The notes beneath the pieces were generated by a model. The model ran no database searches. It was given only the letters and a program-made list of their open reading frames with translations, and was not told the origin of the DNA. From the NCBI GenBank assembly GCA_965198005.1, contig CBDAOI010000004.1, forward strand, positions 1,824,001-1,888,000: a DNA stretch of 64,000 nucleotides, written 5' to 3'. Shown piece after piece: positions 1 through 64,000 of this stretch. The translations under genes and the position numbers were made by a program. Position 1 is the first letter of the stretch. Each line of letters begins with the position of its first letter. This stretch comes from Spirochaetia bacterium (GTDB lineage Bacteria > Spirochaetota > Spirochaetia > SZUA-6 > Bin103).

Positions 1-381
1 TTCCCGGCCGGTCAGGATCGGCTCGGTCATGTTCTCCCACAGGACGGTCAGGAACGGTCCCTGCGCGCGGTCGCGGGTGCCGGTGTAGGTCACCGGAAAG
101 GTCACGCCCATCACGTTGTAGCCGCGCCCGGCCAGCCACTCGATCTGCTTCATGTGGGTCTGGGACACGGTCACCACCGGCTCCCCGTGCAGCGCGAATC
201 CCTCCGGCAGCAGCTCCTCGAGTTGCTCGGCATTGGTCAGGAAGCTGACCGAGTAGCTGGAGTTCGTGGGGTTGTCGCTGCAGGCATACCCCTTGCCGTC
301 GGGCCCGCGCCGCGGTCCCGTCATCGGTCCGAAGTGGGTGGGCATGAGATACATCACGCCCGGCTGAAACTTGTAAGCCAC
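1..381 (-). CDS. Acetoacetate decarboxylase (ADC)-family protein, runs off the left edge
   Basis: Not in the ORF track. Manual translation from GTG 381 (RBS AGAGGAG upstream) gives VAYKFQPGVMYLMPTHFGP...IEWLAGRGYN...LWENMTEPILTGRE; the GRE motif is typical of the ADC superfamily. Confidence 0.75.
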   Translation of the reverse strand, partial: MAYKFQPGVMYLMPTHFGPMTGPRRGPDGKGYACSDNPTNSSYSVSFLTNAEQLEELLPEGFALHGEPVVTVSQTHMKQIEWLAGRGYNVMGVTFPVTYTGTRDRAQGPFLTVLWENMTEPILTGRE

Positions 382-477
382 TAATAATCTCCTCTCTTGG
401 CTTGATTTTTGTTGTCCCGGTAGCGGCGGGTCAGACGCGCCGTCGGACCCGCGCGGCGTCAGGCGTCATCGATCGTG

Positions 478-1542
478 TCATCGATCGTCATCAGGCGTGG
501 CGTCCGCTTCCCCGCTCTGGTCCGCCTCGCCGCCGTCGTCATCATCGTCCTCGTCGTAGTCCTCGTCCTCGTCCTCGTCATATTCGCCGTCGTCGTCCTC
601 GTCCAGCTCGTCGTCGTCCGCCTCGTCCTCCTGCGTGGTCAGCTCCAGGAAGATCTCCTCAAGGCTCATGGCGACGGTCTGCATCGCCAGCAGGGTCCAG
701 CCGCGTTCGACGATGGCACTGGTGATGGCGGCCTGCGGTTCCTGGTCCGCCTCGAACTCGACGACGTGATGCGGGGCGCGATAGTTCACGGCGTGCACGC
801 CGGGCAGCTCCTGCAAGCGGTCGGTGACCTGCTCGGGCGGTCCCTTCACCGTCAGGCGGAGCTGCTCGCCGCCCTTTATAATGGAAGAAAGGTTCTCGAT
901 CCGGTCCTCCGCCACGATCCGACCCTCGTGGATGATGATCACCCGCTCGCAGATCATGCTCACCTCGGGCAGGATGTGGGTGGACAGCAGGATGGTGTGC
1001 TCCTGGCCGAGATCCTTGATGAGCTGCCGGGTCTGGGCCACCTGGATCGGGTCGATCCCGACCGTGGGCTCGTCGAGAATCAGCACGTCGGGCTCGTGGA
1101 TGATCGCCTGCGCCAAGCCGACGCGCTGGCGGAACCCCTTCGACAGCTTGGACAGGAGCACGTCGCGGTACTCCTCGATGGCGCAGATCTCGATCACTTC
1201 GTCAATGCGGCGGCGCGCCGTGGCCTTGTCCAGACCGCGCAGCCGTGCCGCGAACTCAAGGTAGCTGCGGGTGTTCATGTCAGTATAGAGCGGCACGACC
1301 TCCGGCAGGTAGCCGATGTGGCGCCGCCCCTCGACCGAATGGGTGGCCATGTTGTGCTCGCCCACCCAGACGTCGCCGCGGGTCGGCATGAGCACGCCGG
1401 TGATGATGCGCATGGTGGTCGACTTCCCCGCGCCGTTGGGGCCGAGAAAGCCGACGATCTCGCCCTGCTCGACGTTGAAGCCGATGTCGTCGACCGCCAA
1501 GCGTTCGCCGTAGTACTTGGTGAGGTTCTCAATCCGAATCAT
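478..1542 (-). CDS. ABC transporter ATP-binding protein (GldA/ABC-2 type) with acidic C-terminal tail
   Basis: Walker A GPNGAGKS, signature LSKGFRQR, Walker B ILDEP; D/E-rich tail. Confidence 0.9.
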   Translation of the reverse strand: MIRIENLTKYYGERLAVDDIGFNVEQGEIVGFLGPNGAGKSTTMRIITGVLMPTRGDVWVGEHNMATHSVEGRRHIGYLPEVVPLYTDMNTRSYLEFAARLRGLDKATARRRIDEVIEICAIEEYRDVLLSKLSKGFRQRVGLAQAIIHEPDVLILDEPTVGIDPIQVAQTRQLIKDLGQEHTILLSTHILPEVSMICERVIIIHEGRIVAEDRIENLSSIIKGGEQLRLTVKGPPEQVTDRLQELPGVHAVNYRAPHHVVEFEADQEPQAAITSAIVERGWTLLAMQTVAMSLEEIFLELTTQEDEADDDELDEDDDGEYDEDEDEDYDEDDDDDGGEADQSGEADATPDDDR

Positions 1543-1749
1543 GGTTGGCTGTGGATCCCTCCGCGGTTGTCATGTGTAATGCCAGCCGACAGTATAGCGC
1601 GATACGGCCGCACTGTCCGCCGCAATGATCGCAATGATAACGCTAGCGGCGCCCGTGGTCGACATGAGTTTGCCTTTCCGTTATCCTGGGCCGCGACAAT
1701 CCCCCATGAATCCCCCATGGCTTGAGTTCCGAGGAGATCGCATCTCACA

Positions 1750-3405
1750 ATGACCGGTTTCGAATACATCGTCCGTATCCTCCAGGAAGAGGGGATCGAG
1801 TGGCTCGCCTGTTTCCCCAGCAACCCGATTATCGACCACGCCGCGCTGCGCGGGCTGCGGCCCGTGATGTTCCGCCACGAGCGCGGCGCCGTGATGGCGG
1901 CGGACGGCTACAGCCGCACCAGCAGCCGCCGGCGGTTCGGCGTGGTGGCCGTGCAGGCGCAGGCGGGCGCGGAGAACTCGGTGGGCGGGCTGGCCCAGGC
2001 GGCCGCCGACAACGTGCCGATCCTGTTCCTGGTGGCAGGCAACCCGCTCAACCGCGTCACGCGGCCGAACTTCTCGGCCGCCCGGGTCTATCCGGACGTG
2101 GCCAAGTCGGTGGAGACGGTGCTGCGCATCGACGAGCTGGCCAACGTGATGCGGCGGGCGTTCCACGCGCTGCGCAGCGGGCCGCCGGGACCGGTGGTGG
2201 TGGAGGTGTCGGAGGACGTGTGCGCGCAGGAGGTGCCGCCCGCGGCCTGCAACTACCGCTCGCCGCGGCCCGCCCGCCAGGCGCCCGCCGCGGCCGACGT
2301 GGCCGCCGCCGCCGCCTTGCTGCGCGATGCCAAGCGGCCGGCAATCTGGGCGGGCGCCGGGGTGCTGGCGGCCCAGGCCAGCGCCGACCTGGTGCGGCTG
2401 GCGGAGCTGCTGCCGGCGCCGGTGTTCTGCACCATGCCCGGCAAGTCGGCCATGCCCGAGACCCATCCGCTGGCGCTCGGCGCCGGCAGCAGGGCGACCA
2501 CGCTGCCCGCGCGCCGCTGGCTGACCGAGTGCGACGTGCTGCTCGCGGTCGGCGCCAGCCTCACGCGCACGTTCTACGCCCAGCCCGTGCCGCCCGCGGC
2601 GACGCTGATTCATAACAGCATCGACCCGGCGGACGTCAACAAGGACGAGGCGGCTGCGGTCGGGCTGGTGGGGGACGCCGGACTCACCCTGCAGGCGCTG
2701 ATCGCCGAGCTGCAGGACGGCGCCGCCGGAGCCGCCGCGAATGCCGACGCGGTGGAGCGGCTGGCGGCGGAGGTGGCCGCGACGCGCGCGCAGTGGATGG
2801 CCACCTGGGGCCCGATTCTCACCTCCGACGAGCAGCCGCTCAGCTACTACCGGGTGGTGCACGCCCTGAACGAGGTGCTGGATGCGGACGCGAGCATCGT
2901 CACCCACGACGCCGGCGCGCCGCGCGACTGTCTGGTACCCTTCTACCGCGCCACGGTCCCGTACAGCTACGTGGGGTGGGGGAAGACCACCCACCTGGGG
3001 TTCGGCCTGCCGCTCGTGATCGGGGCCAAGCTGGCCCACCCGGACAAGTTCTGCCTGAACGTGATGGGCGATGGCGCGTTCGGGATGTCCGGCCTGGACC
3101 TGGAGACGGCGGTGCGGGCGCAGATCCCGATCACCACCGTGCTGCTGCGCAACCGCGCCATGGCCACCTACGCCGCCCGCCTCGCCGATCCGCTGTGGCA
3201 GGCGGCGCTGGCCGCCGGCGTGGGCACCTTCGGCGGCGACTATGCCGGCGTGGCGGAGTCGCTCGGCGGCACCGGGATCAGGGTGCGCACCGCCCCCGAG
3301 CTGCACGCCGCGCTGGAGCAGGCCCAGCGCCTGAACGCCGCCGGCACCACCGTGCTGATCGACGTCGAGACCAACGTGGAGGCCCGCCGCTCCCCGGACG
3401 GCTAG
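1750..3405 (+). CDS. Thiamine pyrophosphate-dependent enzyme (acetolactate synthase-like)
   Basis: RHERGAVMAADGY, GPPGPV and GDGAFGM...N TPP motif; RBS GAGGAG. Confidence 0.9.
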   Translation: MTGFEYIVRILQEEGIEWLACFPSNPIIDHAALRGLRPVMFRHERGAVMAADGYSRTSSRRRFGVVAVQAQAGAENSVGGLAQAAADNVPILFLVAGNPLNRVTRPNFSAARVYPDVAKSVETVLRIDELANVMRRAFHALRSGPPGPVVVEVSEDVCAQEVPPAACNYRSPRPARQAPAAADVAAAAALLRDAKRPAIWAGAGVLAAQASADLVRLAELLPAPVFCTMPGKSAMPETHPLALGAGSRATTLPARRWLTECDVLLAVGASLTRTFYAQPVPPAATLIHNSIDPADVNKDEAAAVGLVGDAGLTLQALIAELQDGAAGAAANADAVERLAAEVAATRAQWMATWGPILTSDEQPLSYYRVVHALNEVLDADASIVTHDAGAPRDCLVPFYRATVPYSYVGWGKTTHLGFGLPLVIGAKLAHPDKFCLNVMGDGAFGMSGLDLETAVRAQIPITTVLLRNRAMATYAARLADPLWQAALAAGVGTFGGDYAGVAESLGGTGIRVRTAPELHAALEQAQRLNAAGTTVLIDVETNVEARRSPDG

Positions 3406-3436
3406 CGCCGTAGTGCGGCATTGCGGTATGCTCGGC

Positions 3437-3465
3437 TTGACCGTCCGGCGTCACGGGGGTAAACT
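3437..3465 (+). promoter_or_regulatory. Putative sigma70 promoter pointing into the intergenic low-GC region
   Basis: TTGACC (3437-3442), 17-nt spacer, TAAACT (3460-3465). Confidence 0.55.
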
Positions 3466-3471
3466 TCAGTC

Positions 3472-3750
3472 ATAGGTTTCGCGCGGATATCGAAATCCCG
3501 GTGCTTCGTGCACTGCGGAGTGGAGATTCCCTTGCGGAGTTCCTGACCTTGATGTGTTGCGTCAAGTCAAGGAGCGCGGTCAAGAGGCCAGAGCGAGGAC
3601 CTGGACGGGCCCGTCCTCTCCTCGTTAGCTAGCTTGGCTTAAAGGCGTGGAGACGAGAGATTGCGCAAAAATTTTTGTTAACGCGCATCCGTCGCTAACC
3701 TTGGCAACGAAGAATAGAGTAGCCGCGTCTTTTCTGGCGCGGCTATTTTC
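3472..3750 (+). ncRNA. Candidate ~280-nt structured RNA (or short-peptide transcript)
   Basis: Lies between the promoter above and a plus-oriented terminator; hairpin CTTGATG/CGTCAAG at 3548-3566; perfect palindrome GGACGGGCCCGTCC at 3603-3616; no convincing ORF. Confidence 0.3.
3720..3750 (+). terminator. Intrinsic terminator (possibly bidirectional)
   Basis: TAGCCGCGTC-TTTTCT-GGCGCGGCTA followed by TTTTC; the G.U pair forms only in the + transcript. Confidence 0.6.
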
Positions 3751-4637
3751 TATCTCACGTTGTCGTTCGGTGCAACGTTCACGTGCAACCGACCTGCGGG
3801 AATACTCTGAGGCTCGTGGCAGCCCGGGAAGGTCATGTGCCTCCGCGGTATTTCGCAGTCGTAGTGAAAGCGTGGATCAAAGGATACGCCGAACCGCAGT
3901 CGACCTCGTATCACGCATGACGAATCGTGGGTTCCATCACGCCAGAGCGGAGCCAAACCATGGCGGCTAATTTTTCCGGGACACTTGAATACGACGTTGC
4001 CATCTCCGACAAAGTACTTTCGTTCGCGCTTGCGAAGCAGGGAGGATACGTGCTTCAGGCTCTTTCTGAACTTGTCTTCTCCTTCTCGGTTTCGGACAGC
4101 CTGCCGTATTGGTTCACGGATATCAGAAAACGCATTTCCGAACGTCTTTGGCGGGAGCAAGAGGCATGTCCTGTTGTCCCGATTCGTTACTTCTTCGGCA
4201 ATCACATGTAGCAATCCCCGCGTTTGTCGGAGGGCTCGATTGATCTCCTTGATCCACATGTTCATTATTCGATTGCGTTGGTTGGACGTGACCATTCTCA
4301 TGCTGCCCATACTTTTGACGTGCAGCGGCAAGAGGAGGGCCTCAAGGCCGAATCCATGAAGCAACCTGCTGTCGCTCCCGTCAGATTCTTCGGCGTAGAG
4401 GACAATGAGGTTCGCATTGGTCAATAGGTTCTCGCGCTGCGCAGGCTGATGCTGCCTAAGTTCGCATGCAACGCGTTCATACAGCTTCGAGACGTAATCG
4501 TCGGTGTAACGTTCCGGATATGGAAGACCTCGCAAGGGAAGGAACACTTCCGGACGTGTCTTCCGGAGAGGAGCAGCGAGACGGTCCAGGATCGCAGGCT
4601 GAACGCCCGCTATCACAACGTAGACCTTCCGCTTCAC
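3750..4637 (-). CDS. Hypothetical protein, 295 aa, with His/Cys-rich C-terminal region
   Basis: Long ORF in low-GC DNA; GTGA overlap with the upstream gene; motifs RHG, RFG, FHYDC, CH, HVNVAPND. Confidence 0.75.
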   Translation of the reverse strand: MKRKVYVVIAGVQPAILDRLAAPLRKTRPEVFLPLRGLPYPERYTDDYVSKLYERVACELRQHQPAQRENLLTNANLIVLYAEESDGSDSRLLHGFGLEALLLPLHVKSMGSMRMVTSNQRNRIMNMWIKEINRALRQTRGLLHVIAEEVTNRDNRTCLLLPPKTFGNAFSDIREPIRQAVRNREGEDKFRKSLKHVSSLLRKRERKYFVGDGNVVFKCPGKISRHGLAPLWRDGTHDSSCVIRGRLRFGVSFDPRFHYDCEIPRRHMTFPGCHEPQSIPAGRLHVNVAPNDNVR

Positions 4638-5326
4638 GGAGACTGCCGCCGCAATTTGGAAACTACGTCTAGTGGCATAGTGACTCGTTCAAGTTCGCTG
4701 GTTTCGAGAGTATCCAATAATCGGTCGAGCAGATCACGGGGTTGTTCGGTTGACTTTCCCGAACTCAGATAGATTCTTGATTCAATTCCAGAGCGATCAA
4801 GCCAGTCCTGTGCCGCCTGCTGAACGTGGTTGGAGTCAGCCTCCGGACCCACTATGTATTCTCGCTGTATTTCTACGAATCCATCCGGTTTCTCAGCCGA
4901 AGCTGAATCTCGAAATCGCACGGGTTCATGGATGCTTATGAAACGGCTCTCGCATTTGTCTATCGGTTTGCGAAATGCGGCCCAGAAAGCGGGGTGGAAA
5001 CGCAGCACCGTGTTTGCCGTCTTGCTCTGCGTTTTCTCCAGCAGAATGTCGCCCCCCCCTTCTTCAAGCAAGTCCACGCCCATCGGTATAGCTCCGACCA
5101 ACTGGCTCTTTGATTGATGTTGCACGACTCGCACTTGATCGGAAAGGTGACGTTCCAAGTATTCCCGCAAGCTGCTCGAGTATTGTCTCGTAAGCTTGGA
5201 TATTTCTCCATCGTCTTGAAGCCCCAGACGGCTCAAGAGCAGGGGCACCCTGTTGGTTTCCCAGTACTCGGTAACCGACCGAATGATACGACGGTTGAGA
5301 TCGTCAGTACTCATGTTCGTCACCAT
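4634..5326 (-). CDS. Hypothetical protein, 230 aa; N-terminus resembles an OST-HTH/LOTUS-like winged helix
   Basis: Long ORF in low-GC DNA; PLLLSRLG...SLREYL pattern; extended -10 TGGTATAAT immediately upstream. Confidence 0.7.
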   Translation of the reverse strand: MVTNMSTDDLNRRIIRSVTEYWETNRVPLLLSRLGLQDDGEISKLTRQYSSSLREYLERHLSDQVRVVQHQSKSQLVGAIPMGVDLLEEGGGDILLEKTQSKTANTVLRFHPAFWAAFRKPIDKCESRFISIHEPVRFRDSASAEKPDGFVEIQREYIVGPEADSNHVQQAAQDWLDRSGIESRIYLSSGKSTEQPRDLLDRLLDTLETSELERVTMPLDVVSKLRRQSP

Positions 5327-5334
5327 ATCGGTAG

Positions 5335-5343
5335 ATTATACCA
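5335..5343 (-). promoter_or_regulatory. Extended -10 promoter of the two-gene islet
   Basis: TG-G-TATAAT, 8 nt before ATG 5326. Confidence 0.6.
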
Positions 5344-5385
5344 CGTCCTATCACAGTTTGGTAGCGAAGGTAGCGAAGGGCTAGC

Positions 5386-6171
5386 CTAGTGCATGGTGGA
5401 GCCGCCGGAGAGGTTGAGGGACTGGCCGGTCATGCCGCGGGCGTCGTCGGAGGCGAGGTAGACGGCCAGGCCGGCGATCTCGTCTGGTTCGAGCAGGCGG
5501 CCGATGGGGTTTGCGTCGGCCTCGCGCTGGGCGAGCGTCACGCCGCTCAGTTCCGCTTCGAACTGGAGCCGCCGCATCAGCATCACGGTGCGCGTGGCGC
5601 CCGGGCAGATGGCGTTGATCGTGACGCCGCGGCCGGCGGTTTCCAGCGCCGCGGTGCGCGTGAGCCCGATCAGGGCGTGCTTGGTCGCGGTGTAGGCGCC
5701 GGCTGCCACCAAGCCGCGCTTGCCGGCCACCGACGCCATGTTGATCACCCGGCCCCAGCCGCGTTCCGCCATCGCCGGCACCAGCGCCTTGGTCAGGAGG
5801 TAGGGCGCGGTGAGGTTGATCGCGATGCTCAAGTCCCAGAAGTCGTCGTCGTAGTCCACGATCCGGCGCGGGTTCGAGCTGCTGCCGAGCCCGGCGTTGT
5901 TGACCAGGATGTCCACCGCCGGGAAGTGGCGGGCCACGCGCTCCGGCAACCCGATCGTGGCCGCGCGGTCGCTCAGATCGACCGCCAGCGCCACCGCCGA
6001 GCGGCCCAGGGCGGTGACCTCGGCCGCGACTTGCTCGATCTCGGCGACGGTGCGCGCGGTCACCGCCACGTCCGCCCCTTCGCGCGCGAATGCCAGCGCG
6101 ATGGCGCGTCCGATGCCGCGTCCGGCGCCGGTCACCAGCGCCACCCGGTTCTGCAATTTCATACCACTCAT
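5386..6171 (-). CDS. SDR family oxidoreductase
   Basis: TGAGRGIG, NNAG, YTATK. Confidence 0.92.
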   Translation of the reverse strand: MSGMKLQNRVALVTGAGRGIGRAIALAFAREGADVAVTARTVAEIEQVAAEVTALGRSAVALAVDLSDRAATIGLPERVARHFPAVDILVNNAGLGSSSNPRRIVDYDDDFWDLSIAINLTAPYLLTKALVPAMAERGWGRVINMASVAGKRGLVAAGAYTATKHALIGLTRTAALETAGRGVTINAICPGATRTVMLMRRLQFEAELSGVTLAQREADANPIGRLLEPDEIAGLAVYLASDDARGMTGQSLNLSGGSTMH

Positions 6172-6242
6172 TGAGTCGTATTCTCGGCAATCCTACATCG
6201 GCGGTAAAGGGCGGACGGGAGCAAGGGAAGCGGGCGGGGCGG

Positions 6243-8180
6243 TCAGGAGCGAGTGGCTGCTGCTGCCGAGGCGGCGGCGGCAGCCGCGGTGCCGTCGAAG
6301 TGGGTGAGCGCCCGCTCGAACGCGGCGATGCCGATGCTGGCGCCGAGACGGCGGCCCGGCAGGTCGTCCACGCGCGGATGGATGCCGCCGTACAGGCGCG
6401 AGATCGCGGCCTCGTCGGCGGCGTCGTAGTAGGTCGCCCACTGCATGGTGAGGGTCTCGGTCGGGCCCGACTCGAAGGCCAGAAAGTCGTGCGCGGGGGC
6501 GACGAACTCGCCCAGGCCGCCGGGAAAGAACTCGCTGCCGGTGAAGTTGGCCAGCACCTCCGCCGCCGCGCGGCTGAACGTGCTGTGACCCGACACGTAG
6601 CCGGCGAAGGGTGGGGTGACGAAGCTGTCGCGCTGGTACGGGACCCAGTCGACCGCCCGCATCCAGCCGACGCCGCCGTAGGAATCGGGGTCGTCCGGCT
6701 TGCCGCGCCAAGCCAGGGCCGCGACCTCGCCCACGAATCCCGCCAAGTGCTCGTGGCGCTCGCCCGGCGCCGCGCTGTCGGCGGTGATCAACTCCACCAG
6801 CCCCGGTTCCAGCGGCAGGCCGTGCGGGTGGTAGGCGGGCAGCTCCGAGTCGGATGACTGACCCAGTTCCGCCATCCGGCGGATCGCGGTGATCGGCCGC
6901 ACGTAGTCGTAGTGGCCCTTGATGCCCCAGGCGCAGATCGCGGCATCGTGCACCGCGCCGTTGAGCGCGAGATAGAGCTTGACGTCCCATTCCAGCGGGT
7001 CGAGCACGGGGCCGGTGCCGCCGAGGCGCCGTTCCAGCAGCGGGTGGTCGGTGACGTAGTTGGCCAGGGTGTTCCAATGCCCGGGCGGCAGCTCCGATTC
7101 GGGTCCGTCGGCCCAGAACTCGGCGATGCCCCGGGTCCAGTCGCCGCGCTTGACGACGTTGGGGGCATACGGCTGACCGGTGACCGGGTTCAGCGGACGG
7201 CCGGTGCCGTCGTTGGCGCCGAGGCTGTTGTTGCCGTGCGCGCCGGGCGAGATGTCGATCAGCACGCCGTCGTCGGGGGTGAGGGTGGCGCCGTAGCGGA
7301 TCACCTCGGTGAACACCTCCTGGTACTCGGCGCTGCCCTCGCCGCCGAGTTGGGGGGGCGGTCCCGGGTCGTAGTACACGCCGGGGGCGCCGCGATCGCC
7401 GGCCGGCAGCGCGAACGGGATGACGTGCCCCCAGTGCGAGCCGACGAACCGTTGCACCGATCCGGGCTCCACGTTGCCCGCTTGGTCGATGCGCAGGGCC
7501 AACGACAGCGGCTGCCAGCGGTTGGGATCGACTACGCCGCCGGTGCCCGGGTTCGCCACCACCAGCGGGGCATTGACCGGAACGTAGCCGTACTCGAAGG
7601 CGTAGGTGCCGAGCTCGTCCGCGCCGTCGTCGTAGCCGTGGTCGAGCACCAGCTTGGCGATGCGGTTGCCCACCGCCGCCGGATCGTCGCCCTCCAGCCG
7701 GACGTCGGTGTAGTCGTAGCCGAACGAGTCGAACAGCTCGTCGAACCTGGGCACCGTGAGGTAGGCGCCGGGCGAGATCAGGTAGCGCGCGTACAGCACG
7801 CGGTAGGCGGCGTAGCTGATCGCTTCGTGGCGGGCGGCGGCTACGTCGTCGGCGGTCACGCGCCAGTCGGCCAGCACCGGCTGCGCGTGCTCGTCGTACA
7901 CCGCCCAGGCGTCCCACATCGCCACCGACACGTGGTAGAGGTTGCGCGCGTGAATCGTGGGAAACGCGTAGTCCTTGCGGATGGCCTGCAACTGCAGCTC
8001 GTTCCACTGGCGCGCGATCGAGTGCGGCTCGGCGCCCAGCGGCGTCGCGATGGCGGCCGCCAGCAGCAGCCCGGCGCCGCGCCAGGCCCGGCGACCGCAC
8101 CGCGCGGCCCCGCAGGCGGCGGTCATCGTCGGAGTCGCGCCGCCGCCAACGCGGCGCCTCCCGGTTCCCGCGTACCGCAT
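6243..8180 (-). CDS. Vanadium-dependent haloperoxidase (PAP2 superfamily), probably exported
   Basis: WGIKGHYDYVRP, PPFAGYVSGHST and SRLYGGIH vanadate-binding motifs; hydrophobic signal-like segment; TGATAGAAT 6 nt before the ATG. Confidence 0.85.
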   Translation of the reverse strand: MRYAGTGRRRVGGGATPTMTAACGAARCGRRAWRGAGLLLAAAIATPLGAEPHSIARQWNELQLQAIRKDYAFPTIHARNLYHVSVAMWDAWAVYDEHAQPVLADWRVTADDVAAARHEAISYAAYRVLYARYLISPGAYLTVPRFDELFDSFGYDYTDVRLEGDDPAAVGNRIAKLVLDHGYDDGADELGTYAFEYGYVPVNAPLVVANPGTGGVVDPNRWQPLSLALRIDQAGNVEPGSVQRFVGSHWGHVIPFALPAGDRGAPGVYYDPGPPPQLGGEGSAEYQEVFTEVIRYGATLTPDDGVLIDISPGAHGNNSLGANDGTGRPLNPVTGQPYAPNVVKRGDWTRGIAEFWADGPESELPPGHWNTLANYVTDHPLLERRLGGTGPVLDPLEWDVKLYLALNGAVHDAAICAWGIKGHYDYVRPITAIRRMAELGQSSDSELPAYHPHGLPLEPGLVELITADSAAPGERHEHLAGFVGEVAALAWRGKPDDPDSYGGVGWMRAVDWVPYQRDSFVTPPFAGYVSGHSTFSRAAAEVLANFTGSEFFPGGLGEFVAPAHDFLAFESGPTETLTMQWATYYDAADEAAISRLYGGIHPRVDDLPGRRLGASIGIAAFERALTHFDGTAAAAAASAAAATRS

Positions 8181-8209
8181 TTGGCCATTCTATCAGCGGG
8201 TGGCGAGAG

Positions 8210-8363
8210 TTGCCAACTGGAGATAGCATACTTTCTCATTGCCCCCGATGGGCCGACATCGTATTCTCCCTGGTGGAAGTCCCGGTCCTTTGCGGGCTAC
8301 GAGCCGACGGACCGGGATGAGTTCGTCGTGAGATGTTCCCTGTTACAAGGAGAGGAAGAATGA
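8210..8363 (+). pseudogene. Probable 3' remnant of a gene co-acquired with the downstream SDR
   Basis: Open frame QLEIAYFLIAPDGPTSYSPWWKSRSFAGYEPTDRDEFVVRCSLLQGEEE* ends in an ATGA overlap with the SDR start; no start codon of its own. Confidence 0.4.
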
Positions 8364-9205
8364 GAGACATCAAAGATAAAGTCGCAGTGATCACCGGCGC
8401 GGGGCGCGGCATCGGCCGCGGGATCGCCCTCCACTGCGCCAAGCAAGGGATGAAGGTTGTTTTGGCCGGATTCGGGATGGAATCGCTCACCAAGACCGCC
8501 GCCGACCTGGAGGCGCTGGGGGCCGAGACGCTGATCGTCCAGACGGATGTATCCCAGGTAGAACAGGTGGAAAATCTGGCAGCAGCCACGATCGAAGCCT
8601 TTGGGCAGGTCGACCTGCTGGTGAACAACGCCGGGGTCGCGCAGCCGGGCAAGACACTGGAGATCACACTGGACGACTGGAACTGGGTAATGGGGGTCAA
8701 TTTTTACGGGGTGCTCTATGGCCTGCGTGCATTCGTCCCCCGCATGATCAAACGGAAGCAGCCCAGTCATGTGGTCAATGTCTCATCCCTTTCCGGCGTG
8801 CTCCCGGGGGGCGGGTCGTATGGGGTCTCGAAACATGCAGTGGTGGTCCTGACCGAGTCGCTCTATCACGATTTGGCCGAGTCGGCGCCCCACGTCAAGG
8901 TTTCGGTGCTCTGCCCGGGATGGGTGGCGACCGAGTTTTACCGCGTGGATCAATCTCGTCCGGAGCGTTTCAAAGGGGAGACGACCGAGGTGACCGAGAA
9001 GCACCGGGAGAATTGGCGCGGGTGGCTGGCCGCAGGAATCACGACTGACCAGGCGGCGCAGATCCTCTTCGACGGCCTGGCGCAAGACCAGCTGTACATC
9101 GGCCTCCAGGGCTTCCGGGAAGCGGGACAGGATGTCGGAGAAAAGGTCAAGAACCGGGCTGAGAATATTGTCCAGGAGAAGAACCCGCTTATCTCGTCAT
9201 CCTGA
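8360..9205 (+). CDS. SDR family oxidoreductase
   Basis: TGAGRGIG, NNAG, YGVSK; RBS AGGAGAGG before ATG 8360; codon usage less GC-extreme than the backbone. Confidence 0.9.
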   Translation: MRDIKDKVAVITGAGRGIGRGIALHCAKQGMKVVLAGFGMESLTKTAADLEALGAETLIVQTDVSQVEQVENLAAATIEAFGQVDLLVNNAGVAQPGKTLEITLDDWNWVMGVNFYGVLYGLRAFVPRMIKRKQPSHVVNVSSLSGVLPGGGSYGVSKHAVVVLTESLYHDLAESAPHVKVSVLCPGWVATEFYRVDQSRPERFKGETTEVTEKHRENWRGWLAAGITTDQAAQILFDGLAQDQLYIGLQGFREAGQDVGEKVKNRAENIVQEKNPLISSS

Positions 9206-9237
9206 GCGGCGAGGCACTAGCCGCCACGTCGGCGCGC

Positions 9238-9414
9238 TCACCCGCCGACAGCGTGGCCCAAATGGAAGGTCACACGGACGAACCCGTTACGTTCATCTTG
9301 CATGAGTTCCGGCTCCGTACCGTTGAACTCGCGCATTTCTCGCTGCATGATCAGCCAGCCGTGATGTTGCAGCGCGGCTACTGTCTGTTCCGACCAGGCT
9401 TCATTTCGATGCAT
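9238..9414 (-). pseudogene. Remnant resembling the C-terminus of AlbA_2/HATPase_c_4 (RecG-C-like) proteins
   Basis: Manual translation ...GWLIMQREMREFNGTEPELMQDERNGFVRVTF..*, 58 aa. Confidence 0.45.
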
Positions 9415-10700
9415 GCGGGCGATGCGTTGACGGTGGCGTCCGCGGCGGCGGTCTCGGCCGTTGCGTCAGGCGGCGGGTCCGGCGCGGCCGGGGTCAGGCA
9501 GGCGCGGTTCAGCGCGCCGACGGTGGTGCAGCCGATCAGGGCCATGGTGCGCGCCAGCTCTTCCGCCAGCAGGGCGATGGCGTGGTCCACCCCCGCCTCG
9601 CCGGCGGCGCCGAGGCCGTAGAGATAGGGGCGCCCGGTCATGCAGGCGGCGGCGCCGAGCGCCACGGCCTTGGCGATGTCGCCGCCGCGGCGCACGCCGC
9701 CGTCGCAGATCACCGCCGCCCGGCCGCCGAGGGCGTCGGCTACCGGCGCCACCAGGTCGAGCGTGGCGGGCGAGCCTTCGAGCTGGCGGCCGCCGTGATT
9801 GGACAGGACGACCGCGGCGCAGCCGTGTTCGACCGCCAGCCGGGCGTCGGCCACGGTCTGGATGCCCTTGACCAGCAGCGGCCCGTCCCAGATCGAACGC
9901 AGCCACTCCAGGTCGCGCCAACTGCAGGTGGGGTCGAACTGGGACGCGATGTAACTGGACAGCGCCACCGGCGTGGACCCATCGGCGGCGCCGCGGCCGG
10001 CGAAGCAGGCGAAGGTGATCGGCTCGGCGCGGATGAAGCGCCAGGTCCACCCCGGGTGGCGGATGCCGTCGAGCAGCGTGCCGAGCCCGAGTTGCGGCGG
10101 CAGCGCGAGGCCGTGGCGGACGTCGCGTTCGCGCCGGCCTGCCACGGGCGTGTCGGCGGTGAGCATGAGCGCGCCGTACCCGGCGTCGGCGGCGCGCTGG
10201 ACCAGCTCCCGCACCAGGCCCCGGTCGCGCAGCATGTAGAGCTGGAACCAGAGGTCGCCGGCGCCGGCCGCCGCCACCTCCTCGATCGAGCGCGTGCCCA
10301 CGGTCGACAGGCAGTAGGGGATGCCGGCGCGGACGGCCGCGCGCGCCGGCGCCAGCTCGCCGTCCGGGTGGGCGATCCGCGTGAAGCCGGTGGGGGCGAG
10401 CACCAGCGGCAGCGCCAGCCGGCGCCCGAGCAGGGTGGTGCCGGTGTCCACCCGCGACACGTCGCGCAGCACGCGCGGCGCCCAGCACCGGCGCCGGTAG
10501 GCGGCGCAGTTGGCGCGCATGCTCACCTCGTCCTCGGCGCCGCCGTCGACGTAGTCGAACACGCCGCGCGGCAACCGCCGCTGCGCCATCCTCCGCAGGT
10601 CCGCCACGTTGAGCGCCCGCCGCCGCAGCCACTCCTGCCGGTCGCGCGCTCGCCTCCGCAGCCGAAACACCGCCCGCAACGAGTGCAGGTCAGGAGTCAA
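9378..10700 (-). CDS. FMN-dependent alpha-hydroxy-acid dehydrogenase/oxidase (LldD-like)
   Basis: FDYVDGGAEDE, LVKGI, SNHGGRQL, DGGVRRGGD. Confidence 0.9.
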   Translation of the reverse strand: MTPDLHSLRAVFRLRRRARDRQEWLRRRALNVADLRRMAQRRLPRGVFDYVDGGAEDEVSMRANCAAYRRRCWAPRVLRDVSRVDTGTTLLGRRLALPLVLAPTGFTRIAHPDGELAPARAAVRAGIPYCLSTVGTRSIEEVAAAGAGDLWFQLYMLRDRGLVRELVQRAADAGYGALMLTADTPVAGRRERDVRHGLALPPQLGLGTLLDGIRHPGWTWRFIRAEPITFACFAGRGAADGSTPVALSSYIASQFDPTCSWRDLEWLRSIWDGPLLVKGIQTVADARLAVEHGCAAVVLSNHGGRQLEGSPATLDLVAPVADALGGRAAVICDGGVRRGGDIAKAVALGAAACMTGRPYLYGLGAAGEAGVDHAIALLAEELARTMALIGCTTVGALNRACLTPAAPDPPPDATAETAAADATVNASPACIEMKPGRNRQ

Positions 10701-11248
10701 CTGACGAATTGAGTGAGCCTGGGGTATTCACGACACGCCTCTTTCAGAGATGGGGGTGCGAAACGATCAAGCCGTTGTGTTTCTTGGCACATGCGATGCA
10801 GCTCGTCTGCGAGACGGCGAACGTCTTTCTGCTTCAGATTCCGTAACTGTGGTTTGTAGTCCTGCTCCTCATCGACTTGGATTCCATCGCCGAGGTACTT
10901 GAGCCACGTTTCGATGTTTCGTTTTGGGATGGCTACGATTACCCGATCATCCGGTTGTCGCCGGGGAACGTGCTTTCTGTCGCATTCTTGATCCAACTTT
11001 GAACGTCTGGAGGCCGTCGAGATTGTATCCGCATCAGTCACCAGGAGCAGAACCGTCCTTTGTCGGTGTCGAATGGCCTGCAATTCTTGGGGGAAGCGCT
11101 CTCTTACCCACTGTTCTCCGGATCCCGTAGGACCGGGAAGAGGCAGACTATGAATGTCATGACGGCCAAAGTTGCGATGTCTCAGAAACCGACGGACGAA
11201 GCCCTCGGTTCGCATGTCTTCGCAGAGCAAGACTACTCTTGTCGCCAT
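10697..11248 (-). CDS. TOPRIM-like protein (DUF4276/RloB-like) partnered with an ABC ATPase
   Basis: VVLLCED near the N-terminus, LVTDAD DxD motif, NIETW; low GC. Confidence 0.65.
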   Translation of the reverse strand: MATRVVLLCEDMRTEGFVRRFLRHRNFGRHDIHSLPLPGPTGSGEQWVRERFPQELQAIRHRQRTVLLLVTDADTISTASRRSKLDQECDRKHVPRRQPDDRVIVAIPKRNIETWLKYLGDGIQVDEEQDYKPQLRNLKQKDVRRLADELHRMCQETQRLDRFAPPSLKEACREYPRLTQFVS

Positions 11249-11276
11249 TCGTCCGGTCCACGCTCAATGTTCCGGA

Positions 11277-12389
11277 TCAGTCGCCGTTGTCGTCCCATCC
11301 GCGTGCGATGGTCTCTGAAATCGATAGTCCGTCGACCGCGGCCTTAGGTTGGTCGCTCACCCGGGCCGGGCCATCTCCATCTCGGAAGAACCACCTGCCA
11401 TGCGCGCCCGCCATATAGTCGATGGTCACCGGATGATGGGACACGACGACGATCTGTTCCAGCGACTCGCCGCACCTCTCCATCGCCTGCGCGAGCCATG
11501 GCTGAATCTCCCGCAGAGCGAGGTAGTTGTCAGGTTCGTCGATGAACAGGGAAACGCGGCGGTCGTCCGTGAGCATAGTCAGGCTGTATAGCGCAATTAA
11601 AGCTCGCTGGCCGTCGGATAGCTGATCGAGGCCATAGTCGATCGTGCTGTTGGATGGACCGCGAAACGTAACTTTGAGAGCGCGCGAGTTCTCGCCGGAT
11701 TCTCTGAGTCTGAGTGAAGCGAAGCTCGGAAGAGATTCGCGCAGTGTCTCGAACAGCGCTCCTACGGAGCCCATGTTCTCCTGGGAATAGTGGCGGTACC
11801 AGCCGACAAAGTTGTCCATGAGAGGCTTAAGAAAGTCGTCTTCCGTCCTGGTTTCGGGCTTGATCAGGGGCGCACATGGACGTACGATTATGTAGTTTTG
11901 AAGATCTTTCTTGAACTTGGTCAACTTCTGATTATCGGGTCGTTCGTTCAGTGTACCTACTCCGGAGAGCGTCCAATCGAACGGATAGGCAGGACCCTCG
12001 TTGTAGTCGTCATGGTACAGTTGAGCTTCGCCATTCCTGAATTCAAAGATCGGTCTTCCGTCATGTTCAAGGGTTTCTTTCAGTATCCTCATTCTGTCAC
12101 GATCCGGGTCGTGTTCTACTTCGAGTCCGTAAACGTAAGAATGCCCATCGACGCTGGTCGCGATTTCGAAACGCTGTACGTTTCGCTTTCTGTTCAATGT
12201 CAGATCACGTGCCGGCAATACTTCGTCGATCCTGGCCCCGCGCACGACCAGATGTTGGATCCTTCGTAGTACGTCGAGCACTGACGTCTTGCCGGTGCCG
12301 TTGGCGCCAAGCAAGACGTTTGCTTCATCGAGCTCAAGTTCGAAATTGGTCAGGCACCGGAAGTTGTCGGCATAGAGTCTCTTCAGCAT
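11277..12389 (-). CDS. ABC/AAA_21-type ATPase
   Basis: NFRC, GANGTGKT, LSDGQR, FIDEPDN, SHHP. Confidence 0.88.
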   Translation of the reverse strand: MLKRLYADNFRCLTNFELELDEANVLLGANGTGKTSVLDVLRRIQHLVVRGARIDEVLPARDLTLNRKRNVQRFEIATSVDGHSYVYGLEVEHDPDRDRMRILKETLEHDGRPIFEFRNGEAQLYHDDYNEGPAYPFDWTLSGVGTLNERPDNQKLTKFKKDLQNYIIVRPCAPLIKPETRTEDDFLKPLMDNFVGWYRHYSQENMGSVGALFETLRESLPSFASLRLRESGENSRALKVTFRGPSNSTIDYGLDQLSDGQRALIALYSLTMLTDDRRVSLFIDEPDNYLALREIQPWLAQAMERCGESLEQIVVVSHHPVTIDYMAGAHGRWFFRDGDGPARVSDQPKAAVDGLSISETIARGWDDNGD

Positions 12390-12545
12390 GGCATGTCACC
12401 CGGCTTGTCGGCGGTTGTTGAACGTGTTTATCGTATGCGAAGTCCCGGTCACGGTGTCAACCGGGGGAGCACCGTGGCTGGGATGCGCGGGGCGGTAGCC
12501 ACGCCGGGCGGTTTTGGGGCACTCTCACGGCCATGAGGATTTCTG

Positions 12546-13358
12546 ATGGCTGAGGGGCGACTGGCGGGCAAGGTCGCGATCGTGACCGGGGCGGGTGCCC
12601 ATGAGACGGGGTTGCTGGGGACGGGCCGTGCCATTGCGGTGGCGCTGGCGCGGGAGGGGGCGCGCGTAGTGGTGGCCGACCGCGAGCGGGCGAACGCCGA
12701 CCGGACGCTGGCCCAGATCGAAAGCGAGGGCGGCACCGGCTCGGTGTTCGTGGGCGACCTGACCCGCAGCGACCAGTGCGCGACGCTGGCCGCGGCGGCG
12801 GTGGAACGCTACGGCCGGCTGGACGTGCTGGTGAACAACCTGGGCGGCCACGGCCGCGGCACGGTCACGGACATGACCGAGGAAACGGTGGACTTCGCGC
12901 TCGACTTGAACCTCAAGAGCGCGATGTTCACGAGCAAGCACGCGATTCCGCACATGGCGGCGACGGGGGGCGGTTCGATCATCAACGTCACGTCGATCGA
13001 CGGGCTCAGCGCGGGCATGGCGTTCAACACGCCCTACGGCGTGGCCAAGGGCGCGCTGGTGATGCTGGCCAAGAACACCGCGGCCTACCACGGGCGGCAG
13101 GGGATTCGCGCCAACTGCATCGCGCCGGGACACCTGCGCGCGGCGTTCACCACCGGCATGCCGGCGGAGGTGCACGACCTGCGCCGGCGCGCGGCCCCGC
13201 TCGGCACCGAGGGCACGGCCTGGGACATCGCCTGGGCGGCGGTGTTTCTCGCCAGCGACGAAGCGCGCTGGATCTCCGGCGTCACCCTGCCGGTGGACGG
13301 CGGCCTGCTGGCGGCCGCGCCGCTGACCGCCCACCGCTACATGCAGGACGATCAGTAG
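12546..13358 (+). CDS. SDR family oxidoreductase
   Basis: TGAG...GTG, YGVAK, LPVDGG. Confidence 0.9.
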   Translation: MAEGRLAGKVAIVTGAGAHETGLLGTGRAIAVALAREGARVVVADRERANADRTLAQIESEGGTGSVFVGDLTRSDQCATLAAAAVERYGRLDVLVNNLGGHGRGTVTDMTEETVDFALDLNLKSAMFTSKHAIPHMAATGGGSIINVTSIDGLSAGMAFNTPYGVAKGALVMLAKNTAAYHGRQGIRANCIAPGHLRAAFTTGMPAEVHDLRRRAAPLGTEGTAWDIAWAAVFLASDEARWISGVTLPVDGGLLAAAPLTAHRYMQDDQ

Positions 13359-13377
13359 CGCACACCAGCGATAACAT

Positions 13378-14757
13378 CTAGTCGCCCAGGACATCGCGCA
13401 CCGCGGCGGCCACGATCTCGACCATGCGGTCGAGCTCGGCGGCGGTCGTGACCACCGGCGGCGCCAGCAGGAACACGTCGCCGCGCATGCGGCTGAACAG
13501 CCCGCGGCGCTGCGCCGCGGCGTGCACCCGCGCCCCGACGTTGTCGGCCGCCGGGTACTCCGCCTTGGTCGCGCGGTCCTGCACCAGCTCCACGCCGCAC
13601 ATCAGCCCCAGGCCGCGCACCTCGCCCACGTGCGGATGGTCGCCGAGCGCGGCGTGCAGCCCCGCCAGCAGCCGTTCGCCCTTGGCCGCGGCCTGCGCCG
13701 GGAACTGTTCGTCCACGATGATGTCGACCGCGCGCAGCGCCACCGCGCAGCCCACCGGGTGGGCGCTGTAGGTGTAGGCGTGCATCCACGGGGTGGGGGC
13801 GCCGTCCAGCACCGCGGCGATCCGGTCGTTCACGCCGACGCCGCCGAGCGGAAAGTAGCCCGACGTCACGGCCTTGGCGAACTGCATCAGATCGGGCTCC
13901 ACGCCCCAGTGGTCGAGCGCGAACAGCTTGCCGGTGCGGCTGAAGCCGGTGATCACCTCGTCCGCCACCAGCAGTACGTCGTAGCGGTCGCAGATCTCGC
14001 GGATGCGGGGGAAGTAGTCGTCCTGCGGCACGATCACCCCGCCCGCGCCCTGCACCGGCTCGGCCATGAACATCGCCACCGTGTCCGCGCCCGCGCGCTG
14101 AATCGCCCGCTCCAGCTCGTCCGCCGCCGCCACCCCCTGGCTGACGCCGGCCGGCGCCTGGTAGCGGTAGGGGTAGGGGGAGGGGATGTGGATGAAGCCG
14201 GGCACGCGCGGCTCGAACGCCGGCCAGTAGGTGGCGATGCCGGTAGCGCTCATGGCCGCCAGCGTCACCCCGTGGTAGCCCCAGCGGCGCGAGATCACCT
14301 TGACCTTGTCCGGCTTGCCGAGCAGCTTCCAGTAGGAACGGGCCAGCTTGAAGCTGGTCTCGCTCGCCTCGCCGCCGCCCGAGGTGAAGAAGAAGCGGTT
14401 GATCGAAGGGTAGGTCAGCCCGGCCAGCCGCTCGGCCAGCTCGATCGCTGGCGGGCTCGAGCTGCCGGCGTAGGCCGAGCAGTAGGCGAGCGTCGCCATC
14501 TGCGCCGCCGCCGCCTCGACCAGCTCGCGGCGGCCGTGTCCGGCCACCACGTTCCACAGACCGGACAGGCCGTCCAGGTAGCGCCTGCCGTCGGCGTCCA
14601 CCAGCACGGCGCCCTCGCCCTTGACCCACACGTGCCCCTCCAGGTGCGTGCTGCGGCTGTGGATCGGGTGGATCAGGTGGCGCAGGTCGCGTTCCAGATA
14701 GTCGGCCCTGGTGGTCGAGGTCGGTGGCATCGTGGATGTCGGTGGCATCGTCGGCAT
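13378..14757 (-). CDS. Class III aminotransferase (omega-amine/putrescine:pyruvate type)
   Basis: SGGGEA, GYHG, EPVQGAGG, ADEVITGF, FAKAVTSGY. Confidence 0.92.
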   Translation of the reverse strand: MPTMPPTSTMPPTSTTRADYLERDLRHLIHPIHSRSTHLEGHVWVKGEGAVLVDADGRRYLDGLSGLWNVVAGHGRRELVEAAAAQMATLAYCSAYAGSSSPPAIELAERLAGLTYPSINRFFFTSGGGEASETSFKLARSYWKLLGKPDKVKVISRRWGYHGVTLAAMSATGIATYWPAFEPRVPGFIHIPSPYPYRYQAPAGVSQGVAAADELERAIQRAGADTVAMFMAEPVQGAGGVIVPQDDYFPRIREICDRYDVLLVADEVITGFSRTGKLFALDHWGVEPDLMQFAKAVTSGYFPLGGVGVNDRIAAVLDGAPTPWMHAYTYSAHPVGCAVALRAVDIIVDEQFPAQAAAKGERLLAGLHAALGDHPHVGEVRGLGLMCGVELVQDRATKAEYPAADNVGARVHAAAQRRGLFSRMRGDVFLLAPPVVTTAAELDRMVEIVAAAVRDVLGD

Positions 14758-14760
14758 TGG

Positions 14761-15990
14761 TCAGCTCTCCCAGTACCGTTTCAGGGCCGCGAGCCCCTCT
14801 TCCGCGTCGGTCACGTCGATTCCCGAGTAGGCGAACCGCACGTACACCCGCGGCTCGTCCGGCGCGCCGCGGCCGAAGTGGCCGCGCGAGCAGAACGACA
14901 CGCCGGTGCGGCGCATGGTGTCGATCCGAAACGCCTGCTCGTCGGCCGCGCGCCGCGTCATGGAGAATCCCCGGCGCCGGTACACCTCGGTCACGTCGGC
15001 GAACAGGTAGAAGGTTGCGTCGGACGCCGGCACCGTTACGCCGTCGATGGCGTTGAGGCGGTCGGTGATCAGAGCGCGCCGTTGCCGGAGGCTGCGCAGA
15101 ATGTGCCGCACCCCGCCCTGGTCCCCCTGCAGCGCCTCCAGCCCGGCCATCTGGACGAAGTGGTTGGTGCACGACTCGTCGTTGGTGTTGATCTTGGTGA
15201 TGACGTCGATCACCGGCTGCGGGCCGATCGCGGCGCCCAGCCGCCAGCCGGTCATCGCGTATTTCTTGGAGAAGGTGTAGCCGATCATGGTGCGCTCGCT
15301 CATCCCTTCCTGCTCGACGATGGTATGGCTGCTGCCGGCGTAGCGGATATCGACGTAGGGGTCGTCGGACAGCACCCACAGGTCGCGCTCCCGCGCCTGG
15401 GCGGCGAGCCACTCCAGCTCGTCGCGGTTGGCGTCGGCGCCGGTCGGGTTGTGCTGCGCGTTCACGATCAGCACGCGGGTGGTGTCGTTCATCGCGTGCT
15501 GCACCGAGTTCAGGTCAATCCGGAAGCGGCCGTCCTCGACGGTGTAGGCGTAGGGCTGACCGCGTCCGCCCAGGAAGTCCACCTGCGACTCGTAGATCGG
15601 GTAGCCGGGATTGGGGTAGAGCACGCCGTCGCCGGGCTCCATGATCGCCATCAGGAACTTGCCGATGCACGGCTTGCCCCCCGGCTGAATCGACACGTTG
15701 GCCGCCCTGTACGGGACCCCGCGCCGCCGGCTGAGGTCGGCCGCCAGCGCCTCGCGGAGCTGGGGAATGCCGCCGGCCGGCGTGTAGAAGGTCTTGCCGT
15801 CGAGCATCGCGCGGTGGGCGGCCTGAATGATGTTCATCGGCGTGCGGAGGTTCATGTCGCCGAGGTGGAACGGGTAGACCCGGTGGCCCTGAGAAGCCCA
15901 TGTGGCCGCGTCGCCCGACACCGCGAACGCGGTCTCGGTGCCCAGTTGGGCGATGCGGCGGGCGATTCGAGGTTGCGAGAGGGCTGGCAT
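14761..15990 (-). CDS. Class I/II aminotransferase (aspartate aminotransferase-like)
   Basis: HNPTG, SDDPY, FSKKYAMTGWRLG; start ATG 15990 overlaps the upstream stop (TGATG). Confidence 0.9.
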   Translation of the reverse strand: MPALSQPRIARRIAQLGTETAFAVSGDAATWASQGHRVYPFHLGDMNLRTPMNIIQAAHRAMLDGKTFYTPAGGIPQLREALAADLSRRRGVPYRAANVSIQPGGKPCIGKFLMAIMEPGDGVLYPNPGYPIYESQVDFLGGRGQPYAYTVEDGRFRIDLNSVQHAMNDTTRVLIVNAQHNPTGADANRDELEWLAAQARERDLWVLSDDPYVDIRYAGSSHTIVEQEGMSERTMIGYTFSKKYAMTGWRLGAAIGPQPVIDVITKINTNDESCTNHFVQMAGLEALQGDQGGVRHILRSLRQRRALITDRLNAIDGVTVPASDATFYLFADVTEVYRRRGFSMTRRAADEQAFRIDTMRRTGVSFCSRGHFGRGAPDEPRVYVRFAYSGIDVTDAEEGLAALKRYWES

Positions 15991-18560
15991 CAATCGGCGA
16001 CCGCCGGCTCCTGCTCGAGCGCCGCCAGGAACTGGCGCTGCCGCTCCAGACGCCGCGGGCGGTCGGCCGCGAATCGTTTCACCCCTTCGCAGATCGAGTC
16101 GGCGTCCAGGCGCGCCTCGGCGATCACGTCGCCTTCGGTCCCGCCGGTGAGCCACCGCTCGTGCCAGTCCGAGGTGAGCGAGTACTCGCTCGTCAGGGGC
16201 CCCGGGTCGCGGATCGGCCACACGCGCCGGGTGCCGGTGCTCACCACCATCAGGTCGGCGCGCGCCTCCGGCGGCAGCACCGCGTCGCGGTAGGCCGCCG
16301 GCTGCCGGTCGAACAGCTCCTCGCTGATCGCGGCCACCACCTTCACGTTCACGCCCGCCTCCTCCAGGCGGGGCAGCGCCTGCACCAGGTTGAAGGTGGA
16401 GCTGGACCCTTGCACCAGCACGTAGCCGTCGCGCGGCTTGCCCGCGGCGAAGTCGCGGATCACGTAGAAGCCCTTGGCGGCCGCGTACAGGTCGCTGTCG
16501 CCGAACGAGGCACGGTCCGCCACCGGGAAGTCGGGGCGCGCCACCTCGATCACGATGACTCCGACCTGCGCCTCGCGGGCGGCGATCTCGGCGGCGGCGA
16601 AGTAGCCGGGCGCCACGTCGTTGTAGTCCCAGAAGCTCAGGCCGATCACCTGGCCGCGCGGAAACAGGCGCCACACCTGCGGCGCGAAGATGCCGAAGTG
16701 GGTGCGCGCGTCGGCCGCGGTCTCGGGGCCGGAGTGGCCGGCGAGGATGTGCAGGACCCCGACCCGGAATGGGCTGTCCTGGTTCTGCTGGCTCCACACG
16801 CGCGCCGGCAGGTACATCAGCGGCGTGAACGCGCCGTAGCTGCCGCTCAACGCCCACACGCCGGCGTGCACCGCGGGGTCAGGCGAGGCGCTCTGTCCCA
16901 CCAGGCCGATCGCGGTGAGGGTGTTGCACGCCTCCTGGATCGCCGCCTTGAAGCGCGTGCCCGCCGGATTGGTGACCGGATCGTAGTGGCCGGTGAGCGA
17001 GCCCAGCTCGACGTTGATCGAGCTCGACAGGTCGGCCGCCACCGTAATGAAGCGGTTGTCGGTGACGTGGTTGACCCACTTGATCACTTCCGAGATCGCC
17101 CGCCGGGTGCCGGCCAGCTTGCCGGGTTGCTCGAACAGCGTCACCGTGGCCTCGCCCGCGCCGCCCGGGGTGGCGACGACGCACGGCTCGGTGGGCAGGT
17201 TGGCCACCCGCAGCCGCTCGTCCTGGAACGGGTCACGGGTCACGTCGATGCGCAGCGGCAGCTCGCGCGGGACGGTGTCCGCAATCGCCAGCAGCCGATC
17301 CGCCAGCCAGTCGCCGAGGCCGTCCCGGTCCAGCACCGACATCGCCACGTCGATGTTGGTCATGAACTGGATCAACCGCTCGCGCGGATCGCTCACCGCG
17401 CCGTCGCGGATCCCCGCGAACCGCACGCCGAAGCGCTGCTCGAAGGTCTCGGCCAGCGCCACGAAGTAGGGGACGTTCATCTTCATGTCGTACGGGTGGC
17501 TTTCGTAGCTCACCACCTGGTCGCCGAAACCGGGAATGGTGCCGTTCATGGCCGTCGGCCACCACCCCTTGGTGGTGCGGCCGACCATGATCATGGGCCG
17601 CCGGTCGGCGGGATCCCAGTTCTCCATGGTGTGCAGCGCGGCGAGGATGTCGTCGTAGTCGTTGCCGTGGGCCAGGGAGAGCACGTTCCAGCCGTAGGCC
17701 GACCACTGGTCTTCGATCACGTAGGCGTCGATGGCGGCCGGCACCACCCCGTCCAGCAGCCGATCGTCGATGCCGGCGTTGTTGAACGAGAGCAGGATGC
17801 GCAGCCGCTTGCCCACCTGCTGCGCCACCGCCTGGGTCTTGAGTTCCTGGGCGTGGCCGGCGGTCATCGCGAACTCGCCTTCGAGCGCCATCACCTTGAG
17901 CGACGGCGGCGCGCCGGCGAAGTCCCAGAACGCCGCCTTGCCGGCGGAGGTGCCGATGCCGATGCCGGAGGGACCGCCGTTGACGTCGTTGGTGAGGTCG
18001 GTGGTCTCGGCGTGGCCGGCCAGGGCGCGGATGCCGCGCAGCTTGGCCTGCGCGAACCGCGGATGATCGGACAGCCCGTGGTCGGCCAGCAGCGTGGCCA
18101 GCGGGCCGGCGCCGCGGCGAAAGCCGAGCGCGTCGATCGGCAGCAGCGCGACGTCGGGATTGACGTGGTACCGGTCGTCGCCGGTGGCGGCATGGCGGCG
18201 CGCGAGCGCTTCGCCCATGATCATCCACAGCGCGTAGGCGGTGGGGATGTTGTGCCCGCCGGCCAGCAGGAAGCGGTCGGCGTACGGGTGCTTGGGACGG
18301 CGATAGTCGTAGCGCAGGCCGCCGGCGTCGGGGCCGGCCAGGTGCAGCGCCACGTTGTAGGGGGTGTAGGCGAGCGGCCCGCCGAAGTGGCCGGTCTGGG
18401 CGTAGTTGCCCAGTAGGGTGAGCGTCATCGCGGTGAGAAACCCGACTTGCTCGAAGCGGTCACCGTCGTAGTCGGGAATCGGGACGGCGCGCTCGGATGG
18501 CGTGTGCGGGGCTCCGCGTTCGCGGATGCCGACGGCTGAGGTTCCATTTGACCCTGACAA
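15990..18560 (-). CDS. Single-chain transketolase-like TPP enzyme
   Basis: TGHFGG, LAGGH, GHAE, ADLSSS, GHSGPETAADARTH; TTG start 18560 after RBS GAGGAG. Confidence 0.8.
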   Translation of the reverse strand: MSGSNGTSAVGIRERGAPHTPSERAVPIPDYDGDRFEQVGFLTAMTLTLLGNYAQTGHFGGPLAYTPYNVALHLAGPDAGGLRYDYRRPKHPYADRFLLAGGHNIPTAYALWMIMGEALARRHAATGDDRYHVNPDVALLPIDALGFRRGAGPLATLLADHGLSDHPRFAQAKLRGIRALAGHAETTDLTNDVNGGPSGIGIGTSAGKAAFWDFAGAPPSLKVMALEGEFAMTAGHAQELKTQAVAQQVGKRLRILLSFNNAGIDDRLLDGVVPAAIDAYVIEDQWSAYGWNVLSLAHGNDYDDILAALHTMENWDPADRRPMIMVGRTTKGWWPTAMNGTIPGFGDQVVSYESHPYDMKMNVPYFVALAETFEQRFGVRFAGIRDGAVSDPRERLIQFMTNIDVAMSVLDRDGLGDWLADRLLAIADTVPRELPLRIDVTRDPFQDERLRVANLPTEPCVVATPGGAGEATVTLFEQPGKLAGTRRAISEVIKWVNHVTDNRFITVAADLSSSINVELGSLTGHYDPVTNPAGTRFKAAIQEACNTLTAIGLVGQSASPDPAVHAGVWALSGSYGAFTPLMYLPARVWSQQNQDSPFRVGVLHILAGHSGPETAADARTHFGIFAPQVWRLFPRGQVIGLSFWDYNDVAPGYFAAAEIAAREAQVGVIVIEVARPDFPVADRASFGDSDLYAAAKGFYVIRDFAAGKPRDGYVLVQGSSSTFNLVQALPRLEEAGVNVKVVAAISEELFDRQPAAYRDAVLPPEARADLMVVSTGTRRVWPIRDPGPLTSEYSLTSDWHERWLTGGTEGDVIAEARLDADSICEGVKRFAADRPRRLERQRQFLAALEQEPAVAD

Positions 18561-18733
18561 AGTTCGTGCTCCTCGGATGGGTTTCTCATCCCGGCTCGCT
18601 GTCTCGCCGCGCAGGCTGCGCCCGCGGCCGCCACGCGCGGCCCGGCGGAGAGCGGTGGCGCAACAGAGAGCTGGGCGAACCGCAGATTGCCCCTGCACTA
18701 TAGGGCGTCTGCGACCGCCCATCAAGAGGCGGT

Positions 18734-18781
18734 GCTCCCGCGCTCCCGCGCTCCCGCGTTCCGGCGCTCCGGCGCTCCGGC
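18734..18781. repeat. 8-bp tandem repeat x6 (GCTCC[C/G]GC)
   Basis: gctcccgc x3, gttccggc, gctccggc x2, directly after the lactonase stop. Confidence 0.85.
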
Positions 18782-18785
18782 AGAG

Positions 18786-19757
18786 CTACGGGGTCTGGGC
18801 GCCGCGGGTCTCCAGGTACAGCGCGTACAGCGACTGGCTGGCGGCCATGAACAGACGGTTCTTGTGGCGCCCGCCGAAGCACAGATTGGCACAGATCTCC
18901 GGCAGGTGGATACGGCCGAGCAGCTCGCCCTCGGGGGAGTAGCAGTGGACGCCGTTGAAGCCGCGATCGCCGTTGACGACCGCCCACAGGTTGGCGAACT
19001 GGTCGGTGCGAATGCCGTCGGAACCACCCGGATCCAGGTCCGCGAACACCCGCTGCCCGTGCGCGCGGCCGTCGGCCACGTCGTAGGCGTAGATCACGCG
19101 CGGGCAGTCGGGCCGGTGCGAGCGGCCGGTCTCGACCACGTACAGGCGCCGGTAGTCGGGGGAGAAGCAGAGGCCGTTGGGGGCGGTCATGTCGTCCACC
19201 GCCACCGTGAGCGCGCCGCCGGCCGGGTCGAGGCGGTACACGTAGCACGGCAGCTCGAACTCGGCCCAGTGGCCTTCGTACAGTTTGATGATGCCGTAGC
19301 CGGGATCGGTAAACCAGATCGAGCCGTCGGGATGGGTGCAGACGTCGTTGGGAGCGTTCAGCCGCTTGCCGTCGAAGCGGTCGGCGAGCACGGTGATCGT
19401 GCCGTCGTGCTCGGTGCGGGTGACCCGGCGTGAGCCGTGCTCGCACGTGAGCAGCCGCCCCTGAGCGTCGCGGTAGTTGCCGTTGGGGTTGTTGGCCGGC
19501 CGGCGGAAGTCGGTGACCGCGCCGCCGGCGGCGTCGTAGCGCAGAATCCGGTCGTTGGGGATGTCGCTGAGCAGCAGGCAGTCGTGGTCGCCGAACCAGA
19601 CCGGTCCCTCGGCCCAGCGCATGCCGGTGAACAGGCGTTCGACGGCGGCGTTGAACAGCGTGAGCTTGGCGAAGCGCGGGTCGTGCGCCTCGATGGCGGG
19701 GTCGGGGTAGCATAAGACATCGTTCCAGTTACGGCCGGCAATGCGAGAGTCGGGCAT
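18786..19757 (-). CDS. SMP-30/gluconolactonase family protein
   Basis: WAEGPVW, LNAPND, FTDPGYG, PNGLCFSPD, SDG. Confidence 0.92.
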   Translation of the reverse strand: MPDSRIAGRNWNDVLCYPDPAIEAHDPRFAKLTLFNAAVERLFTGMRWAEGPVWFGDHDCLLLSDIPNDRILRYDAAGGAVTDFRRPANNPNGNYRDAQGRLLTCEHGSRRVTRTEHDGTITVLADRFDGKRLNAPNDVCTHPDGSIWFTDPGYGIIKLYEGHWAEFELPCYVYRLDPAGGALTVAVDDMTAPNGLCFSPDYRRLYVVETGRSHRPDCPRVIYAYDVADGRAHGQRVFADLDPGGSDGIRTDQFANLWAVVNGDRGFNGVHCYSPEGELLGRIHLPEICANLCFGGRHKNRLFMAASQSLYALYLETRGAQTP

Positions 19758-19813
19758 GGCCGGGAATATACCACGACTCGGCTGCGGTGGAAGGGCCGGG
19801 TGGGGCCGGGCGG

Positions 19814-20347
19814 CTACGACAGGCGGCGCAGTTGTTCGAGGATCGTGCCGGCCGCGGCGCGGTCGCTGATGCGGCTGCCGACATGCGACCAGCGCACGAA
19901 CCCGGTGCCGTCGACCACGAAGGTGGCGGGTGCGGCCAAGCCGTCACCGAGCAAGTCGTACACGCCGTAGTCGCGCACCACCTCGGCTTCGGGATCGTAC
20001 AGGACCAGGAACGGGATCCCGGCGCGGCTGACGATTCTCTCAGCACCGGCGAGGTTGTCAGTGCTGATCGCGATCACCTCTGCGCCCAACTCCCGAATCG
20101 CCGCGTAGTGTTCTCCCAGCTCGACGAGCTGGCGCCGGCAGTACGTTCACCAGAACGCCCGGTAGAACACGAGCACCACCGGACCCTGCTCCAGGGCTGC
20201 GCTCAGCGCATGGGTCTCGCCGTCGGTGCCGGGCAGGCTGAACTCCGGCGCATTTTCTCCCACTGCGGGGGTGGTTGCCCCGAGGGACGCGGGTATGGCC
20301 GCCACAATCACGAGCACCGTAAGCCCTATTGCCGTCAACCTGAACAT
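19814..20347 (-). CDS. Peroxiredoxin-like (AhpC/TSA, thioredoxin fold) selenoprotein, UxxC
   Basis: Two in-frame ORFs joined by TGA at 20147-20149: VLVFYRAFW-U-TYCRRQL...PATFVVD; N-terminal signal peptide; downstream hairpin. Confidence 0.85.
20116..20132 (-). promoter_or_regulatory. Bacterial SECIS-like hairpin
   Basis: CCAGCTC-GTC-GAGCTGG starting 15 nt after the UGA; the apical loop begins with G. Confidence 0.65.
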
Positions 20348-20408
20348 CTACCACTCAGTGTACGGGGGTCCGGGCATCTCGGCAAGTGCGGCAAGTGCGG
20401 TCAACGAG

Positions 20409-21662
20409 CTAATCGTCGCCGGCGTCCGGGCGGCTGGGGGCGTGGTTGCCGTCGCCGGCGAGCGCGGCCAGCGTGGCCTGCCGGGTGAGGATGCCGAGGA
20501 AGCGGCCCTGCTCGCCGAGCACCGCGATCGGCGCCTGATTGTCGGCCGCCAGCGCCAGCAGCTCGTCCAGGTACCGGTGCCGGTGGGTGGTCGGCGCGCT
20601 GGTGCGCACGATCCGGTCCAGGTCGGCGTCGCCGCGTTCGACCGCGGCGGGCAGGTCGTCGACGTGGATGAAGCCCCGGTAGCGGCGCTCCCCGTCGGTC
20701 ACGAACCCGAACGTGCGGCGCGCGTCGCGCAACGTCGCCAGAGCGCTGTGCGGCGCGGTCCGGATCGGCAGCGGGGTGACGCGATCCATCACCACGCCGG
20801 CGCTCAGCACCCGCCCGCGGTTGACGTCGCGCACGAACTCTTGCACGTAGTCGTCGGCCGGGTTGGTGATGATGTCGACCGGGGTGCCGACCTGAATCAC
20901 CTTGCCGTCCTTGAGGATGGCGATGCGATCGCCCAGCCGCAACGCCTCGTCCAGGTCGTGGGTGATAAACACGATGGTCTTGTTCAGGTCGCGCTGCAGC
21001 CGGATCAGCTCATCCTGCATGTCCCGCCGAATCAGCGGATCGAGCGCGCTGAACGGCTCGTCCATCAGCAGAATATCGGGATCGGTGCACAGCGCCCGGG
21101 CCAGACCGACCCGCTGCTGCATGCCCCCCGATAGCTGGTTCGGCCGCATCTCCTCGTACCCCTGCAGCCCCACCACCTCGATCCACCGGTTGGCCCGCTC
21201 GACCTGCTCCTCCTTTGACACCCCCTGCACGTTCAGGCCGTAGGCGACGTTCTGGACCACGTTGCGGTGTGGGAGCAACCCGAAGCGCTGGAACACCATG
21301 CTCATCTTGGTGCGCCGCAGCGCCTTGATCTCCCCCGGGCCAAGCTCGACGATGTTCGCGCCGTCGACCAGTACCTGGCCCGCGGTGGGGTCGATCAGCC
21401 GGTTCACGCAGCGCACGAAGGTGGACTTGCCGCTGCCCGACAGGCCCATCACCACGAAGGTTTCGGCGCCCTTGATCTGCAGGTTGACGTCATGCAGCCC
21501 GACCGTGTGGCCGGTGTCGGCGAGAATCTGCTCCTTGCTGGTGCCCGCCTCGACCTGCGCCATCACTTCCTGCGGGCGCGGACCGAAGATCTTGTACAGG
21601 TGCGTTACTTCGATGTCGCTTGGAGAGCCGTTCTCGCTGTCGAGCGCGCCGGCGTCACCCAT
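20409..21662 (-). CDS. proV: Glycine betaine/proline ABC transporter ATP-binding subunit
   Basis: GLSGSGKS, LSGGMQQRVG, DEPFSALDPLIR, C-terminal CBS pair. Confidence 0.9.
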   Translation of the reverse strand: MGDAGALDSENGSPSDIEVTHLYKIFGPRPQEVMAQVEAGTSKEQILADTGHTVGLHDVNLQIKGAETFVVMGLSGSGKSTFVRCVNRLIDPTAGQVLVDGANIVELGPGEIKALRRTKMSMVFQRFGLLPHRNVVQNVAYGLNVQGVSKEEQVERANRWIEVVGLQGYEEMRPNQLSGGMQQRVGLARALCTDPDILLMDEPFSALDPLIRRDMQDELIRLQRDLNKTIVFITHDLDEALRLGDRIAILKDGKVIQVGTPVDIITNPADDYVQEFVRDVNRGRVLSAGVVMDRVTPLPIRTAPHSALATLRDARRTFGFVTDGERRYRGFIHVDDLPAAVERGDADLDRIVRTSAPTTHRHRYLDELLALAADNQAPIAVLGEQGRFLGILTRQATLAALAGDGNHAPSRPDAGDD

Positions 21663-21666
21663 ATCG

Positions 21667-22578
21667 CTACGCCTTGGTCGTTTGCGTGGGGTCGAGACGG
21701 CCCCCGACCGCGGTCGTAATGCGATCGAAGATCACCGCCAGCGCCACAATCGCCAAGCCCGCTTCCAGGCCCATGCCGACGTCGGCGTTCTGCAGCCCGC
21801 GCAGCACCTGCCGCCCGAGGCCGCGTGCGCCGATCATCGAGGTGATCACCACCATCGACAGCGCCATCATGATGGTCTGGTTGACCCCGGCCATGATGTT
21901 GGGCATCGCCAATGGCATGCGCACGCCCCACAGGATCTGGCGTCCGGTAGCACCGAATGCATCCGCCGCTTCCACCGTGTCGCGGTCCACCAGACGAATG
22001 CCCAGGTTGGTGAGCCGAATGATCGGCGGCACGGCGAACACGAAAATCGCAAACGTTGCGGCCACGTTACCGAGACCGAAGAAGAAGATGAACGGGATCA
22101 GATAGACGAACGGTGGCACGGTCTGCATGGCGTCGAGGATTGGGTTGATCAGCGCGCGCACCAACCGGGTGGTGGCCATCAGAATGCCGATGGGGATGCC
22201 GACGATGACGGTGAGACCAGTCGCGATGAACAACATCGCCAGGGTCCGCATGGTGTCGGTCCAGAGGTCCATCATGCCGATGACCAGCAGCGCGGCAGCG
22301 AGCCCCAGCGCCAGTATCCGGTTGCGCGACGCCTGCCACGCGACCAGGCAGATGGCGGCGATCACCAGCCACCACGGCAGCCACAGCAGCGACAGCTCCA
22401 CTTGGCGCAGCACCACCAGCATGAAGCCGCTGAGCGAGTCGAATGCTCTGCCGAAGTTCCCGACCAGGAACTTCAGCGCGCTATTCGTCCACTCCCGGAG
22501 CGGGATCCGGCAGCCTTCCGGGAACGTGCTGAAGATCCGATCGAAACTGCCGGTGCACTCCTGCAACCAGTTTCCCAT
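21667..22578 (-). CDS. proW: Glycine betaine/proline ABC transporter permease
   Basis: LDAMQTVPPFVYLIP, EAADAFG, AGVNQTIMMALSMVV. Confidence 0.9.
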   Translation of the reverse strand: MGNWLQECTGSFDRIFSTFPEGCRIPLREWTNSALKFLVGNFGRAFDSLSGFMLVVLRQVELSLLWLPWWLVIAAICLVAWQASRNRILALGLAAALLVIGMMDLWTDTMRTLAMLFIATGLTVIVGIPIGILMATTRLVRALINPILDAMQTVPPFVYLIPFIFFFGLGNVAATFAIFVFAVPPIIRLTNLGIRLVDRDTVEAADAFGATGRQILWGVRMPLAMPNIMAGVNQTIMMALSMVVITSMIGARGLGRQVLRGLQNADVGMGLEAGLAIVALAVIFDRITTAVGGRLDPTQTTKA

Positions 22579-22606
22579 TACTCGAAGCTCTCGACTCCGC
22601 GACAGA

Positions 22607-22638
22607 GCGGAGCGGGGGATCCGTGGCCCCCGCTCCGC
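22607..22638. repeat. Intercistronic stem-loop after the SBP gene
   Basis: GCGGAGCGGGGG / CCCCCGCTCCGC perfect 12-bp stem. Confidence 0.7.
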
Positions 22639-22672
22639 ATCATGCGGCGATCAGGTCGACTCCGCTCCGCTG

Positions 22673-23755
22673 CTAGTTGAGCGCCGCCTGAATGCGGCCC
22701 GCTACTTCGTCGGACACCCAGGCCATCCACACGCCCGACTCCGCTTTCAAGAAGTCGCGGGCGACCTCAGCCCATTCCGCGTCGTTGGTGCTCTGGTGGG
22801 CCAGATACGCGCTGACCAGCATTTGATCCATCTCGTAGGCGCGGAGGAACGCGATCATCTCTTCCGAGGCGCCCTCGGCGAACGCGTTGCTTACCGCGAC
22901 GTTGACCACCGACGGCTGAAACGCGCAGCCGCGGTCGCCGTCCCAACACTCCTGGGACCACGCGGGCTCTTCGAGCTGGATCATTTCGTAGAGGCCAAGC
23001 AGTGTGGTGGGACCCCAGTAGTAGCCAAGCCACGCATCACCTTTCTGATAGGCACCGGCAATCGACGCATCCAGCGCGGGAGCCGCGCCCGGGCGAAAGT
23101 TGGTGAAGTGATCCTCCAGGCCATACGCCGCCATCTTCTTGTTGTTGGTCAACTCGCATTGCCAACCGATGATGCAGTTGTAGTAGCGGCCCATGTCCGG
23201 CTGCTCCGGGTCCTTGAACACTTCCGCGTAGCGTGCCAAATCGGCCACCGACTTCAGATCCGGCGCCATCGGCTCGATACCGCGTTCGGGGTCTCCCTCG
23301 ATCACGTAGCGCGGCACCAGAAACGACATCTCGGCGGCGTTCATGTTCAAGCCCAAGTCGAGCACGTCGCCCGCGTCGGCGGCTTCATGGTAGAGATCGG
23401 GGGCGGTGTTGAACCAGATCTCCATGTTGATGTCGACGTCGCCGCGTACCAGTCCCTGGACCATCGGGATGGTCGATCCGGGGATATCCGTATACTCGCA
23501 ACCGAAACCCGCCTGCAGAATCTGCCCGGCGATGTGGTTGTGGAGCGAAGCGCTTGCCCAGTCGAGGCCGGCAAACACCAGCTCCCGGTCGATCCCGTTG
23601 CAGTCGGGGCCGTCCGCCATGTCTCCCTTTTCCCTTGCGGGTTCGGCGACCGCGACCTGGGCAGCGAGCGCCAGAGCGACCGCGCAGGTCAGAAACTTGA
23701 TGAAAACCCCTGTACGAAACCTGTGGCCTGAGGCCAGATTCTTGAAAATACACAT
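22673..23755 (-). CDS. proX: Glycine betaine ABC transporter substrate-binding protein
   Basis: Signal peptide, DWAS, CIIGWQC, YYWGPT; same operon as proWV. Confidence 0.85.
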   Translation of the reverse strand: MCIFKNLASGHRFRTGVFIKFLTCAVALALAAQVAVAEPAREKGDMADGPDCNGIDRELVFAGLDWASASLHNHIAGQILQAGFGCEYTDIPGSTIPMVQGLVRGDVDINMEIWFNTAPDLYHEAADAGDVLDLGLNMNAAEMSFLVPRYVIEGDPERGIEPMAPDLKSVADLARYAEVFKDPEQPDMGRYYNCIIGWQCELTNNKKMAAYGLEDHFTNFRPGAAPALDASIAGAYQKGDAWLGYYWGPTTLLGLYEMIQLEEPAWSQECWDGDRGCAFQPSVVNVAVSNAFAEGASEEMIAFLRAYEMDQMLVSAYLAHQSTNDAEWAEVARDFLKAESGVWMAWVSDEVAGRIQAALN

Positions 23756-23764
23756 AGACCAACA

Positions 23765-23794
23765 AGTATATCACAGTCGAAAGTGGGGTGTCAA
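23765..23794 (-). promoter_or_regulatory. sigma70 promoter of proXWV
   Basis: TTGACA-N18-TATACT with TG extension. Confidence 0.7.
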
Positions 23795-23933
23795 GCCGGT
23801 CGAGGAGGCCAAGGAGGCCATTTGGAGGCTGCAGGAGGCCGCAGGGCCGCATGCACCCGAAATAATGTGGGCGGGGCCATTGCGCCGCCGCCGCCGGCTC
23901 GGTTACCCTGGACTGGCCGGATCGATCTGCCGC

Positions 23934-25298
23934 ATGCCTGTAACCATCTCACACCCTTCGGCGCCGGACCGCTTTGCGGTGCTGGTGCGCAACACGCTGT
24001 TCGATACGCTGCCCGCGGAGGAGCAGGCGTTGCTGCGCGACCTGCACGCGCGCTACCGGCTCACCGTACAGGAGATGCGGTTGCTGTGCGAGGCCGCGCG
24101 CGACCTGGAGCAGTGGCGCGAACCGGGGCTGGCCGCTTGGTGGCGGACGGCGGAGGGGGCGCCGGAGGTTGCCGGAGCGCCCGTGGGGGGGCCGCGCGAA
24201 GGTCGGGCGCCTGCCGGGCGCGCGCCGGTCGGGCGGGAGCGCAAGCGCCGGTTGCTGCGGCGCCTGCACGAGCACGTGGCCGGTTTGCGGACGGCCGCTA
24301 CGGTCTATCCGGCCGCCACGCCGCCGGCGCCCGCGCGGCCGCCGCTGCACTTCGCGCCGGGCGACCCGGACGCGGCGGTGTTCGGCGACTGTCCGGTCCG
24401 CTCCGAGCGCACGCTGTGCTGCAATCTCAGGACCATCGACGCGGTGCAGAACTGTGCCTACGGCTGCAGCTACTGCACCATCCAGACCTTCTACGGCGAC
24501 CGGGTGGCGGTGGACCCCGATCTGGGCGCCAAGCTGCGCCGGCTGGAGCTGGAGCCGGGGCGTTTCTATCACGTCGGTTCGGGGCAGTCCTCCGACTCGC
24601 TGGTGTGGGGCAACCGCGGCGGCATTCTGGATCACCTGTGCGCGTTCGCCGCCGCCCACCCCGACGTGCTGCTGGAGCTCAAGACCAAGTCCGCCAACGT
24701 CACCTACCTGCTGGAGCATCCGGTGCCGGCCAACGTCGTGTGCAGTTGGTCGCTCAACACGGCGCCGGTGATCGCGCACGAGGAACACTTCACCGCGCCC
24801 CTGGAGCAGCGGCTGCAGGCGGCGCGCCGGGTCGCGGACCGGGGGATCAAGGTGGCGTTCCACTTCCATCCCATGGTGCACTACGCCGGGTGGGAGGCCG
24901 ACTACCCGGCGCTGGCGCGGCGCATTCAGGCGGAATTCGATCCGGCCGAGGTGCTGTTCGTGTCGCTCGGATCGGTCACCTTCATCAAGCCGGTGATCCG
25001 GCAGATCCGGCGGCGCGGCGAGCCGACGCGGATCCTGCAGACCGAGCTGGTGAAGGACCCGCACGGCAAGCTGACCTATCCCGACGACCTGAAGGTGGCG
25101 ATGTTCCACACCATGTATCGGGCACTGGCGCCCTGGCACGGGCGCGTGTTCCTGTACCTGTGCATGGAGAAGGCCGAGCTCTGGGACCGCGCCTTCGGCT
25201 GGCGGTTCGCCTCGAACGAGCACTTCGAGCGCGCCTTCGCCGCGGGCACGCTGTACCGGCGGGCGAGCCTGCCGGCCGCGGCTGCGAGGGCCGGCTGA
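23934..25298 (+). CDS. Radical SAM protein, spore photoproduct lyase (SplB)-like, with N-terminal extension
   Basis: CAYGCSYC preceded by CP-x7-CC; LELKTKS, WSLN, FHFHP, YLCME. Confidence 0.8.
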   Translation: MPVTISHPSAPDRFAVLVRNTLFDTLPAEEQALLRDLHARYRLTVQEMRLLCEAARDLEQWREPGLAAWWRTAEGAPEVAGAPVGGPREGRAPAGRAPVGRERKRRLLRRLHEHVAGLRTAATVYPAATPPAPARPPLHFAPGDPDAAVFGDCPVRSERTLCCNLRTIDAVQNCAYGCSYCTIQTFYGDRVAVDPDLGAKLRRLELEPGRFYHVGSGQSSDSLVWGNRGGILDHLCAFAAAHPDVLLELKTKSANVTYLLEHPVPANVVCSWSLNTAPVIAHEEHFTAPLEQRLQAARRVADRGIKVAFHFHPMVHYAGWEADYPALARRIQAEFDPAEVLFVSLGSVTFIKPVIRQIRRRGEPTRILQTELVKDPHGKLTYPDDLKVAMFHTMYRALAPWHGRVFLYLCMEKAELWDRAFGWRFASNEHFERAFAAGTLYRRASLPAAAARAG

Positions 25299-25300
25299 GC

Positions 25301-26101
25301 ATGGACAAGCGCGCCTGCCTCGAGTCGATTGTGACTCACATGGGGAGCGTCGCGGTGGCGCTGTCCGGGGGGGTCGACAGCGGTCTGGTGGCCCGGGTGG
25401 CGCACGACTGCCTGGGCGACGGCGCGATCGCGCTTACCGCGGTCTCGCCGAGTCTGGCGGCGGCGGAGCAGCGCGCGGTGGCGGAGCTGGTGGCGCGGAT
25501 CGGCATTCGCCACCTCTTTCTGCGCAGCCGTGAGACCGAGGACCCGCGCTATCGCGCCAACGCGTCCGACCGCTGCTACTACTGCAAGACCAACGTCTAC
25601 CAGGAGTTGGTCGACTACGCCCACGGCGAGGGGTTCCGCCACCTGGCGGACGGCACCAACGCGGACGACGCCGGCGATCACCGCCCCGGCCGGCGCGCGG
25701 CGCACCAGCACGGGGTGCGCAGCCCGCTGCAGGAGGCGGGGTTCACCAAGGCCGACGTGCGCGCGCTGGCGCGGGAGCTGGGGCTGCCGATCTGGGACAA
25801 GCCGGCGGCGGCCTGTCTGGCGTCGCGGATTCCGTACGGCTCGACGGTGACGCCGGAGAAGCTGAGCCAGGTGGAGGCGGCGGAAGCGGTGCTGGCCGAG
25901 CTGGGGCTGCGCCAACTTCGCGTGCGCCATCACGGGCCGGTGGCGCGGCTGGAGGTGGAGCCGGAGGCGGTGCCGGTGGTGCTCGAGCATCGCCGGCTGA
26001 TCACGCAGCGGCTCAAGGCGCTGGGGTTCGTGTTCGTGGCGCTCGATCTGGATGGATTTCGCTCCGGCAGCATGAACGAGGCGCTGCGGAGTCATGGCTG
26101 A
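25301..26101 (+). CDS. larE: NPN cofactor sulfur transferase LarE (CXXC-C, [4Fe-4S]-type)
   Basis: PP-loop SGGVDS, RCYYCK, DHRPG, ACLASRIPYG, GFRSGSMN. Confidence 0.92.
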   Translation: MDKRACLESIVTHMGSVAVALSGGVDSGLVARVAHDCLGDGAIALTAVSPSLAAAEQRAVAELVARIGIRHLFLRSRETEDPRYRANASDRCYYCKTNVYQELVDYAHGEGFRHLADGTNADDAGDHRPGRRAAHQHGVRSPLQEAGFTKADVRALARELGLPIWDKPAAACLASRIPYGSTVTPEKLSQVEAAEAVLAELGLRQLRVRHHGPVARLEVEPEAVPVVLEHRRLITQRLKALGFVFVALDLDGFRSGSMNEALRSHG

Positions 26102-26909
26102 GCCGGCCGCCGGCCTGGACGAGCTGCTGGCCGGCACCCTGGCCGAGGTGCGGGCCGGACGGCTGGAGGTCGCGGCGGCACTGGAGCGGCTGCGCGACTT
26201 TCCGGTGGATGCCAGTCTGGCCGACGCCCGGCTCGATACCCACCGCGAGCTGCGTACCGGCGTCGCCGAGGTGGTGCTGTGCGCGGGCAAGACCGCGGAC
26301 CAGGTGGCCGGGATCATGCAGCGGCTGCGCGCCCATCACGGCCGCGCGCTGGGCACCCGCGCCACGCCGGAGCTGGCGCGCGCGGTATGCAAGCGGCTGC
26401 CCGCGGCGGCGTACGATCCGGTGTCGCGGCTGCTGAAGCTGGCGGGGGGCGAGCGCGCGGTCGACGGGAAGGCGGCGCCGGGGGCGGAGGGGTCGGTCAC
26501 CACGGCGCTGGTCAGTGGCGGCACCGCCGACCTGCCGGTGGCGGAGGAGGCGGCGCAGACCCTGGAGTTTCTCGGCTGTCCGGTGGAGCGGCTGTACGAC
26601 GTGGGGGTAGCGGGCGTGCACCGGCTGCTGGCGGTGCGGCCGCGGCTGCAGCGCGCCGCGGTGGTGATCAGCGTAGCCGGCATGGAAGGCGCTCTCACCA
26701 GCGTCGTGGCGGGGCTGGTGGCGGCGCCGGTGATCGGGGTTCCCACCAGCGTCGGGTACGGCGCCAATCTGGGCGGCGCGGCGGCGTTGCTGGCGATGCT
26801 CAACACCTGCGCCGGCGGAGTGGCGGTGGTGAACGTCGACAACGGCTTCGGGGCGGCGTTGATGGCGCACGCGATCGTCGGCCGCATCCGCAGCGCCGCC
26901 CGCACATGA
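26094..26909 (+). CDS. larB: NPN cofactor carboxylase/hydrolase LarB
   Basis: GTADLPVAEEA, DVGVAG, AGMEGAL, PTSVGYG, VNVDNGFGAA. Confidence 0.93.
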   Translation: MAEPAAGLDELLAGTLAEVRAGRLEVAAALERLRDFPVDASLADARLDTHRELRTGVAEVVLCAGKTADQVAGIMQRLRAHHGRALGTRATPELARAVCKRLPAAAYDPVSRLLKLAGGERAVDGKAAPGAEGSVTTALVSGGTADLPVAEEAAQTLEFLGCPVERLYDVGVAGVHRLLAVRPRLQRAAVVISVAGMEGALTSVVAGLVAAPVIGVPTSVGYGANLGGAAALLAMLNTCAGGVAVVNVDNGFGAALMAHAIVGRIRSAART

Positions 26910-28114
26910 AGCTGGCCTACGTCGACTGCATCGCCGGCGTGAGCGGCGACATGCTGCTCGGCGCGCTGGTGGACGCCGGCGTTCCGGCGGACGAGTTGCG
27001 GCGGCGCCTGGCGGCGCTGGAGCTGCCCGGCTTCGAGCTGGCGCTGCGCCCGGTGCGGAAGCGGGGAATTGCGGCGCTGCAGGCGGAGGTCACGGTCACC
27101 GACCGGCGGACCGAGCGGCACCTGCCCGAGATCGTCGAGCTGGTGGAGCGCAGCGCGGTTCCGGCGCCGATCAGGCGGCGCGCGCGCGCCATCTTCGAAC
27201 GGCTCGGTGAGGTCGAAGCGGCGATTCACGGCACCAGCGTGGAACGGGTCCATCTGCACGAGTTGGGCGGCATCGACACCATCGTCGACGTGGTCGGAGT
27301 GCTGACCGGCTTCGAGCTGCTCGGCGCCGAGCGGGTCGAGTGCTCGCCGCTGCCGCTGGGGCGCGGGTTCGTGGACTCCGCCCACGGCCGGCTGCCGGTG
27401 CCCGCGCCCGCGACCGTGGCGTTGCTGGAAGGAGTGCCGATCGCCGGCAGCCCGGTGGACGGCGAGCTGGTGACCCCCACCGGGGCGGCCCTGGTCACGG
27501 CGCTGGCCGCGGGCTTCGGGGCGCTGCCGGCGATGACGCTGAGCGCCACCGGCTACGGCGCCGGCCGCGCCGACCGCGCGATTCCCAACGTGGTCCGCCT
27601 GCTGGTGGGCGAGCGTGTGGACGAGGGGGCGGCCGCCGGGCCGCCGTCCACGCAGCCCGCCACGCTCACCACGCTCACCATGCTGGAGACCAACATCGAC
27701 GACATGAATCCCGAGCTGTACGAGTACGTCAGCACGCGGCTGTTGGCGGACGGGGCGCTGGAGGTGTTCACGCAGCCGGCGGCGATGAAGAAGAACCGAC
27801 CGGGCACCTTGCTGAGCGTGTTGTGCCGGCCGCGGCAGGCGGCGGCGCTACGCCGTCTGCTGTTCCGGGAGACTACCACCATCGGGGTGCGCGAGTATGC
27901 CGTGGCGCGCCACGCGCTGGAGCGGGAGACGCGCACGGTGGCGACCCGGTACGGCCCGTTGCGCGTGAAAGTGGTGCAGGGCGAGGGCCTCGAGCCGCGC
28001 TGGGCGCCCGAGTACGAGGACTGCCGGCGGCTGGCCGAGCAGAGCGGGGCGCCGTTGCAGGCGGTGTATCAGGCCGGATTGACGGCCGCGGAGGGGTGCT
28101 CGGCGGCCGAGTGA
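26906..28114 (+). CDS. larC: NPN cofactor nickel insertase LarC (single ORF)
   Basis: DCIAGVSGDM, HLHELG, ELVTPTG, ETNIDD, MKKNRPG, PEYED; ATGA overlap with larB. Confidence 0.93.
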   Translation: MKLAYVDCIAGVSGDMLLGALVDAGVPADELRRRLAALELPGFELALRPVRKRGIAALQAEVTVTDRRTERHLPEIVELVERSAVPAPIRRRARAIFERLGEVEAAIHGTSVERVHLHELGGIDTIVDVVGVLTGFELLGAERVECSPLPLGRGFVDSAHGRLPVPAPATVALLEGVPIAGSPVDGELVTPTGAALVTALAAGFGALPAMTLSATGYGAGRADRAIPNVVRLLVGERVDEGAAAGPPSTQPATLTTLTMLETNIDDMNPELYEYVSTRLLADGALEVFTQPAAMKKNRPGTLLSVLCRPRQAAALRRLLFRETTTIGVREYAVARHALERETRTVATRYGPLRVKVVQGEGLEPRWAPEYEDCRRLAEQSGAPLQAVYQAGLTAAEGCSAAE

Positions 28115-30348
28115 GTGCTCACGTGTCGCCGCACGATGGCCAGGATCTCCGGGCCGTAACGCTGCGCCTTGGCGGGCCCGATGCCGTGGGCGAATTCCAG
28201 GTCGGCGACCGTGTTGGGCCGCAGCACGGCGATGTCGCGCAGGGTCCGATCGCTGGCGATGACGTACGGCGGCACCTGCTGGCGGCTGGCCTGGGCGATG
28301 CGAAACGCCCGCAACGCCTCGAACAGCGCGCGGCCGGCGTGATCGAGCTCGCCGGCCGCGGCGGCCAGCGCGGGCGCCGCCATCCGGGCGCGGCCGCCGC
28401 CGGGTGAGGGAGGCCGGGTGCGGGTGAGGCGCGGCAGCAGCAGCCGCGCCGGCCGCCGGGCGTCGATCACCGCCCGTCCCTCCGGCGTGAGCACGGCCAG
28501 CGGCCGGTCGCCGCCCGTGAAGTCCACCCAGCCGGCGGTCACGCACCGCCGCAACAGGCGCAGCAGCCACTCTTCCGGGTAGCGGGCCAGCACGCCGAAG
28601 GTCGGGGTGCCATCGAGACCGGTCCGGCACAGGCGCTCGTCGGGCGCGCCCTTGAGCAGCTTCACCGCGGCCGCCAGGCCGAAGCGGTGGTGCACGCGCG
28701 CCACCCCGCACAGCGCCTTGCGGACCAGGTCGGTGGCGTGCTCGTCGTCGCGCAGCTCGGTCTGGGCGAGCTGCAGGCAGACGTCGCACCGGCCGCAGCC
28801 GGCCAGCGTTTCCTCTTCGTCGCCGAAGTAGCGGAGAATGGCGTCGTGGCGGCAGGCGCCGCCCTCGGCCCAGCGCATCAGTTCCAGGAACATCTGCCAC
28901 TTGTGGCCCACCAGCTCCGGATCGGTTGCGCCGTCGCCGTCGCGCTCGATCAGACGGCGGCGCAGCCCCATGTCTCCCGGCGAGATGAGCAGCAGGCAGA
29001 CGGCGGGCTGGCCGTCGCGGCCGGCGCGTCCCGCTTCCTGGTAGTAGGCCTCCAGCGAGCCGGGCGGCGCGAGGTGCGCCACGCAGCGCACGTCCGGCCG
29101 GTCGATGCCCATGCCGAACGCGTTGGTGGCCACCACCACCTGCAGCCGGCCGGCGCTGAACGCGCCCTGCACCCGGTCCCGGCGGCTGCCGTCCATGCCG
29201 GCGTGGTAGGCCGCCGCGGTCCATCCGCGTCCGCTCAGGCGTCCCGCCTCGGCTTCCGCCTCGCGCCGGGTCGGGGCGTACACGATCGCCGTACCGGAAG
29301 TGCCGGCGGCGCCGGCGGGCCCGGCGGGACCCGCGCCCGCAGCCCCTGGGTCCGCCGAGGCGCCGCAGTCACCGCCCGCGCCGGGGGTCCCCGCGGTCCC
29401 GGCGGCGTAGTCAGCGGCTGCGCTGGCGTTGCCGGCGCCCGCAGCCCCTGCTTCCGCCCGCGCGCCGTAGCCACCGCCGGCGCCGATTCCGTCCGGGCCG
29501 GCCGCCCCCGGCCGGCCGAGCGACTCCATCAGCACCCCGTCGATCCGGCGCGTGCGCTCCGCCTTGCTGGTCACCTCGGCCACGCGCAACGCGAGGTTGG
29601 GGCGCGCGAACCCGTGGATCAGTTGCGGCGTATCCGCCGGTAGCCCGAGCCGTTCCAGGATCTCGTCGCGCACCACGGGCGTGGCGGTGGCGGTGCAGGC
29701 CAGCACGCGCGCCCGCGGCAGGAGCTGCAACAGCTCGTGGAGCTGGAGGTAGTCGGGGCGGAAGTCGTGCCCCCAGGCGCTGATGCAGTGCGCCTCGTCG
29801 ATCGCCACCAATGGACAGGTGACGTGCGCCAGCGTCGACCGCAGCCGGTCCGACGCCAGCCGTTCCGGGGCGACGTAGACCAGCTTGTAGGCGCCCGCGG
29901 TCAGACCGGCGACCCGGCGCCGCACCTCGTCCGGCGGCAGGGTGGCCGCCAGATAGGTGGCCGCGATGCCGCGCGCGGCCAGTGCCGCCACCTGATCGTG
30001 CATCAGGGCGATCAGCGGCGACACCACCACCGTCGTGCCGGGCAGCAGCGTCGCCGGCAGTTGGTAGGTCAGACTCTTGCCGCCGCCGGTGGGCGCCACC
30101 AGCAGCAGCCGTCCGGTCGCCAGCAGGGTGCTGATCGCCGCGCGCTGCCCGGGCCGGAACCGGACCAGTCCCAGCCGCCGCAGCCCGGCCTCCAGCGCCG
30201 CCGCGTCCGCCCCGGCCTCCCCCTGCTCCCGCGGTTCCCGTTGCACGGGCGGCACCGCCACGTCCGCCCCGCCGCCGGTGCTGCCCCCGACCGCCGCCGC
30301 CGCGTCCGCCGCCACGCCCGCCCCGGCAAACAGTTCTCCCTGCGTCAT
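28069..30348 (-). CDS. recQ: RecQ family helicase with RQC and HRDC domains
   Basis: PTGGGKS, DEAHCISAWGHDFRP, YYQEAGRAGRDG, Zn cysteines, HRDC (VPPYVIASD); start uncertain. Confidence 0.9.
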   Translation of the reverse strand: MTQGELFAGAGVAADAAAAVGGSTGGGADVAVPPVQREPREQGEAGADAAALEAGLRRLGLVRFRPGQRAAISTLLATGRLLLVAPTGGGKSLTYQLPATLLPGTTVVVSPLIALMHDQVAALAARGIAATYLAATLPPDEVRRRVAGLTAGAYKLVYVAPERLASDRLRSTLAHVTCPLVAIDEAHCISAWGHDFRPDYLQLHELLQLLPRARVLACTATATPVVRDEILERLGLPADTPQLIHGFARPNLALRVAEVTSKAERTRRIDGVLMESLGRPGAAGPDGIGAGGGYGARAEAGAAGAGNASAAADYAAGTAGTPGAGGDCGASADPGAAGAGPAGPAGAAGTSGTAIVYAPTRREAEAEAGRLSGRGWTAAAYHAGMDGSRRDRVQGAFSAGRLQVVVATNAFGMGIDRPDVRCVAHLAPPGSLEAYYQEAGRAGRDGQPAVCLLLISPGDMGLRRRLIERDGDGATDPELVGHKWQMFLELMRWAEGGACRHDAILRYFGDEEETLAGCGRCDVCLQLAQTELRDDEHATDLVRKALCGVARVHHRFGLAAAVKLLKGAPDERLCRTGLDGTPTFGVLARYPEEWLLRLLRRCVTAGWVDFTGGDRPLAVLTPEGRAVIDARRPARLLLPRLTRTRPPSPGGGRARMAAPALAAAAGELDHAGRALFEALRAFRIAQASRQQVPPYVIASDRTLRDIAVLRPNTVADLEFAHGIGPAKAQRYGPEILAIVRRHVSTHSAAEHPSAAVNPA

Positions 30349-30513
30349 CCGCCGCCCCTTCCCGTTCCCGTGCACGCTCACGCCCGTGCCCAGCATATCA
30401 CCATGTCGCATTTCGCTACCCACTACGGCGCGATGTGCGATGGCGCTTGCCCAACGGTAGAGTTCATGCTGATCGTATCATCGTACGCCGTTGTTTCAAG
30501 GGGTGGCACTAAA

Positions 30514-30891
30514 TCAATCGCGTCTCTGATCGAACAACAGGTAGACCGCGAAGTCTCGTTTGTCGCTTGGCCGTGATCCGTTGAATTTCGTCATCGCTAT
30601 CCGAATACCCTTCGGGTACTTACTGATTTCCTTGGCATTCTTACAGCGGTCTCTGGCCTTTCTATGGCCCATCGCTCGATAAACCTGGATCCACGCTCGT
30701 TCGCTATACCCGCTGGTTCCCGGTCTACCGACGATCATGTCGGCATTGGATGCTGTGATGCAGTGGAACACGGCATAGTAGATCGTGCTTATTGCTCTCC
30801 GTAGATCGGTCCCCAACGGCCTCCCAGGTCCGGAGTGGTTCAGCAATCTATCGGATGTTGTGAGGAGATCAGACGGATTGACTGCTGGCAT
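30514..30891 (-). CDS. HEPN-like protein, apparently internally deleted
   Basis: DLRRAISTIYYAVFH HEPN N-terminal motif; no R-x4-6-H segment seen. Confidence 0.6.
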   Translation of the reverse strand: MPAVNPSDLLTTSDRLLNHSGPGRPLGTDLRRAISTIYYAVFHCITASNADMIVGRPGTSGYSERAWIQVYRAMGHRKARDRCKNAKEISKYPKGIRIAMTKFNGSRPSDKRDFAVYLLFDQRRD

Positions 30892-31186
30892 TCAACTCCG
30901 TCCACTCCGTTCTTTCCATGAATAACGGGACGGGAAACTCCTCCACCCCGATATCAACGAGCTTCTCGCGGAGCTCTGTGAGCCATCCGACTGTCCATTC
31001 CTCATCGAACTCGTCCAGGCTGCCGTCGACCACAATCAATATGTAAAGGAACCGGTCTTCGTCGTCGTACTGGTCTCTGTTCGCCTCGATAGGATCGAGG
31101 GTCACTTTCCCCTTGAAATGATCTTCCAGACCATCCCGTACGATGTTCTCAATCTTGCCCAGCACCTCATCTCGCACGTCGGCCAT
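30869..31186 (-). CDS. Small acidic MNT-like partner of the HEPN protein
   Basis: 105 aa, DQYDDEDRFLYILIVVD; RBS GAGGAGG; overlaps the HEPN gene. Confidence 0.55.
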   Translation of the reverse strand: MADVRDEVLGKIENIVRDGLEDHFKGKVTLDPIEANRDQYDDEDRFLYILIVVDGSLDEFDEEWTVGWLTELREKLVDIGVEEFPVPLFMERTEWTELNASSQSV

Positions 31187-31324
31187 GTACTCGCCTCCTC
31201 AGCGGGACGCTGCTTCCTGGTGACACGGTTGCCACGACAAACCTGATCGTAGCGCTGGTTTTCCGATATGGTCAACATTACCGGTCTCGCGACCGAGACA
31301 TTGCAGCCTGCTATACTGGAGCCG

Positions 31325-32113
31325 GTGAAGAACATGCAGCACGTTCGGAATAGCCGGCCGGCGGCGGTGTGGTGGGGGGTGCTGGCGGTGGCGGCGCTGG
31401 TGCCGGTTGCGGCGCCGGCGCCGGCCGCGTACGCGGGCGAGGTGCAGGTCGCGGTGGCGGCCAACTTCGCCGCGGCCGCGGGCGAGCTGGGACCGCGGTT
31501 CGAGCAGGCTGCCGGTCACCGCGCGCGGTTCAGCTTCGGCTCAACCGGCCGGTTGTACGCGCAGATCACCCAGGGCGCGCCGTACGAGGTGTTTCTGGCC
31601 GCGGACCGGGTGCATCCGCAGCGCGCCGTGGCCGCCGGCTACGCGGTGCCGGACACGACCTTCACCTACGCCACCGGCCGGCTGGTGCTGTTCAGCGCGG
31701 ACCGCGCGCTGGTGACCGGCCGCGGAACCCTGACCGGCACCGACTACACGCGGCTGGCGATACCCAATCCCAGGCTCGCGCCGTACGGCAGCGCCGCGGT
31801 GGCCGCGCTGCGGGCGCTCGGCGTGTACGACCAGGTGCAGCCGCGGCTGGTGTTCGGCAACAACGTGGCGCAGGCGTATCAGTTCGTGATCAGCGGCAAC
31901 GCCGAGCTCGGTCTGGTGGCGCTGGCGCAGGTGGCCACCCACGCCGGCGGGTCGCGCTGGCTGGTTCCCGCCGAGCTGCACCCGGCGCTGGAGCAGGACG
32001 CGGTGCTGCTGCAGCCGGGCGCCGGCAATCCCGCCGCGCGCGCCTTCCTCGACTTCCTGCGCACGCCGGCCGCACGCGCGGTGATCGCCCGCTACGGATA
32101 CGGCGCCCGATGA
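31325..32113 (+). CDS. modA: Molybdate ABC transporter substrate-binding protein
   Basis: AVAANF, GSTG, APYG; GTG 31325 lies 7 nt after TGCTATACT. Confidence 0.92.
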   Translation: MKNMQHVRNSRPAAVWWGVLAVAALVPVAAPAPAAYAGEVQVAVAANFAAAAGELGPRFEQAAGHRARFSFGSTGRLYAQITQGAPYEVFLAADRVHPQRAVAAGYAVPDTTFTYATGRLVLFSADRALVTGRGTLTGTDYTRLAIPNPRLAPYGSAAVAALRALGVYDQVQPRLVFGNNVAQAYQFVISGNAELGLVALAQVATHAGGSRWLVPAELHPALEQDAVLLQPGAGNPAARAFLDFLRTPAARAVIARYGYGAR

Positions 32114-32134
32114 CGGGCCGGCGCGGACCGGCCG

Positions 32135-32821
32135 GTGGCTGACCTGCCGGCGCTGTGGCCGCCGATCTGGCTCACCCTGCGCCTGGCGGTGGTGTCCACC
32201 GCGGTGCTGCTGGTGGTGAGCACGCCGGTCGCCTGGTGGCTGGCGCGTTCGCCGGCCCGGTGGAAGGAGGCGGTGGGCGCGGTGGTGGCGCTGCCGCTGG
32301 TGCTGCCGCCCACGGTGCTCGGCTTCTACCTGCTGGTGGCGCTGGGACCGAACGGCCCCGGCGGCTGGATCGCGGGTCTGTTCGGCGGCCGCTCGCTGGC
32401 GTTCACCTTCACCGGGCTGGTGGCGGGCTCGGTGGTCTATTCCCTGCCGTTTGTGGTGCAGCCGATTCGCAACGCGTTCGAGGCGTTCGGGGACCGCCCG
32501 CTGGACGTCGCGGCCACCCTGCGCGCCACGCCGTGGGACGCGTTCTGGAGCGTGGCGGTGCCGCTGGCGCGCCCCGGCTTCGTGAGCGGCGCGGTGCTGG
32601 GCTTCGCGCACACGGTCGGGGAGTTCGGCGTGGTGCTGATGATCGGCGGCAACATACCCGGCAGGACGCGCGTGCTGTCGGTGGCCGTGTTCGAGTACGT
32701 CGAGACCCTGCAGTGGCAGGCCGCGCACCTGCTGGCCGGCGGCATGCTGGCGTTCGCGTTCCTGGTGATCCTGGCGATGCTGCTGCTGGAGCGGCGCAGC
32801 TCCCGGCGGGCGCTGCGATGA
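32135..32821 (+). CDS. modB: Molybdate ABC transporter permease
   Basis: [28 protein letters not shown]. Confidence 0.93.
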
Positions 32822-33990
32822 GCGGGGCTGCGATGACCGGAGGCGTGCCGGCGCCGCCGCCGCTGGACGCAGGCCCGATGCTGGAGGCCGCCCTGGCCGG
32901 CACCCTCGGCAGCTTCCGCCTGCAGGCATCGTTTCGGGTGCCGATGCACGGTGTCACCGCGCTGTTCGGCCCTTCCGGGTGCGGCAAGACCACCATCCTG
33001 CGCTGCATCGCCGGCCTGCAGCACCTGCCGGGCCGGCTGCAGGTGGGCGGCGCGCTGTGGCAGGACCACGCCCGCGGCGTGTTCGTGCAACCGCACCGGC
33101 GCGCGGTGGGATACGTGTTTCAGGAGCCGAGCCTGTTCCCGCATCTTTCGGTGCGCGGCAACCTGTTGTACGGCGCGCGCCGCGCCGGCGGGCTCGGCAA
33201 CGGGCTCGACTTCGACGCTGCGGTGGACCTGCTCGGCCTGCGCGCCCTGCTCGAGCGCATGCCGGCGGCGCTGTCGGGCGGCGAGCGGCAGCGGGTGGCG
33301 GTGGGCCGGGCGCTGCTGGCGCGGCCCCGTCTGCTGCTGATGGACGAGCCGCTCTCCGCCCTCGATCAGCCCGCCCGCGAAGAGATCCTGACCTGTTTCG
33401 AGACCGTGCACCGGGAGCTGTCGGTGCCGATCGTCTACGTCAGCCACGACCTCGCGGAGGTGGCCCGGTTGGCCGATCACCTGGTGGTGTTGGCGGCTGG
33501 GAGCACGGTCGCGGCCGGACCACTGCGGGAGCTGCTGGAGCGGCTCGATCTACAGCCCGCCGCCGGACTGGTCGCCGCCGAGGTGGTGCTGGACGCCACC
33601 GTCGCCGCGCACGACCGGCGCTACCACCTGACCCGCCTCGACCATCACGGCCAGACCATTACCGTGCCGCTGGTCGAGCTGACCGTGGGCGACGGGGTGC
33701 GGGTCCGCATCAAGGCGCGCGACGTGGCCCTGACCACGCGCCGGCCGCGGGCGATCAGCATTCGCAACGTGTTGGCCGGCACCGTGACCGAGCTGCGCGC
33801 CGAGCCCGGCACCGCCTACGCCGAGGCGCTGGTGGACATCGGCGGCGGGCGGCTGCGGGCGCAGATCACCCGCGCCGCGGCCGACGAGCTGAAACTGAGA
33901 ATCGGGACGCCGGTGTTCGCGCTGATCAAGAGCGTCTCCCTGGACCGACGGGCCACGGGACAAGTTCAGTTCAAGGGATATGACGAATGA
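32818..33990 (+). CDS. modC: Molybdate ABC transporter ATP-binding protein
   Basis: [17 protein letters not shown]-terminal TOBE (SIRN, ALIKSV); ATGA overlap with modB. Confidence 0.92.
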
Positions 33991-34017
33991 GGATCACTTA
34001 GGATCACCGATGAGGGG

Positions 34018-34113
34018 TCACCACTCGGTCAGCAGAAACTCGCGGATGTGAACGTGGTGGATGCCCTTCTGCCCTGCTCCGATGACGGGATCCATCGAGA
34101 CCACGAACTTCGG
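34018..34113 (-). pseudogene. C-terminal remnant of an AAA_14/DUF4143-type ATPase
   Basis: Manual translation PKFVVSMDPVIGAGQKGIHHVHIREFLLTEW*. Confidence 0.5.
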
Positions 34114-34260
34114 GACGAGCACGACGTGCACGACGTGCTGATTCCGACGGGCAGGGAACAACGCCACCGCCCTTCGCACCAATCCCGTTCATCCTGAAAC
34201 TCCCGTCAGAGGTCCTCCTGAGTAGTTACCGAATATGACCTTAAATCACCCTTCTCCCCC

Positions 34261-35228
34261 TTGTCTTTCATGATAGGTAGGCTGGCTAAAAGCTGGGAAA
34301 CGCCTGACGATACAACGATTATCTTCAACATCCGGCAGGGCGTTCACTGGCATAATAAGGCGCCGATGAACGGTCGGGAGCTAACCGCCGATGATGTCGA
34401 GTACAACTTCCACCGCATGACGGGTATGGGCAAGTTTGCCGACGCCGGACCCGTCCCGTTTGGTGGCGCAGCCAATCTCGTCTCCATACCATGGGAATCG
34501 ATAACGGCCACCGACAAATATACGGTTGTTATACATAATGCCTCCCGAAGTGATCGAGCAACTACCGGACCCTGGATGCTGGCTGACATAGTCGATGGGA
34601 GCTCTATAACCTATTCCAAGAATCCTGACTACTGGGGCTACGACGAAAAATACCCGCAGAACCGCTTGCCCTATGCCGACGATCTCAGGTGGCTGATTTT
34701 TCCAGAGTCAACAACAGCTGTGGCAGCACTACGCTCAGGCAAGCTTGATTTCAGTCGGTTTGTTTCTACTCTCGACTCGGTACTGAGTCTGGAGCGGACC
34801 AACCCGGAAATCGCGGCCCACGCGATTTGGTTTCGGTCGGATGTCGCTCTTGCTACTGACGTGCGCAAGCCGCCCTTCGATGACATCCGCGTGCGCAGGG
34901 CGATGCAGATGGCACTGGAGGTTGGTATCGCTCGGATGCACAGTGGAACCGCCCCGGATCCCAGTGGCCTGAGTTGGACGCCATGGTTGACGCCGCCCTA
35001 GCCGCTACCACCATGGAGGAGCAGGAGAGGCTGATTGCAGAGGCAGACATGTACGCTATAGAGAATCACTGGCAGATATGGGGTCCCAAGAGTCCATTCT
35101 TTATCTTGGCCCAGCCGTGGCTCGTAGGCTATGACGGTGAATCAGACGAAACCTTCGGAGACTATGTGCAAACTTTGTTTGCCCGCCTCTGGATTGACAG
35201 TGAGCTGAAGAAAGCAATGGGTCATTAG
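34261..35228 (+). pseudogene. Degraded peptide ABC substrate-binding gene (paralog of 46147-47939)
   Basis: Shares NIRQGVHW...MNGRELTA.DVEYNFHRM, PPF.DIRVRRAMQMAL and LWID.E.K.AMGH; 5' end missing, two internal deletions, one frame change. Confidence 0.85.
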
Positions 35229-35327
35229 TGCCTGCTCTCGGGGATAACTGAAGCGTCTAACGGAGCTGGGGGGCTCAAACCCCCCGGGTTTCGGAGTATA
35301 TACCGCGATGGCAGGAAGTAGTGTGAT

Positions 35328-35786
35328 ATGAGGGCCTATATCATCAGGCGGTTATTGCTGATGATCCCCATTTTGTTCATATTGAGCATTCTGGTATTTT
35401 TTTCGGTTCGCTTCATACCCGGCGATGTCATAAACACAATGTTGGGTAAGGGGGAATTCTATGGTGAGGTGAAACGTGAAGCTCTTGAGCGTATGCTGGG
35501 ATTGGACGTGCCTGTGCATGTGCAGTATGGACGCTGGATAGGAGTGTTGCCGACCCCTGACTGGGTTACCGGTGAGTCCCACTTCAAAGGTCTCCTCCAG
35601 GGCAGCCTTGGCCACTCACTACTTGGCAGCCGGGAGGCGGTGGAGGAGAAGATAGTAGATAGACTGCCAGTGACCATTGAGCTTGGTGTCCTGGCAATGG
35701 TGATTGGTCTGGTGATAGCGGTGCCAGTCGGCATCTACTCGGCGATTCGCCAGGATACAGCCACCGACTACGCTGCGCGTACTCTT
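35328..35786 (+). pseudogene. 3'-truncated peptide ABC permease (DppB-like)
   Basis: MRAYIIRRLL...AIRQDTATDYAAR, then similarity to the paralog at 48164 stops. Confidence 0.85.
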
Positions 35787-35975
35787 GAGTGTCCCCAAGG
35801 GCACGCCGATAGTTCTGGCGAAGGCGGGTTGTGACAGCCCCGTCTTGCCGCGGATGGAGCAGACATCGGGCTCGGGCACCTCAATGTCGTGCATTCCGAA
35901 CCCGTCTCGCTCGCCATTCAAATAGGCGTGTGCATCCTCAAGCCCGGCCATAACTCTATTGAATGCCGTGCTCAT
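35784..35975 (-). pseudogene. 3'-truncated HigA/XRE antitoxin
   Basis: MSTAFNRVMAGLEDA...IRGKTGLSQPAFARTIGVPLGTLK, cut before the usual WEQGRR; RBS AGGAGG. Confidence 0.75.
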
Positions 35976-36195
35976 TTGCGCCTCCTGTAATCCCTCTACG
36001 ACAGAACCCCCTTGGCCGCCGCAAGATATGCGGGAGTCTCAACGACGGTCCGGAACGCCCCGTGCATTGTGCGAGTATAGGCGCCCCTGGCGCCGGCGTC
36101 AACGGCGCGAGAACACGCTGCCGGTGTGCTCGGGGTGTCGCCAGGTCACCGGCACGCCGTTTCCGCGACGCGGGCGACGCGACGCGACGCGAACG

Positions 36196-36224
36196 TTGAA
36201 CAGGTACCGGATTCGCACTACGAT
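36196..36224 (+). promoter_or_regulatory. sigma70 promoter for malate synthase (leaderless geometry)
   Basis: TTGAAC-N17-TACGAT, with ATG 6 nt downstream. Confidence 0.6.
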
Positions 36225-36230
36225 GCCTGC

Positions 36231-38126
36231 ATGACCGACGCTACGCCCACGCTGGAAATCCGCGATCACCTCGACCGGGAATACGACGACGTCTATACGC
36301 CGGCGGTGCTGGACGCGCTGCACGCCCTGGCCGGCTTCAACCGGCGCCGCCGCGCGCTCATGCGTGAGCGGATCGAACGCCGCGCCCGGCGCGCGCGGGA
36401 GGGACGCCGGATCGACTTCCCGGATCCTGCCGAGACCATCCCGGGCACCGCCATCGCGGTGCGGGCGGCGCGCGCCGGCGCGTTCAGCGGCAGCGAGATC
36501 CCGCACGACCTGCAGCGGCAGTGGATTCAGGGCACCGGCCCCGGCGCCAAGCCCAACGCCCCGCTGGCGCGCAGCATCCGCAACGTGGCCTACGCGCTGC
36601 TCTCCGGCGCCGACGGCTGGATGTTCGACGGTGAGGACGCGCTCGGCCAGATCACCACGATGTCGCTGGACAACCAGCGCAATCTGCGGCTGGCCATCGC
36701 CGGCGACCCGCAGTTTCACGCCGCGGCCGAGCAGGTGGCGGGGGAGATGAACCGGTGGGCGGAGCAGTTCTTCGGCCGCGCGATCGTCACCGACTGGCGG
36801 CGGCAGCTCGGCTTCACCACCAGGATCTTCCGTGCGCGCGGGCTCCATCTCGACGACCGGCACGTGCGCGCGGCGGGCGGAGCCGGGTTCTCGGCCGCGA
36901 TCGTGGACGCCGCGATGTACGTGGTGCACAACCAGGAGCGGCTGCGGGAGCAGGGTTCGTCGGTGGTGCTGTACCTGCCGAAGATCCAGACCGCCGGCGA
37001 GGCGGCGCTCTGGAACGACCTGCTGAGCGCCCTGGAGAGCCACCTCGGGCTGAGCACCGGCACCGTCAAGACCTACGTGCTGGTCGAGCAGCTCGAGGCT
37101 TCCTATCAACTGATGGAGATCCGCGCGGCCCTGGGCCGCCACTTCGTCGGCTACAACACCGGCCGCTGGGACTACATCAACAGCGTGGCCGACGCCATGG
37201 CCTGGGACCGGGCGTTCGTCAATCCCAACATCGACGCGATCGCAATGACCTACGGCTACATGCGCAACTACGAGGACCGCGTGCGGCGCGCGGTCAACAC
37301 GCCGGACCGGAACCGCAACTACGCCCTCTGGCAGGGCGGCATGGAGCCCAACATCCCGGTCGGCTCGCCGGCGGGGGTGGAGGCGTCGATGCGCAAGGCG
37401 GTGGCCGCCGCCGAGCGCGAGCAGCGCGCGGGCGCCAGCGGCAAGTGGGTGGCGCACTGGAAGATGGTCCACATCGTGCGCCCCGTGTGGGAACGGACCG
37501 GTGAGGTCAATCAGCTCGGCCGTGAGTTTCCGCCGCTCACCTACACCGAGGACGACTCGCGCGCGCTGACCGAGTTGGAGGACGCGCCGCGCACGGTCCG
37601 GGGCGCGCGCGACCTGCTCAGCGTCGCGCTGCAGTACGGCAACGCGTTCGGCCAGGGCATGCAGGCCGCGGCCCTCAAGCCGGCGGACTCGTTCGGCGAC
37701 GACGACGTGCTGTACCTCATGGAGGACATGGCCACCGGCGAGATCCGCCTCAGCATCCTCTGGGAGTGGATCCACAAGGGCGCCACCCTGACCGCGGACG
37801 ATCCGGAACTCGGCCTGGCGGCGGGCGAGCGGTTCACGCGCGCCACGTTCGAACGGCTGCTGGCCGAGGAGTACGACAAGCTGCAGGCGGCGGACGACCG
37901 CGACGTGCACGACGATTCCAAGCGCACCACGCTCCCGATCGCGCACGCGATCGCGGACGCCTACGTGCTCGACGGCACCAAGGCGCCGTGGTACGTCGAC
38001 CTGCTCAACCTCAACCTCAACAACGCCGACCTCGACGAGGCGCACCGCCGCATCCGCAGCTACCTCGACGCATTCCGCCGCGACGGCACCCGGATCACCG
38101 AAAACCTCGACTTCACCGTGGGGTAG
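36231..38126 (+). CDS. aceB: Malate synthase
   Basis: MFDGED, YLPKI, YVLVEQ, NTGRWDYI, KWVAH, LMEDMATGEI. Confidence 0.88.
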   Translation: MTDATPTLEIRDHLDREYDDVYTPAVLDALHALAGFNRRRRALMRERIERRARRAREGRRIDFPDPAETIPGTAIAVRAARAGAFSGSEIPHDLQRQWIQGTGPGAKPNAPLARSIRNVAYALLSGADGWMFDGEDALGQITTMSLDNQRNLRLAIAGDPQFHAAAEQVAGEMNRWAEQFFGRAIVTDWRRQLGFTTRIFRARGLHLDDRHVRAAGGAGFSAAIVDAAMYVVHNQERLREQGSSVVLYLPKIQTAGEAALWNDLLSALESHLGLSTGTVKTYVLVEQLEASYQLMEIRAALGRHFVGYNTGRWDYINSVADAMAWDRAFVNPNIDAIAMTYGYMRNYEDRVRRAVNTPDRNRNYALWQGGMEPNIPVGSPAGVEASMRKAVAAAEREQRAGASGKWVAHWKMVHIVRPVWERTGEVNQLGREFPPLTYTEDDSRALTELEDAPRTVRGARDLLSVALQYGNAFGQGMQAAALKPADSFGDDDVLYLMEDMATGEIRLSILWEWIHKGATLTADDPELGLAAGERFTRATFERLLAEEYDKLQAADDRDVHDDSKRTTLPIAHAIADAYVLDGTKAPWYVDLLNLNLNNADLDEAHRRIRSYLDAFRRDGTRITENLDFTVG

Positions 38127-38247
38127 GACTCGGCGCAGCGTACGGCGACTGCCTACGGATTGGGACGGCTGACTCCGCCGCCGGAAGCATCGCTACTTGA
38201 CCGCGGATGGAAGGGGTAGGTGCGCCGCAGGGGCAGCAACGATCGTG

Positions 38248-40047
38248 TCACAGCAGCCGCTCCAGCTCGGTGACGTGGGTGGCGAAGGTGTCCAGCGCGT
38301 GCTGCACCGGCTGCGGGCTGCTCATGTCCACCCCGGCGAGGCGCAGGGACTCGAACGGGTAGCGTGAACCGCCCGAGCGCAGGAACGCCAAGTACTGGTC
38401 GCGCTCGGCGGCGCCGCCGCCTTGCACCCGCTGCGCCAAAGCCACCGCCGCCGACAGGCCGGTGGCGTACTTGTACACGTAGAAGGCGCGGTAGAAGTGC
38501 GGAATGCGCAGCCCCTCCAGATCGCTCTCCGGCTCCGGTTCCAGCTCCGGTCCGAAGTACCGCTCCAGCAGGCCGCGATAAGTGGCGCGCAACGAGTCCA
38601 CCGTAAGCGGCTCGCCGCGCTCGGCCAGCTCGTGGGTGAGGTGCTCGAACTCCGCGAACATCGTCTGGCGGTAGACCGTGGCGATGATGTCGTCGGCCTG
38701 CTTGCCGATCAGATAGGCGCGCAGGTCGGCGCGGTCGGCGCGCTGCATCAGGGAGGTGAACAGGAGCTGCTCGTTGAAGGTGGAGGCGACTTCCGCCTCG
38801 AAGATGCTGTAGCCGTAGTGCTGGATCGGGTTGCTGCGGGCGCTGTGCCACGAATGCATCGAGTGCCCCGCCTCGTGGGCGAGGGTGAATACGTCGCGCA
38901 GCACGTCCTGCTTGAAGTTCATGAGGATGTAGGGATCGCCGACGTAGGAGCCGGCCGAAAACGCGCCGGAGCGCTTGCCCTTGTTTTCGTAGCGGTCGAC
39001 CCAGCCGCCGAGCAGGCCGGAGCGCAGGGTGGCGCAGTAGTCGTCGCCGAGCGGGCGCAGCGCGTCGATCACCACGTCCACCGCCTGCTCGTAGGTGTGC
39101 CGCACCTGGACGTCCCGCACCAGCGGCACATAGACGTCGTAATGCCGCAGCCGCTCCACCCCGAGCGCGTGCCGGCGCAGTCCGTAGTAGGCGTGGAGCT
39201 GCTCCAGGTTGGCGTGCACGGTGGCCACCAGGTTGTCGTACACCTCGGGGCCGACCCGGTCCGGGAACAGCGCCGCGGCGCGCGACGATGGGTAGTTGCG
39301 CGCGCGGGCGCGGTAGATGTCGAGCTGCACGCTGCCGGCGTAGAGCGCCGCCAGGGTGTTCTTGTGCTGGTCGAAGTGGGCGTAGAACTGCCGGTAGGCG
39401 CGTTCCCGCAGCGCGCGGTCGGGATGCAGCATGAACTGCGACCAGGTGGACTGGGTCAGGGGACGCGGCCCGTCGGGAGTGTCGATGGTGCCGAAGTCAA
39501 GATCGACGTCGGTGAGGGCGGTAAACGCCTTGTGCGCGGTCTCGTTGGCCTCGATCTGCATCGCCAGCAGCCGTTCCTGCGGTTCGCTGAGGACGTGCGG
39601 CTTGAACCGCAGCAGCTTGCGCAGGGAGATGCCGAACTCGGCCAGCGTGGGGTCGGCCAGAAACTGCTCCATCAGCGCATCGGGAATCGCCTGGATCTCG
39701 GGGGGGACGTAGCTGCGCTCGGTCGCGGCGCGGCTGGCCACGTTGAGGTAGCGCGCGAAGCGCGCCTGATTGTCGCTGGCGCCGGCATCTTCGCTGCTGC
39801 GCAGTTGGGCGTAGTACCCGGCCCGCTCGTCCATCAGTTCCAGCTCGTTCAGGAATTCGAGGCAGGCGCGCAGCGCGGCCGGGGACTGGCCGAGGGTGCC
39901 CTTGAAGGCCGCGATGCGCGGCAGCATCGCCTCGTATTCGGCGATGCCCCGTTCCCAGGCGGCGGCGGAGGGGAACAGCCGGGTGAGGTCCCACTGATCC
40001 GCCGCGGGGACTTCGCTCCGTTGGGGAATGGTTACGGTGTCGCTCAT
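38248..40047 (-). CDS. pepF: Oligoendopeptidase F (M3B)
   Basis: KGKRSGAFS, TLAHEAGHSMH, AEVAST, RIPHFY, YVYKYATG. Confidence 0.93.
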   Translation of the reverse strand: MSDTVTIPQRSEVPAADQWDLTRLFPSAAAWERGIAEYEAMLPRIAAFKGTLGQSPAALRACLEFLNELELMDERAGYYAQLRSSEDAGASDNQARFARYLNVASRAATERSYVPPEIQAIPDALMEQFLADPTLAEFGISLRKLLRFKPHVLSEPQERLLAMQIEANETAHKAFTALTDVDLDFGTIDTPDGPRPLTQSTWSQFMLHPDRALRERAYRQFYAHFDQHKNTLAALYAGSVQLDIYRARARNYPSSRAAALFPDRVGPEVYDNLVATVHANLEQLHAYYGLRRHALGVERLRHYDVYVPLVRDVQVRHTYEQAVDVVIDALRPLGDDYCATLRSGLLGGWVDRYENKGKRSGAFSAGSYVGDPYILMNFKQDVLRDVFTLAHEAGHSMHSWHSARSNPIQHYGYSIFEAEVASTFNEQLLFTSLMQRADRADLRAYLIGKQADDIIATVYRQTMFAEFEHLTHELAERGEPLTVDSLRATYRGLLERYFGPELEPEPESDLEGLRIPHFYRAFYVYKYATGLSAAVALAQRVQGGGAAERDQYLAFLRSGGSRYPFESLRLAGVDMSSPQPVQHALDTFATHVTELERLL

Positions 40048-40220
40048 GGTCGTGCGGGTTGCATGGTGGCGGCCAGGGGGGCGCGCGGCAACCCAGGTTG
40101 AGGCGCGCGGCGGGGGCGGCGCGGGTGCGTTTCGTGGCGGCCGTCGGCGGCCCGGTGCGGCCGGGTCGGCCGGGTCTGTGTTCTGGAAACGGCGGGGCGT
40201 TTGGGTGCACACTGGCGCCC

Positions 40221-41321
40221 ATGAAGAGCTACCAGTTGATCGAATGGGGCCAGCCGCTCGAAGCGCGCACCTATCCCACGCCCGACCCGCAGGGCACCGA
40301 GGTGCTGGTGGAGCTCGAGGTGTGCGGGGTGTGTCACAGCGACCTGCATATTCAGGAGGGATTTTTCAACTTGGGCCGGGGGCGCAAGAAGGTGCTCGCC
40401 GATCAGGGGGTGGTGCTGCCCCTGACCATGGGGCACGAGCCGGTCGGCCGGGTGGCCGCGGTCGGGCCCGACCTGGGCGCCGCCGCGGCGGCGGGGGTCC
40501 CGATCGGCGCGCCGCGGGTGGTGTGGCCGTGGGTGGGCTGCCGCCGGTGCGCGGCCTGCACCCGCGGCGAGGACATCCTGTGCGAGCGCGGGCGCTACCT
40601 GGGCGCGCGCGTGGACGGCGGCTACAGCGACTACATGCTGGTGCCGCATCCCTGCTACCTGCAGCCGTACGACGGGGTGGAGCCGGAGGTGGTCGCCACC
40701 TACGCCTGCGCCGGCATCACCGGCTACGCGGCGGTCAAGCGGGCGCTCACGGCCAATCCCTCCACGATGCGGACGCTCGGGCGGATCGGCGCCGGCGATG
40801 CCGTGTTGCTGGTCGGTGCCGGTGGAGTGGGGCTGAGCGCGTTGCGGATCGTGCGGGCGCTGACCGACGCAACCTTGATCGTGGCGGAGATCAGCGAGCA
40901 GAAGCGGCAGTTGGCGCTGGCCAACGGCGCGGACCAGGTAATCGACAGCACCGACCCGGAGGCGGGCCGCGCCCTCAAGGCGGCCACCGGGGCGGGGGTG
41001 GCCGCCTCGATCGACTTCGTCGGTCAGCCGGAGACCTCGCAACTGGGCATCGACTCCCTGCGGCGCGGCGGCACCCACGTGATCGTGGGGCTGTTCGGCG
41101 GTGCGCTGGACCTGCCGATGGGCGACTTCATCTACAAGTTGATGGTGGTGCGCGGCTCCCACCTCGGCACGCCGCAGGACCTGACCGAGTTGATCGAGTT
41201 GCGCCGCGCCGGCAGGATCGTGCCGCCGCCCATCGCCGTGCGGCCGCTGGCCGAGATCAACGACGTGCTGGCGACCATGACCGCAGGACACCTGGACGGT
41301 CGCGTGGTCGTGGCTCCGTAG
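40221..41321 (+). CDS. Zinc-dependent alcohol dehydrogenase
   Basis: CGVCHSD, GHE, structural Cys cluster, GAGGVG. Confidence 0.92.
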   Translation: MKSYQLIEWGQPLEARTYPTPDPQGTEVLVELEVCGVCHSDLHIQEGFFNLGRGRKKVLADQGVVLPLTMGHEPVGRVAAVGPDLGAAAAAGVPIGAPRVVWPWVGCRRCAACTRGEDILCERGRYLGARVDGGYSDYMLVPHPCYLQPYDGVEPEVVATYACAGITGYAAVKRALTANPSTMRTLGRIGAGDAVLLVGAGGVGLSALRIVRALTDATLIVAEISEQKRQLALANGADQVIDSTDPEAGRALKAATGAGVAASIDFVGQPETSQLGIDSLRRGGTHVIVGLFGGALDLPMGDFIYKLMVVRGSHLGTPQDLTELIELRRAGRIVPPPIAVRPLAEINDVLATMTAGHLDGRVVVAP

Positions 41322-41325
41322 GAGA

Positions 41326-43071
41326 GTGAGCGCACACTCCAATGAACGTGGCCGCGTAGGGCCGGGAGCGTTGCGCCGCGTCTTGCACGCGCATTGGCGC
41401 AGCATCGCGCTGTCCGCGGTCTCCGGCCTCGTGTTCTCGGCCACCATGCTGGTGCCCCCGCTCTACGTGCGTGGTCTGATCGCGGACATTACCGGCGCGC
41501 TACCCGGTGCCGGGGCCGGTGCCGACCTGAGCGCGGGCGCGGGGCGGGCGACCGGTCCCGGCGCCGCTTCGCTGGGCGTGATCGGCCTGGCGCTGGCGGG
41601 CGTGTTCGCGTTGCGCGGCGCCGCCCGCTACCTGTACGGCCAGAGTTCCCACACCGCCGCCTACGCGCTGCTGAGCGACCTGCTGGTCCGGGTGTACGAG
41701 CATCTGCAGCGGCTCTCGCACCGCTTCTTCGACCGGCAGCGCACCGGGGCGTTGCTCGCGCGCTCGGTGAGCGACGTGGAGGAGCTCGAGGACTTCGTCG
41801 CGCACGGGATTCCGGACTTGGTGCAGGCGTGCGCGATCCCGCTGGCGATGATCGTGGTGCTGATCGTGATCGACCCGCTGCTGACGCTGGTGGTGCTGCT
41901 GCCGCTGCCGCCGGCCGGGGTGGCGGTGCTGCTGCTGACACGCCACGTGCGCCGCGTCTGGCGCCGGGTGCGGGAACGGTTCGCGGCCATGGTCGCGACG
42001 GTCGAGGACAGCCTGCTGGGCATGAGCGAGATCAAGTCGTTCAACCGCGAGCGCCGGCAGACGCGACGGATCGCAGCGCTGAGCGGCGGCTACCGCGATT
42101 CGATGATCCGCGCCACGCGCATTTCGCTGCTGCCGGTGGCGCTGGTGGAGATGACCGGCGGGCTCGGCATCGTGCTGGCGGTGGTGTACGGCGGCGGCGC
42201 CGCGCTGCAGGGGACGATGGCGGTGGCCGACCTGTACGTGTTCGTGGCCTACCTCACCTTCATCTACCAGCCGTTTCTCAAGCTCGCCGACATCGGCGAG
42301 AGCCTGCACCGGGCCTGGGCCAGCTACTGCCGGATCGACGAGCTGTTGGCCGTGGAGCCGGACATCGTCAGTCCGCCCGGCGCGCTGCGGCCCGCGTCGT
42401 TGGCGGGATCCGTGGAGTTCGACGCCGTGTCGTTCGCCTACCAGCCGGGGGTGCCGGTGCTGGAGGAGGCGAGCTTCGCGGTCGAGCCGGGGGAGGTGGT
42501 GGCGCTGGTGGGCCCCACCGGAGTTGGCAAGACGACCGTGACCCGCCTCGTGCCGCGCTTCTACGATCCGCAGGCGGGGCGGGTGCTGGTGGGCGGCCAC
42601 GACGTGCGCACCCTGGATCTCGGCTATCTGCGCCGCCGGGTGGGGATCGTGAGCCAGGACGTGTTTTTGTTCCACGGCACGGTGCGCGACAACATCCTGT
42701 TCGGGCGCCCGGAGGCCGGCGACGCCGCGCTGCAGGCGGCCGCGCGTGCCGCCAACGCCGAGGAGTTCATCCGCGAGCTGCCGGACGGCTACGACGCGGT
42801 GGTGGGGGACCGCGGCGTGCGCCTGTCGGGCGGGCAGCGCCAGCGGGTCGCGATTGCGCGGGCGTTGCTCAAGGATGCCCCGCTCCTGATTCTCGACGAA
42901 GCGACCTCGGCGGTGGACGTGGCGACCGAGGCGCTGATTCAGGAGGCGCTGCTGCGCCTGCTGCGCGGGCGCACGGCGCTGATCATCGCCCACCGCCGGT
43001 CGACGATCGAACGGGCCGGGCGGCGGATCGAGCTGGCCGCGGGCCGCGTGGTGGAGCGGCAAACGGCGTAG
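41326..43071 (+). CDS. Fused permease/ATPase ABC exporter (MsbA-like)
   Basis: TM domain followed by GPTGVGKT, LSGGQRQR, LDEATS. Confidence 0.9.
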   Translation: MSAHSNERGRVGPGALRRVLHAHWRSIALSAVSGLVFSATMLVPPLYVRGLIADITGALPGAGAGADLSAGAGRATGPGAASLGVIGLALAGVFALRGAARYLYGQSSHTAAYALLSDLLVRVYEHLQRLSHRFFDRQRTGALLARSVSDVEELEDFVAHGIPDLVQACAIPLAMIVVLIVIDPLLTLVVLLPLPPAGVAVLLLTRHVRRVWRRVRERFAAMVATVEDSLLGMSEIKSFNRERRQTRRIAALSGGYRDSMIRATRISLLPVALVEMTGGLGIVLAVVYGGGAALQGTMAVADLYVFVAYLTFIYQPFLKLADIGESLHRAWASYCRIDELLAVEPDIVSPPGALRPASLAGSVEFDAVSFAYQPGVPVLEEASFAVEPGEVVALVGPTGVGKTTVTRLVPRFYDPQAGRVLVGGHDVRTLDLGYLRRRVGIVSQDVFLFHGTVRDNILFGRPEAGDAALQAAARAANAEEFIRELPDGYDAVVGDRGVRLSGGQRQRVAIARALLKDAPLLILDEATSAVDVATEALIQEALLRLLRGRTALIIAHRRSTIERAGRRIELAAGRVVERQTA

Positions 43072-43084
43072 CCGGGGACGCGGT

Positions 43085-43879
43085 TCAGCCGGCCCGCCCC
43101 TCCGGCCGCTCCAGGCCCTCCAGCCCCTCCAGGATACCGGCGCACACGGTGCGCGAGTTGGCCGCCGCGCGCCGCAGGTAGGCCCCGAAGTCGGCCGGCG
43201 CGCTGGCGTCGGCCCGGTCGGACACCGAGCGAATGATCACGAACGGCACGCGGTTGACGGTCGCCACCAGGGCGATCGCCGCCCCCTCCATCTCCACCAC
43301 GATACCGCCGAGCGCGCGCAGCCGGTCGCGCTGGGTCGGGGCCGGATCCTGGATGAACTGGTCGCCGGTCAGGATGCGGCCGGCCACCACCCGCTGCCCG
43401 GGGACCGGGGTGGCCAACGCCAGCGCGACCAGCTTCTCGTCGGCCCGCAGAAAGCGGTAATCGGTGTCGGGCACCTGGCCGAGGGCGAAGCCGAGCGCGG
43501 TGGCGTCGAGGTCGTGCTGTACGCAATCGCGGCTCACCACCACGTCGCCGAGGTCCAGTTCCGGCCGCACGCTACCGGCGATGCCGGTCACGATCAGGTA
43601 GTCGGGACGCGTCCGGTCGAGCAGGTGCTGGGCTCCCATGGCGGCCATCACCTTGCCCACGCCGGAGCGCATCAGCGTTACGTCCACGCGGCCCAGAGAG
43701 AACCGATAGGCGGGGAACCGGGCCTCCTCCGGCTGCGTTCCCCACTGCTCCATCGGCGCCGGGTCCAGGTCGTGGGCGCGGCGAAATGCGTCGATCTCCT
43801 GGCGCAGGGCGGCGAGGATCGCGACCCGGATGCGCGCCCCCGCGCCCGCGGTCGGCCCGGGACCGCCCGCGGCGCTCAT
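43085..43879 (-). CDS. mtnN: 5'-methylthioadenosine/SAH nucleosidase
   Basis: SGVGKV, TGIAG, TGDQFI, VEMEGAA, RSVSD. Confidence 0.9.
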   Translation of the reverse strand: MSAAGGPGPTAGAGARIRVAILAALRQEIDAFRRAHDLDPAPMEQWGTQPEEARFPAYRFSLGRVDVTLMRSGVGKVMAAMGAQHLLDRTRPDYLIVTGIAGSVRPELDLGDVVVSRDCVQHDLDATALGFALGQVPDTDYRFLRADEKLVALALATPVPGQRVVAGRILTGDQFIQDPAPTQRDRLRALGGIVVEMEGAAIALVATVNRVPFVIIRSVSDRADASAPADFGAYLRRAAANSRTVCAGILEGLEGLERPEGRAG

Positions 43880-43974
43880 ACCGGCACACCGGCCGGATCG
43901 GGCTCGACTGCTTTCATGGTCCCCACACCATAACATGCGATAGCAGCCGCCGCCGATGTGATACGCTGCGCGGC

Positions 43975-44970
43975 GTGGCTGTCGGCACGTTCGATCTTCT
44001 CACTCCGCACGTCGCCATGAGCGCACTCGAATCGGTCATCGCCACCCGCGTGGACGGGGCGCTGACCGGCTTCCCGAGCTACGTCAACCGGGTCTACGGC
44101 TTCGGCGGCGAAGACGGGCGGCAGTATGTGGCCAAGTTCTATCGGCCGGGCCGCTGGTCGTACGAGGCGATCATGGAGGAGCACGACCTGGTCGGCGAAT
44201 GCGCTGCGCTGGAGCTGCCGGTGGTGGCGCCGCTGGCCGACGCGGACGGCGAGACGCTGCACCTGGTGCACGCCGTGACGGGCGCCGCGGAACAGGAGTA
44301 CCAGTTCGTGGTCTACCCCAAGCGCAGCGGGCGCAACTTCGATGCCGACCGCGACTCCGACTGGCTCCGCATCGGGGCGCTGGTCGGCCGGCTGCACCTG
44401 GCGGCCGCGGCCGGCACCGCCCGCCACCGCATGGTCTGCACGCCGGCCGCCTCGACCGCGCGCTTCCTGCAGGAGCTGGCTGCGGCGAAGGTGGTGACGC
44501 CGGCCGCGGCGCCGGAGTTCTTCGACCTGGCGGCGGCCGGCATCGAGCGCATCGAGCCGCTGTTCGACGGCGTGCCGCGGCAGCGCCTGCACGGCGACTG
44601 CCACCGCGGCAACATCCTGGACCGGGCGAAGGAAGGACTGCTGATCATCGACTTCGACGACATGATGGTCGGCCCGGCGGTGCAGGACCTGTGGCTGCTG
44701 CTGCCCGGCCGCGTGCACGACAGCCGGCGGGAGCTGGCGCTGCTGATCGAAGGCTACGAGCAATTCCGGCCGTTCGACTGGCGCACGGTGGCGCTGATCG
44801 AGCCGCTGCGCCTGATGCGGATGATCTACTACCTCGCGTGGTCTGCCCTGCAACGCCACGACCGCCGCTTCCTGGAGTCCTTCCCGCAGTGGGGCGCTCC
44901 GGCATTCTGGATCCGCGAAATCGAGGACCTGCGCACCCAGCTCCGCGTGATCGACGATGGCCTCGGCTGA
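43975..44970 (+). CDS. srkA: Stress-response Ser/Thr kinase SrkA/RdoA
   Basis: SYVNRVY, KFYRPGRW, LHGDCHRGN, IDFDD, GPAVQDLW; GTG 7 nt after TGATACGCT. Confidence 0.88.
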   Translation: MAVGTFDLLTPHVAMSALESVIATRVDGALTGFPSYVNRVYGFGGEDGRQYVAKFYRPGRWSYEAIMEEHDLVGECAALELPVVAPLADADGETLHLVHAVTGAAEQEYQFVVYPKRSGRNFDADRDSDWLRIGALVGRLHLAAAAGTARHRMVCTPAASTARFLQELAAAKVVTPAAAPEFFDLAAAGIERIEPLFDGVPRQRLHGDCHRGNILDRAKEGLLIIDFDDMMVGPAVQDLWLLLPGRVHDSRRELALLIEGYEQFRPFDWRTVALIEPLRLMRMIYYLAWSALQRHDRRFLESFPQWGAPAFWIREIEDLRTQLRVIDDGLG

Positions 44971-45027
44971 TTCAATGAACCGGTTGCAGCTTGACTTGTC
45001 GGAGGTAGGGCAAGACACTCGATTCGC

Positions 45028-45723
45028 ATGTTGACCCGGCTACAGGTTTCCGGTTTCAAGAACCTGGTCGACGTGGATCTCCGCCTTGGTTCGTTTACCT
45101 GCGTAGTCGGGCCGAACGGGGCGGGTAAGTCGAACCTGTTCGACGCGATTCGGTTTCTGAGTGGACTGGCCAACGGCATCTCATGTTTCCCCACAGTGCA
45201 AAGGACTGGCGCAAGTCCGTCGTGCGGGGTCGGCGGAGCGCGCACCACTTCATCTCAACCGAGGGGAGGGTGAGAACCGCGTGATCAAGCTGCATCAGGA
45301 TGGCGGCAGCAGTGGACGTCCGTTGCTGCCGGACGAATTGGCCGGACGAATTCGTTTCTCCCACCCACCTGGGAGCCGACGGACGTCATCTTGCGGCCAC
45401 GCTGCACCGGCCGGCGCGCAAATCAGGGAAGCATGGGCATGGCGGCAACGGGCAAGCTCCGGGTGAGAGCCTCTATGGGGCAGCTTCCAACGCCGAGCGC
45501 GAACAAGTGTATGGCCACGTCACCAACCGCTGCGGGGCACCGTTTCAAGAAAGCACAATTCCTGTGTTTGTCGGATACCTGGCGAGCGCAAGAGAGCGAC
45601 TATGCCGTTCGTGGTGAACTTCTCGCATATCTGAATCCGGTGCTGCTCGAGGCACCGGGAGAATCGGCGGTCAAGAAACGGGTCGTCGATAGAGAAGACA
45701 TGCAACAGGCAGTTTCCTTATTA
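45028..45723 (+). pseudogene. Fragmented ABC/AAA ATPase
   Basis: MLTRLQVSGFKN...GPNGAGKSNLFDAI, then fragments in other frames (IKLHQDG, LGADGRHLAATL, ELLAYLNP). Confidence 0.75.
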
Positions 45724-45734
45724 GTTCGGCATCT

Positions 45735-46025
45735 GTGCAAAGATTGAGATACACGTTGGTGGCAGATGGCGCGTCTGATCGCGCCTTGATCCCAATTCTC
45801 ACGTGGCTATTGAAGAAGTTCTGCGGTGCTCTTGCTATCCAGCCAGAGTATTCTGACCTGCGGCGTCTGAGGAACCCACCGAGGAGACTCTCTGAACGTA
45901 TCGCAAGGAGTATTGAACTGTATCCTTGCGATATGTTATTCGCCCAATCTCGGATCGACGAAATATCTGCGGCTCTCCGGCAGAGTCAGATAAGTACACC
46001 GTCTGTAGTGTGTGTAGTTCCCTAG
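45735..46025 (+). pseudogene. N-terminal half of a DUF4276-like TOPRIM protein
   Basis: YTLVADGASDRALIPIL...YPCD...VVCVVP then stop. Confidence 0.7.
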
Positions 46026-46146
46026 CCACTGCTCCGTCTGGCTGCTACGAAATGCTCCACACGGTCGCGCGTTGCGGGCCCGAGAGTAGCCAGAGAGCGG
46101 CAATCCGCTACGGAATACTCTCGAAATAACATTCAAGGAAGAAACG

Positions 46147-47939
46147 ATGAAGATATTTTTTCAAGGACCTTCGCGATTGCGTTGGTCCTAGTTCTGACCG
46201 CGACCGGCCTCTGGGCCGCTGGCGCAGAAGAGGAACCCGCAGCCGCTGCCGATAAGAAGTATGTCACCGACCCCGTCACCGGCAAGGTGTACTCCGCGCC
46301 AGAGTATGGCGGGACAGTCACGGCTGCCATGCGAATCCCGAAGGACGCTGTTGACCCCGCTGTAGGTGGAGGGGCCAACACGATCAGCATGATCGTTAAT
46401 GAGAAGCTAGGCCAGTTGAACTGGGCACTAGATAGGGACGCTTATTCTTTTACCGGCGGCTACATGACGCCTGTATACGCCCTAATCGGGGCGCTGGCTG
46501 AAAGCTGGTCGCAGCCCGACTTACTGACGTATATCGCCAATATCCGCCAGGGCGTTCACTGGCACGATAAGGCACCGATGAATGGGCGGGAGTTAACTGC
46601 CGAGGATGTAGAATATAACTTTCACCGAATGTTGGGTATGGGCAAGTTTGCCGACGCCGGACCTTGGCCCACCTTAGGGGAATTCGGAGCTGTGGCTTGG
46701 GAATCGATAGAGGCCACCGACACATGGACGGTTGTTTTCAAGCTGAAGGAGCCAAGTCTCCGTGCCCAAATGCTTATCTTGGACGGCCACCTTCAGATTA
46801 TACTGCCCCCCGAGGTAATCGAGGAACACGACGACATTTCCGATTGGAGGAACCTGGTTGGCACCGGGCCTTATGAGCTGACTGACTGGGTCAAAAACAG
46901 TTCTCGTGAATACACCAGGAACCCTAACTACTGGGGCTTCGACCCAAAATACCCGGAGAACCGCTTGCCCTATCTTGACAAGATACAGGAACTTCTTATC
47001 CCGGAAGTGTCAACACGTCTGGCGGGAATGCGCTCGGGTAAGCTCGATTACATAGGACATGGGGGCGCCACTCAAATAGGGGTGGTGGACCAAGCATTGA
47101 GTCTCATGCGGACCAACCCCGAACTCCAGCTGTACCCGTGGTCGCAACGATCGGATTCCGCTGCTCATATGAACGTGTCCAAGCCTCCCTTTAACGACAT
47201 CCGGGTGCGCCGGGCAATGCAGATGGCCCTGGACCTCGAGACAATGGACGCATCCTACTTTAAGGGGTATTCAGATTGGATACCCATGGGACTAGTAGGC
47301 AGGGCTGCCAAAGGGTATATGACCCCATATGAAGAGTGGTCCGACGAGCTCAAGGGATACTATGCCTATGACCCGGAAGGGGCCGAAGCGTTACTTGATG
47401 AGGCCGGGTATCCCCGCGGCGCCGACGGCATTAGATTCAAGACCGCGTACATGCACCTCCCCGTGGCTCCTTTGGGCTTGAGAGAATTCATGGCTGCATA
47501 CTGGCTAGAGATTGGCATTGACGTCGATATTGAGGCACTTGAGTTGGCAGAATGGGTAGCTAGAAGGAATAATAAGGATTTTGAAGTGCAGCACGCCTCC
47601 ACGGGCTTCGACCTTGATCCAATGGGTTCAGCAATGAATCTCTTTTACTCGAAAGGCACGTCGTGGACCACAGTCGTCGACGCTCAATATGACGCCTGGT
47701 ATGAAGCCGCCTTGGCGGCTACGACTTTGGAGGAGCAGAGGGACCTGATCAAAAAGATGGACATGCGCTCCATAGAGCAGGCCTGGTTCATCTGGGGACC
47801 CACGGCTCAATCGTTTAACGTGGCCCAGCCGTGGGTGATGGGTTATAACGGCGAAGGCATCGTAGGAGGAAGCGCGAATCGTCATGTCTGGAAATTCCTC
47901 TGGATTGATGGTGAGATGAAGCAAGCAATGGGTCATTAG
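46147..47939 (+). CDS. Peptide/nickel ABC substrate-binding protein (family 5), frameshifted in the signal-peptide region
   Basis: GTGPY, DIRVRRAM; ATG 46147 (RBS AAGGAAG) is out of frame with the body across a T6 run at 46156-46161. Confidence 0.85.
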
Positions 47940-47959
47940 TGGCTGAACCTAGGAAATAA

Positions 47960-47989
47960 GGAGCTGGGAAGCTCACGCTTCCCAGCTCC
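47960..47989. repeat. Strong intercistronic hairpin
   Basis: GGAGCTGGGAAGC-TCAC-GCTTCCCAGCTCC, 13-bp perfect stem. Confidence 0.8.
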
Positions 47990-48163
47990 CACACACGATG
48001 TCATTGCGAGACGTGCCTTCCCAGAAAACGCAACCATTCGAAATTTCGCTGGATTCCCGCTTTCGCCGGAGTGAGAGGAGCCAACCCGTATCTGATACGG
48101 GGTTGGGGTATACACCACAATGACAAAGGGATTGGCGGGGGAAATTGCAATGATGGGTGTGAC

Positions 48164-49167
48164 ATGAGAGCCTATATCATCAGGCGGCTATTGCTCAAAT
48201 CCCCACCCTGTGGATATTGACCATCATAGTCTTTCTCTTGGTCCGATTCATCCCCGGCGATATAATTGACGTAATAGAGGGCAGGATGGAATACTCTCAA
48301 CCCGGCACGATTGACCGTGAAGCTGTTGAGCGTATGCTGGGATTAGACGTGCCTACCTACGTGCAGTATGGACGCTGGATAGGAGTGTTGCCTAGCCCTG
48401 ACCGGATTACCGGTGAGTCCCAATTTAACGGTCTCCTCCAGGGCACCCTTGGCGAATCACTGTTTGTCGGCCATTTGACGATAACGGAGGAGATATTAGG
48501 TGGATTGCCGGTAACCATTGAGCTTGGCGTCATGGCAATCGTAATCGGGATAGTGATAGCGCTGCCAGTCGGCATCTACTCGGCGATTCGCCAGGATACT
48601 GCCGCCGACTACGTGGGGCGCTCCGTCGCCATCATCGGCATGGCAACGCCTAACTTCTGGCTCGGAATCATGGTCATGATGTTCCCGGCAATCTGGTGGG
48701 GCTGGTCGCCGCCGATGAAGCTGATTCTTTTCTCAGAAGACCCGTTAGGGAATCTTGGGATGTTCCTCATTCCCAGCGTGATTCTGGGGACGGCCATGGC
48801 GGCCGGCACGATGCGGATGACGCGCACGATGATGCTGGAGGTGCTCAGGCAGGACTATATCAGGACGGCCTGGTCTAAGGGTCTCAATGAGAGGGTAGTT
48901 GTCCTGAGACACGCCGTCAAGAATGCATTCATACCGGTAGTTACCGGGATAGGTATGCAGTTGCCTATCCTGATAGGTGGCTCCGTTATCATGGAGAATA
49001 TCTTCAACCTGCCGGGATTAGGTCGTCTCACGGTGGATGCACTCAGTAACAGGGACTACCCGATGGTCTCCGGAATAAACCTGGTTTTCGCCACAATGGT
49101 TGTAGGGGTGAATTTAATGATCGACCTGATTTACCCGTACTTAGACCCCAGGGTCCGATACAGCTAA
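48164..49167 (+). CDS. Peptide ABC permease (DppB-like), 1-nt frameshift near codon 12
   Basis: MRAYIIRRLLL, then frame shift to IPTLWILTII; DYIRTAWSKG, LDPR. Confidence 0.85.
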
Positions 49168-49169
49168 AA

Positions 49170-50117
49170 GTGGAAACCGGGGATGTGAGTGACGCCACAG
49201 GGATACCATTACCAGTAGTCCAGCCAAAGAGACGTACGAGGCTGGCTGATTTCTTCATCAGGCTGGTCAGAGAGAAGCCGCTGGGTATAGTCAGCGGGAT
49301 TATCATATTGATATTCATTCTGGTGGCTATATTTGCCGATGTTCTGGCGCCTTATGGATATAGGGAAGTGCACCCGGCAGACGTACTTGAAGCCTCTTCG
49401 GCCCGGTATCTTCTGGGCACTGACCACTTGGGGCGAGATTTATTGAGCCGCCTTATCGTCGGGGCGCGTCTTTCGTTAGGTGTCGGTCTGGCAGCGACCG
49501 TTGTTAATGTTGTCGTCGCTGTCCTGATCGGTGGCACTTCAGGATTCCTTGGGGGTAAATTGGACTTGGCTGTGCAGAGATTTGTTGATGCCTGGATAGC
49601 CTTACCGGGGCTGCTCATATTGTTAACGGTAATGTCCATAGTGGGGCGTGGTATACCACAGATAATACTGGTCCTGGGGATATCAGGGGGCATCGGCGGC
49701 TCAAGAATAGTCAGAAGCGCCGTTATGGGTGTAAAAGAGAATGACTATTTTCAGGCGGCGGACGCGATTGGTTCCTCAAAATGGAGCGCATTCATGCGGC
49801 ATGTTTTGCGCAATATTGTGCCTGTCCTAATCATCATATTCAGCATCAACATCGGGGGGGTGATTATGAGTGAGGCTTCTCTGAGTTTCCTCGGATTCGG
49901 CCTGCCAGCCCAGATTCCTAGCTGGGGAGGTATGCTCAGCCGGGAAGGACGCACCTACATGGAGATGGCGCCATGGCTAGCTCTCTGGCCTGGTGTTTTC
50001 CTGACTATCGTCGTTTACTGTCTAAACATATTCGGCGACGCCATCAGGGACCTCCTCGACCCGCGGCTGCGGGGTGGCGGTGGTGGTCTCGGTGCCGGAG
50101 CCGCCGGGTCGGTTTAA
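49170..50117 (+). CDS. Peptide ABC permease (DppC-like)
   Basis: LGTDHLGRD, EASLSFLGFG, PSWG, GDAIRDLLDPR. Confidence 0.9.
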   Translation: METGDVSDATGIPLPVVQPKRRTRLADFFIRLVREKPLGIVSGIIILIFILVAIFADVLAPYGYREVHPADVLEASSARYLLGTDHLGRDLLSRLIVGARLSLGVGLAATVVNVVVAVLIGGTSGFLGGKLDLAVQRFVDAWIALPGLLILLTVMSIVGRGIPQIILVLGISGGIGGSRIVRSAVMGVKENDYFQAADAIGSSKWSAFMRHVLRNIVPVLIIIFSINIGGVIMSEASLSFLGFGLPAQIPSWGGMLSREGRTYMEMAPWLALWPGVFLTIVVYCLNIFGDAIRDLLDPRLRGGGGGLGAGAAGSV

Positions 50118-50453
50118 GAGAGCCCGCCTGGGGGCCACGCGCCTGCGTGCGGGGCCGTGCACCCCACCCGAGGTTGGTACGAGACCCTGCGCGTCCTCGA
50201 CATCCCTGATGGCGGGAGCCCCCAGCGATATCACGCCGGCACGGTGACCTCCACCCGCGGCACCCTGGAGTCCGCGACGATTCAGCCCAGCGGCGCCGGG
50301 CCCTTAGGGAATCGCCACCGCTCCTGCCACCGTGCCAATGCCTCTCGTCGGTCGCTTCGCACGAAACCGTTGCCGAAGCGGCGTTCGCCGCTACTCGAAG
50401 TCCTCTCGGGAATTGACTGACGACCGCTCCTCGAACCAAAGACGCGCTACGTC

Positions 50454-50768
50454 TGGTTGCTCATTGATGAAGCTGCGTTGAGGCAGGCCGCGGGGAATCC
50501 GAATGGCACGGAGCCACTGAACCTGCCTGGTATTCAGCAACTCGAACAGTTGCCGAATCCGAAACAACTGCTATACACTCTGTTGCGTCAGGCAAGCGGC
50601 CTTCAGGGCCGACGTCTGAAGAGTTTCAGCCCTCGAATGAACGGATACTCTGTGGCCGAGCGGATCAGCGACTTTGCTCCGCTGTACGGGCTGGATGCAT
50701 TCCGGCGGCTGGCGGGCGATTTGGATAGAGTCGTTGCAGAGAATGGATGGAAGGATGCGGCTCGTTGA
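50454..50768 (+). pseudogene. C-terminal half of the DUF4276-like protein interrupted at 46025
   Basis: WLLIDEAALRQAAGNPNG...LEQLPNPK continues the usual V.P.RM.EAWLL motif. Confidence 0.7.
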
Positions 50769-50797
50769 CGGGGCATCCGTCGCGACCGGAACTACAC

Positions 50798-51571
50798 GTG
50801 CCGTTGCTGCTGGATAAGGTGCTCGGGCAGTTGGCGCAGCCGCTGGGAGTGGCGGCGGGGGTGGGACTGCTCGCATTGCTGATGCTGGCGGTCGGGCGGC
50901 GCGGTCGGGCGGCCCTGTTGCTGGTGTTCGGCGTAGCCTGGCTCTGGTGCTGGTCGATGCCGTTGACCGCCAACGCGGTGGTCGACTACCTGACCGCCGG
51001 GTACCCGCCGCGGCGCGTGGAGGCGTTGCCGACGTCGGACGCGATTGTCCTGCTGGGCGGGACCGTCGATCCGGCCGCGGGCCGGTGGGTCTACCCCGAC
51101 TTGAACGGCGGCGCGGACCGGATCTGGCACGCCGCGCGGCTGTACCACGCCGGCAAGGCGCCGCTGATCGTGGTCTCGGCGGGCAACGTGTGGGGCGGCC
51201 CGGAGCGGGAGTCGGAGGCGGTCGCCACGCGCATCCTGCTCGACGCGCTCGGCGTGCCGGAGTCTGCCGTGGTGGTCGAGGCGAGCAGCCGCACCACGCG
51301 CGAGAACGCCACCCACACCGCCGCCATCGCCGGCGCGCGCGGCCTCGAGCAGGTGCTGCTGGTCACCTCGGCCTGGCACATGCCGCGCGCCGCGGCCGCC
51401 TTCGACCGGGTCGGTCTCGATGTGGTCCCGGCGCCGGCCGACTACGCCCGGATGGCGGCGCTCCCCGACGTGCTCAGGTTTCTCCCCCACGCGGAGGCGC
51501 TCCACCTCAGTTCGCGCGTGCTCCGCGAATACCTCGGCCTCCTGGTCTATCGCCTCCGCGGCTGGGCCTGA
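50798..51571 (+). CDS. YdcF/ElyC (DUF218) membrane protein
   Basis: AIVLLGG, SRTTRENA, LVTSAWHMPRA, REYLG. Confidence 0.9.
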   Translation: MPLLLDKVLGQLAQPLGVAAGVGLLALLMLAVGRRGRAALLLVFGVAWLWCWSMPLTANAVVDYLTAGYPPRRVEALPTSDAIVLLGGTVDPAAGRWVYPDLNGGADRIWHAARLYHAGKAPLIVVSAGNVWGGPERESEAVATRILLDALGVPESAVVVEASSRTTRENATHTAAIAGARGLEQVLLVTSAWHMPRAAAAFDRVGLDVVPAPADYARMAALPDVLRFLPHAEALHLSSRVLREYLGLLVYRLRGWA

Positions 51572-51635
51572 ACGCGGGCTACGCGGCCTTGACCCGCTGC
51601 CCGTTCTCGCGCACGTTACTGAAAGGAGGGGTACT

Positions 51636-53261
51636 ATGCCGACGCTGGAGTTCAAAGGCAAGCAGCACATCTACGCTCATCACCTGACCGTTCCTTTTAG
51701 GCCGCTGCTACCCGATGAACAGCGCTCCTGCAACCCATCCGGTACCGACGACAACCTCATTATCCACGGCGACAACCTGCACGCACTGAAAGCCCTGTTG
51801 CCCCGCTACGCGGGACGCGTAAAGTGCATCTACATCGATCCACCCTACAATACCGGCAATGAGGGTTGGATCTACAACGACAACGCGAACAGCCCGCTCA
51901 TGAAGGAGTGGCTGACGGCAAACGGGCCGGTGGACCTCGAAGATCTTGAGCGTCACGACAAGTGGCTCTGCATGATGTGGCCCCGCCTTCATCTGTTGCG
52001 TGAATTGCTTGCGGAAGAAGGGATTGTTTTCGTTTCCATCGATGACAACGAACAACACCACTTGCGAATGATGATGGACGAGGTCTTTGGCGAAAGAAAC
52101 TTTTTTGCAGTACTTACACGTAGAGCGATGCACACAGTTCGCAACTCAAGCAAGGACTTTAATTTGAACGGCGACCATGTTCTGGTTTATGCTCGAGAAA
52201 AGACGTGGTTTTCGGGAGATAAGAACCGATATATTAGGCACGTTATTGAAAAATCTGGTCGCTATCCATTTGACGACGGTGACGGACGAGGAAGGTACAA
52301 GCTTGATCCGCTCCATGCACGAAACTACTATCACCCGTATTGCCACACGTTCACAAACGGCGTCAAGTGGTGTGCTCCCCGGGGGAGGTATCCTGCGTAT
52401 TCTCCAGACAGGTTAGGGCAAATGGAACTCGAAGGCAGAATTGATTTCCGTGGTGGCGAACCCAAAGTGAAACGGTACTTGAGCGAAGTACAGGAGGGAC
52501 AACCTCCCAACGTTGTTTTGTCCCCTGAAGTCGTAGGATTCAACGCAGATGGAACCCGGGAACTCCGTGAGATATTCGGAGAGGGCGGTGTTTTCTCCCA
52601 ACCTAAGCCAACCAACCTAATCAAGTTTTTCTTAGAAATAATACGTTGCAAGGATGCTCTTGTACTTGATTCGTTTGCCGGTTCAGGAACTACCGGCCAA
52701 GCGGTTCTCGCGCTTAACAGAGAGGATGGTGGCAACCGTAGATTCATTCTGGTGGAGTGTGAAGGCTACGCAGAGACCATCACGGCTGAGCGCCTAAGGC
52801 GCGTCATCGAAGGGGTTCCCGGCGCCCGCGACGAAGTTGTTCGTAATGGTTTGGGCGGGTCCTTCACTTATTCGACCCTGGGCGACCCCATCGAGCTGGA
52901 GGGGATGCTCTCCGGCGAGGCGCTGCCCCCTTACGGTGCGCTGGCCGCGTACCTGCTCTACACTGCGTCCGGCATCTCGGCAGGACCTGGCGGCGTCCAA
53001 CGCGAGAACGATGACGGCTTGTTTCACTCCTCCGAGAAACTCAACTACCACCTGCTCTACGGACCGGATCTGAATTACCTGCGCAGCGATGCCGTGGTAC
53101 TCAATGAGGAGCGCGCCAAACGGATCAGCGCCGCGGCGCGCGAGCAGAACCGGAAAGCAATCGTCTTTGCTGCCGCCAAGTACATGGGTCAGCGGGAACT
53201 TACCGAATGGGGCATCACCTTCTGTCAGCTTCCCTACGAGTTGTCGTGCCGCGCGGGATGA
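51636..53261 (+). CDS. mod: Type III R-M methyltransferase (Mod)
   Basis: IYIDPPYNTG, PKP, DSFAGSGTT; RBS AAAGGAGG. Confidence 0.9.
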   Translation: MPTLEFKGKQHIYAHHLTVPFRPLLPDEQRSCNPSGTDDNLIIHGDNLHALKALLPRYAGRVKCIYIDPPYNTGNEGWIYNDNANSPLMKEWLTANGPVDLEDLERHDKWLCMMWPRLHLLRELLAEEGIVFVSIDDNEQHHLRMMMDEVFGERNFFAVLTRRAMHTVRNSSKDFNLNGDHVLVYAREKTWFSGDKNRYIRHVIEKSGRYPFDDGDGRGRYKLDPLHARNYYHPYCHTFTNGVKWCAPRGRYPAYSPDRLGQMELEGRIDFRGGEPKVKRYLSEVQEGQPPNVVLSPEVVGFNADGTRELREIFGEGGVFSQPKPTNLIKFFLEIIRCKDALVLDSFAGSGTTGQAVLALNREDGGNRRFILVECEGYAETITAERLRRVIEGVPGARDEVVRNGLGGSFTYSTLGDPIELEGMLSGEALPPYGALAAYLLYTASGISAGPGGVQRENDDGLFHSSEKLNYHLLYGPDLNYLRSDAVVLNEERAKRISAAAREQNRKAIVFAAAKYMGQRELTEWGITFCQLPYELSCRAG

Positions 53262-53271
53262 CGGATTTGCG

Positions 53272-55797
53272 ATGGAGCTGAAGGAGTACCAGGCCCGCGC
53301 GTTGGAAGCCTTCAGCCGCTGGCTGAGAGCGCTTGCGACGGCCCGGCAGGAGTGCGCAGTTTCTGTCGAAGCGTTGCACAAGGCGGGGGTGGACGTACCC
53401 GACGACATCCGCAACTATCCCGGTGCGGCCTGGCGGAAGCTGGCCGCGTCGGGCGGTGTCGCTGAAGGAGCAGGCCACTACGCCGACCGCACGGCGGACG
53501 CGGGGTTTCCGATCCCGCACGTCTGCTTCAAGGTCCCCACCGGGGGTGGAAAGACCCTGATGGCCGCGGCGGCTCTGGAACGGCTCAACCGGCCGACCGG
53601 CCTTACGCTCTGGATCACGCCGACCCGCGCCATCTATCAGCAGACCAGAATCGCCCTCCGGAACCGCGAGCATCCGTACCGGAACCTGCTCGAACGCGCC
53701 AGCGGCGGCCGCGTCAAGATGCTGGAGAAGGACGATCCGTTCACGGCCGGGGACGTCGCCAACTATCTGTGCGTCATGCTGTTGATGCTGCCCGCCGCCA
53801 ACCGGCAGAAGGGCAGGGAGTTCCTGCGCATGTTCCGCGATTCAGGGCGCTACCCGACGCTGTTCCCCGACACCGATGACCTGCTCGGTGACGGACGTCT
53901 GTTGCAGAAGTTTCCCGACCTGGAATGCACCTCCGCGGACGGCCCGATCAAGCACAGCCTGTTCAACGTGTTCAAGATGCTGCGTCCGGTAGTCGTGCTC
54001 GACGAAGCTCACAAGGCGTACGGGAAAGCCGAGGCCGCACGCGAGTTCGTGCGTTCGATCAATCGCCTCGACCCGAGCTTGGTACTGGAGTTGTCGGCTA
54101 CGCCGAACCGTACCATCAGCAACCTGCTGGTCGACATCTCCGGCGTCGACTTGAAGAACGAGGAGATGATCAAGCTTCCCGTGCGCGTGGAGTCGTTCAC
54201 CAACGCCGAGTGGCAACGCACGTTGGGGGAGGCGGCCGAGGAACTCAAGCGGCTGGAGGATGAGTCCCGATCCCTGCACATGAGCGGCGGCCGCTATATT
54301 CGCCCGATCGCGGTCGTGCGTGTGGAGCGCACCGGCAAGGAGCAGCGCGACGGCGAACGGGTTCACGCCGAAGACGTCCGCGAGTACCTGCAGCGAAGCC
54401 TTGGTGTTCCTTCCGAGGCGGTGCGGGTCAAGTCTGCCGAGCGCGACGAGCTGGGACGCGAGGATCTGCTCTCCGAGTTTTCGCCGGTCACCTGGATCAT
54501 CACCAAGGCGGCCCTGATGGAGGGGTGGGATTGCTCCTTCGCGTACGTATTGGTGATGCTGGACAACACCAGCGCTCAGCGCGCCATCACGCAACTGGTT
54601 GGTCGAGTCATGCGGCAGCCGTATGCGCGCCGCACGGGGCGCGAGGCTCTGGATCGATGCTACGTCTACTGCTGGAACACGGAGGTGGCGGCTGCCGTAC
54701 AGCACGTGAAGAACGGATTGGAGCAGGAGGGACTGACCGGGCTCGGCAACGAAGTATGGGGTACTGGCGGAAGCCTGGACTTGATAGAGGTGCAACGGCG
54801 TGAGCTGTTTCGCGGTGCCGACATCTTCCTGCCGAGAGTGCTCCACCAAGACGGCGCCGGTTGGCGCGAGCTGGACTATCAACGGGATATCCTGCCGGCC
54901 ATTGATTGGGGGGCGATCGAACCACCGGATCCGAAGCAATCGCTGCCAACCGTCGCCAAGCGGGAGGCGGCGTCGGTCGACGTAGGCGATGTTCGTCCGT
55001 TCACGTACGAGGCGTCCACGTATCTTGACATCGACAAGACCGTCGAATTGTCCTACTTCGCACGGCGGTTGTCCGACGTGGTGCCCAACCCGTGGCAGGC
55101 CGCGGGCTTTGCGGCGACGCTGATCAAGCGGCTGCGGGACAATGGGGACGAAGAAGCTGACATTTACGACCGACGCTCCTATCTCGCTTACGCCCTACGT
55201 GAAGCAGTCATCAACGAGGTCAAACGAATGGCGGAACAGGTGTTCCATGAAAAGCTGCGAAGATGCGACATCCGTTTCGACCTGGACGCCGACGTGCCTC
55301 GCTACCGAATACGCGAAAGCTACCAGATACCCGTGTCGGAATCAGACGGGTCTCTGCAGCGGCTCGGACGGCCAATGCAGCTCAACCTGCTCGACCCGGT
55401 ATTCGAGCGCCAGTTCGATTCCGAACTGGGAAAACGTTTCGCGTACTATCTCGACGAACAGAGAGCGCTGCGCTGGTGGCACCGTGTGGCCGTGCGGCAG
55501 CAAGGCGAGTACCACCTGCGTGGTTGGCGTCGGGAGCGGATCTACCCCGACTTCATCGCGATGGCGGGAGAGACCGCCGGCAAACCGCATCTCCTGGTAT
55601 TCGAAACCAAGGGCGAGCATCTACACAACAATCCGGATACCGAATGCAAGCGCAAGGTGCTGGAGACGCTCGAGTTCACGTTCAACGCCGGCAAGATGCA
55701 CATACGCGACGGTCCGGCAAAAGGAACGTTCCGCCTGATCTTCAACGAGGCCGAGTTCTCGACGGCACTGAACCGCGTAAAGACCTACACCGCGTAG
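53272..55797 (+). CDS. res: Type III R-M restriction subunit (Res)
   Basis: PTGGGKT, DEAH, EGWD, QLVGR; C-terminal PDF...ETKG nuclease. Confidence 0.9.
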   Translation: MELKEYQARALEAFSRWLRALATARQECAVSVEALHKAGVDVPDDIRNYPGAAWRKLAASGGVAEGAGHYADRTADAGFPIPHVCFKVPTGGGKTLMAAAALERLNRPTGLTLWITPTRAIYQQTRIALRNREHPYRNLLERASGGRVKMLEKDDPFTAGDVANYLCVMLLMLPAANRQKGREFLRMFRDSGRYPTLFPDTDDLLGDGRLLQKFPDLECTSADGPIKHSLFNVFKMLRPVVVLDEAHKAYGKAEAAREFVRSINRLDPSLVLELSATPNRTISNLLVDISGVDLKNEEMIKLPVRVESFTNAEWQRTLGEAAEELKRLEDESRSLHMSGGRYIRPIAVVRVERTGKEQRDGERVHAEDVREYLQRSLGVPSEAVRVKSAERDELGREDLLSEFSPVTWIITKAALMEGWDCSFAYVLVMLDNTSAQRAITQLVGRVMRQPYARRTGREALDRCYVYCWNTEVAAAVQHVKNGLEQEGLTGLGNEVWGTGGSLDLIEVQRRELFRGADIFLPRVLHQDGAGWRELDYQRDILPAIDWGAIEPPDPKQSLPTVAKREAASVDVGDVRPFTYEASTYLDIDKTVELSYFARRLSDVVPNPWQAAGFAATLIKRLRDNGDEEADIYDRRSYLAYALREAVINEVKRMAEQVFHEKLRRCDIRFDLDADVPRYRIRESYQIPVSESDGSLQRLGRPMQLNLLDPVFERQFDSELGKRFAYYLDEQRALRWWHRVAVRQQGEYHLRGWRRERIYPDFIAMAGETAGKPHLLVFETKGEHLHNNPDTECKRKVLETLEFTFNAGKMHIRDGPAKGTFRLIFNEAEFSTALNRVKTYTA

Positions 55798-55857
55798 GAG
55801 CGAGGAGCCTGATCTTGGCGGGAAAACGAGCTGCGAACTTGCATGAGATCGTATTCG

Positions 55858-56320
55858 GGTGCGCGCCGCGAGCAACCCCTTGATGGTTCGCACCTGCCCC
55901 TCCCGGCGGCCTTCCCGGCGGCCTTCCCGGCGCCCTCGCTCGATCATTTCCTCCACGTAGTTCATCACCTCTCCTCCGCGGCCCGGCACGTTCCTCCGCA
56001 ACGCCTCCGAGAACAGCTTGCGCTGTGCTTCCGGCTGCGTCGCCAGCACGTACTCCACGTACTTCGCCACTTCCTCGAGCTCCTTGGCGCGGTACAACTC
56101 CCCAATCAACCGCGTCACCCATTCCAGCAACTCCTCCGGCGCTTCCCGAAACGCCGCCATCAGCGCGATCTGCAACACCCGCGCCGCTACCGCGCCCGTC
56201 ACCGATTCCGCGCCCAGCTCCGTCTGGTCGATCAGCAGGTGCTCGAAGCTCGGTACCCACCGCCACTCCGGCGCCGCGTCCACTACGAGTTCCGCGAACT
56301 CCGGCTCGTAGTCCCACCGC
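55858..56320 (-). pseudogene. C-terminal fragment of an Rpn/YhgA-like protein
   Basis: VPSFEHLLID...GGEVMNYVEEMIERGRREGRREGRREG; catalytic N-domain absent. Confidence 0.7.
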
Positions 56321-56562
56321 TGCGCTCACTGATAGCGCCCGAAAACCGCCGCTCTCAGCGCCGCTTTTCGCCCAGCCGAGCCTCTCTCTCGGAGCTGTCG
56401 TATCCGACCAGCTCCGGTAGTGTCGGTACCGTGCGCTACCACACAGAAAGAACGCACCCGAGAACGATCCTCGGACTGCCTCTCCTCAATCGGCCAAGCG
56501 CTCCGACTCATCCGTGAAGCACCGCCGTCCGCGCGCAGTTATCCGTAGTGCGGGTACCAACC

Positions 56563-57552
56563 ATGCTCCACGACGAAAACTACAAGCGCCTGTTCGCATT
56601 CCCGCTCATGGTCGAGCACCTGCTGCGCGCCTGCCTCCCCGGTGATCTGCTGGCCGCGGCAGACTTCTCCACCCTGAGCAAGCTCTCCACCGAGTACGTC
56701 AGTGACGAGCTGCGCAAGCGCCACGGCGACAACGTCTGGCGCCTGCGCCTGCGGCGGCGGCGGCGCTGGGCGTATGTGCTGGTGCTGCTGGAGTTCCAGT
56801 CCGAAGACGATCACTGGATGGCGCTGCGCATCCAAACCTACGCCGGTCTGCTGTACCAGGAGCTGGTGCGTAACAAGGCGCCCGAGGTGGCCGCCGGACG
56901 ACTGCCGGCGGTGCTGCCGGTGGTGCTCTACAACGGCACCGGGCGGTGGAAATCGGCGCGGGAGCTCGGCGGGCTGATTGGGCCGCTCGGGGCGTGGCTG
57001 GCGCCGCCGCAACCGGCTCCGCGCTACTACCTGCTTGACGTGCAGCGCGTAGCGGGGGACGATTTGCCGCCGCACAACCTGCTGCGCGCGGTGGCGGGAC
57101 TGGAGCAGAGCCGGTTGCCGGAGGACGTGCTGCGGGTGTGGGAGGCACTGCAGCCCTGGTTGCGGGACCGGCGGGAGCGGGAGTTGCAGCGCGCGTTCGT
57201 CGATTGGGTGCGGCTGATCGTGGAGCGGCTGGCGCCGGCGGGTACACCGCTGCCGCCGATGCGGACGTTGGAGGAGGTCAGAATGACACTGGTGGAGCGG
57301 GTAGCCGAGTGGCCCAAGCAGTGGCTCCGGGAGGGTCGCGAGCAGGGACTGGAGCAGGGACTGGAGCAGCAGCGGGCGCTGCTGTGCCGGCAGGCGGCGG
57401 CGCGCTTCGGTGCCGCCACGGCTGCCCGTCTGGCCGGCGCGCTGGCGCCGATCGCCGATCCGGAACGGCTGGCCGAGGTCGGTGACTGGCTGGTGCGCTG
57501 CGACACCGCCGCCGAGTTTCTCGCCCGCGTCGATCCGGCGTCACCTTCCTGA
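56563..57552 (+). CDS. Rpn/YhgA-like PD-(D/E)XK nuclease
   Basis: HDENYKRLF, RHGDNVW, LLEFQS, PVVLYNG, EQGLEQG repeats. Confidence 0.88.
   Translation: MLHDENYKRLFAFPLMVEHLLRACLPGDLLAAADFSTLSKLSTEYVSDELRKRHGDNVWRLRLRRRRRWAYVLVLLEFQSEDDHWMALRIQTYAGLLYQELVRNKAPEVAAGRLPAVLPVVLYNGTGRWKSARELGGLIGPLGAWLAPPQPAPRYYLLDVQRVAGDDLPPHNLLRAVAGLEQSRLPEDVLRVWEALQPWLRDRRERELQRAFVDWVRLIVERLAPAGTPLPPMRTLEEVRMTLVERVAEWPKQWLREGREQGLEQGLEQQRALLCRQAAARFGAATAARLAGALAPIADPERLAEVGDWLVRCDTAAEFLARVDPASPS
57283..57552 (+). CDS. Predicted intragenic small antitoxin (RpnS-like, 89 aa)
   Basis: In-frame ATG preceded by GGAGGAGG inside the Rpn gene. Confidence 0.55.
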   Translation: MTLVERVAEWPKQWLREGREQGLEQGLEQQRALLCRQAAARFGAATAARLAGALAPIADPERLAEVGDWLVRCDTAAEFLARVDPASPS

Positions 57553-57783
57553 CGGACCTCGCCACGACGCCACCCCACGAGTAATCCGGAACATCCGGCG
57601 CGAACTGTCCGCGAACCAATCACCAACGCTGCAGCGAGGTTCAGCACCTCTCCACCAACCTGAGCGCAACTAGCCACACGGGCACGCGTTGGAAGTACGT
57701 GTCGTGCGGCTGACTGATCGCCTGCTGCGGCTCCTCGGTGTCCGGTTGCCTGGCGCCCGCTCGTCAGCCATGAGACCCCGCTA

Positions 57784-58659
57784 TCAGTTCAGGGCCGCCT
57801 GGGGTGGCGAATCGCGAGTGTTATGGGCGAGGGTGGCGAGGGCGGTGATGATGTGGCCGTGGGGGTCGAGCAGGCGCAGGATGGTGGTGGCGGGGGCGAG
57901 GGTGCCGTAGGTGAGGTGGGCGCCGGAGCCGGTCAGGCGGCGGCGGAGTGCGTGCAGCTCGGCCACGGCGCGGGGGCCGGCGGCGATGCAGGTGGCCCAG
58001 CCGCGACTGCCGCCGAAGCCGCCGGGGCCGTGCGGGACCGCCGGCGGGCGCAGGTCCCAGCGTTCGCGGTAGAGCACGGTGCGGTCGCGGAGCAGGGTGA
58101 GGCGGTAGCCGAGGCGGGCGAACTGCCAGCTTTCGCCCATGCGGGAGCGGCCGGGGCAGCCGCATTCGATAAGCAGACACTCGCCGCCGCGGGTCAGGCT
58201 GACGACGGTGGACTGGACCACGGCGGCGCCCGCGAACGGGATCAGCGGCTGCCCCAGCGCGCGCAGGTAGCTGCCGCCGGTCACGTGCGCCGCGAGCTGC
58301 TGGCAGGCGGGGGTGGGCGCGGCGGCGGCGGTGGGCGGGGGGAGCGCCAGGGTGCTGGCCGGCGGCGCCCAGGTCACGGTGGCCGCGCCGTCCAGGGTGA
58401 CCCGTTGCAGGTGGCGCTCGCCGGTGCGCAGGCCGCCGCCCTGGTCGACCGGCGCCGCCAGCAGCGAGCCGTCGGCGGCCGGCAGCACCTGCAGGAACAG
58501 CGGCGCGCCGTAGCGGGTGCGCCAGCGGCGCCCGGTCACGGTCAGCCGCAGCCGGGCGCGGCCGGCGCGGAGTGGGGCGGCCGGTAGCGCGCGCCGGCCG
58601 GCGGCCCCGGGCTCAGTGCGCGTGGTGATGGGGGTGTTCGTGGTGGTGATGCTGGCCAT
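57784..58659 (-). CDS. ureD: Urease accessory protein UreD (divergent)
   Basis: DQGGGLRTGE, LIPFAGA, PGRSRMGESWQF pattern; position after ureG. Confidence 0.75.
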   Translation of the reverse strand: MASITTTNTPITTRTEPGAAGRRALPAAPLRAGRARLRLTVTGRRWRTRYGAPLFLQVLPAADGSLLAAPVDQGGGLRTGERHLQRVTLDGAATVTWAPPASTLALPPPTAAAAPTPACQQLAAHVTGGSYLRALGQPLIPFAGAAVVQSTVVSLTRGGECLLIECGCPGRSRMGESWQFARLGYRLTLLRDRTVLYRERWDLRPPAVPHGPGGFGGSRGWATCIAAGPRAVAELHALRRRLTGSGAHLTYGTLAPATTILRLLDPHGHIITALATLAHNTRDSPPQAALN

Positions 58660-59362
58660 GGCCGTGGTCGTGACCGTGCGCGTCGTTGCCGCCCCAGGGC
58701 GGCGGTTCGGGGCGCGGCGCCGGGGCCGCGCAGGCCGCGCGGACCCAGGACACCACCCGGTCGACGCCGGTACCGTCCTTCATGTTGGTCATCACGAACG
58801 GCAGCGCACCGCGCGCGGCACGCACGTCGGCGGCCATGCGGTCCAGGTCGACCTCGACGTACGGGGCGAGGTCGATCTTGTTCACCACCAGCAGGTCGCT
58901 GCGGGTGATGCCCAGCCCGCCCTTGCGCGGGATGTCGCCGCCCTGCGCGACGTCGATCACGTAGATCTGGAAGTCGACCAGGTCGGGGCTGAAGCTGGCC
59001 GCCAGGTTGTCGCCGCCGCTCTCGATGAACGCCAGCCGGGCGTCGGCGAACCGCTCCTGCAAGCCGGTCAGGGCGTCCAGGTTGACCGAGATGTCGTCGC
59101 GCACCGCGGCGTGCGGGCAGCCGCCGGTCTCCACGCCCACGATCCGGCCGCGGCCAAGGGCGCCGGCGCGAATCAGGAACTCCGCATCCTCGCGCGAGTA
59201 GATGTCGTTGGTGATCGCGACGATCGAGTGGTCGGCACCCAGGCGCTGGCACAGGCGCAGCAGCAGGTGGCTCTTGCCCGAGCCCACCGGCCCCCCGATT
59301 CCGAACCGAACCGGCCGCCCCTGGCCGTTCTCACACCGGTTCCCGTTCCCGTTCAACTCCAT
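58613..59362 (-). CDS. ureG: Urease accessory GTPase UreG with C-terminal His-rich tail
   Basis: GGPVGSGKS, TGGCPH, ESGGDNL, NKID. Confidence 0.95.
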   Translation of the reverse strand: MELNGNGNRCENGQGRPVRFGIGGPVGSGKSHLLLRLCQRLGADHSIVAITNDIYSREDAEFLIRAGALGRGRIVGVETGGCPHAAVRDDISVNLDALTGLQERFADARLAFIESGGDNLAASFSPDLVDFQIYVIDVAQGGDIPRKGGLGITRSDLLVVNKIDLAPYVEVDLDRMAADVRAARGALPFVMTNMKDGTGVDRVVSWVRAACAAPAPRPEPPPWGGNDAHGHDHGHGQHHHHEHPHHHAH

Positions 59363-59381
59363 TTCTTCTCCATTGGTCTCC

Positions 59382-60269
59382 TCAACTGCGGAAGTAGCGT
59401 GCCGGGAGCTCGCCGTGCCCCAGCATCGACAGGTCCCAACCGGGGGCCGCGCTCGCCGGCGGCCGCGGCCGCTGCGCCACGCTCGCCGCCAGCGCGGTGA
59501 CCTCGTCCAGCAGAGCCCCCAGCACGCCGAGGGCCGCGGCTTGGCCGAGCGGCACCAGCCGCACCGCCACCTGCGACCACTGGCGCACCACGGCCAGCAG
59601 ATACGCCTGCAGCAGCTCTACGGGGCCGAGGCCGAGGAGGCCGCCGGCCAAGCCCCAGGCCACCGGAAGCTGCAACCGTTCCGGCCGCCCGCGCCCGGCC
59701 GCCCGTACCGCAGCGTAGCACGGATTCCCGGCCAGCTCCGGGAAGGCCTGCAGCGCCGCGGTCAGCAGCGACCGCCCCAACTGGGCACCGGCGGCCCGCG
59801 CCTCGCGCGACGGCAGGAAGCTGGCGACCGTGTCGCTCAGGCGGGCAACCTCCCGCGCGGCGGCGGTCGCCGCGGCCGTGGCCGGAAGCGTTCCGTTCAG
59901 GCGCGGCGCCCCGGTCCCGGCTTGCGCCGCCGCTTGCGCCTCGATCCGACACGCCCGGTCCGTCTCAACCGCTCCGGCCGCCGGAGGGGTTCCGCTCAGG
60001 TGTAGCGTTTCGGCCCCGTCTCCCGCCGCCAAATACCGGCGGCTCAGGCGGGCGGCGCGCACCACTGCCTGGCCGTCGAGCGGCGCCACGCCGAAGCGCA
60101 CCACCTCCCGCGTCCAGCGCTCCAGCGTCGCCGCATCGGTCACCCAACCGGCGCGCACCGCCCACTCCAGCCCCCAGGAGTGCGCGAACGCACCGGTCGG
60201 CAGCGCGCTGTCGGCCAGAACCAGCAGCCGCGCGCGCGCCCGGTCACCCGCTTCCGTCGCCTTCACCAT
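59382..60269 (-). CDS. ureF: Urease accessory protein UreF
   Basis: DSALPTGAFAHSWGLE, AVRLVPLGQ, RYFRS end. Confidence 0.9.
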   Translation of the reverse strand: MVKATEAGDRARARLLVLADSALPTGAFAHSWGLEWAVRAGWVTDAATLERWTREVVRFGVAPLDGQAVVRAARLSRRYLAAGDGAETLHLSGTPPAAGAVETDRACRIEAQAAAQAGTGAPRLNGTLPATAAATAAAREVARLSDTVASFLPSREARAAGAQLGRSLLTAALQAFPELAGNPCYAAVRAAGRGRPERLQLPVAWGLAGGLLGLGPVELLQAYLLAVVRQWSQVAVRLVPLGQAAALGVLGALLDEVTALAASVAQRPRPPASAAPGWDLSMLGHGELPARYFRS

Positions 60270-60273
60270 CACA

Positions 60274-62086
<1,813 letters not shown>

Positions 62087-62094
<8 letters not shown>

Positions 62095-62488
62095 CGCGGA
62101 ATCCTCCCTCACGCACCGCGGCCATCGCGGCCGTGCGTACCGTTTCATCGTCCAGGGCGCCGCCCACCAGGCCGTTGAGGCCGTAGCACACCCGTTCCCC
62201 GCCGAACGCCATCAGGGTCACCAGATGGCGCTGCCCCGGCTCGAACCGCACCGCGGTGCCGGCGGGAATCGCCAGCTTCATGCCGTAGGCGCGGGCGCGG
62301 TCGAACTCCAACGCCCGGTTCACTTCGAAGAAGTGAAAGTGACTGCCCACCTGGATCGGACGGTCGCCGGTGTTGGCCACCTGCAACTGGAGCGTCTGCC
62401 GGTGCGGCAGGCTGCGCCAGGATGAGCGCGCGGTCCAGATCTGGCCGGGGGCCCAGCCGTTGCCGGCTGCCTGACGGTCGCCCTTCAT
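62087..62488 (-). CDS. ureB: Urease beta subunit
   Basis: [26 protein letters not shown]. Confidence 0.95.
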
Positions 62489-62784
62489 TGGATCGGGTGG
62501 TGGACGGTCACCAGCTTGGTCCCGTCGGGAAAGGTCGCCTCGATCTGCACGCTCGGAATCATCGCCGCCACGCCGCCCATCACCTGTTCCTCCGAAAGAA
62601 GCGAACTGGCCGATTCGACCACGTCGGTCAGCGGCCGCCCCTCGCGCGCCCACTCCATGATCTGGGTGGCGATGATCGCCGTGGCCTCGGGATAGTTGAG
62701 CTTGATCCCGCGCTGCAGCCGGTCGCGCGCGACCATGCCCGCGACCGCCAGCAACAGTTTGTCCCGCTCATGTGGAGTAAACAC
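62485..62784 (-). CDS. ureA: Urease gamma subunit
   Basis: [23 protein letters not shown]. Confidence 0.96.
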
Positions 62785-62800
62785 TCACTCAGTCCTCCTG

Positions 62801-62838
62801 TGTTACAGCGTCAGATGCCTGTTACAGCGTCAGGTGCC
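62801..62838. repeat. 19-bp tandem duplication of the urtE 3' end
   Basis: TGTTACAGCGTCAGATGCC / TGTTACAGCGTCAGGTGCC. Confidence 0.85.
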
Positions 62839-63520
62839 CCTCGACGACCGCGCGGCTGGCCACGTCCGCGTTGCCCTCGTGCACGAACACCCCATGGTCC
62901 ATCACGTAGACCCGATCGGCGAGACGCAGGGCGAAGTCGAGCGACTGCTCGACCAGCAGAATGGACAGCTCCCCGACGCCGCGGAGCTCGCGGATCGCCC
63001 GTTCGACTTCCTGCACGATGGACGGCTGGATGCCCTCGGTCGGCTCGTCGAGCAGGAGCAGCCGCGGCCCGGTAATGAGCACCCGCGCGATCGCGAGCTG
63101 CTGCTGCTGGCCGCCGCTCAGGTCGCCGCCGCGCCGGTCCAGGATGTGCTTCAACTCCGGGAACAGCTCGTACAGCCACGCGGGCATCTCGTCACGCGAC
63201 CGGCCGCGCGCCTCCAGACCGAGCAACAGATTCTCGGCTACGGTCAGAAACGGGAAGATCTCGCGTCCCTGCGGCACGTAGCCGATGCCGGCGCGGGCCC
63301 GCCGGTAGGAGGTCCAGCCGGTGACGTCGGCGCCGGTGAAGGTGATGTCTCCGGCACGCACGGCGAGCACCCCGATCAGGGTCTTCATCAGCGTCGACTT
63401 GCCGACCCCGTTGCGGCCCATCACCGCCACCACCTCTCCCGGCGCCACCGCCAGATCCACGCCGTGCAGCACCGTGGAGCTGCCGTATCCGGCCTGCAGG
63501 CCGCGCGTCTCAAGTAGCAT
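62822..63520 (-). CDS. urtE: Urea ABC transporter ATP-binding subunit
   Basis: GRNGVGKS, VPQGREIF, LSGGQQQQLAI, DEPTEGIQPS. Confidence 0.9.
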   Translation of the reverse strand: MLLETRGLQAGYGSSTVLHGVDLAVAPGEVVAVMGRNGVGKSTLMKTLIGVLAVRAGDITFTGADVTGWTSYRRARAGIGYVPQGREIFPFLTVAENLLLGLEARGRSRDEMPAWLYELFPELKHILDRRGGDLSGGQQQQLAIARVLITGPRLLLLDEPTEGIQPSIVQEVERAIRELRGVGELSILLVEQSLDFALRLADRVYVMDHGVFVHEGNADVASRAVVEGHLTL

Positions 63521-64000
63521 GGCCGCCGTCCGCCCCGCGCCCCAGGTACACGTCGATCACCGTGGGGTCGTTCCTGACCGTGTCGAAGTCGCCCTGGCAG
63601 ATCACCCGCCCCGCGTGCAGCACCGTCACCAGACTCGAAAACCGGCTCACGAACTGCATGTCGTGCTCGACCACCACCACCGAGCGGTCCGCCGCGATCG
63701 CTTTCAGGATGGTGCCGGTACGCTCCCGCTCGGCCGGGGTCATGCCCGCCACCGGCTCGTCCACCAGCAGCAGCTCCGGCTCCTGCACGATGGTCATCCC
63801 CAACTCCAGCCACTGCTTCTCGCCGTGGGCGAGCGTCCCGGCCGTCGCGTGGCGGAGATCGGTCAACCCCACCATCTCCAACACCCGGTCGATCCGCTGC
63901 GGCGCGGACGAGGAGTCCTGCCGGCGGTGGAACGTGGCCGCCAGGAAGCCGCGCGGCACCTCCACGGCCAGCTCCATGTTCTCGGCCACGGTGAGGCTGT
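63510..64000 (-). CDS. urtD: Urea ABC transporter ATP-binding subunit, 5' part outside the window
   Basis: LAHGEKQWLELGM, VDEPVAGM, VVEHDM. Confidence 0.88.
   Translation of the reverse strand, partial: SLTVAENMELAVEVPRGFLAATFHRRQDSSSAPQRIDRVLEMVGLTDLRHATAGTLAHGEKQWLELGMTIVQEPELLLVDEPVAGMTPAERERTGTILKAIAADRSVVVVEHDMQFVSRFSSLVTVLHAGRVICQGDFDTVRNDPTVIDVYLGRGADGGHAT

Follow-up and report, generated by a model that had tools for sequence, protein, structure and literature searches.

The window analyzed here, a stretch of 64,000 nt from a Spirochaetia bacterium, contains a low-GC islet (3406..5385) that holds a whole cassette of two genes and one non-coding RNA. The GC content of the islet is 0.49-0.57 in 300-nt windows from 3451 to 5400 (about 0.53 overall), compared with 0.70-0.79 in the flanking genes, and its borders, drawn from GC and the map of open reading frames (ORFs), are the stop of a plus-strand gene for a thiamine-diphosphate-type enzyme on the left (1750..3405) and the stop of a minus-strand short-chain dehydrogenase gene on the right (5386..6171). 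Within these borders, a minus-strand operon of two genes, A and B, faces a convergent plus-strand RNA of about 280 nt whose terminator hairpin abuts the stop codon of B. Neither terminal inverted repeats nor a repeat array was found at the cassette, and the only tandem repeat in 3300-5500 is a 9-nt unit present 2.2 times at 5360-5379. This layout supports the view that the islet is a self-contained protein-protein-RNA unit. The initial annotation had described a compositionally foreign block of about 2 kb with a 230-aa and a 295-aa ORF joined by GTGA behind an extended -10 element and, on the opposite strand, a TTGACC-N17-TAAACT promoter, several hairpins and a terminator abutting the stop of the 295-aa gene; each of these features was recovered in our analysis.

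Gene A (4634..5326, minus strand; 230 aa, ATG start) and gene B (3750..4637, minus strand; 295 aa, GTG start) are ORFs of no known family that share the bases 4634..4637, where GTGA combines the GTG start of B with the TGA stop of A in a translational coupling. In related loci, the end of A likewise coincides with the start of B or falls within a few bases of it. Upstream of A, the extended -10 element TGgTATAAT (5335..5343, minus strand), read from the sequence, ends only 8 nt before the ATG, so that the A-B mRNA is probably leaderless or nearly so. A scan for two-hexamer promoters misses this element because there is no good -35 at that position. A similar TGTGGTA(T/C) element is present 8-12 nt upstream of the start codon in two related loci (L001 and L002); in other loci, a TTGGAC-type -35 is combined with a leader about 35 nt long.

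The promoter of the RNA, TTGACC-N17-TAAACT (3437..3465, plus strand; -35 and -10 separated by 17 nt), lies at the very edge of the islet. It is the single promoter-like site returned by a hexamer scan of 3200-5600, with 0.6 ± 0.9 expected, and on this count alone does not go beyond chance. Its -35 is conserved, GTCAA (the reverse complement of TTGAC) occupying the same column in 27 of 35 aligned downstream regions, and the spacing between the promoter and the conserved GGTTTCGCG is nearly constant among loci. The RNA probably spans about 3472..3752 (plus strand). A 10-bp terminator hairpin (3719..3746), in which 9 of 10 pairs show compensatory changes, is common to both convergent transcripts, whose 3' ends must overlap across it. 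The hairpin is followed by TATTTTCT; on the RNA strand the U-run reaches the stop of B, the hairpin ending 3 nt from the TAG (3750-3752). A simple terminator scan did not return the hairpin at 3719-3746, and the two sites that it listed lie inside genes, a number not above chance.

The RNA is organized as two closing helices (P1 and P2), three internal hairpins, a variable hairpin and the terminator. In the alignment-based structure, on the plus strand, P1 pairs 3474-3478 with 3697-3701, P2 pairs 3480-3484 with 3645-3649 and the variable hairpin pairs 3652-3655 with 3690-3693. A pseudoknot links UGUUGC in the loop of the second hairpin (3555..3560, plus strand) to GCAACG just 3' of P1 (3704..3709, plus strand); 89.9% of its alignment cells are paired, compared with 25-66% when the arms are slid, and 13 cells are changed on both sides, a value as high being reached in 0 of 500 shuffles. 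For the 281-nt transcript, the computed folding energy is -121.3 kcal/mol (z = -5.06), a value that none of 200 shuffles equaled. RNAalifold gives 64 pairs, 43 of them with compensatory changes, and 92-93% of cells are paired across 24-31 homologous loci as opposed to 38-47% in slid controls (0 of 500 shuffles as good). Since G-U cells (220) are far above A-C cells (22), the RNA strand is fixed as plus. All told, the RNA has about 69 conserved pairs, the pseudoknot and many invariant unpaired bases and stretches; insertions and deletions in its alignment are placed in loops and have lengths not divisible by three, and no fixed-length hypervariable segment usable as a guide is present in it. 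On the strength of this covariation, the downstream block, put forward earlier as a candidate structured RNA, is a genuine one.

Median identity is 65% for the nucleotides of the RNA, compared with 39% and 43% for the amino acids of A and B. Where the proteins of two loci share 37-55% identity, the stretch 100-290 nt past B reaches 70-87%. Judged by these alignments, the RNA is shown to be the most conserved part of the cassette, under stronger constraint than the proteins. It was found by nhmmer in 31 of 36 loci, always adjoining B or a B remnant, and as a single copy in the window. Three of the five nhmmer-negative loci have in common another conserved element, likewise downstream and oriented alike, with 86 predicted pairs, 10 of them compensatory in an alignment of three sequences. 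A 78-position covariance model of the long hairpin scored the window copy at 100 bits and gave nothing convincing in the divergent and plasmid loci (L031, L033-L038). Complementarity of the RNA to its own locus is not in excess, the longest match averaging 11.77 nt compared with 11.78 nt to other loci, and there is none to the operon apart from the terminator, which was masked. Rfam 15 returned no match at E ≤ 1 in 3200-5600 and none by gathering score at the position of the RNA in nine related loci.

Protein A (structure model with pLDDT 82) is predicted to begin with a winged-helix (LOTUS-like) domain; its other features are a RFHPAFWAAFRKP motif and a helical region at the C terminus, both conserved. 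The N-terminal domain spans residues 7-81 (5084..5308, minus strand) and consists of three helices and a beta hairpin. Its top Foldseek match is a LOTUS domain of TDRD7 (3rco_B; E 0.14, probability 0.91, TM on target 0.60), a second TDRD7 LOTUS match having E 0.22 and TM on target 0.58; the C-terminal winged helix of ScpA reaches a TM on target of 0.72, and MarR proteins score alike. No Foldseek match of the A model to the PDB was found at E ≤ 0.001, and the ESM Atlas returned for A only unnamed clusters of the Atlas itself, an OST-HTH cluster appearing no higher than rank 10 with a score of 0.76. The initial annotation had seen in this N terminus an OST-HTH/LOTUS fold: the small winged helix with TDRD7 LOTUS as its nearest structure agrees with that view, whereas the structural match is not significant and the OST-HTH Pfam model (PF12872) finds 0 of 48 A-family members at E ≤ 1. 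A LOTUS-like winged helix is weakly supported by the predicted structure. The AbiEi_1 model touches one of the 48 members (E 0.074), and the C terminus weakly resembles DDE_Tnp_1_assoc in 17 of 48 (13-16 bits, with a cut-off of 32.3). Among 90 relatives of A there is no usable name and no Pfam domain.

In the model of protein B (pLDDT 81, pTM 0.84), a small alpha/beta domain at the N terminus, where the glycine that follows strand 1 is invariant, leads through a helical middle to a beta-rich C-terminal domain with many His and Cys residues. We collected 256 relatives, and the family numbers 530 cluster representatives (50% identity) at E ≤ 1e-3, all of the 150 listed being about 300 aa long; no longer, fused forms were found, which is weak evidence. 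Invariant residues define a conserved core at residues 205-295 (3753..4025, minus strand), with the motifs SPGK..RHG, H-x3-C, R-F-G, FHYDC, CH and h-N-I-A-P-N-D-x-V-R, the last at the very C terminus. Twelve residues (H226, H237, C241, H258, D260, C261, C273, H274, N287, N291, D292 and R295) are kept in at least 90% of 118 relatives with a median identity of 26%. The motifs RHG, FHYDC, CH and HVNVAPND singled out earlier are all present and coincide with invariant residues. Their attribution to a metal-binding or RNase active site is plausible as far as the conserved His/Cys/Asp/Asn go, and the C terminus probably forms a zinc site together with an active site, but no solved nuclease or RNase matched this domain by PDB profile or Foldseek. 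Foldseek of the B model against the PDB and BFVD gave no match at E ≤ 0.001, and the ESM Atlas returned nothing. Complex prediction for B with A gave a score of 0.10 and a mark of 0.32, values that speak neither for nor against a contact. No known toxin resembles B in fold, which speaks against a toxin-antitoxin (TA) or defense reading.

The curated libraries searched contain none of the three parts, in line with the earlier remark that no named system was recognized. Neither A nor B matched Pfam, NCBIfam, PADLOC or PHROGs above cut-off, and the same holds for Pfam with 48 A-family members and with 49 and 42 relatives of B, and for PADLOC and PHROGs with a few relatives including plasmid forms. 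In PADLOC-DB 2.0, A had no match at E ≤ 1 and B only a chance-level one to PglX (E 0.017, 12 bits), and eight further members, again with plasmid forms, gave none at E ≤ 0.01; the PADLOC check proposed with the initial annotation thus returned no component match to a defense-system model. PDB sequence profiles built with full-length A, full-length B and the C-terminal domain of B alone yielded nothing credible. No B homologue occurs in 50,697 phage records; this, like the lack of PADLOC and PHROGs matches in the members tested, counts against a TA or defense role. Full-text literature searches found no description of an A-B-RNA module, and a term search in the main text of two recent preprints mapping prokaryotic intergenic elements gave no hit, although their supplements may list the RNA.

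A search of genome contigs seeded with the C-terminal motifs of B identified 36 related loci in 35 genome records. Gene order could be tested in 34 loci from Spirochaetia, Gammaproteobacteria and Alphaproteobacteria, and in 30 of them A immediately precedes B (28 near full length, two fragments), so that the co-occurrence of homologues asked about earlier is found, with the genes coupled across phyla. In all four loci that lack A (L005, L016, L028 and L032), B is truncated or fragmented. About 7 of the 36 copies are decayed; those among them that retain the RNA provide no argument, since a search seeded with the C terminus of B could not detect copies with the opposite truncation. All-against-all clustering of flanking ORFs returned the A and B clusters only, with no other conserved neighbor. 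The GC content of the A-B pair is below that of both flanks in 33 of 34 sources having both flanks (the exception being L017), and the neighboring genes differ in every locus, even where downstream regions are 72-80% identical (L019, L023 and L028). Taken together, these observations show that A, B and the RNA all exist, are conserved together and move together.

Most neighbors are ordinary metabolic or housekeeping genes, and consequently there is no enrichment in defense islands in the main clade, a further point against a TA or defense reading. A gene for a transposase, relaxase, resolvase, HigB, HicB, HipA, DruA or Uma2 lies at most two genes away in about 12-15 of 36 loci, so that the suggested check for defense-island enrichment found mobile, TA or defense neighbors at only about a third of loci. 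Distant homologues, which align to B residues 117-295 only (profile positions 111-300), reside on 17 plasmids, including Enterobacteriaceae plasmids near-identical over the cassette. On the one of these whose context was read (L037), the cassette adjoins an IS110 element and a Gabija system (GajA, 1037.8 bits); the IS110 genes beside L020, L024 and L037 are separate insertions. Another homologue is on a Synechocystis plasmid, where a TTGACA-N18-TATCAT promoter faces the B-like gene from about 310 nt downstream.

The reading that we tentatively favor is that the cassette is a mobile three-part TA or defense-like ribonucleoprotein in which the RNA restrains a zinc-type enzyme, B. The module would be a horizontally mobile, self-contained unit made of the coupled A-B operon and the facing, constitutively promoted pseudoknotted RNA, with a shared terminator. 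The RNA may bind A, B or both as a ribonucleoprotein, and A may be a winged-helix, Arg/aromatic-rich nucleic-acid binder. B, with its conserved His/Cys/Asp/Asn site, would be a toxic enzyme, held in check by the RNA, helped or read out by A, until something interferes with the supply or integrity of the RNA, such as a phage that shuts off host transcription or the loss of the element. The unit could act as a TA system or in abortive-infection defense. A winged-helix-like protein encoded upstream of an overlapping enzyme gene is a TA- or defense-like trait, and so are the decayed copies, the mobile, TA or defense genes nearby and the plasmid-borne relatives. A bolder proposal, possible if doubtful, is that the cassette belongs to a new class of RNA-centered prokaryotic systems. 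Their functional core would be the pseudoknotted RNA itself (about 235 nt up to the terminator), joined in a ribonucleoprotein by two proteins whose folds or families would be new. Such an RNA-dependent immune or addiction machine would operate without reverse transcriptase, Cas/TnpB or repeat array. RNA and proteins would have diverged together, giving two or more RNA types, and distant relatives sit on enterobacterial and cyanobacterial plasmids.

Restraint of a toxin is one of several roles that such an RNA could play, and because it is more elaborate than a simple inhibitor needs to be, it fits a scaffold or catalytic role equally well. The cassette could thus be a ribonucleoprotein enzyme of another kind, with the RNA as scaffold, cofactor, substrate or ribozyme for B in RNA modification, RNA processing or sensing, and without TA logic. 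We consider this rather unlikely: it accommodates the RNA being the most conserved part, its 64 helical pairs, pseudoknot and invariant unpaired stretches, the alpha/beta N-terminal domain of B with its invariant glycine and enzyme-like conserved site, and the housekeeping surroundings at most loci, yet a patchy, low-GC, single-copy and often decayed cassette fits a selfish or defense module better than a housekeeping ribonucleoprotein, and neither a hypervariable guide segment of fixed length nor an excess of complementarity to its own locus is found in the RNA. Another reading would make A a DNA-binding antitoxin and B the toxin of an ordinary protein-protein (type II/IV-like) TA pair, to which the RNA happens to be linked as a separate regulator, for instance as a small RNA, or as an antisense partner at the 3' end that works via the terminator. 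The AbiE-like layout, in which a winged-helix gene shares 4 nt with the following gene for an enzyme of about 300 aa, the marginal contact of one A-family member with AbiEi_1 and the necessary overlap of transcript 3' ends are compatible with such a pair. It is made unlikely by the retention of the RNA with A-B in all 31 loci of the first RNA type, where it is more conserved than either protein, by a conserved RNA structure that lies outside the overlap with the mRNA, and by the lack of operon complementarity beyond the masked terminator.

Mobility raises the question of whether the cassette is itself a small mobile element that A and/or B move, the RNA serving as a guide or bridge like the bridge RNAs of IS110 or the omega RNAs of IS200/605. 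The many unrelated insertion sites in the absence of an integrase of its own, cassette edges that coincide with the two promoters and the faint DDE_Tnp_1_assoc similarity of A would suit such an element. It would be expected to look different in other respects, the cassette being single copy (one in the window, 36 loci in 35 genome records) and devoid of terminal inverted repeats, of a repeat array, of RNA-to-flank complementarity and of matches to any transposase, recombinase, TnpB or IscB model, and we regard this explanation as improbable. Least credible, to the point of being very nearly dismissed, is the notion that the downstream block is a DNA site (an operator, recombination site or origin) or a short coding region: it is framed by a conserved promoter and terminator, compensatory changes affect 43 of 64 pairs, 92.9% of cells are paired compared with 38-47% when slid, the G-U excess is strand-specific, and the loop-confined indels disregard the reading frame.

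The module matters beyond this locus, the B family alone comprising 530 clusters at 50% identity and the module spanning several bacterial classes. To our knowledge, few structured RNAs of this size have dedicated proteins as partners, and a new field has grown from every one characterized so far (RNase P, tmRNA, CRISPR, retrons, omega and bridge RNAs). Since the parts are small (230 aa, 295 aa and about 280 nt) and carry their own promoters, a laboratory host would suffice to test the hypothesis directly.

Several known systems share part of this design. In AbiE-type (type IV) and type II TA pairs, which have no RNA part, a gene for a winged-helix protein runs by 4 nt into the next gene, and this encodes an enzyme of about 300 aa. 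The cassette, with its GTGA overlap and the winged-helix model of the A N terminus, resembles them in layout only: models of AbiEi or AbiEii/nucleotidyltransferase are not reached by A or B, AbiEi_1 coming closest with the single member noted above. In type I TA systems with a convergent RNA (TxpA/RatA, BsrG/SR4), the RNA gene converges on the toxin gene with a 3' overlap, the toxins are small membrane peptides and the RNA works by base pairing. Here, the overlap is confined to the terminator, and the conserved RNA structure lies outside it and has no complementarity to the operon. No Pfam or NCBIfam match links A or B to CRISPR-Cas, TnpB, IscB or a DEDD recombinase, and there are no repeats. 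Retrons and DRT systems are likewise tripartite defense modules of a structured RNA and two proteins; the cassette differs from them in lacking a reverse transcriptase (A and B being without any Pfam family) and a third conserved gene, and in its convergent, downstream RNA.

The closest parallels lie in the working principle. In type III TA systems (ToxIN, CptIN, TenpIN), which are reported to be mobile, patchy and often anti-phage, a protein toxin is inactivated by a pseudoknotted RNA encoded next to it, as we propose here. Their RNA is a tandem array of short repeats located upstream of the toxin on the same strand and processed by it, and neither B nor its 49 and 42 relatives match any Pfam, NCBIfam or PADLOC model above cut-off, including ToxN/AbiQ if the libraries hold these. 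A single structured RNA without repeats is found in the AbiF/RCd22 system of a Clostridioides difficile prophage, where it is reported to neutralize an Abi toxin by direct binding (PMC12373285); abiF motifs mark this RNA, and its target belongs to the Abi_2/HEPN proteins. The cassette has two proteins, no Pfam match (Abi_2 included), no Rfam match and a convergent layout. If the RNA does restrain B, the principle would thus be shared with type III TA and AbiF/RCd22 while the parts are unrelated and arranged differently: a single, non-repetitive, multi-helix RNA of about 280 nt, downstream and convergent under its own promoter, accompanied by a second protein, A, would still amount to a new architecture for a known principle.

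The cassette lies in an islet of ~1.98 kb between two enzyme genes, one of thiamine-diphosphate type (1750..3405, plus strand) and one for a short-chain dehydrogenase (5386..6171, minus strand), and its GC content of 0.49-0.57 against 0.70-0.79 on both flanks bears out the low-GC block between metabolic genes described in the initial annotation. The other elements noted there were all located. The minus strand carries gene A (230 aa; ATG at 5326, TGA at 4636-4634) and gene B (295 aa; GTG at 4637, TAG at 3752-3750), with the bases GTGA common to the end of A and the start of B, behind an extended -10 TGgTATAAT (5343-5335); because this element ends 8 nt 5' of A's ATG, the A-B mRNA is probably leaderless. 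The 344 nt 3' of B hold no long ORF and contain, on the plus strand, a TTGACC-N17-TAAACT promoter (3437-3465), the one site found by promoter scan in the stretch downstream of B, followed by hairpins and by a terminator (a 10-bp hairpin, then a U-run; 3719-3746) that ends 3 nt from the B stop codon. At the islet's left edge, between the dehydrogenase stop codon and A's -10, the 9-nt unit GGTAGCGAA (plus strand) is repeated exactly in 2.2 copies (5360-5379); it could have arisen by chance or as the scar of an insertion, or it could serve as an operator.

A scan of 185,579 species genomes yielded 36 related loci, whose hosts are metagenome-assembled genomes labelled Spirochaetia, several Gammaproteobacteria lineages, Alphaproteobacteria (Paracoccaceae, Rhodobacteraceae, Rhodospirillales) and a Stenotrophomonas. 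The co-occurrence of homologues, proposed earlier as a check, holds: of the 34 loci whose contig covers the sequence upstream of B, 30 have an A homologue (28 near full length, two fragments) with its end on the B start or a few bases from it, and in the four that lack A (L005, L016, L028 and L032) B is N-terminally truncated or fragmented. When the flanking ORFs were all clustered, no third gene proved to be conserved. A set of 5.8 billion proteins contains 256 relatives of B and 90 of A, none with a Pfam domain or usable name, and a B profile search retrieved 530 cluster representatives at E <= 1e-3, of which 307 reach <= 1e-10. Among the matches listed (150 of the 530), all are ~300 aa or shorter; a search for fused, longer forms of B found none, which is weak evidence. 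The same set holds the window's own A (P0121, 226 aa, starting from ATG at 5314) and a second, 88% identical A (P0122), with no B above 55% identity among the matches listed; B (3750-4637, minus strand) therefore seems to have been missed by gene callers in this genome and its close relative.

The most strongly constrained of the three parts is the RNA. A comparison across loci of the 400-600 nt 3' of B picked out a block ~100-290 nt past the B stop, with 70-87% identity between loci with proteins just 37-55% identical; the sequence upstream of A lacks conservation. The block's end column reads GTCAA in 27 of 35 loci, on the reverse strand TTGAC, the -35 of the window promoter, at a near-fixed 36-40 nt from the almost invariant GGTTTCGCG. 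RNAalifold predicted 64 pairs from 24 sequences, with compensatory changes in 43; standard pairs fill 92.9% of cells, against 38-47% with the 3' partners slid by 1-3 columns, and none of 500 shuffles matched any of five measures. An alignment of 31 sequences, which takes in a subgroup carrying an additional ~70-nt hairpin as an insertion, is 92.1% paired with 45 of 63 pairs compensatory. Six further pairs form a pseudoknot between the second-hairpin loop (3555-3560) and the stretch directly 3' of the closing helix (3704-3709), with 89.9% of cells paired against 25-66% when slid and 13 doubly changed cells (0/500 shuffles as high). Since G-U cells far outnumber A-C cells (220 versus 22) and reading the opposite strand would lower pairing from 92.9% to 79.9%, these data show the plus strand to be the RNA-encoding one, with the RNA running towards A-B, and give firm substance to the structured RNA that had been put forward as a candidate. 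Folded alone, the window RNA has a z of -5.06. By nhmmer, the window contains one copy (3474-3754) and 31 of the 36 loci carry the RNA, always adjoining B; measured against the window copy, the median identity of the RNA is 65% in nucleotides (variable loops counted), and that of A and B is 39% and 43% in amino acids. Rfam 15 gave no match at E <= 1 at the RNA position in the window, and none at the corresponding position in nine related loci.

A different conserved RNA-like element was seen in three of the five loci without the main RNA, on the minus strand 3' of divergent B genes (L031:8877-9160, L034:266-545, L036:8225-8510). It has the same convergent orientation and is built from a closing helix and several hairpins, with a terminator abutting B, and its 86 predicted pairs include 10 compensatory ones from three sequences only.

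The predicted structure of A (pLDDT 82) suggests separate domains, given a pTM of 0.45. The N-terminal domain is modelled as three helices plus a hairpin, and its best Foldseek neighbours are TDRD7 LOTUS (E 0.14, TM on target 0.60), the ScpA winged helix and MarR, none of them significant. For the OST-HTH/LOTUS fold first suggested for this region, the Pfam OST-HTH model matches 0 of 48 A members. DDE_Tnp_1_assoc weakly matches the C-terminal 50 residues of 17 of the 48, scoring 13-16 bits where the cut-off is 32.3, and the most conserved motif is R-F-H-P-A-F-W-A-A-F-R-K-P. We infer that A is a nucleic-acid-binding protein. The B model (pLDDT 81, pTM 0.84) begins with a small alpha/beta domain, continues through a helical middle part and ends in a C-terminal domain rich in beta strands; it matched nothing in PDB and BFVD at E <= 0.001 (TM <= 0.24), nor was a solved relative found. 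Across 118 relatives with a median identity of 26% to the window protein, at least 90% keep G11, T157, L160, L161, P162, F166, F217, P220, H226, H237, C241, R248, G250, F257, H258, D260, C261, C273, H274, N287, P290, N291, D292 and R295, residues that coincide with the RHG, FHYDC, CH and NxAPND motifs singled out at first reading. In this pattern, three Cys and four His would suit a zinc site, just as the His/Asp/Asn/Arg set would suit a putative active site.

The cassette behaves as foreign, mobile DNA. A-B has a lower GC content than both flanks in 33 of 34 sources with both flanks (the exception is L017), and the 135 neighbours, scanned at two genes per side per locus, comprise for the most part unrelated genes of metabolism or housekeeping (glycosidases, peptidases, PDH E1, MutY, ThiC, RuvC/RuvA, HemB and others). 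A transposase, resolvase, relaxase, HigB, HicB, HipA, DruA or Uma2 gene lies at most two genes away in ~12-15 of 36 loci, and ~7 of 36 are decayed copies (L005, L016, L018, L027, L028, L032, L036). Loci were seeded on C-terminal motifs of B, which biases the direction of truncation, so we draw no conclusion from it. In L005, L016, L027 and L028, A and the B N-terminus are deleted, the rest of the B frame is open and the RNA, in a set biased by the locus search, retains 83-97% of consensus pairs; these could represent remnants of recent origin, or else a minimal form that still works. In L032, a DDE_3 transposase gene (9048-9830) has entered between what is left of B and the RNA, displacing the latter, and IS110-family transposase fragments lie just past the RNA promoter in L020 and L024 (~9300-9450), a placing comparable to that of an IS110 element in the plasmid locus L037. 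In the window itself, further low-GC stretches (0.52-0.59 versus 0.70; 10650-12300, 34000-36000, 45000-50000, 52000-53000) may be other acquired islets. An Rfam 5_ureB_sRNA match (86 bits, 61548-61840, plus strand) belongs to a family that overlaps the coding sequence of ureB, which makes urease genes probable there; an ABC-type ATPase ORF (478-1542, minus strand) has a ~60-residue tail of nearly all Asp and Glu.

Distant relatives reside on plasmids: tblastn found the C-terminal 60% of B at 24-31% identity on 17, of which 16 are from Klebsiella, Enterobacter and Escherichia and one from Synechocystis. The enterobacterial form (L037, E. coli IncFII plasmid NZ_CP019904.1, 4270-5898; near-identical on 15 other plasmids) has a 135-aa A-like gene and a 295-aa B-like gene, followed by ~320 nt of non-coding DNA that reach the IS110 element's left end. 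We place this end by megablast: in most of 1,051 matching records the final 177 nt of the query are the only part to recur, the full unit being in 16. The module is flanked by a Tn3-family resolvase, the IS110 element and, next past it, a Gabija system (GajA 1037.8 bits). In the Synechocystis form (L038, CP101710.1, 4196-6062), a TTGACA-N18-TATCAT promoter is aimed at the B-like gene from ~310 nt downstream and a terminator stands against its stop codon, so the layout persists there. Its neighbourhood includes a 3'-5' exoribonuclease gene and genes that encode WYL-domain and multiubiquitin-domain proteins. The RNA's long hairpin, used as a covariance model, did not detect the plasmid forms or other divergent loci.

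These comparisons show two convergent transcription units, each bounded by its own promoter, that are inherited and transferred as one unit. The module appears to be new in its parts and in its architecture: the curated protein, RNA, structure and defence libraries searched recognise none of A, B and the RNA, and full-text literature searches yielded no description of it, in line with the initial remark that no named system with this layout was recognised.

How the module works can be proposed in outline. The conserved -35 promoter would drive a constitutive RNA whose several helices and pseudoknot make up one closed body, with A and/or B as its binding partners; B would be an enzyme whose activity harms the cell or an invader, silenced by the RNA with A as adaptor or regulator, and loss of the RNA supply would release it. 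We favour this RNA-restrained B tentatively, as a reading that may well prove wrong. A ribonucleoprotein enzyme of another kind is a serious but lesser candidate, and a protein-protein toxin-antitoxin pair beside a separately acting RNA seems unlikely. That the cassette is a self-mobile element with a guide RNA is improbable, given its single copy, the absence of terminal repeats and an RNA without complementarity to its own locus. That there is no RNA at all is scarcely credible against 92.9% paired cells (38-47% when slid) and 220 G-U versus 22 A-C cells.

An RNA-restrained B would resemble type III toxin-antitoxin systems in its proposed logic, and likewise AbiF/RCd22 (PMC12373285). Of the defining features of those families, the ones that sequence can show are absent from the cassette: its RNA has no repeat array and is neither upstream of the toxin gene nor on the same strand, and B matched no library model, toxins included. 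Should experiments show a plain RNA-antitoxin mechanism, the module would be a variant of that known principle.
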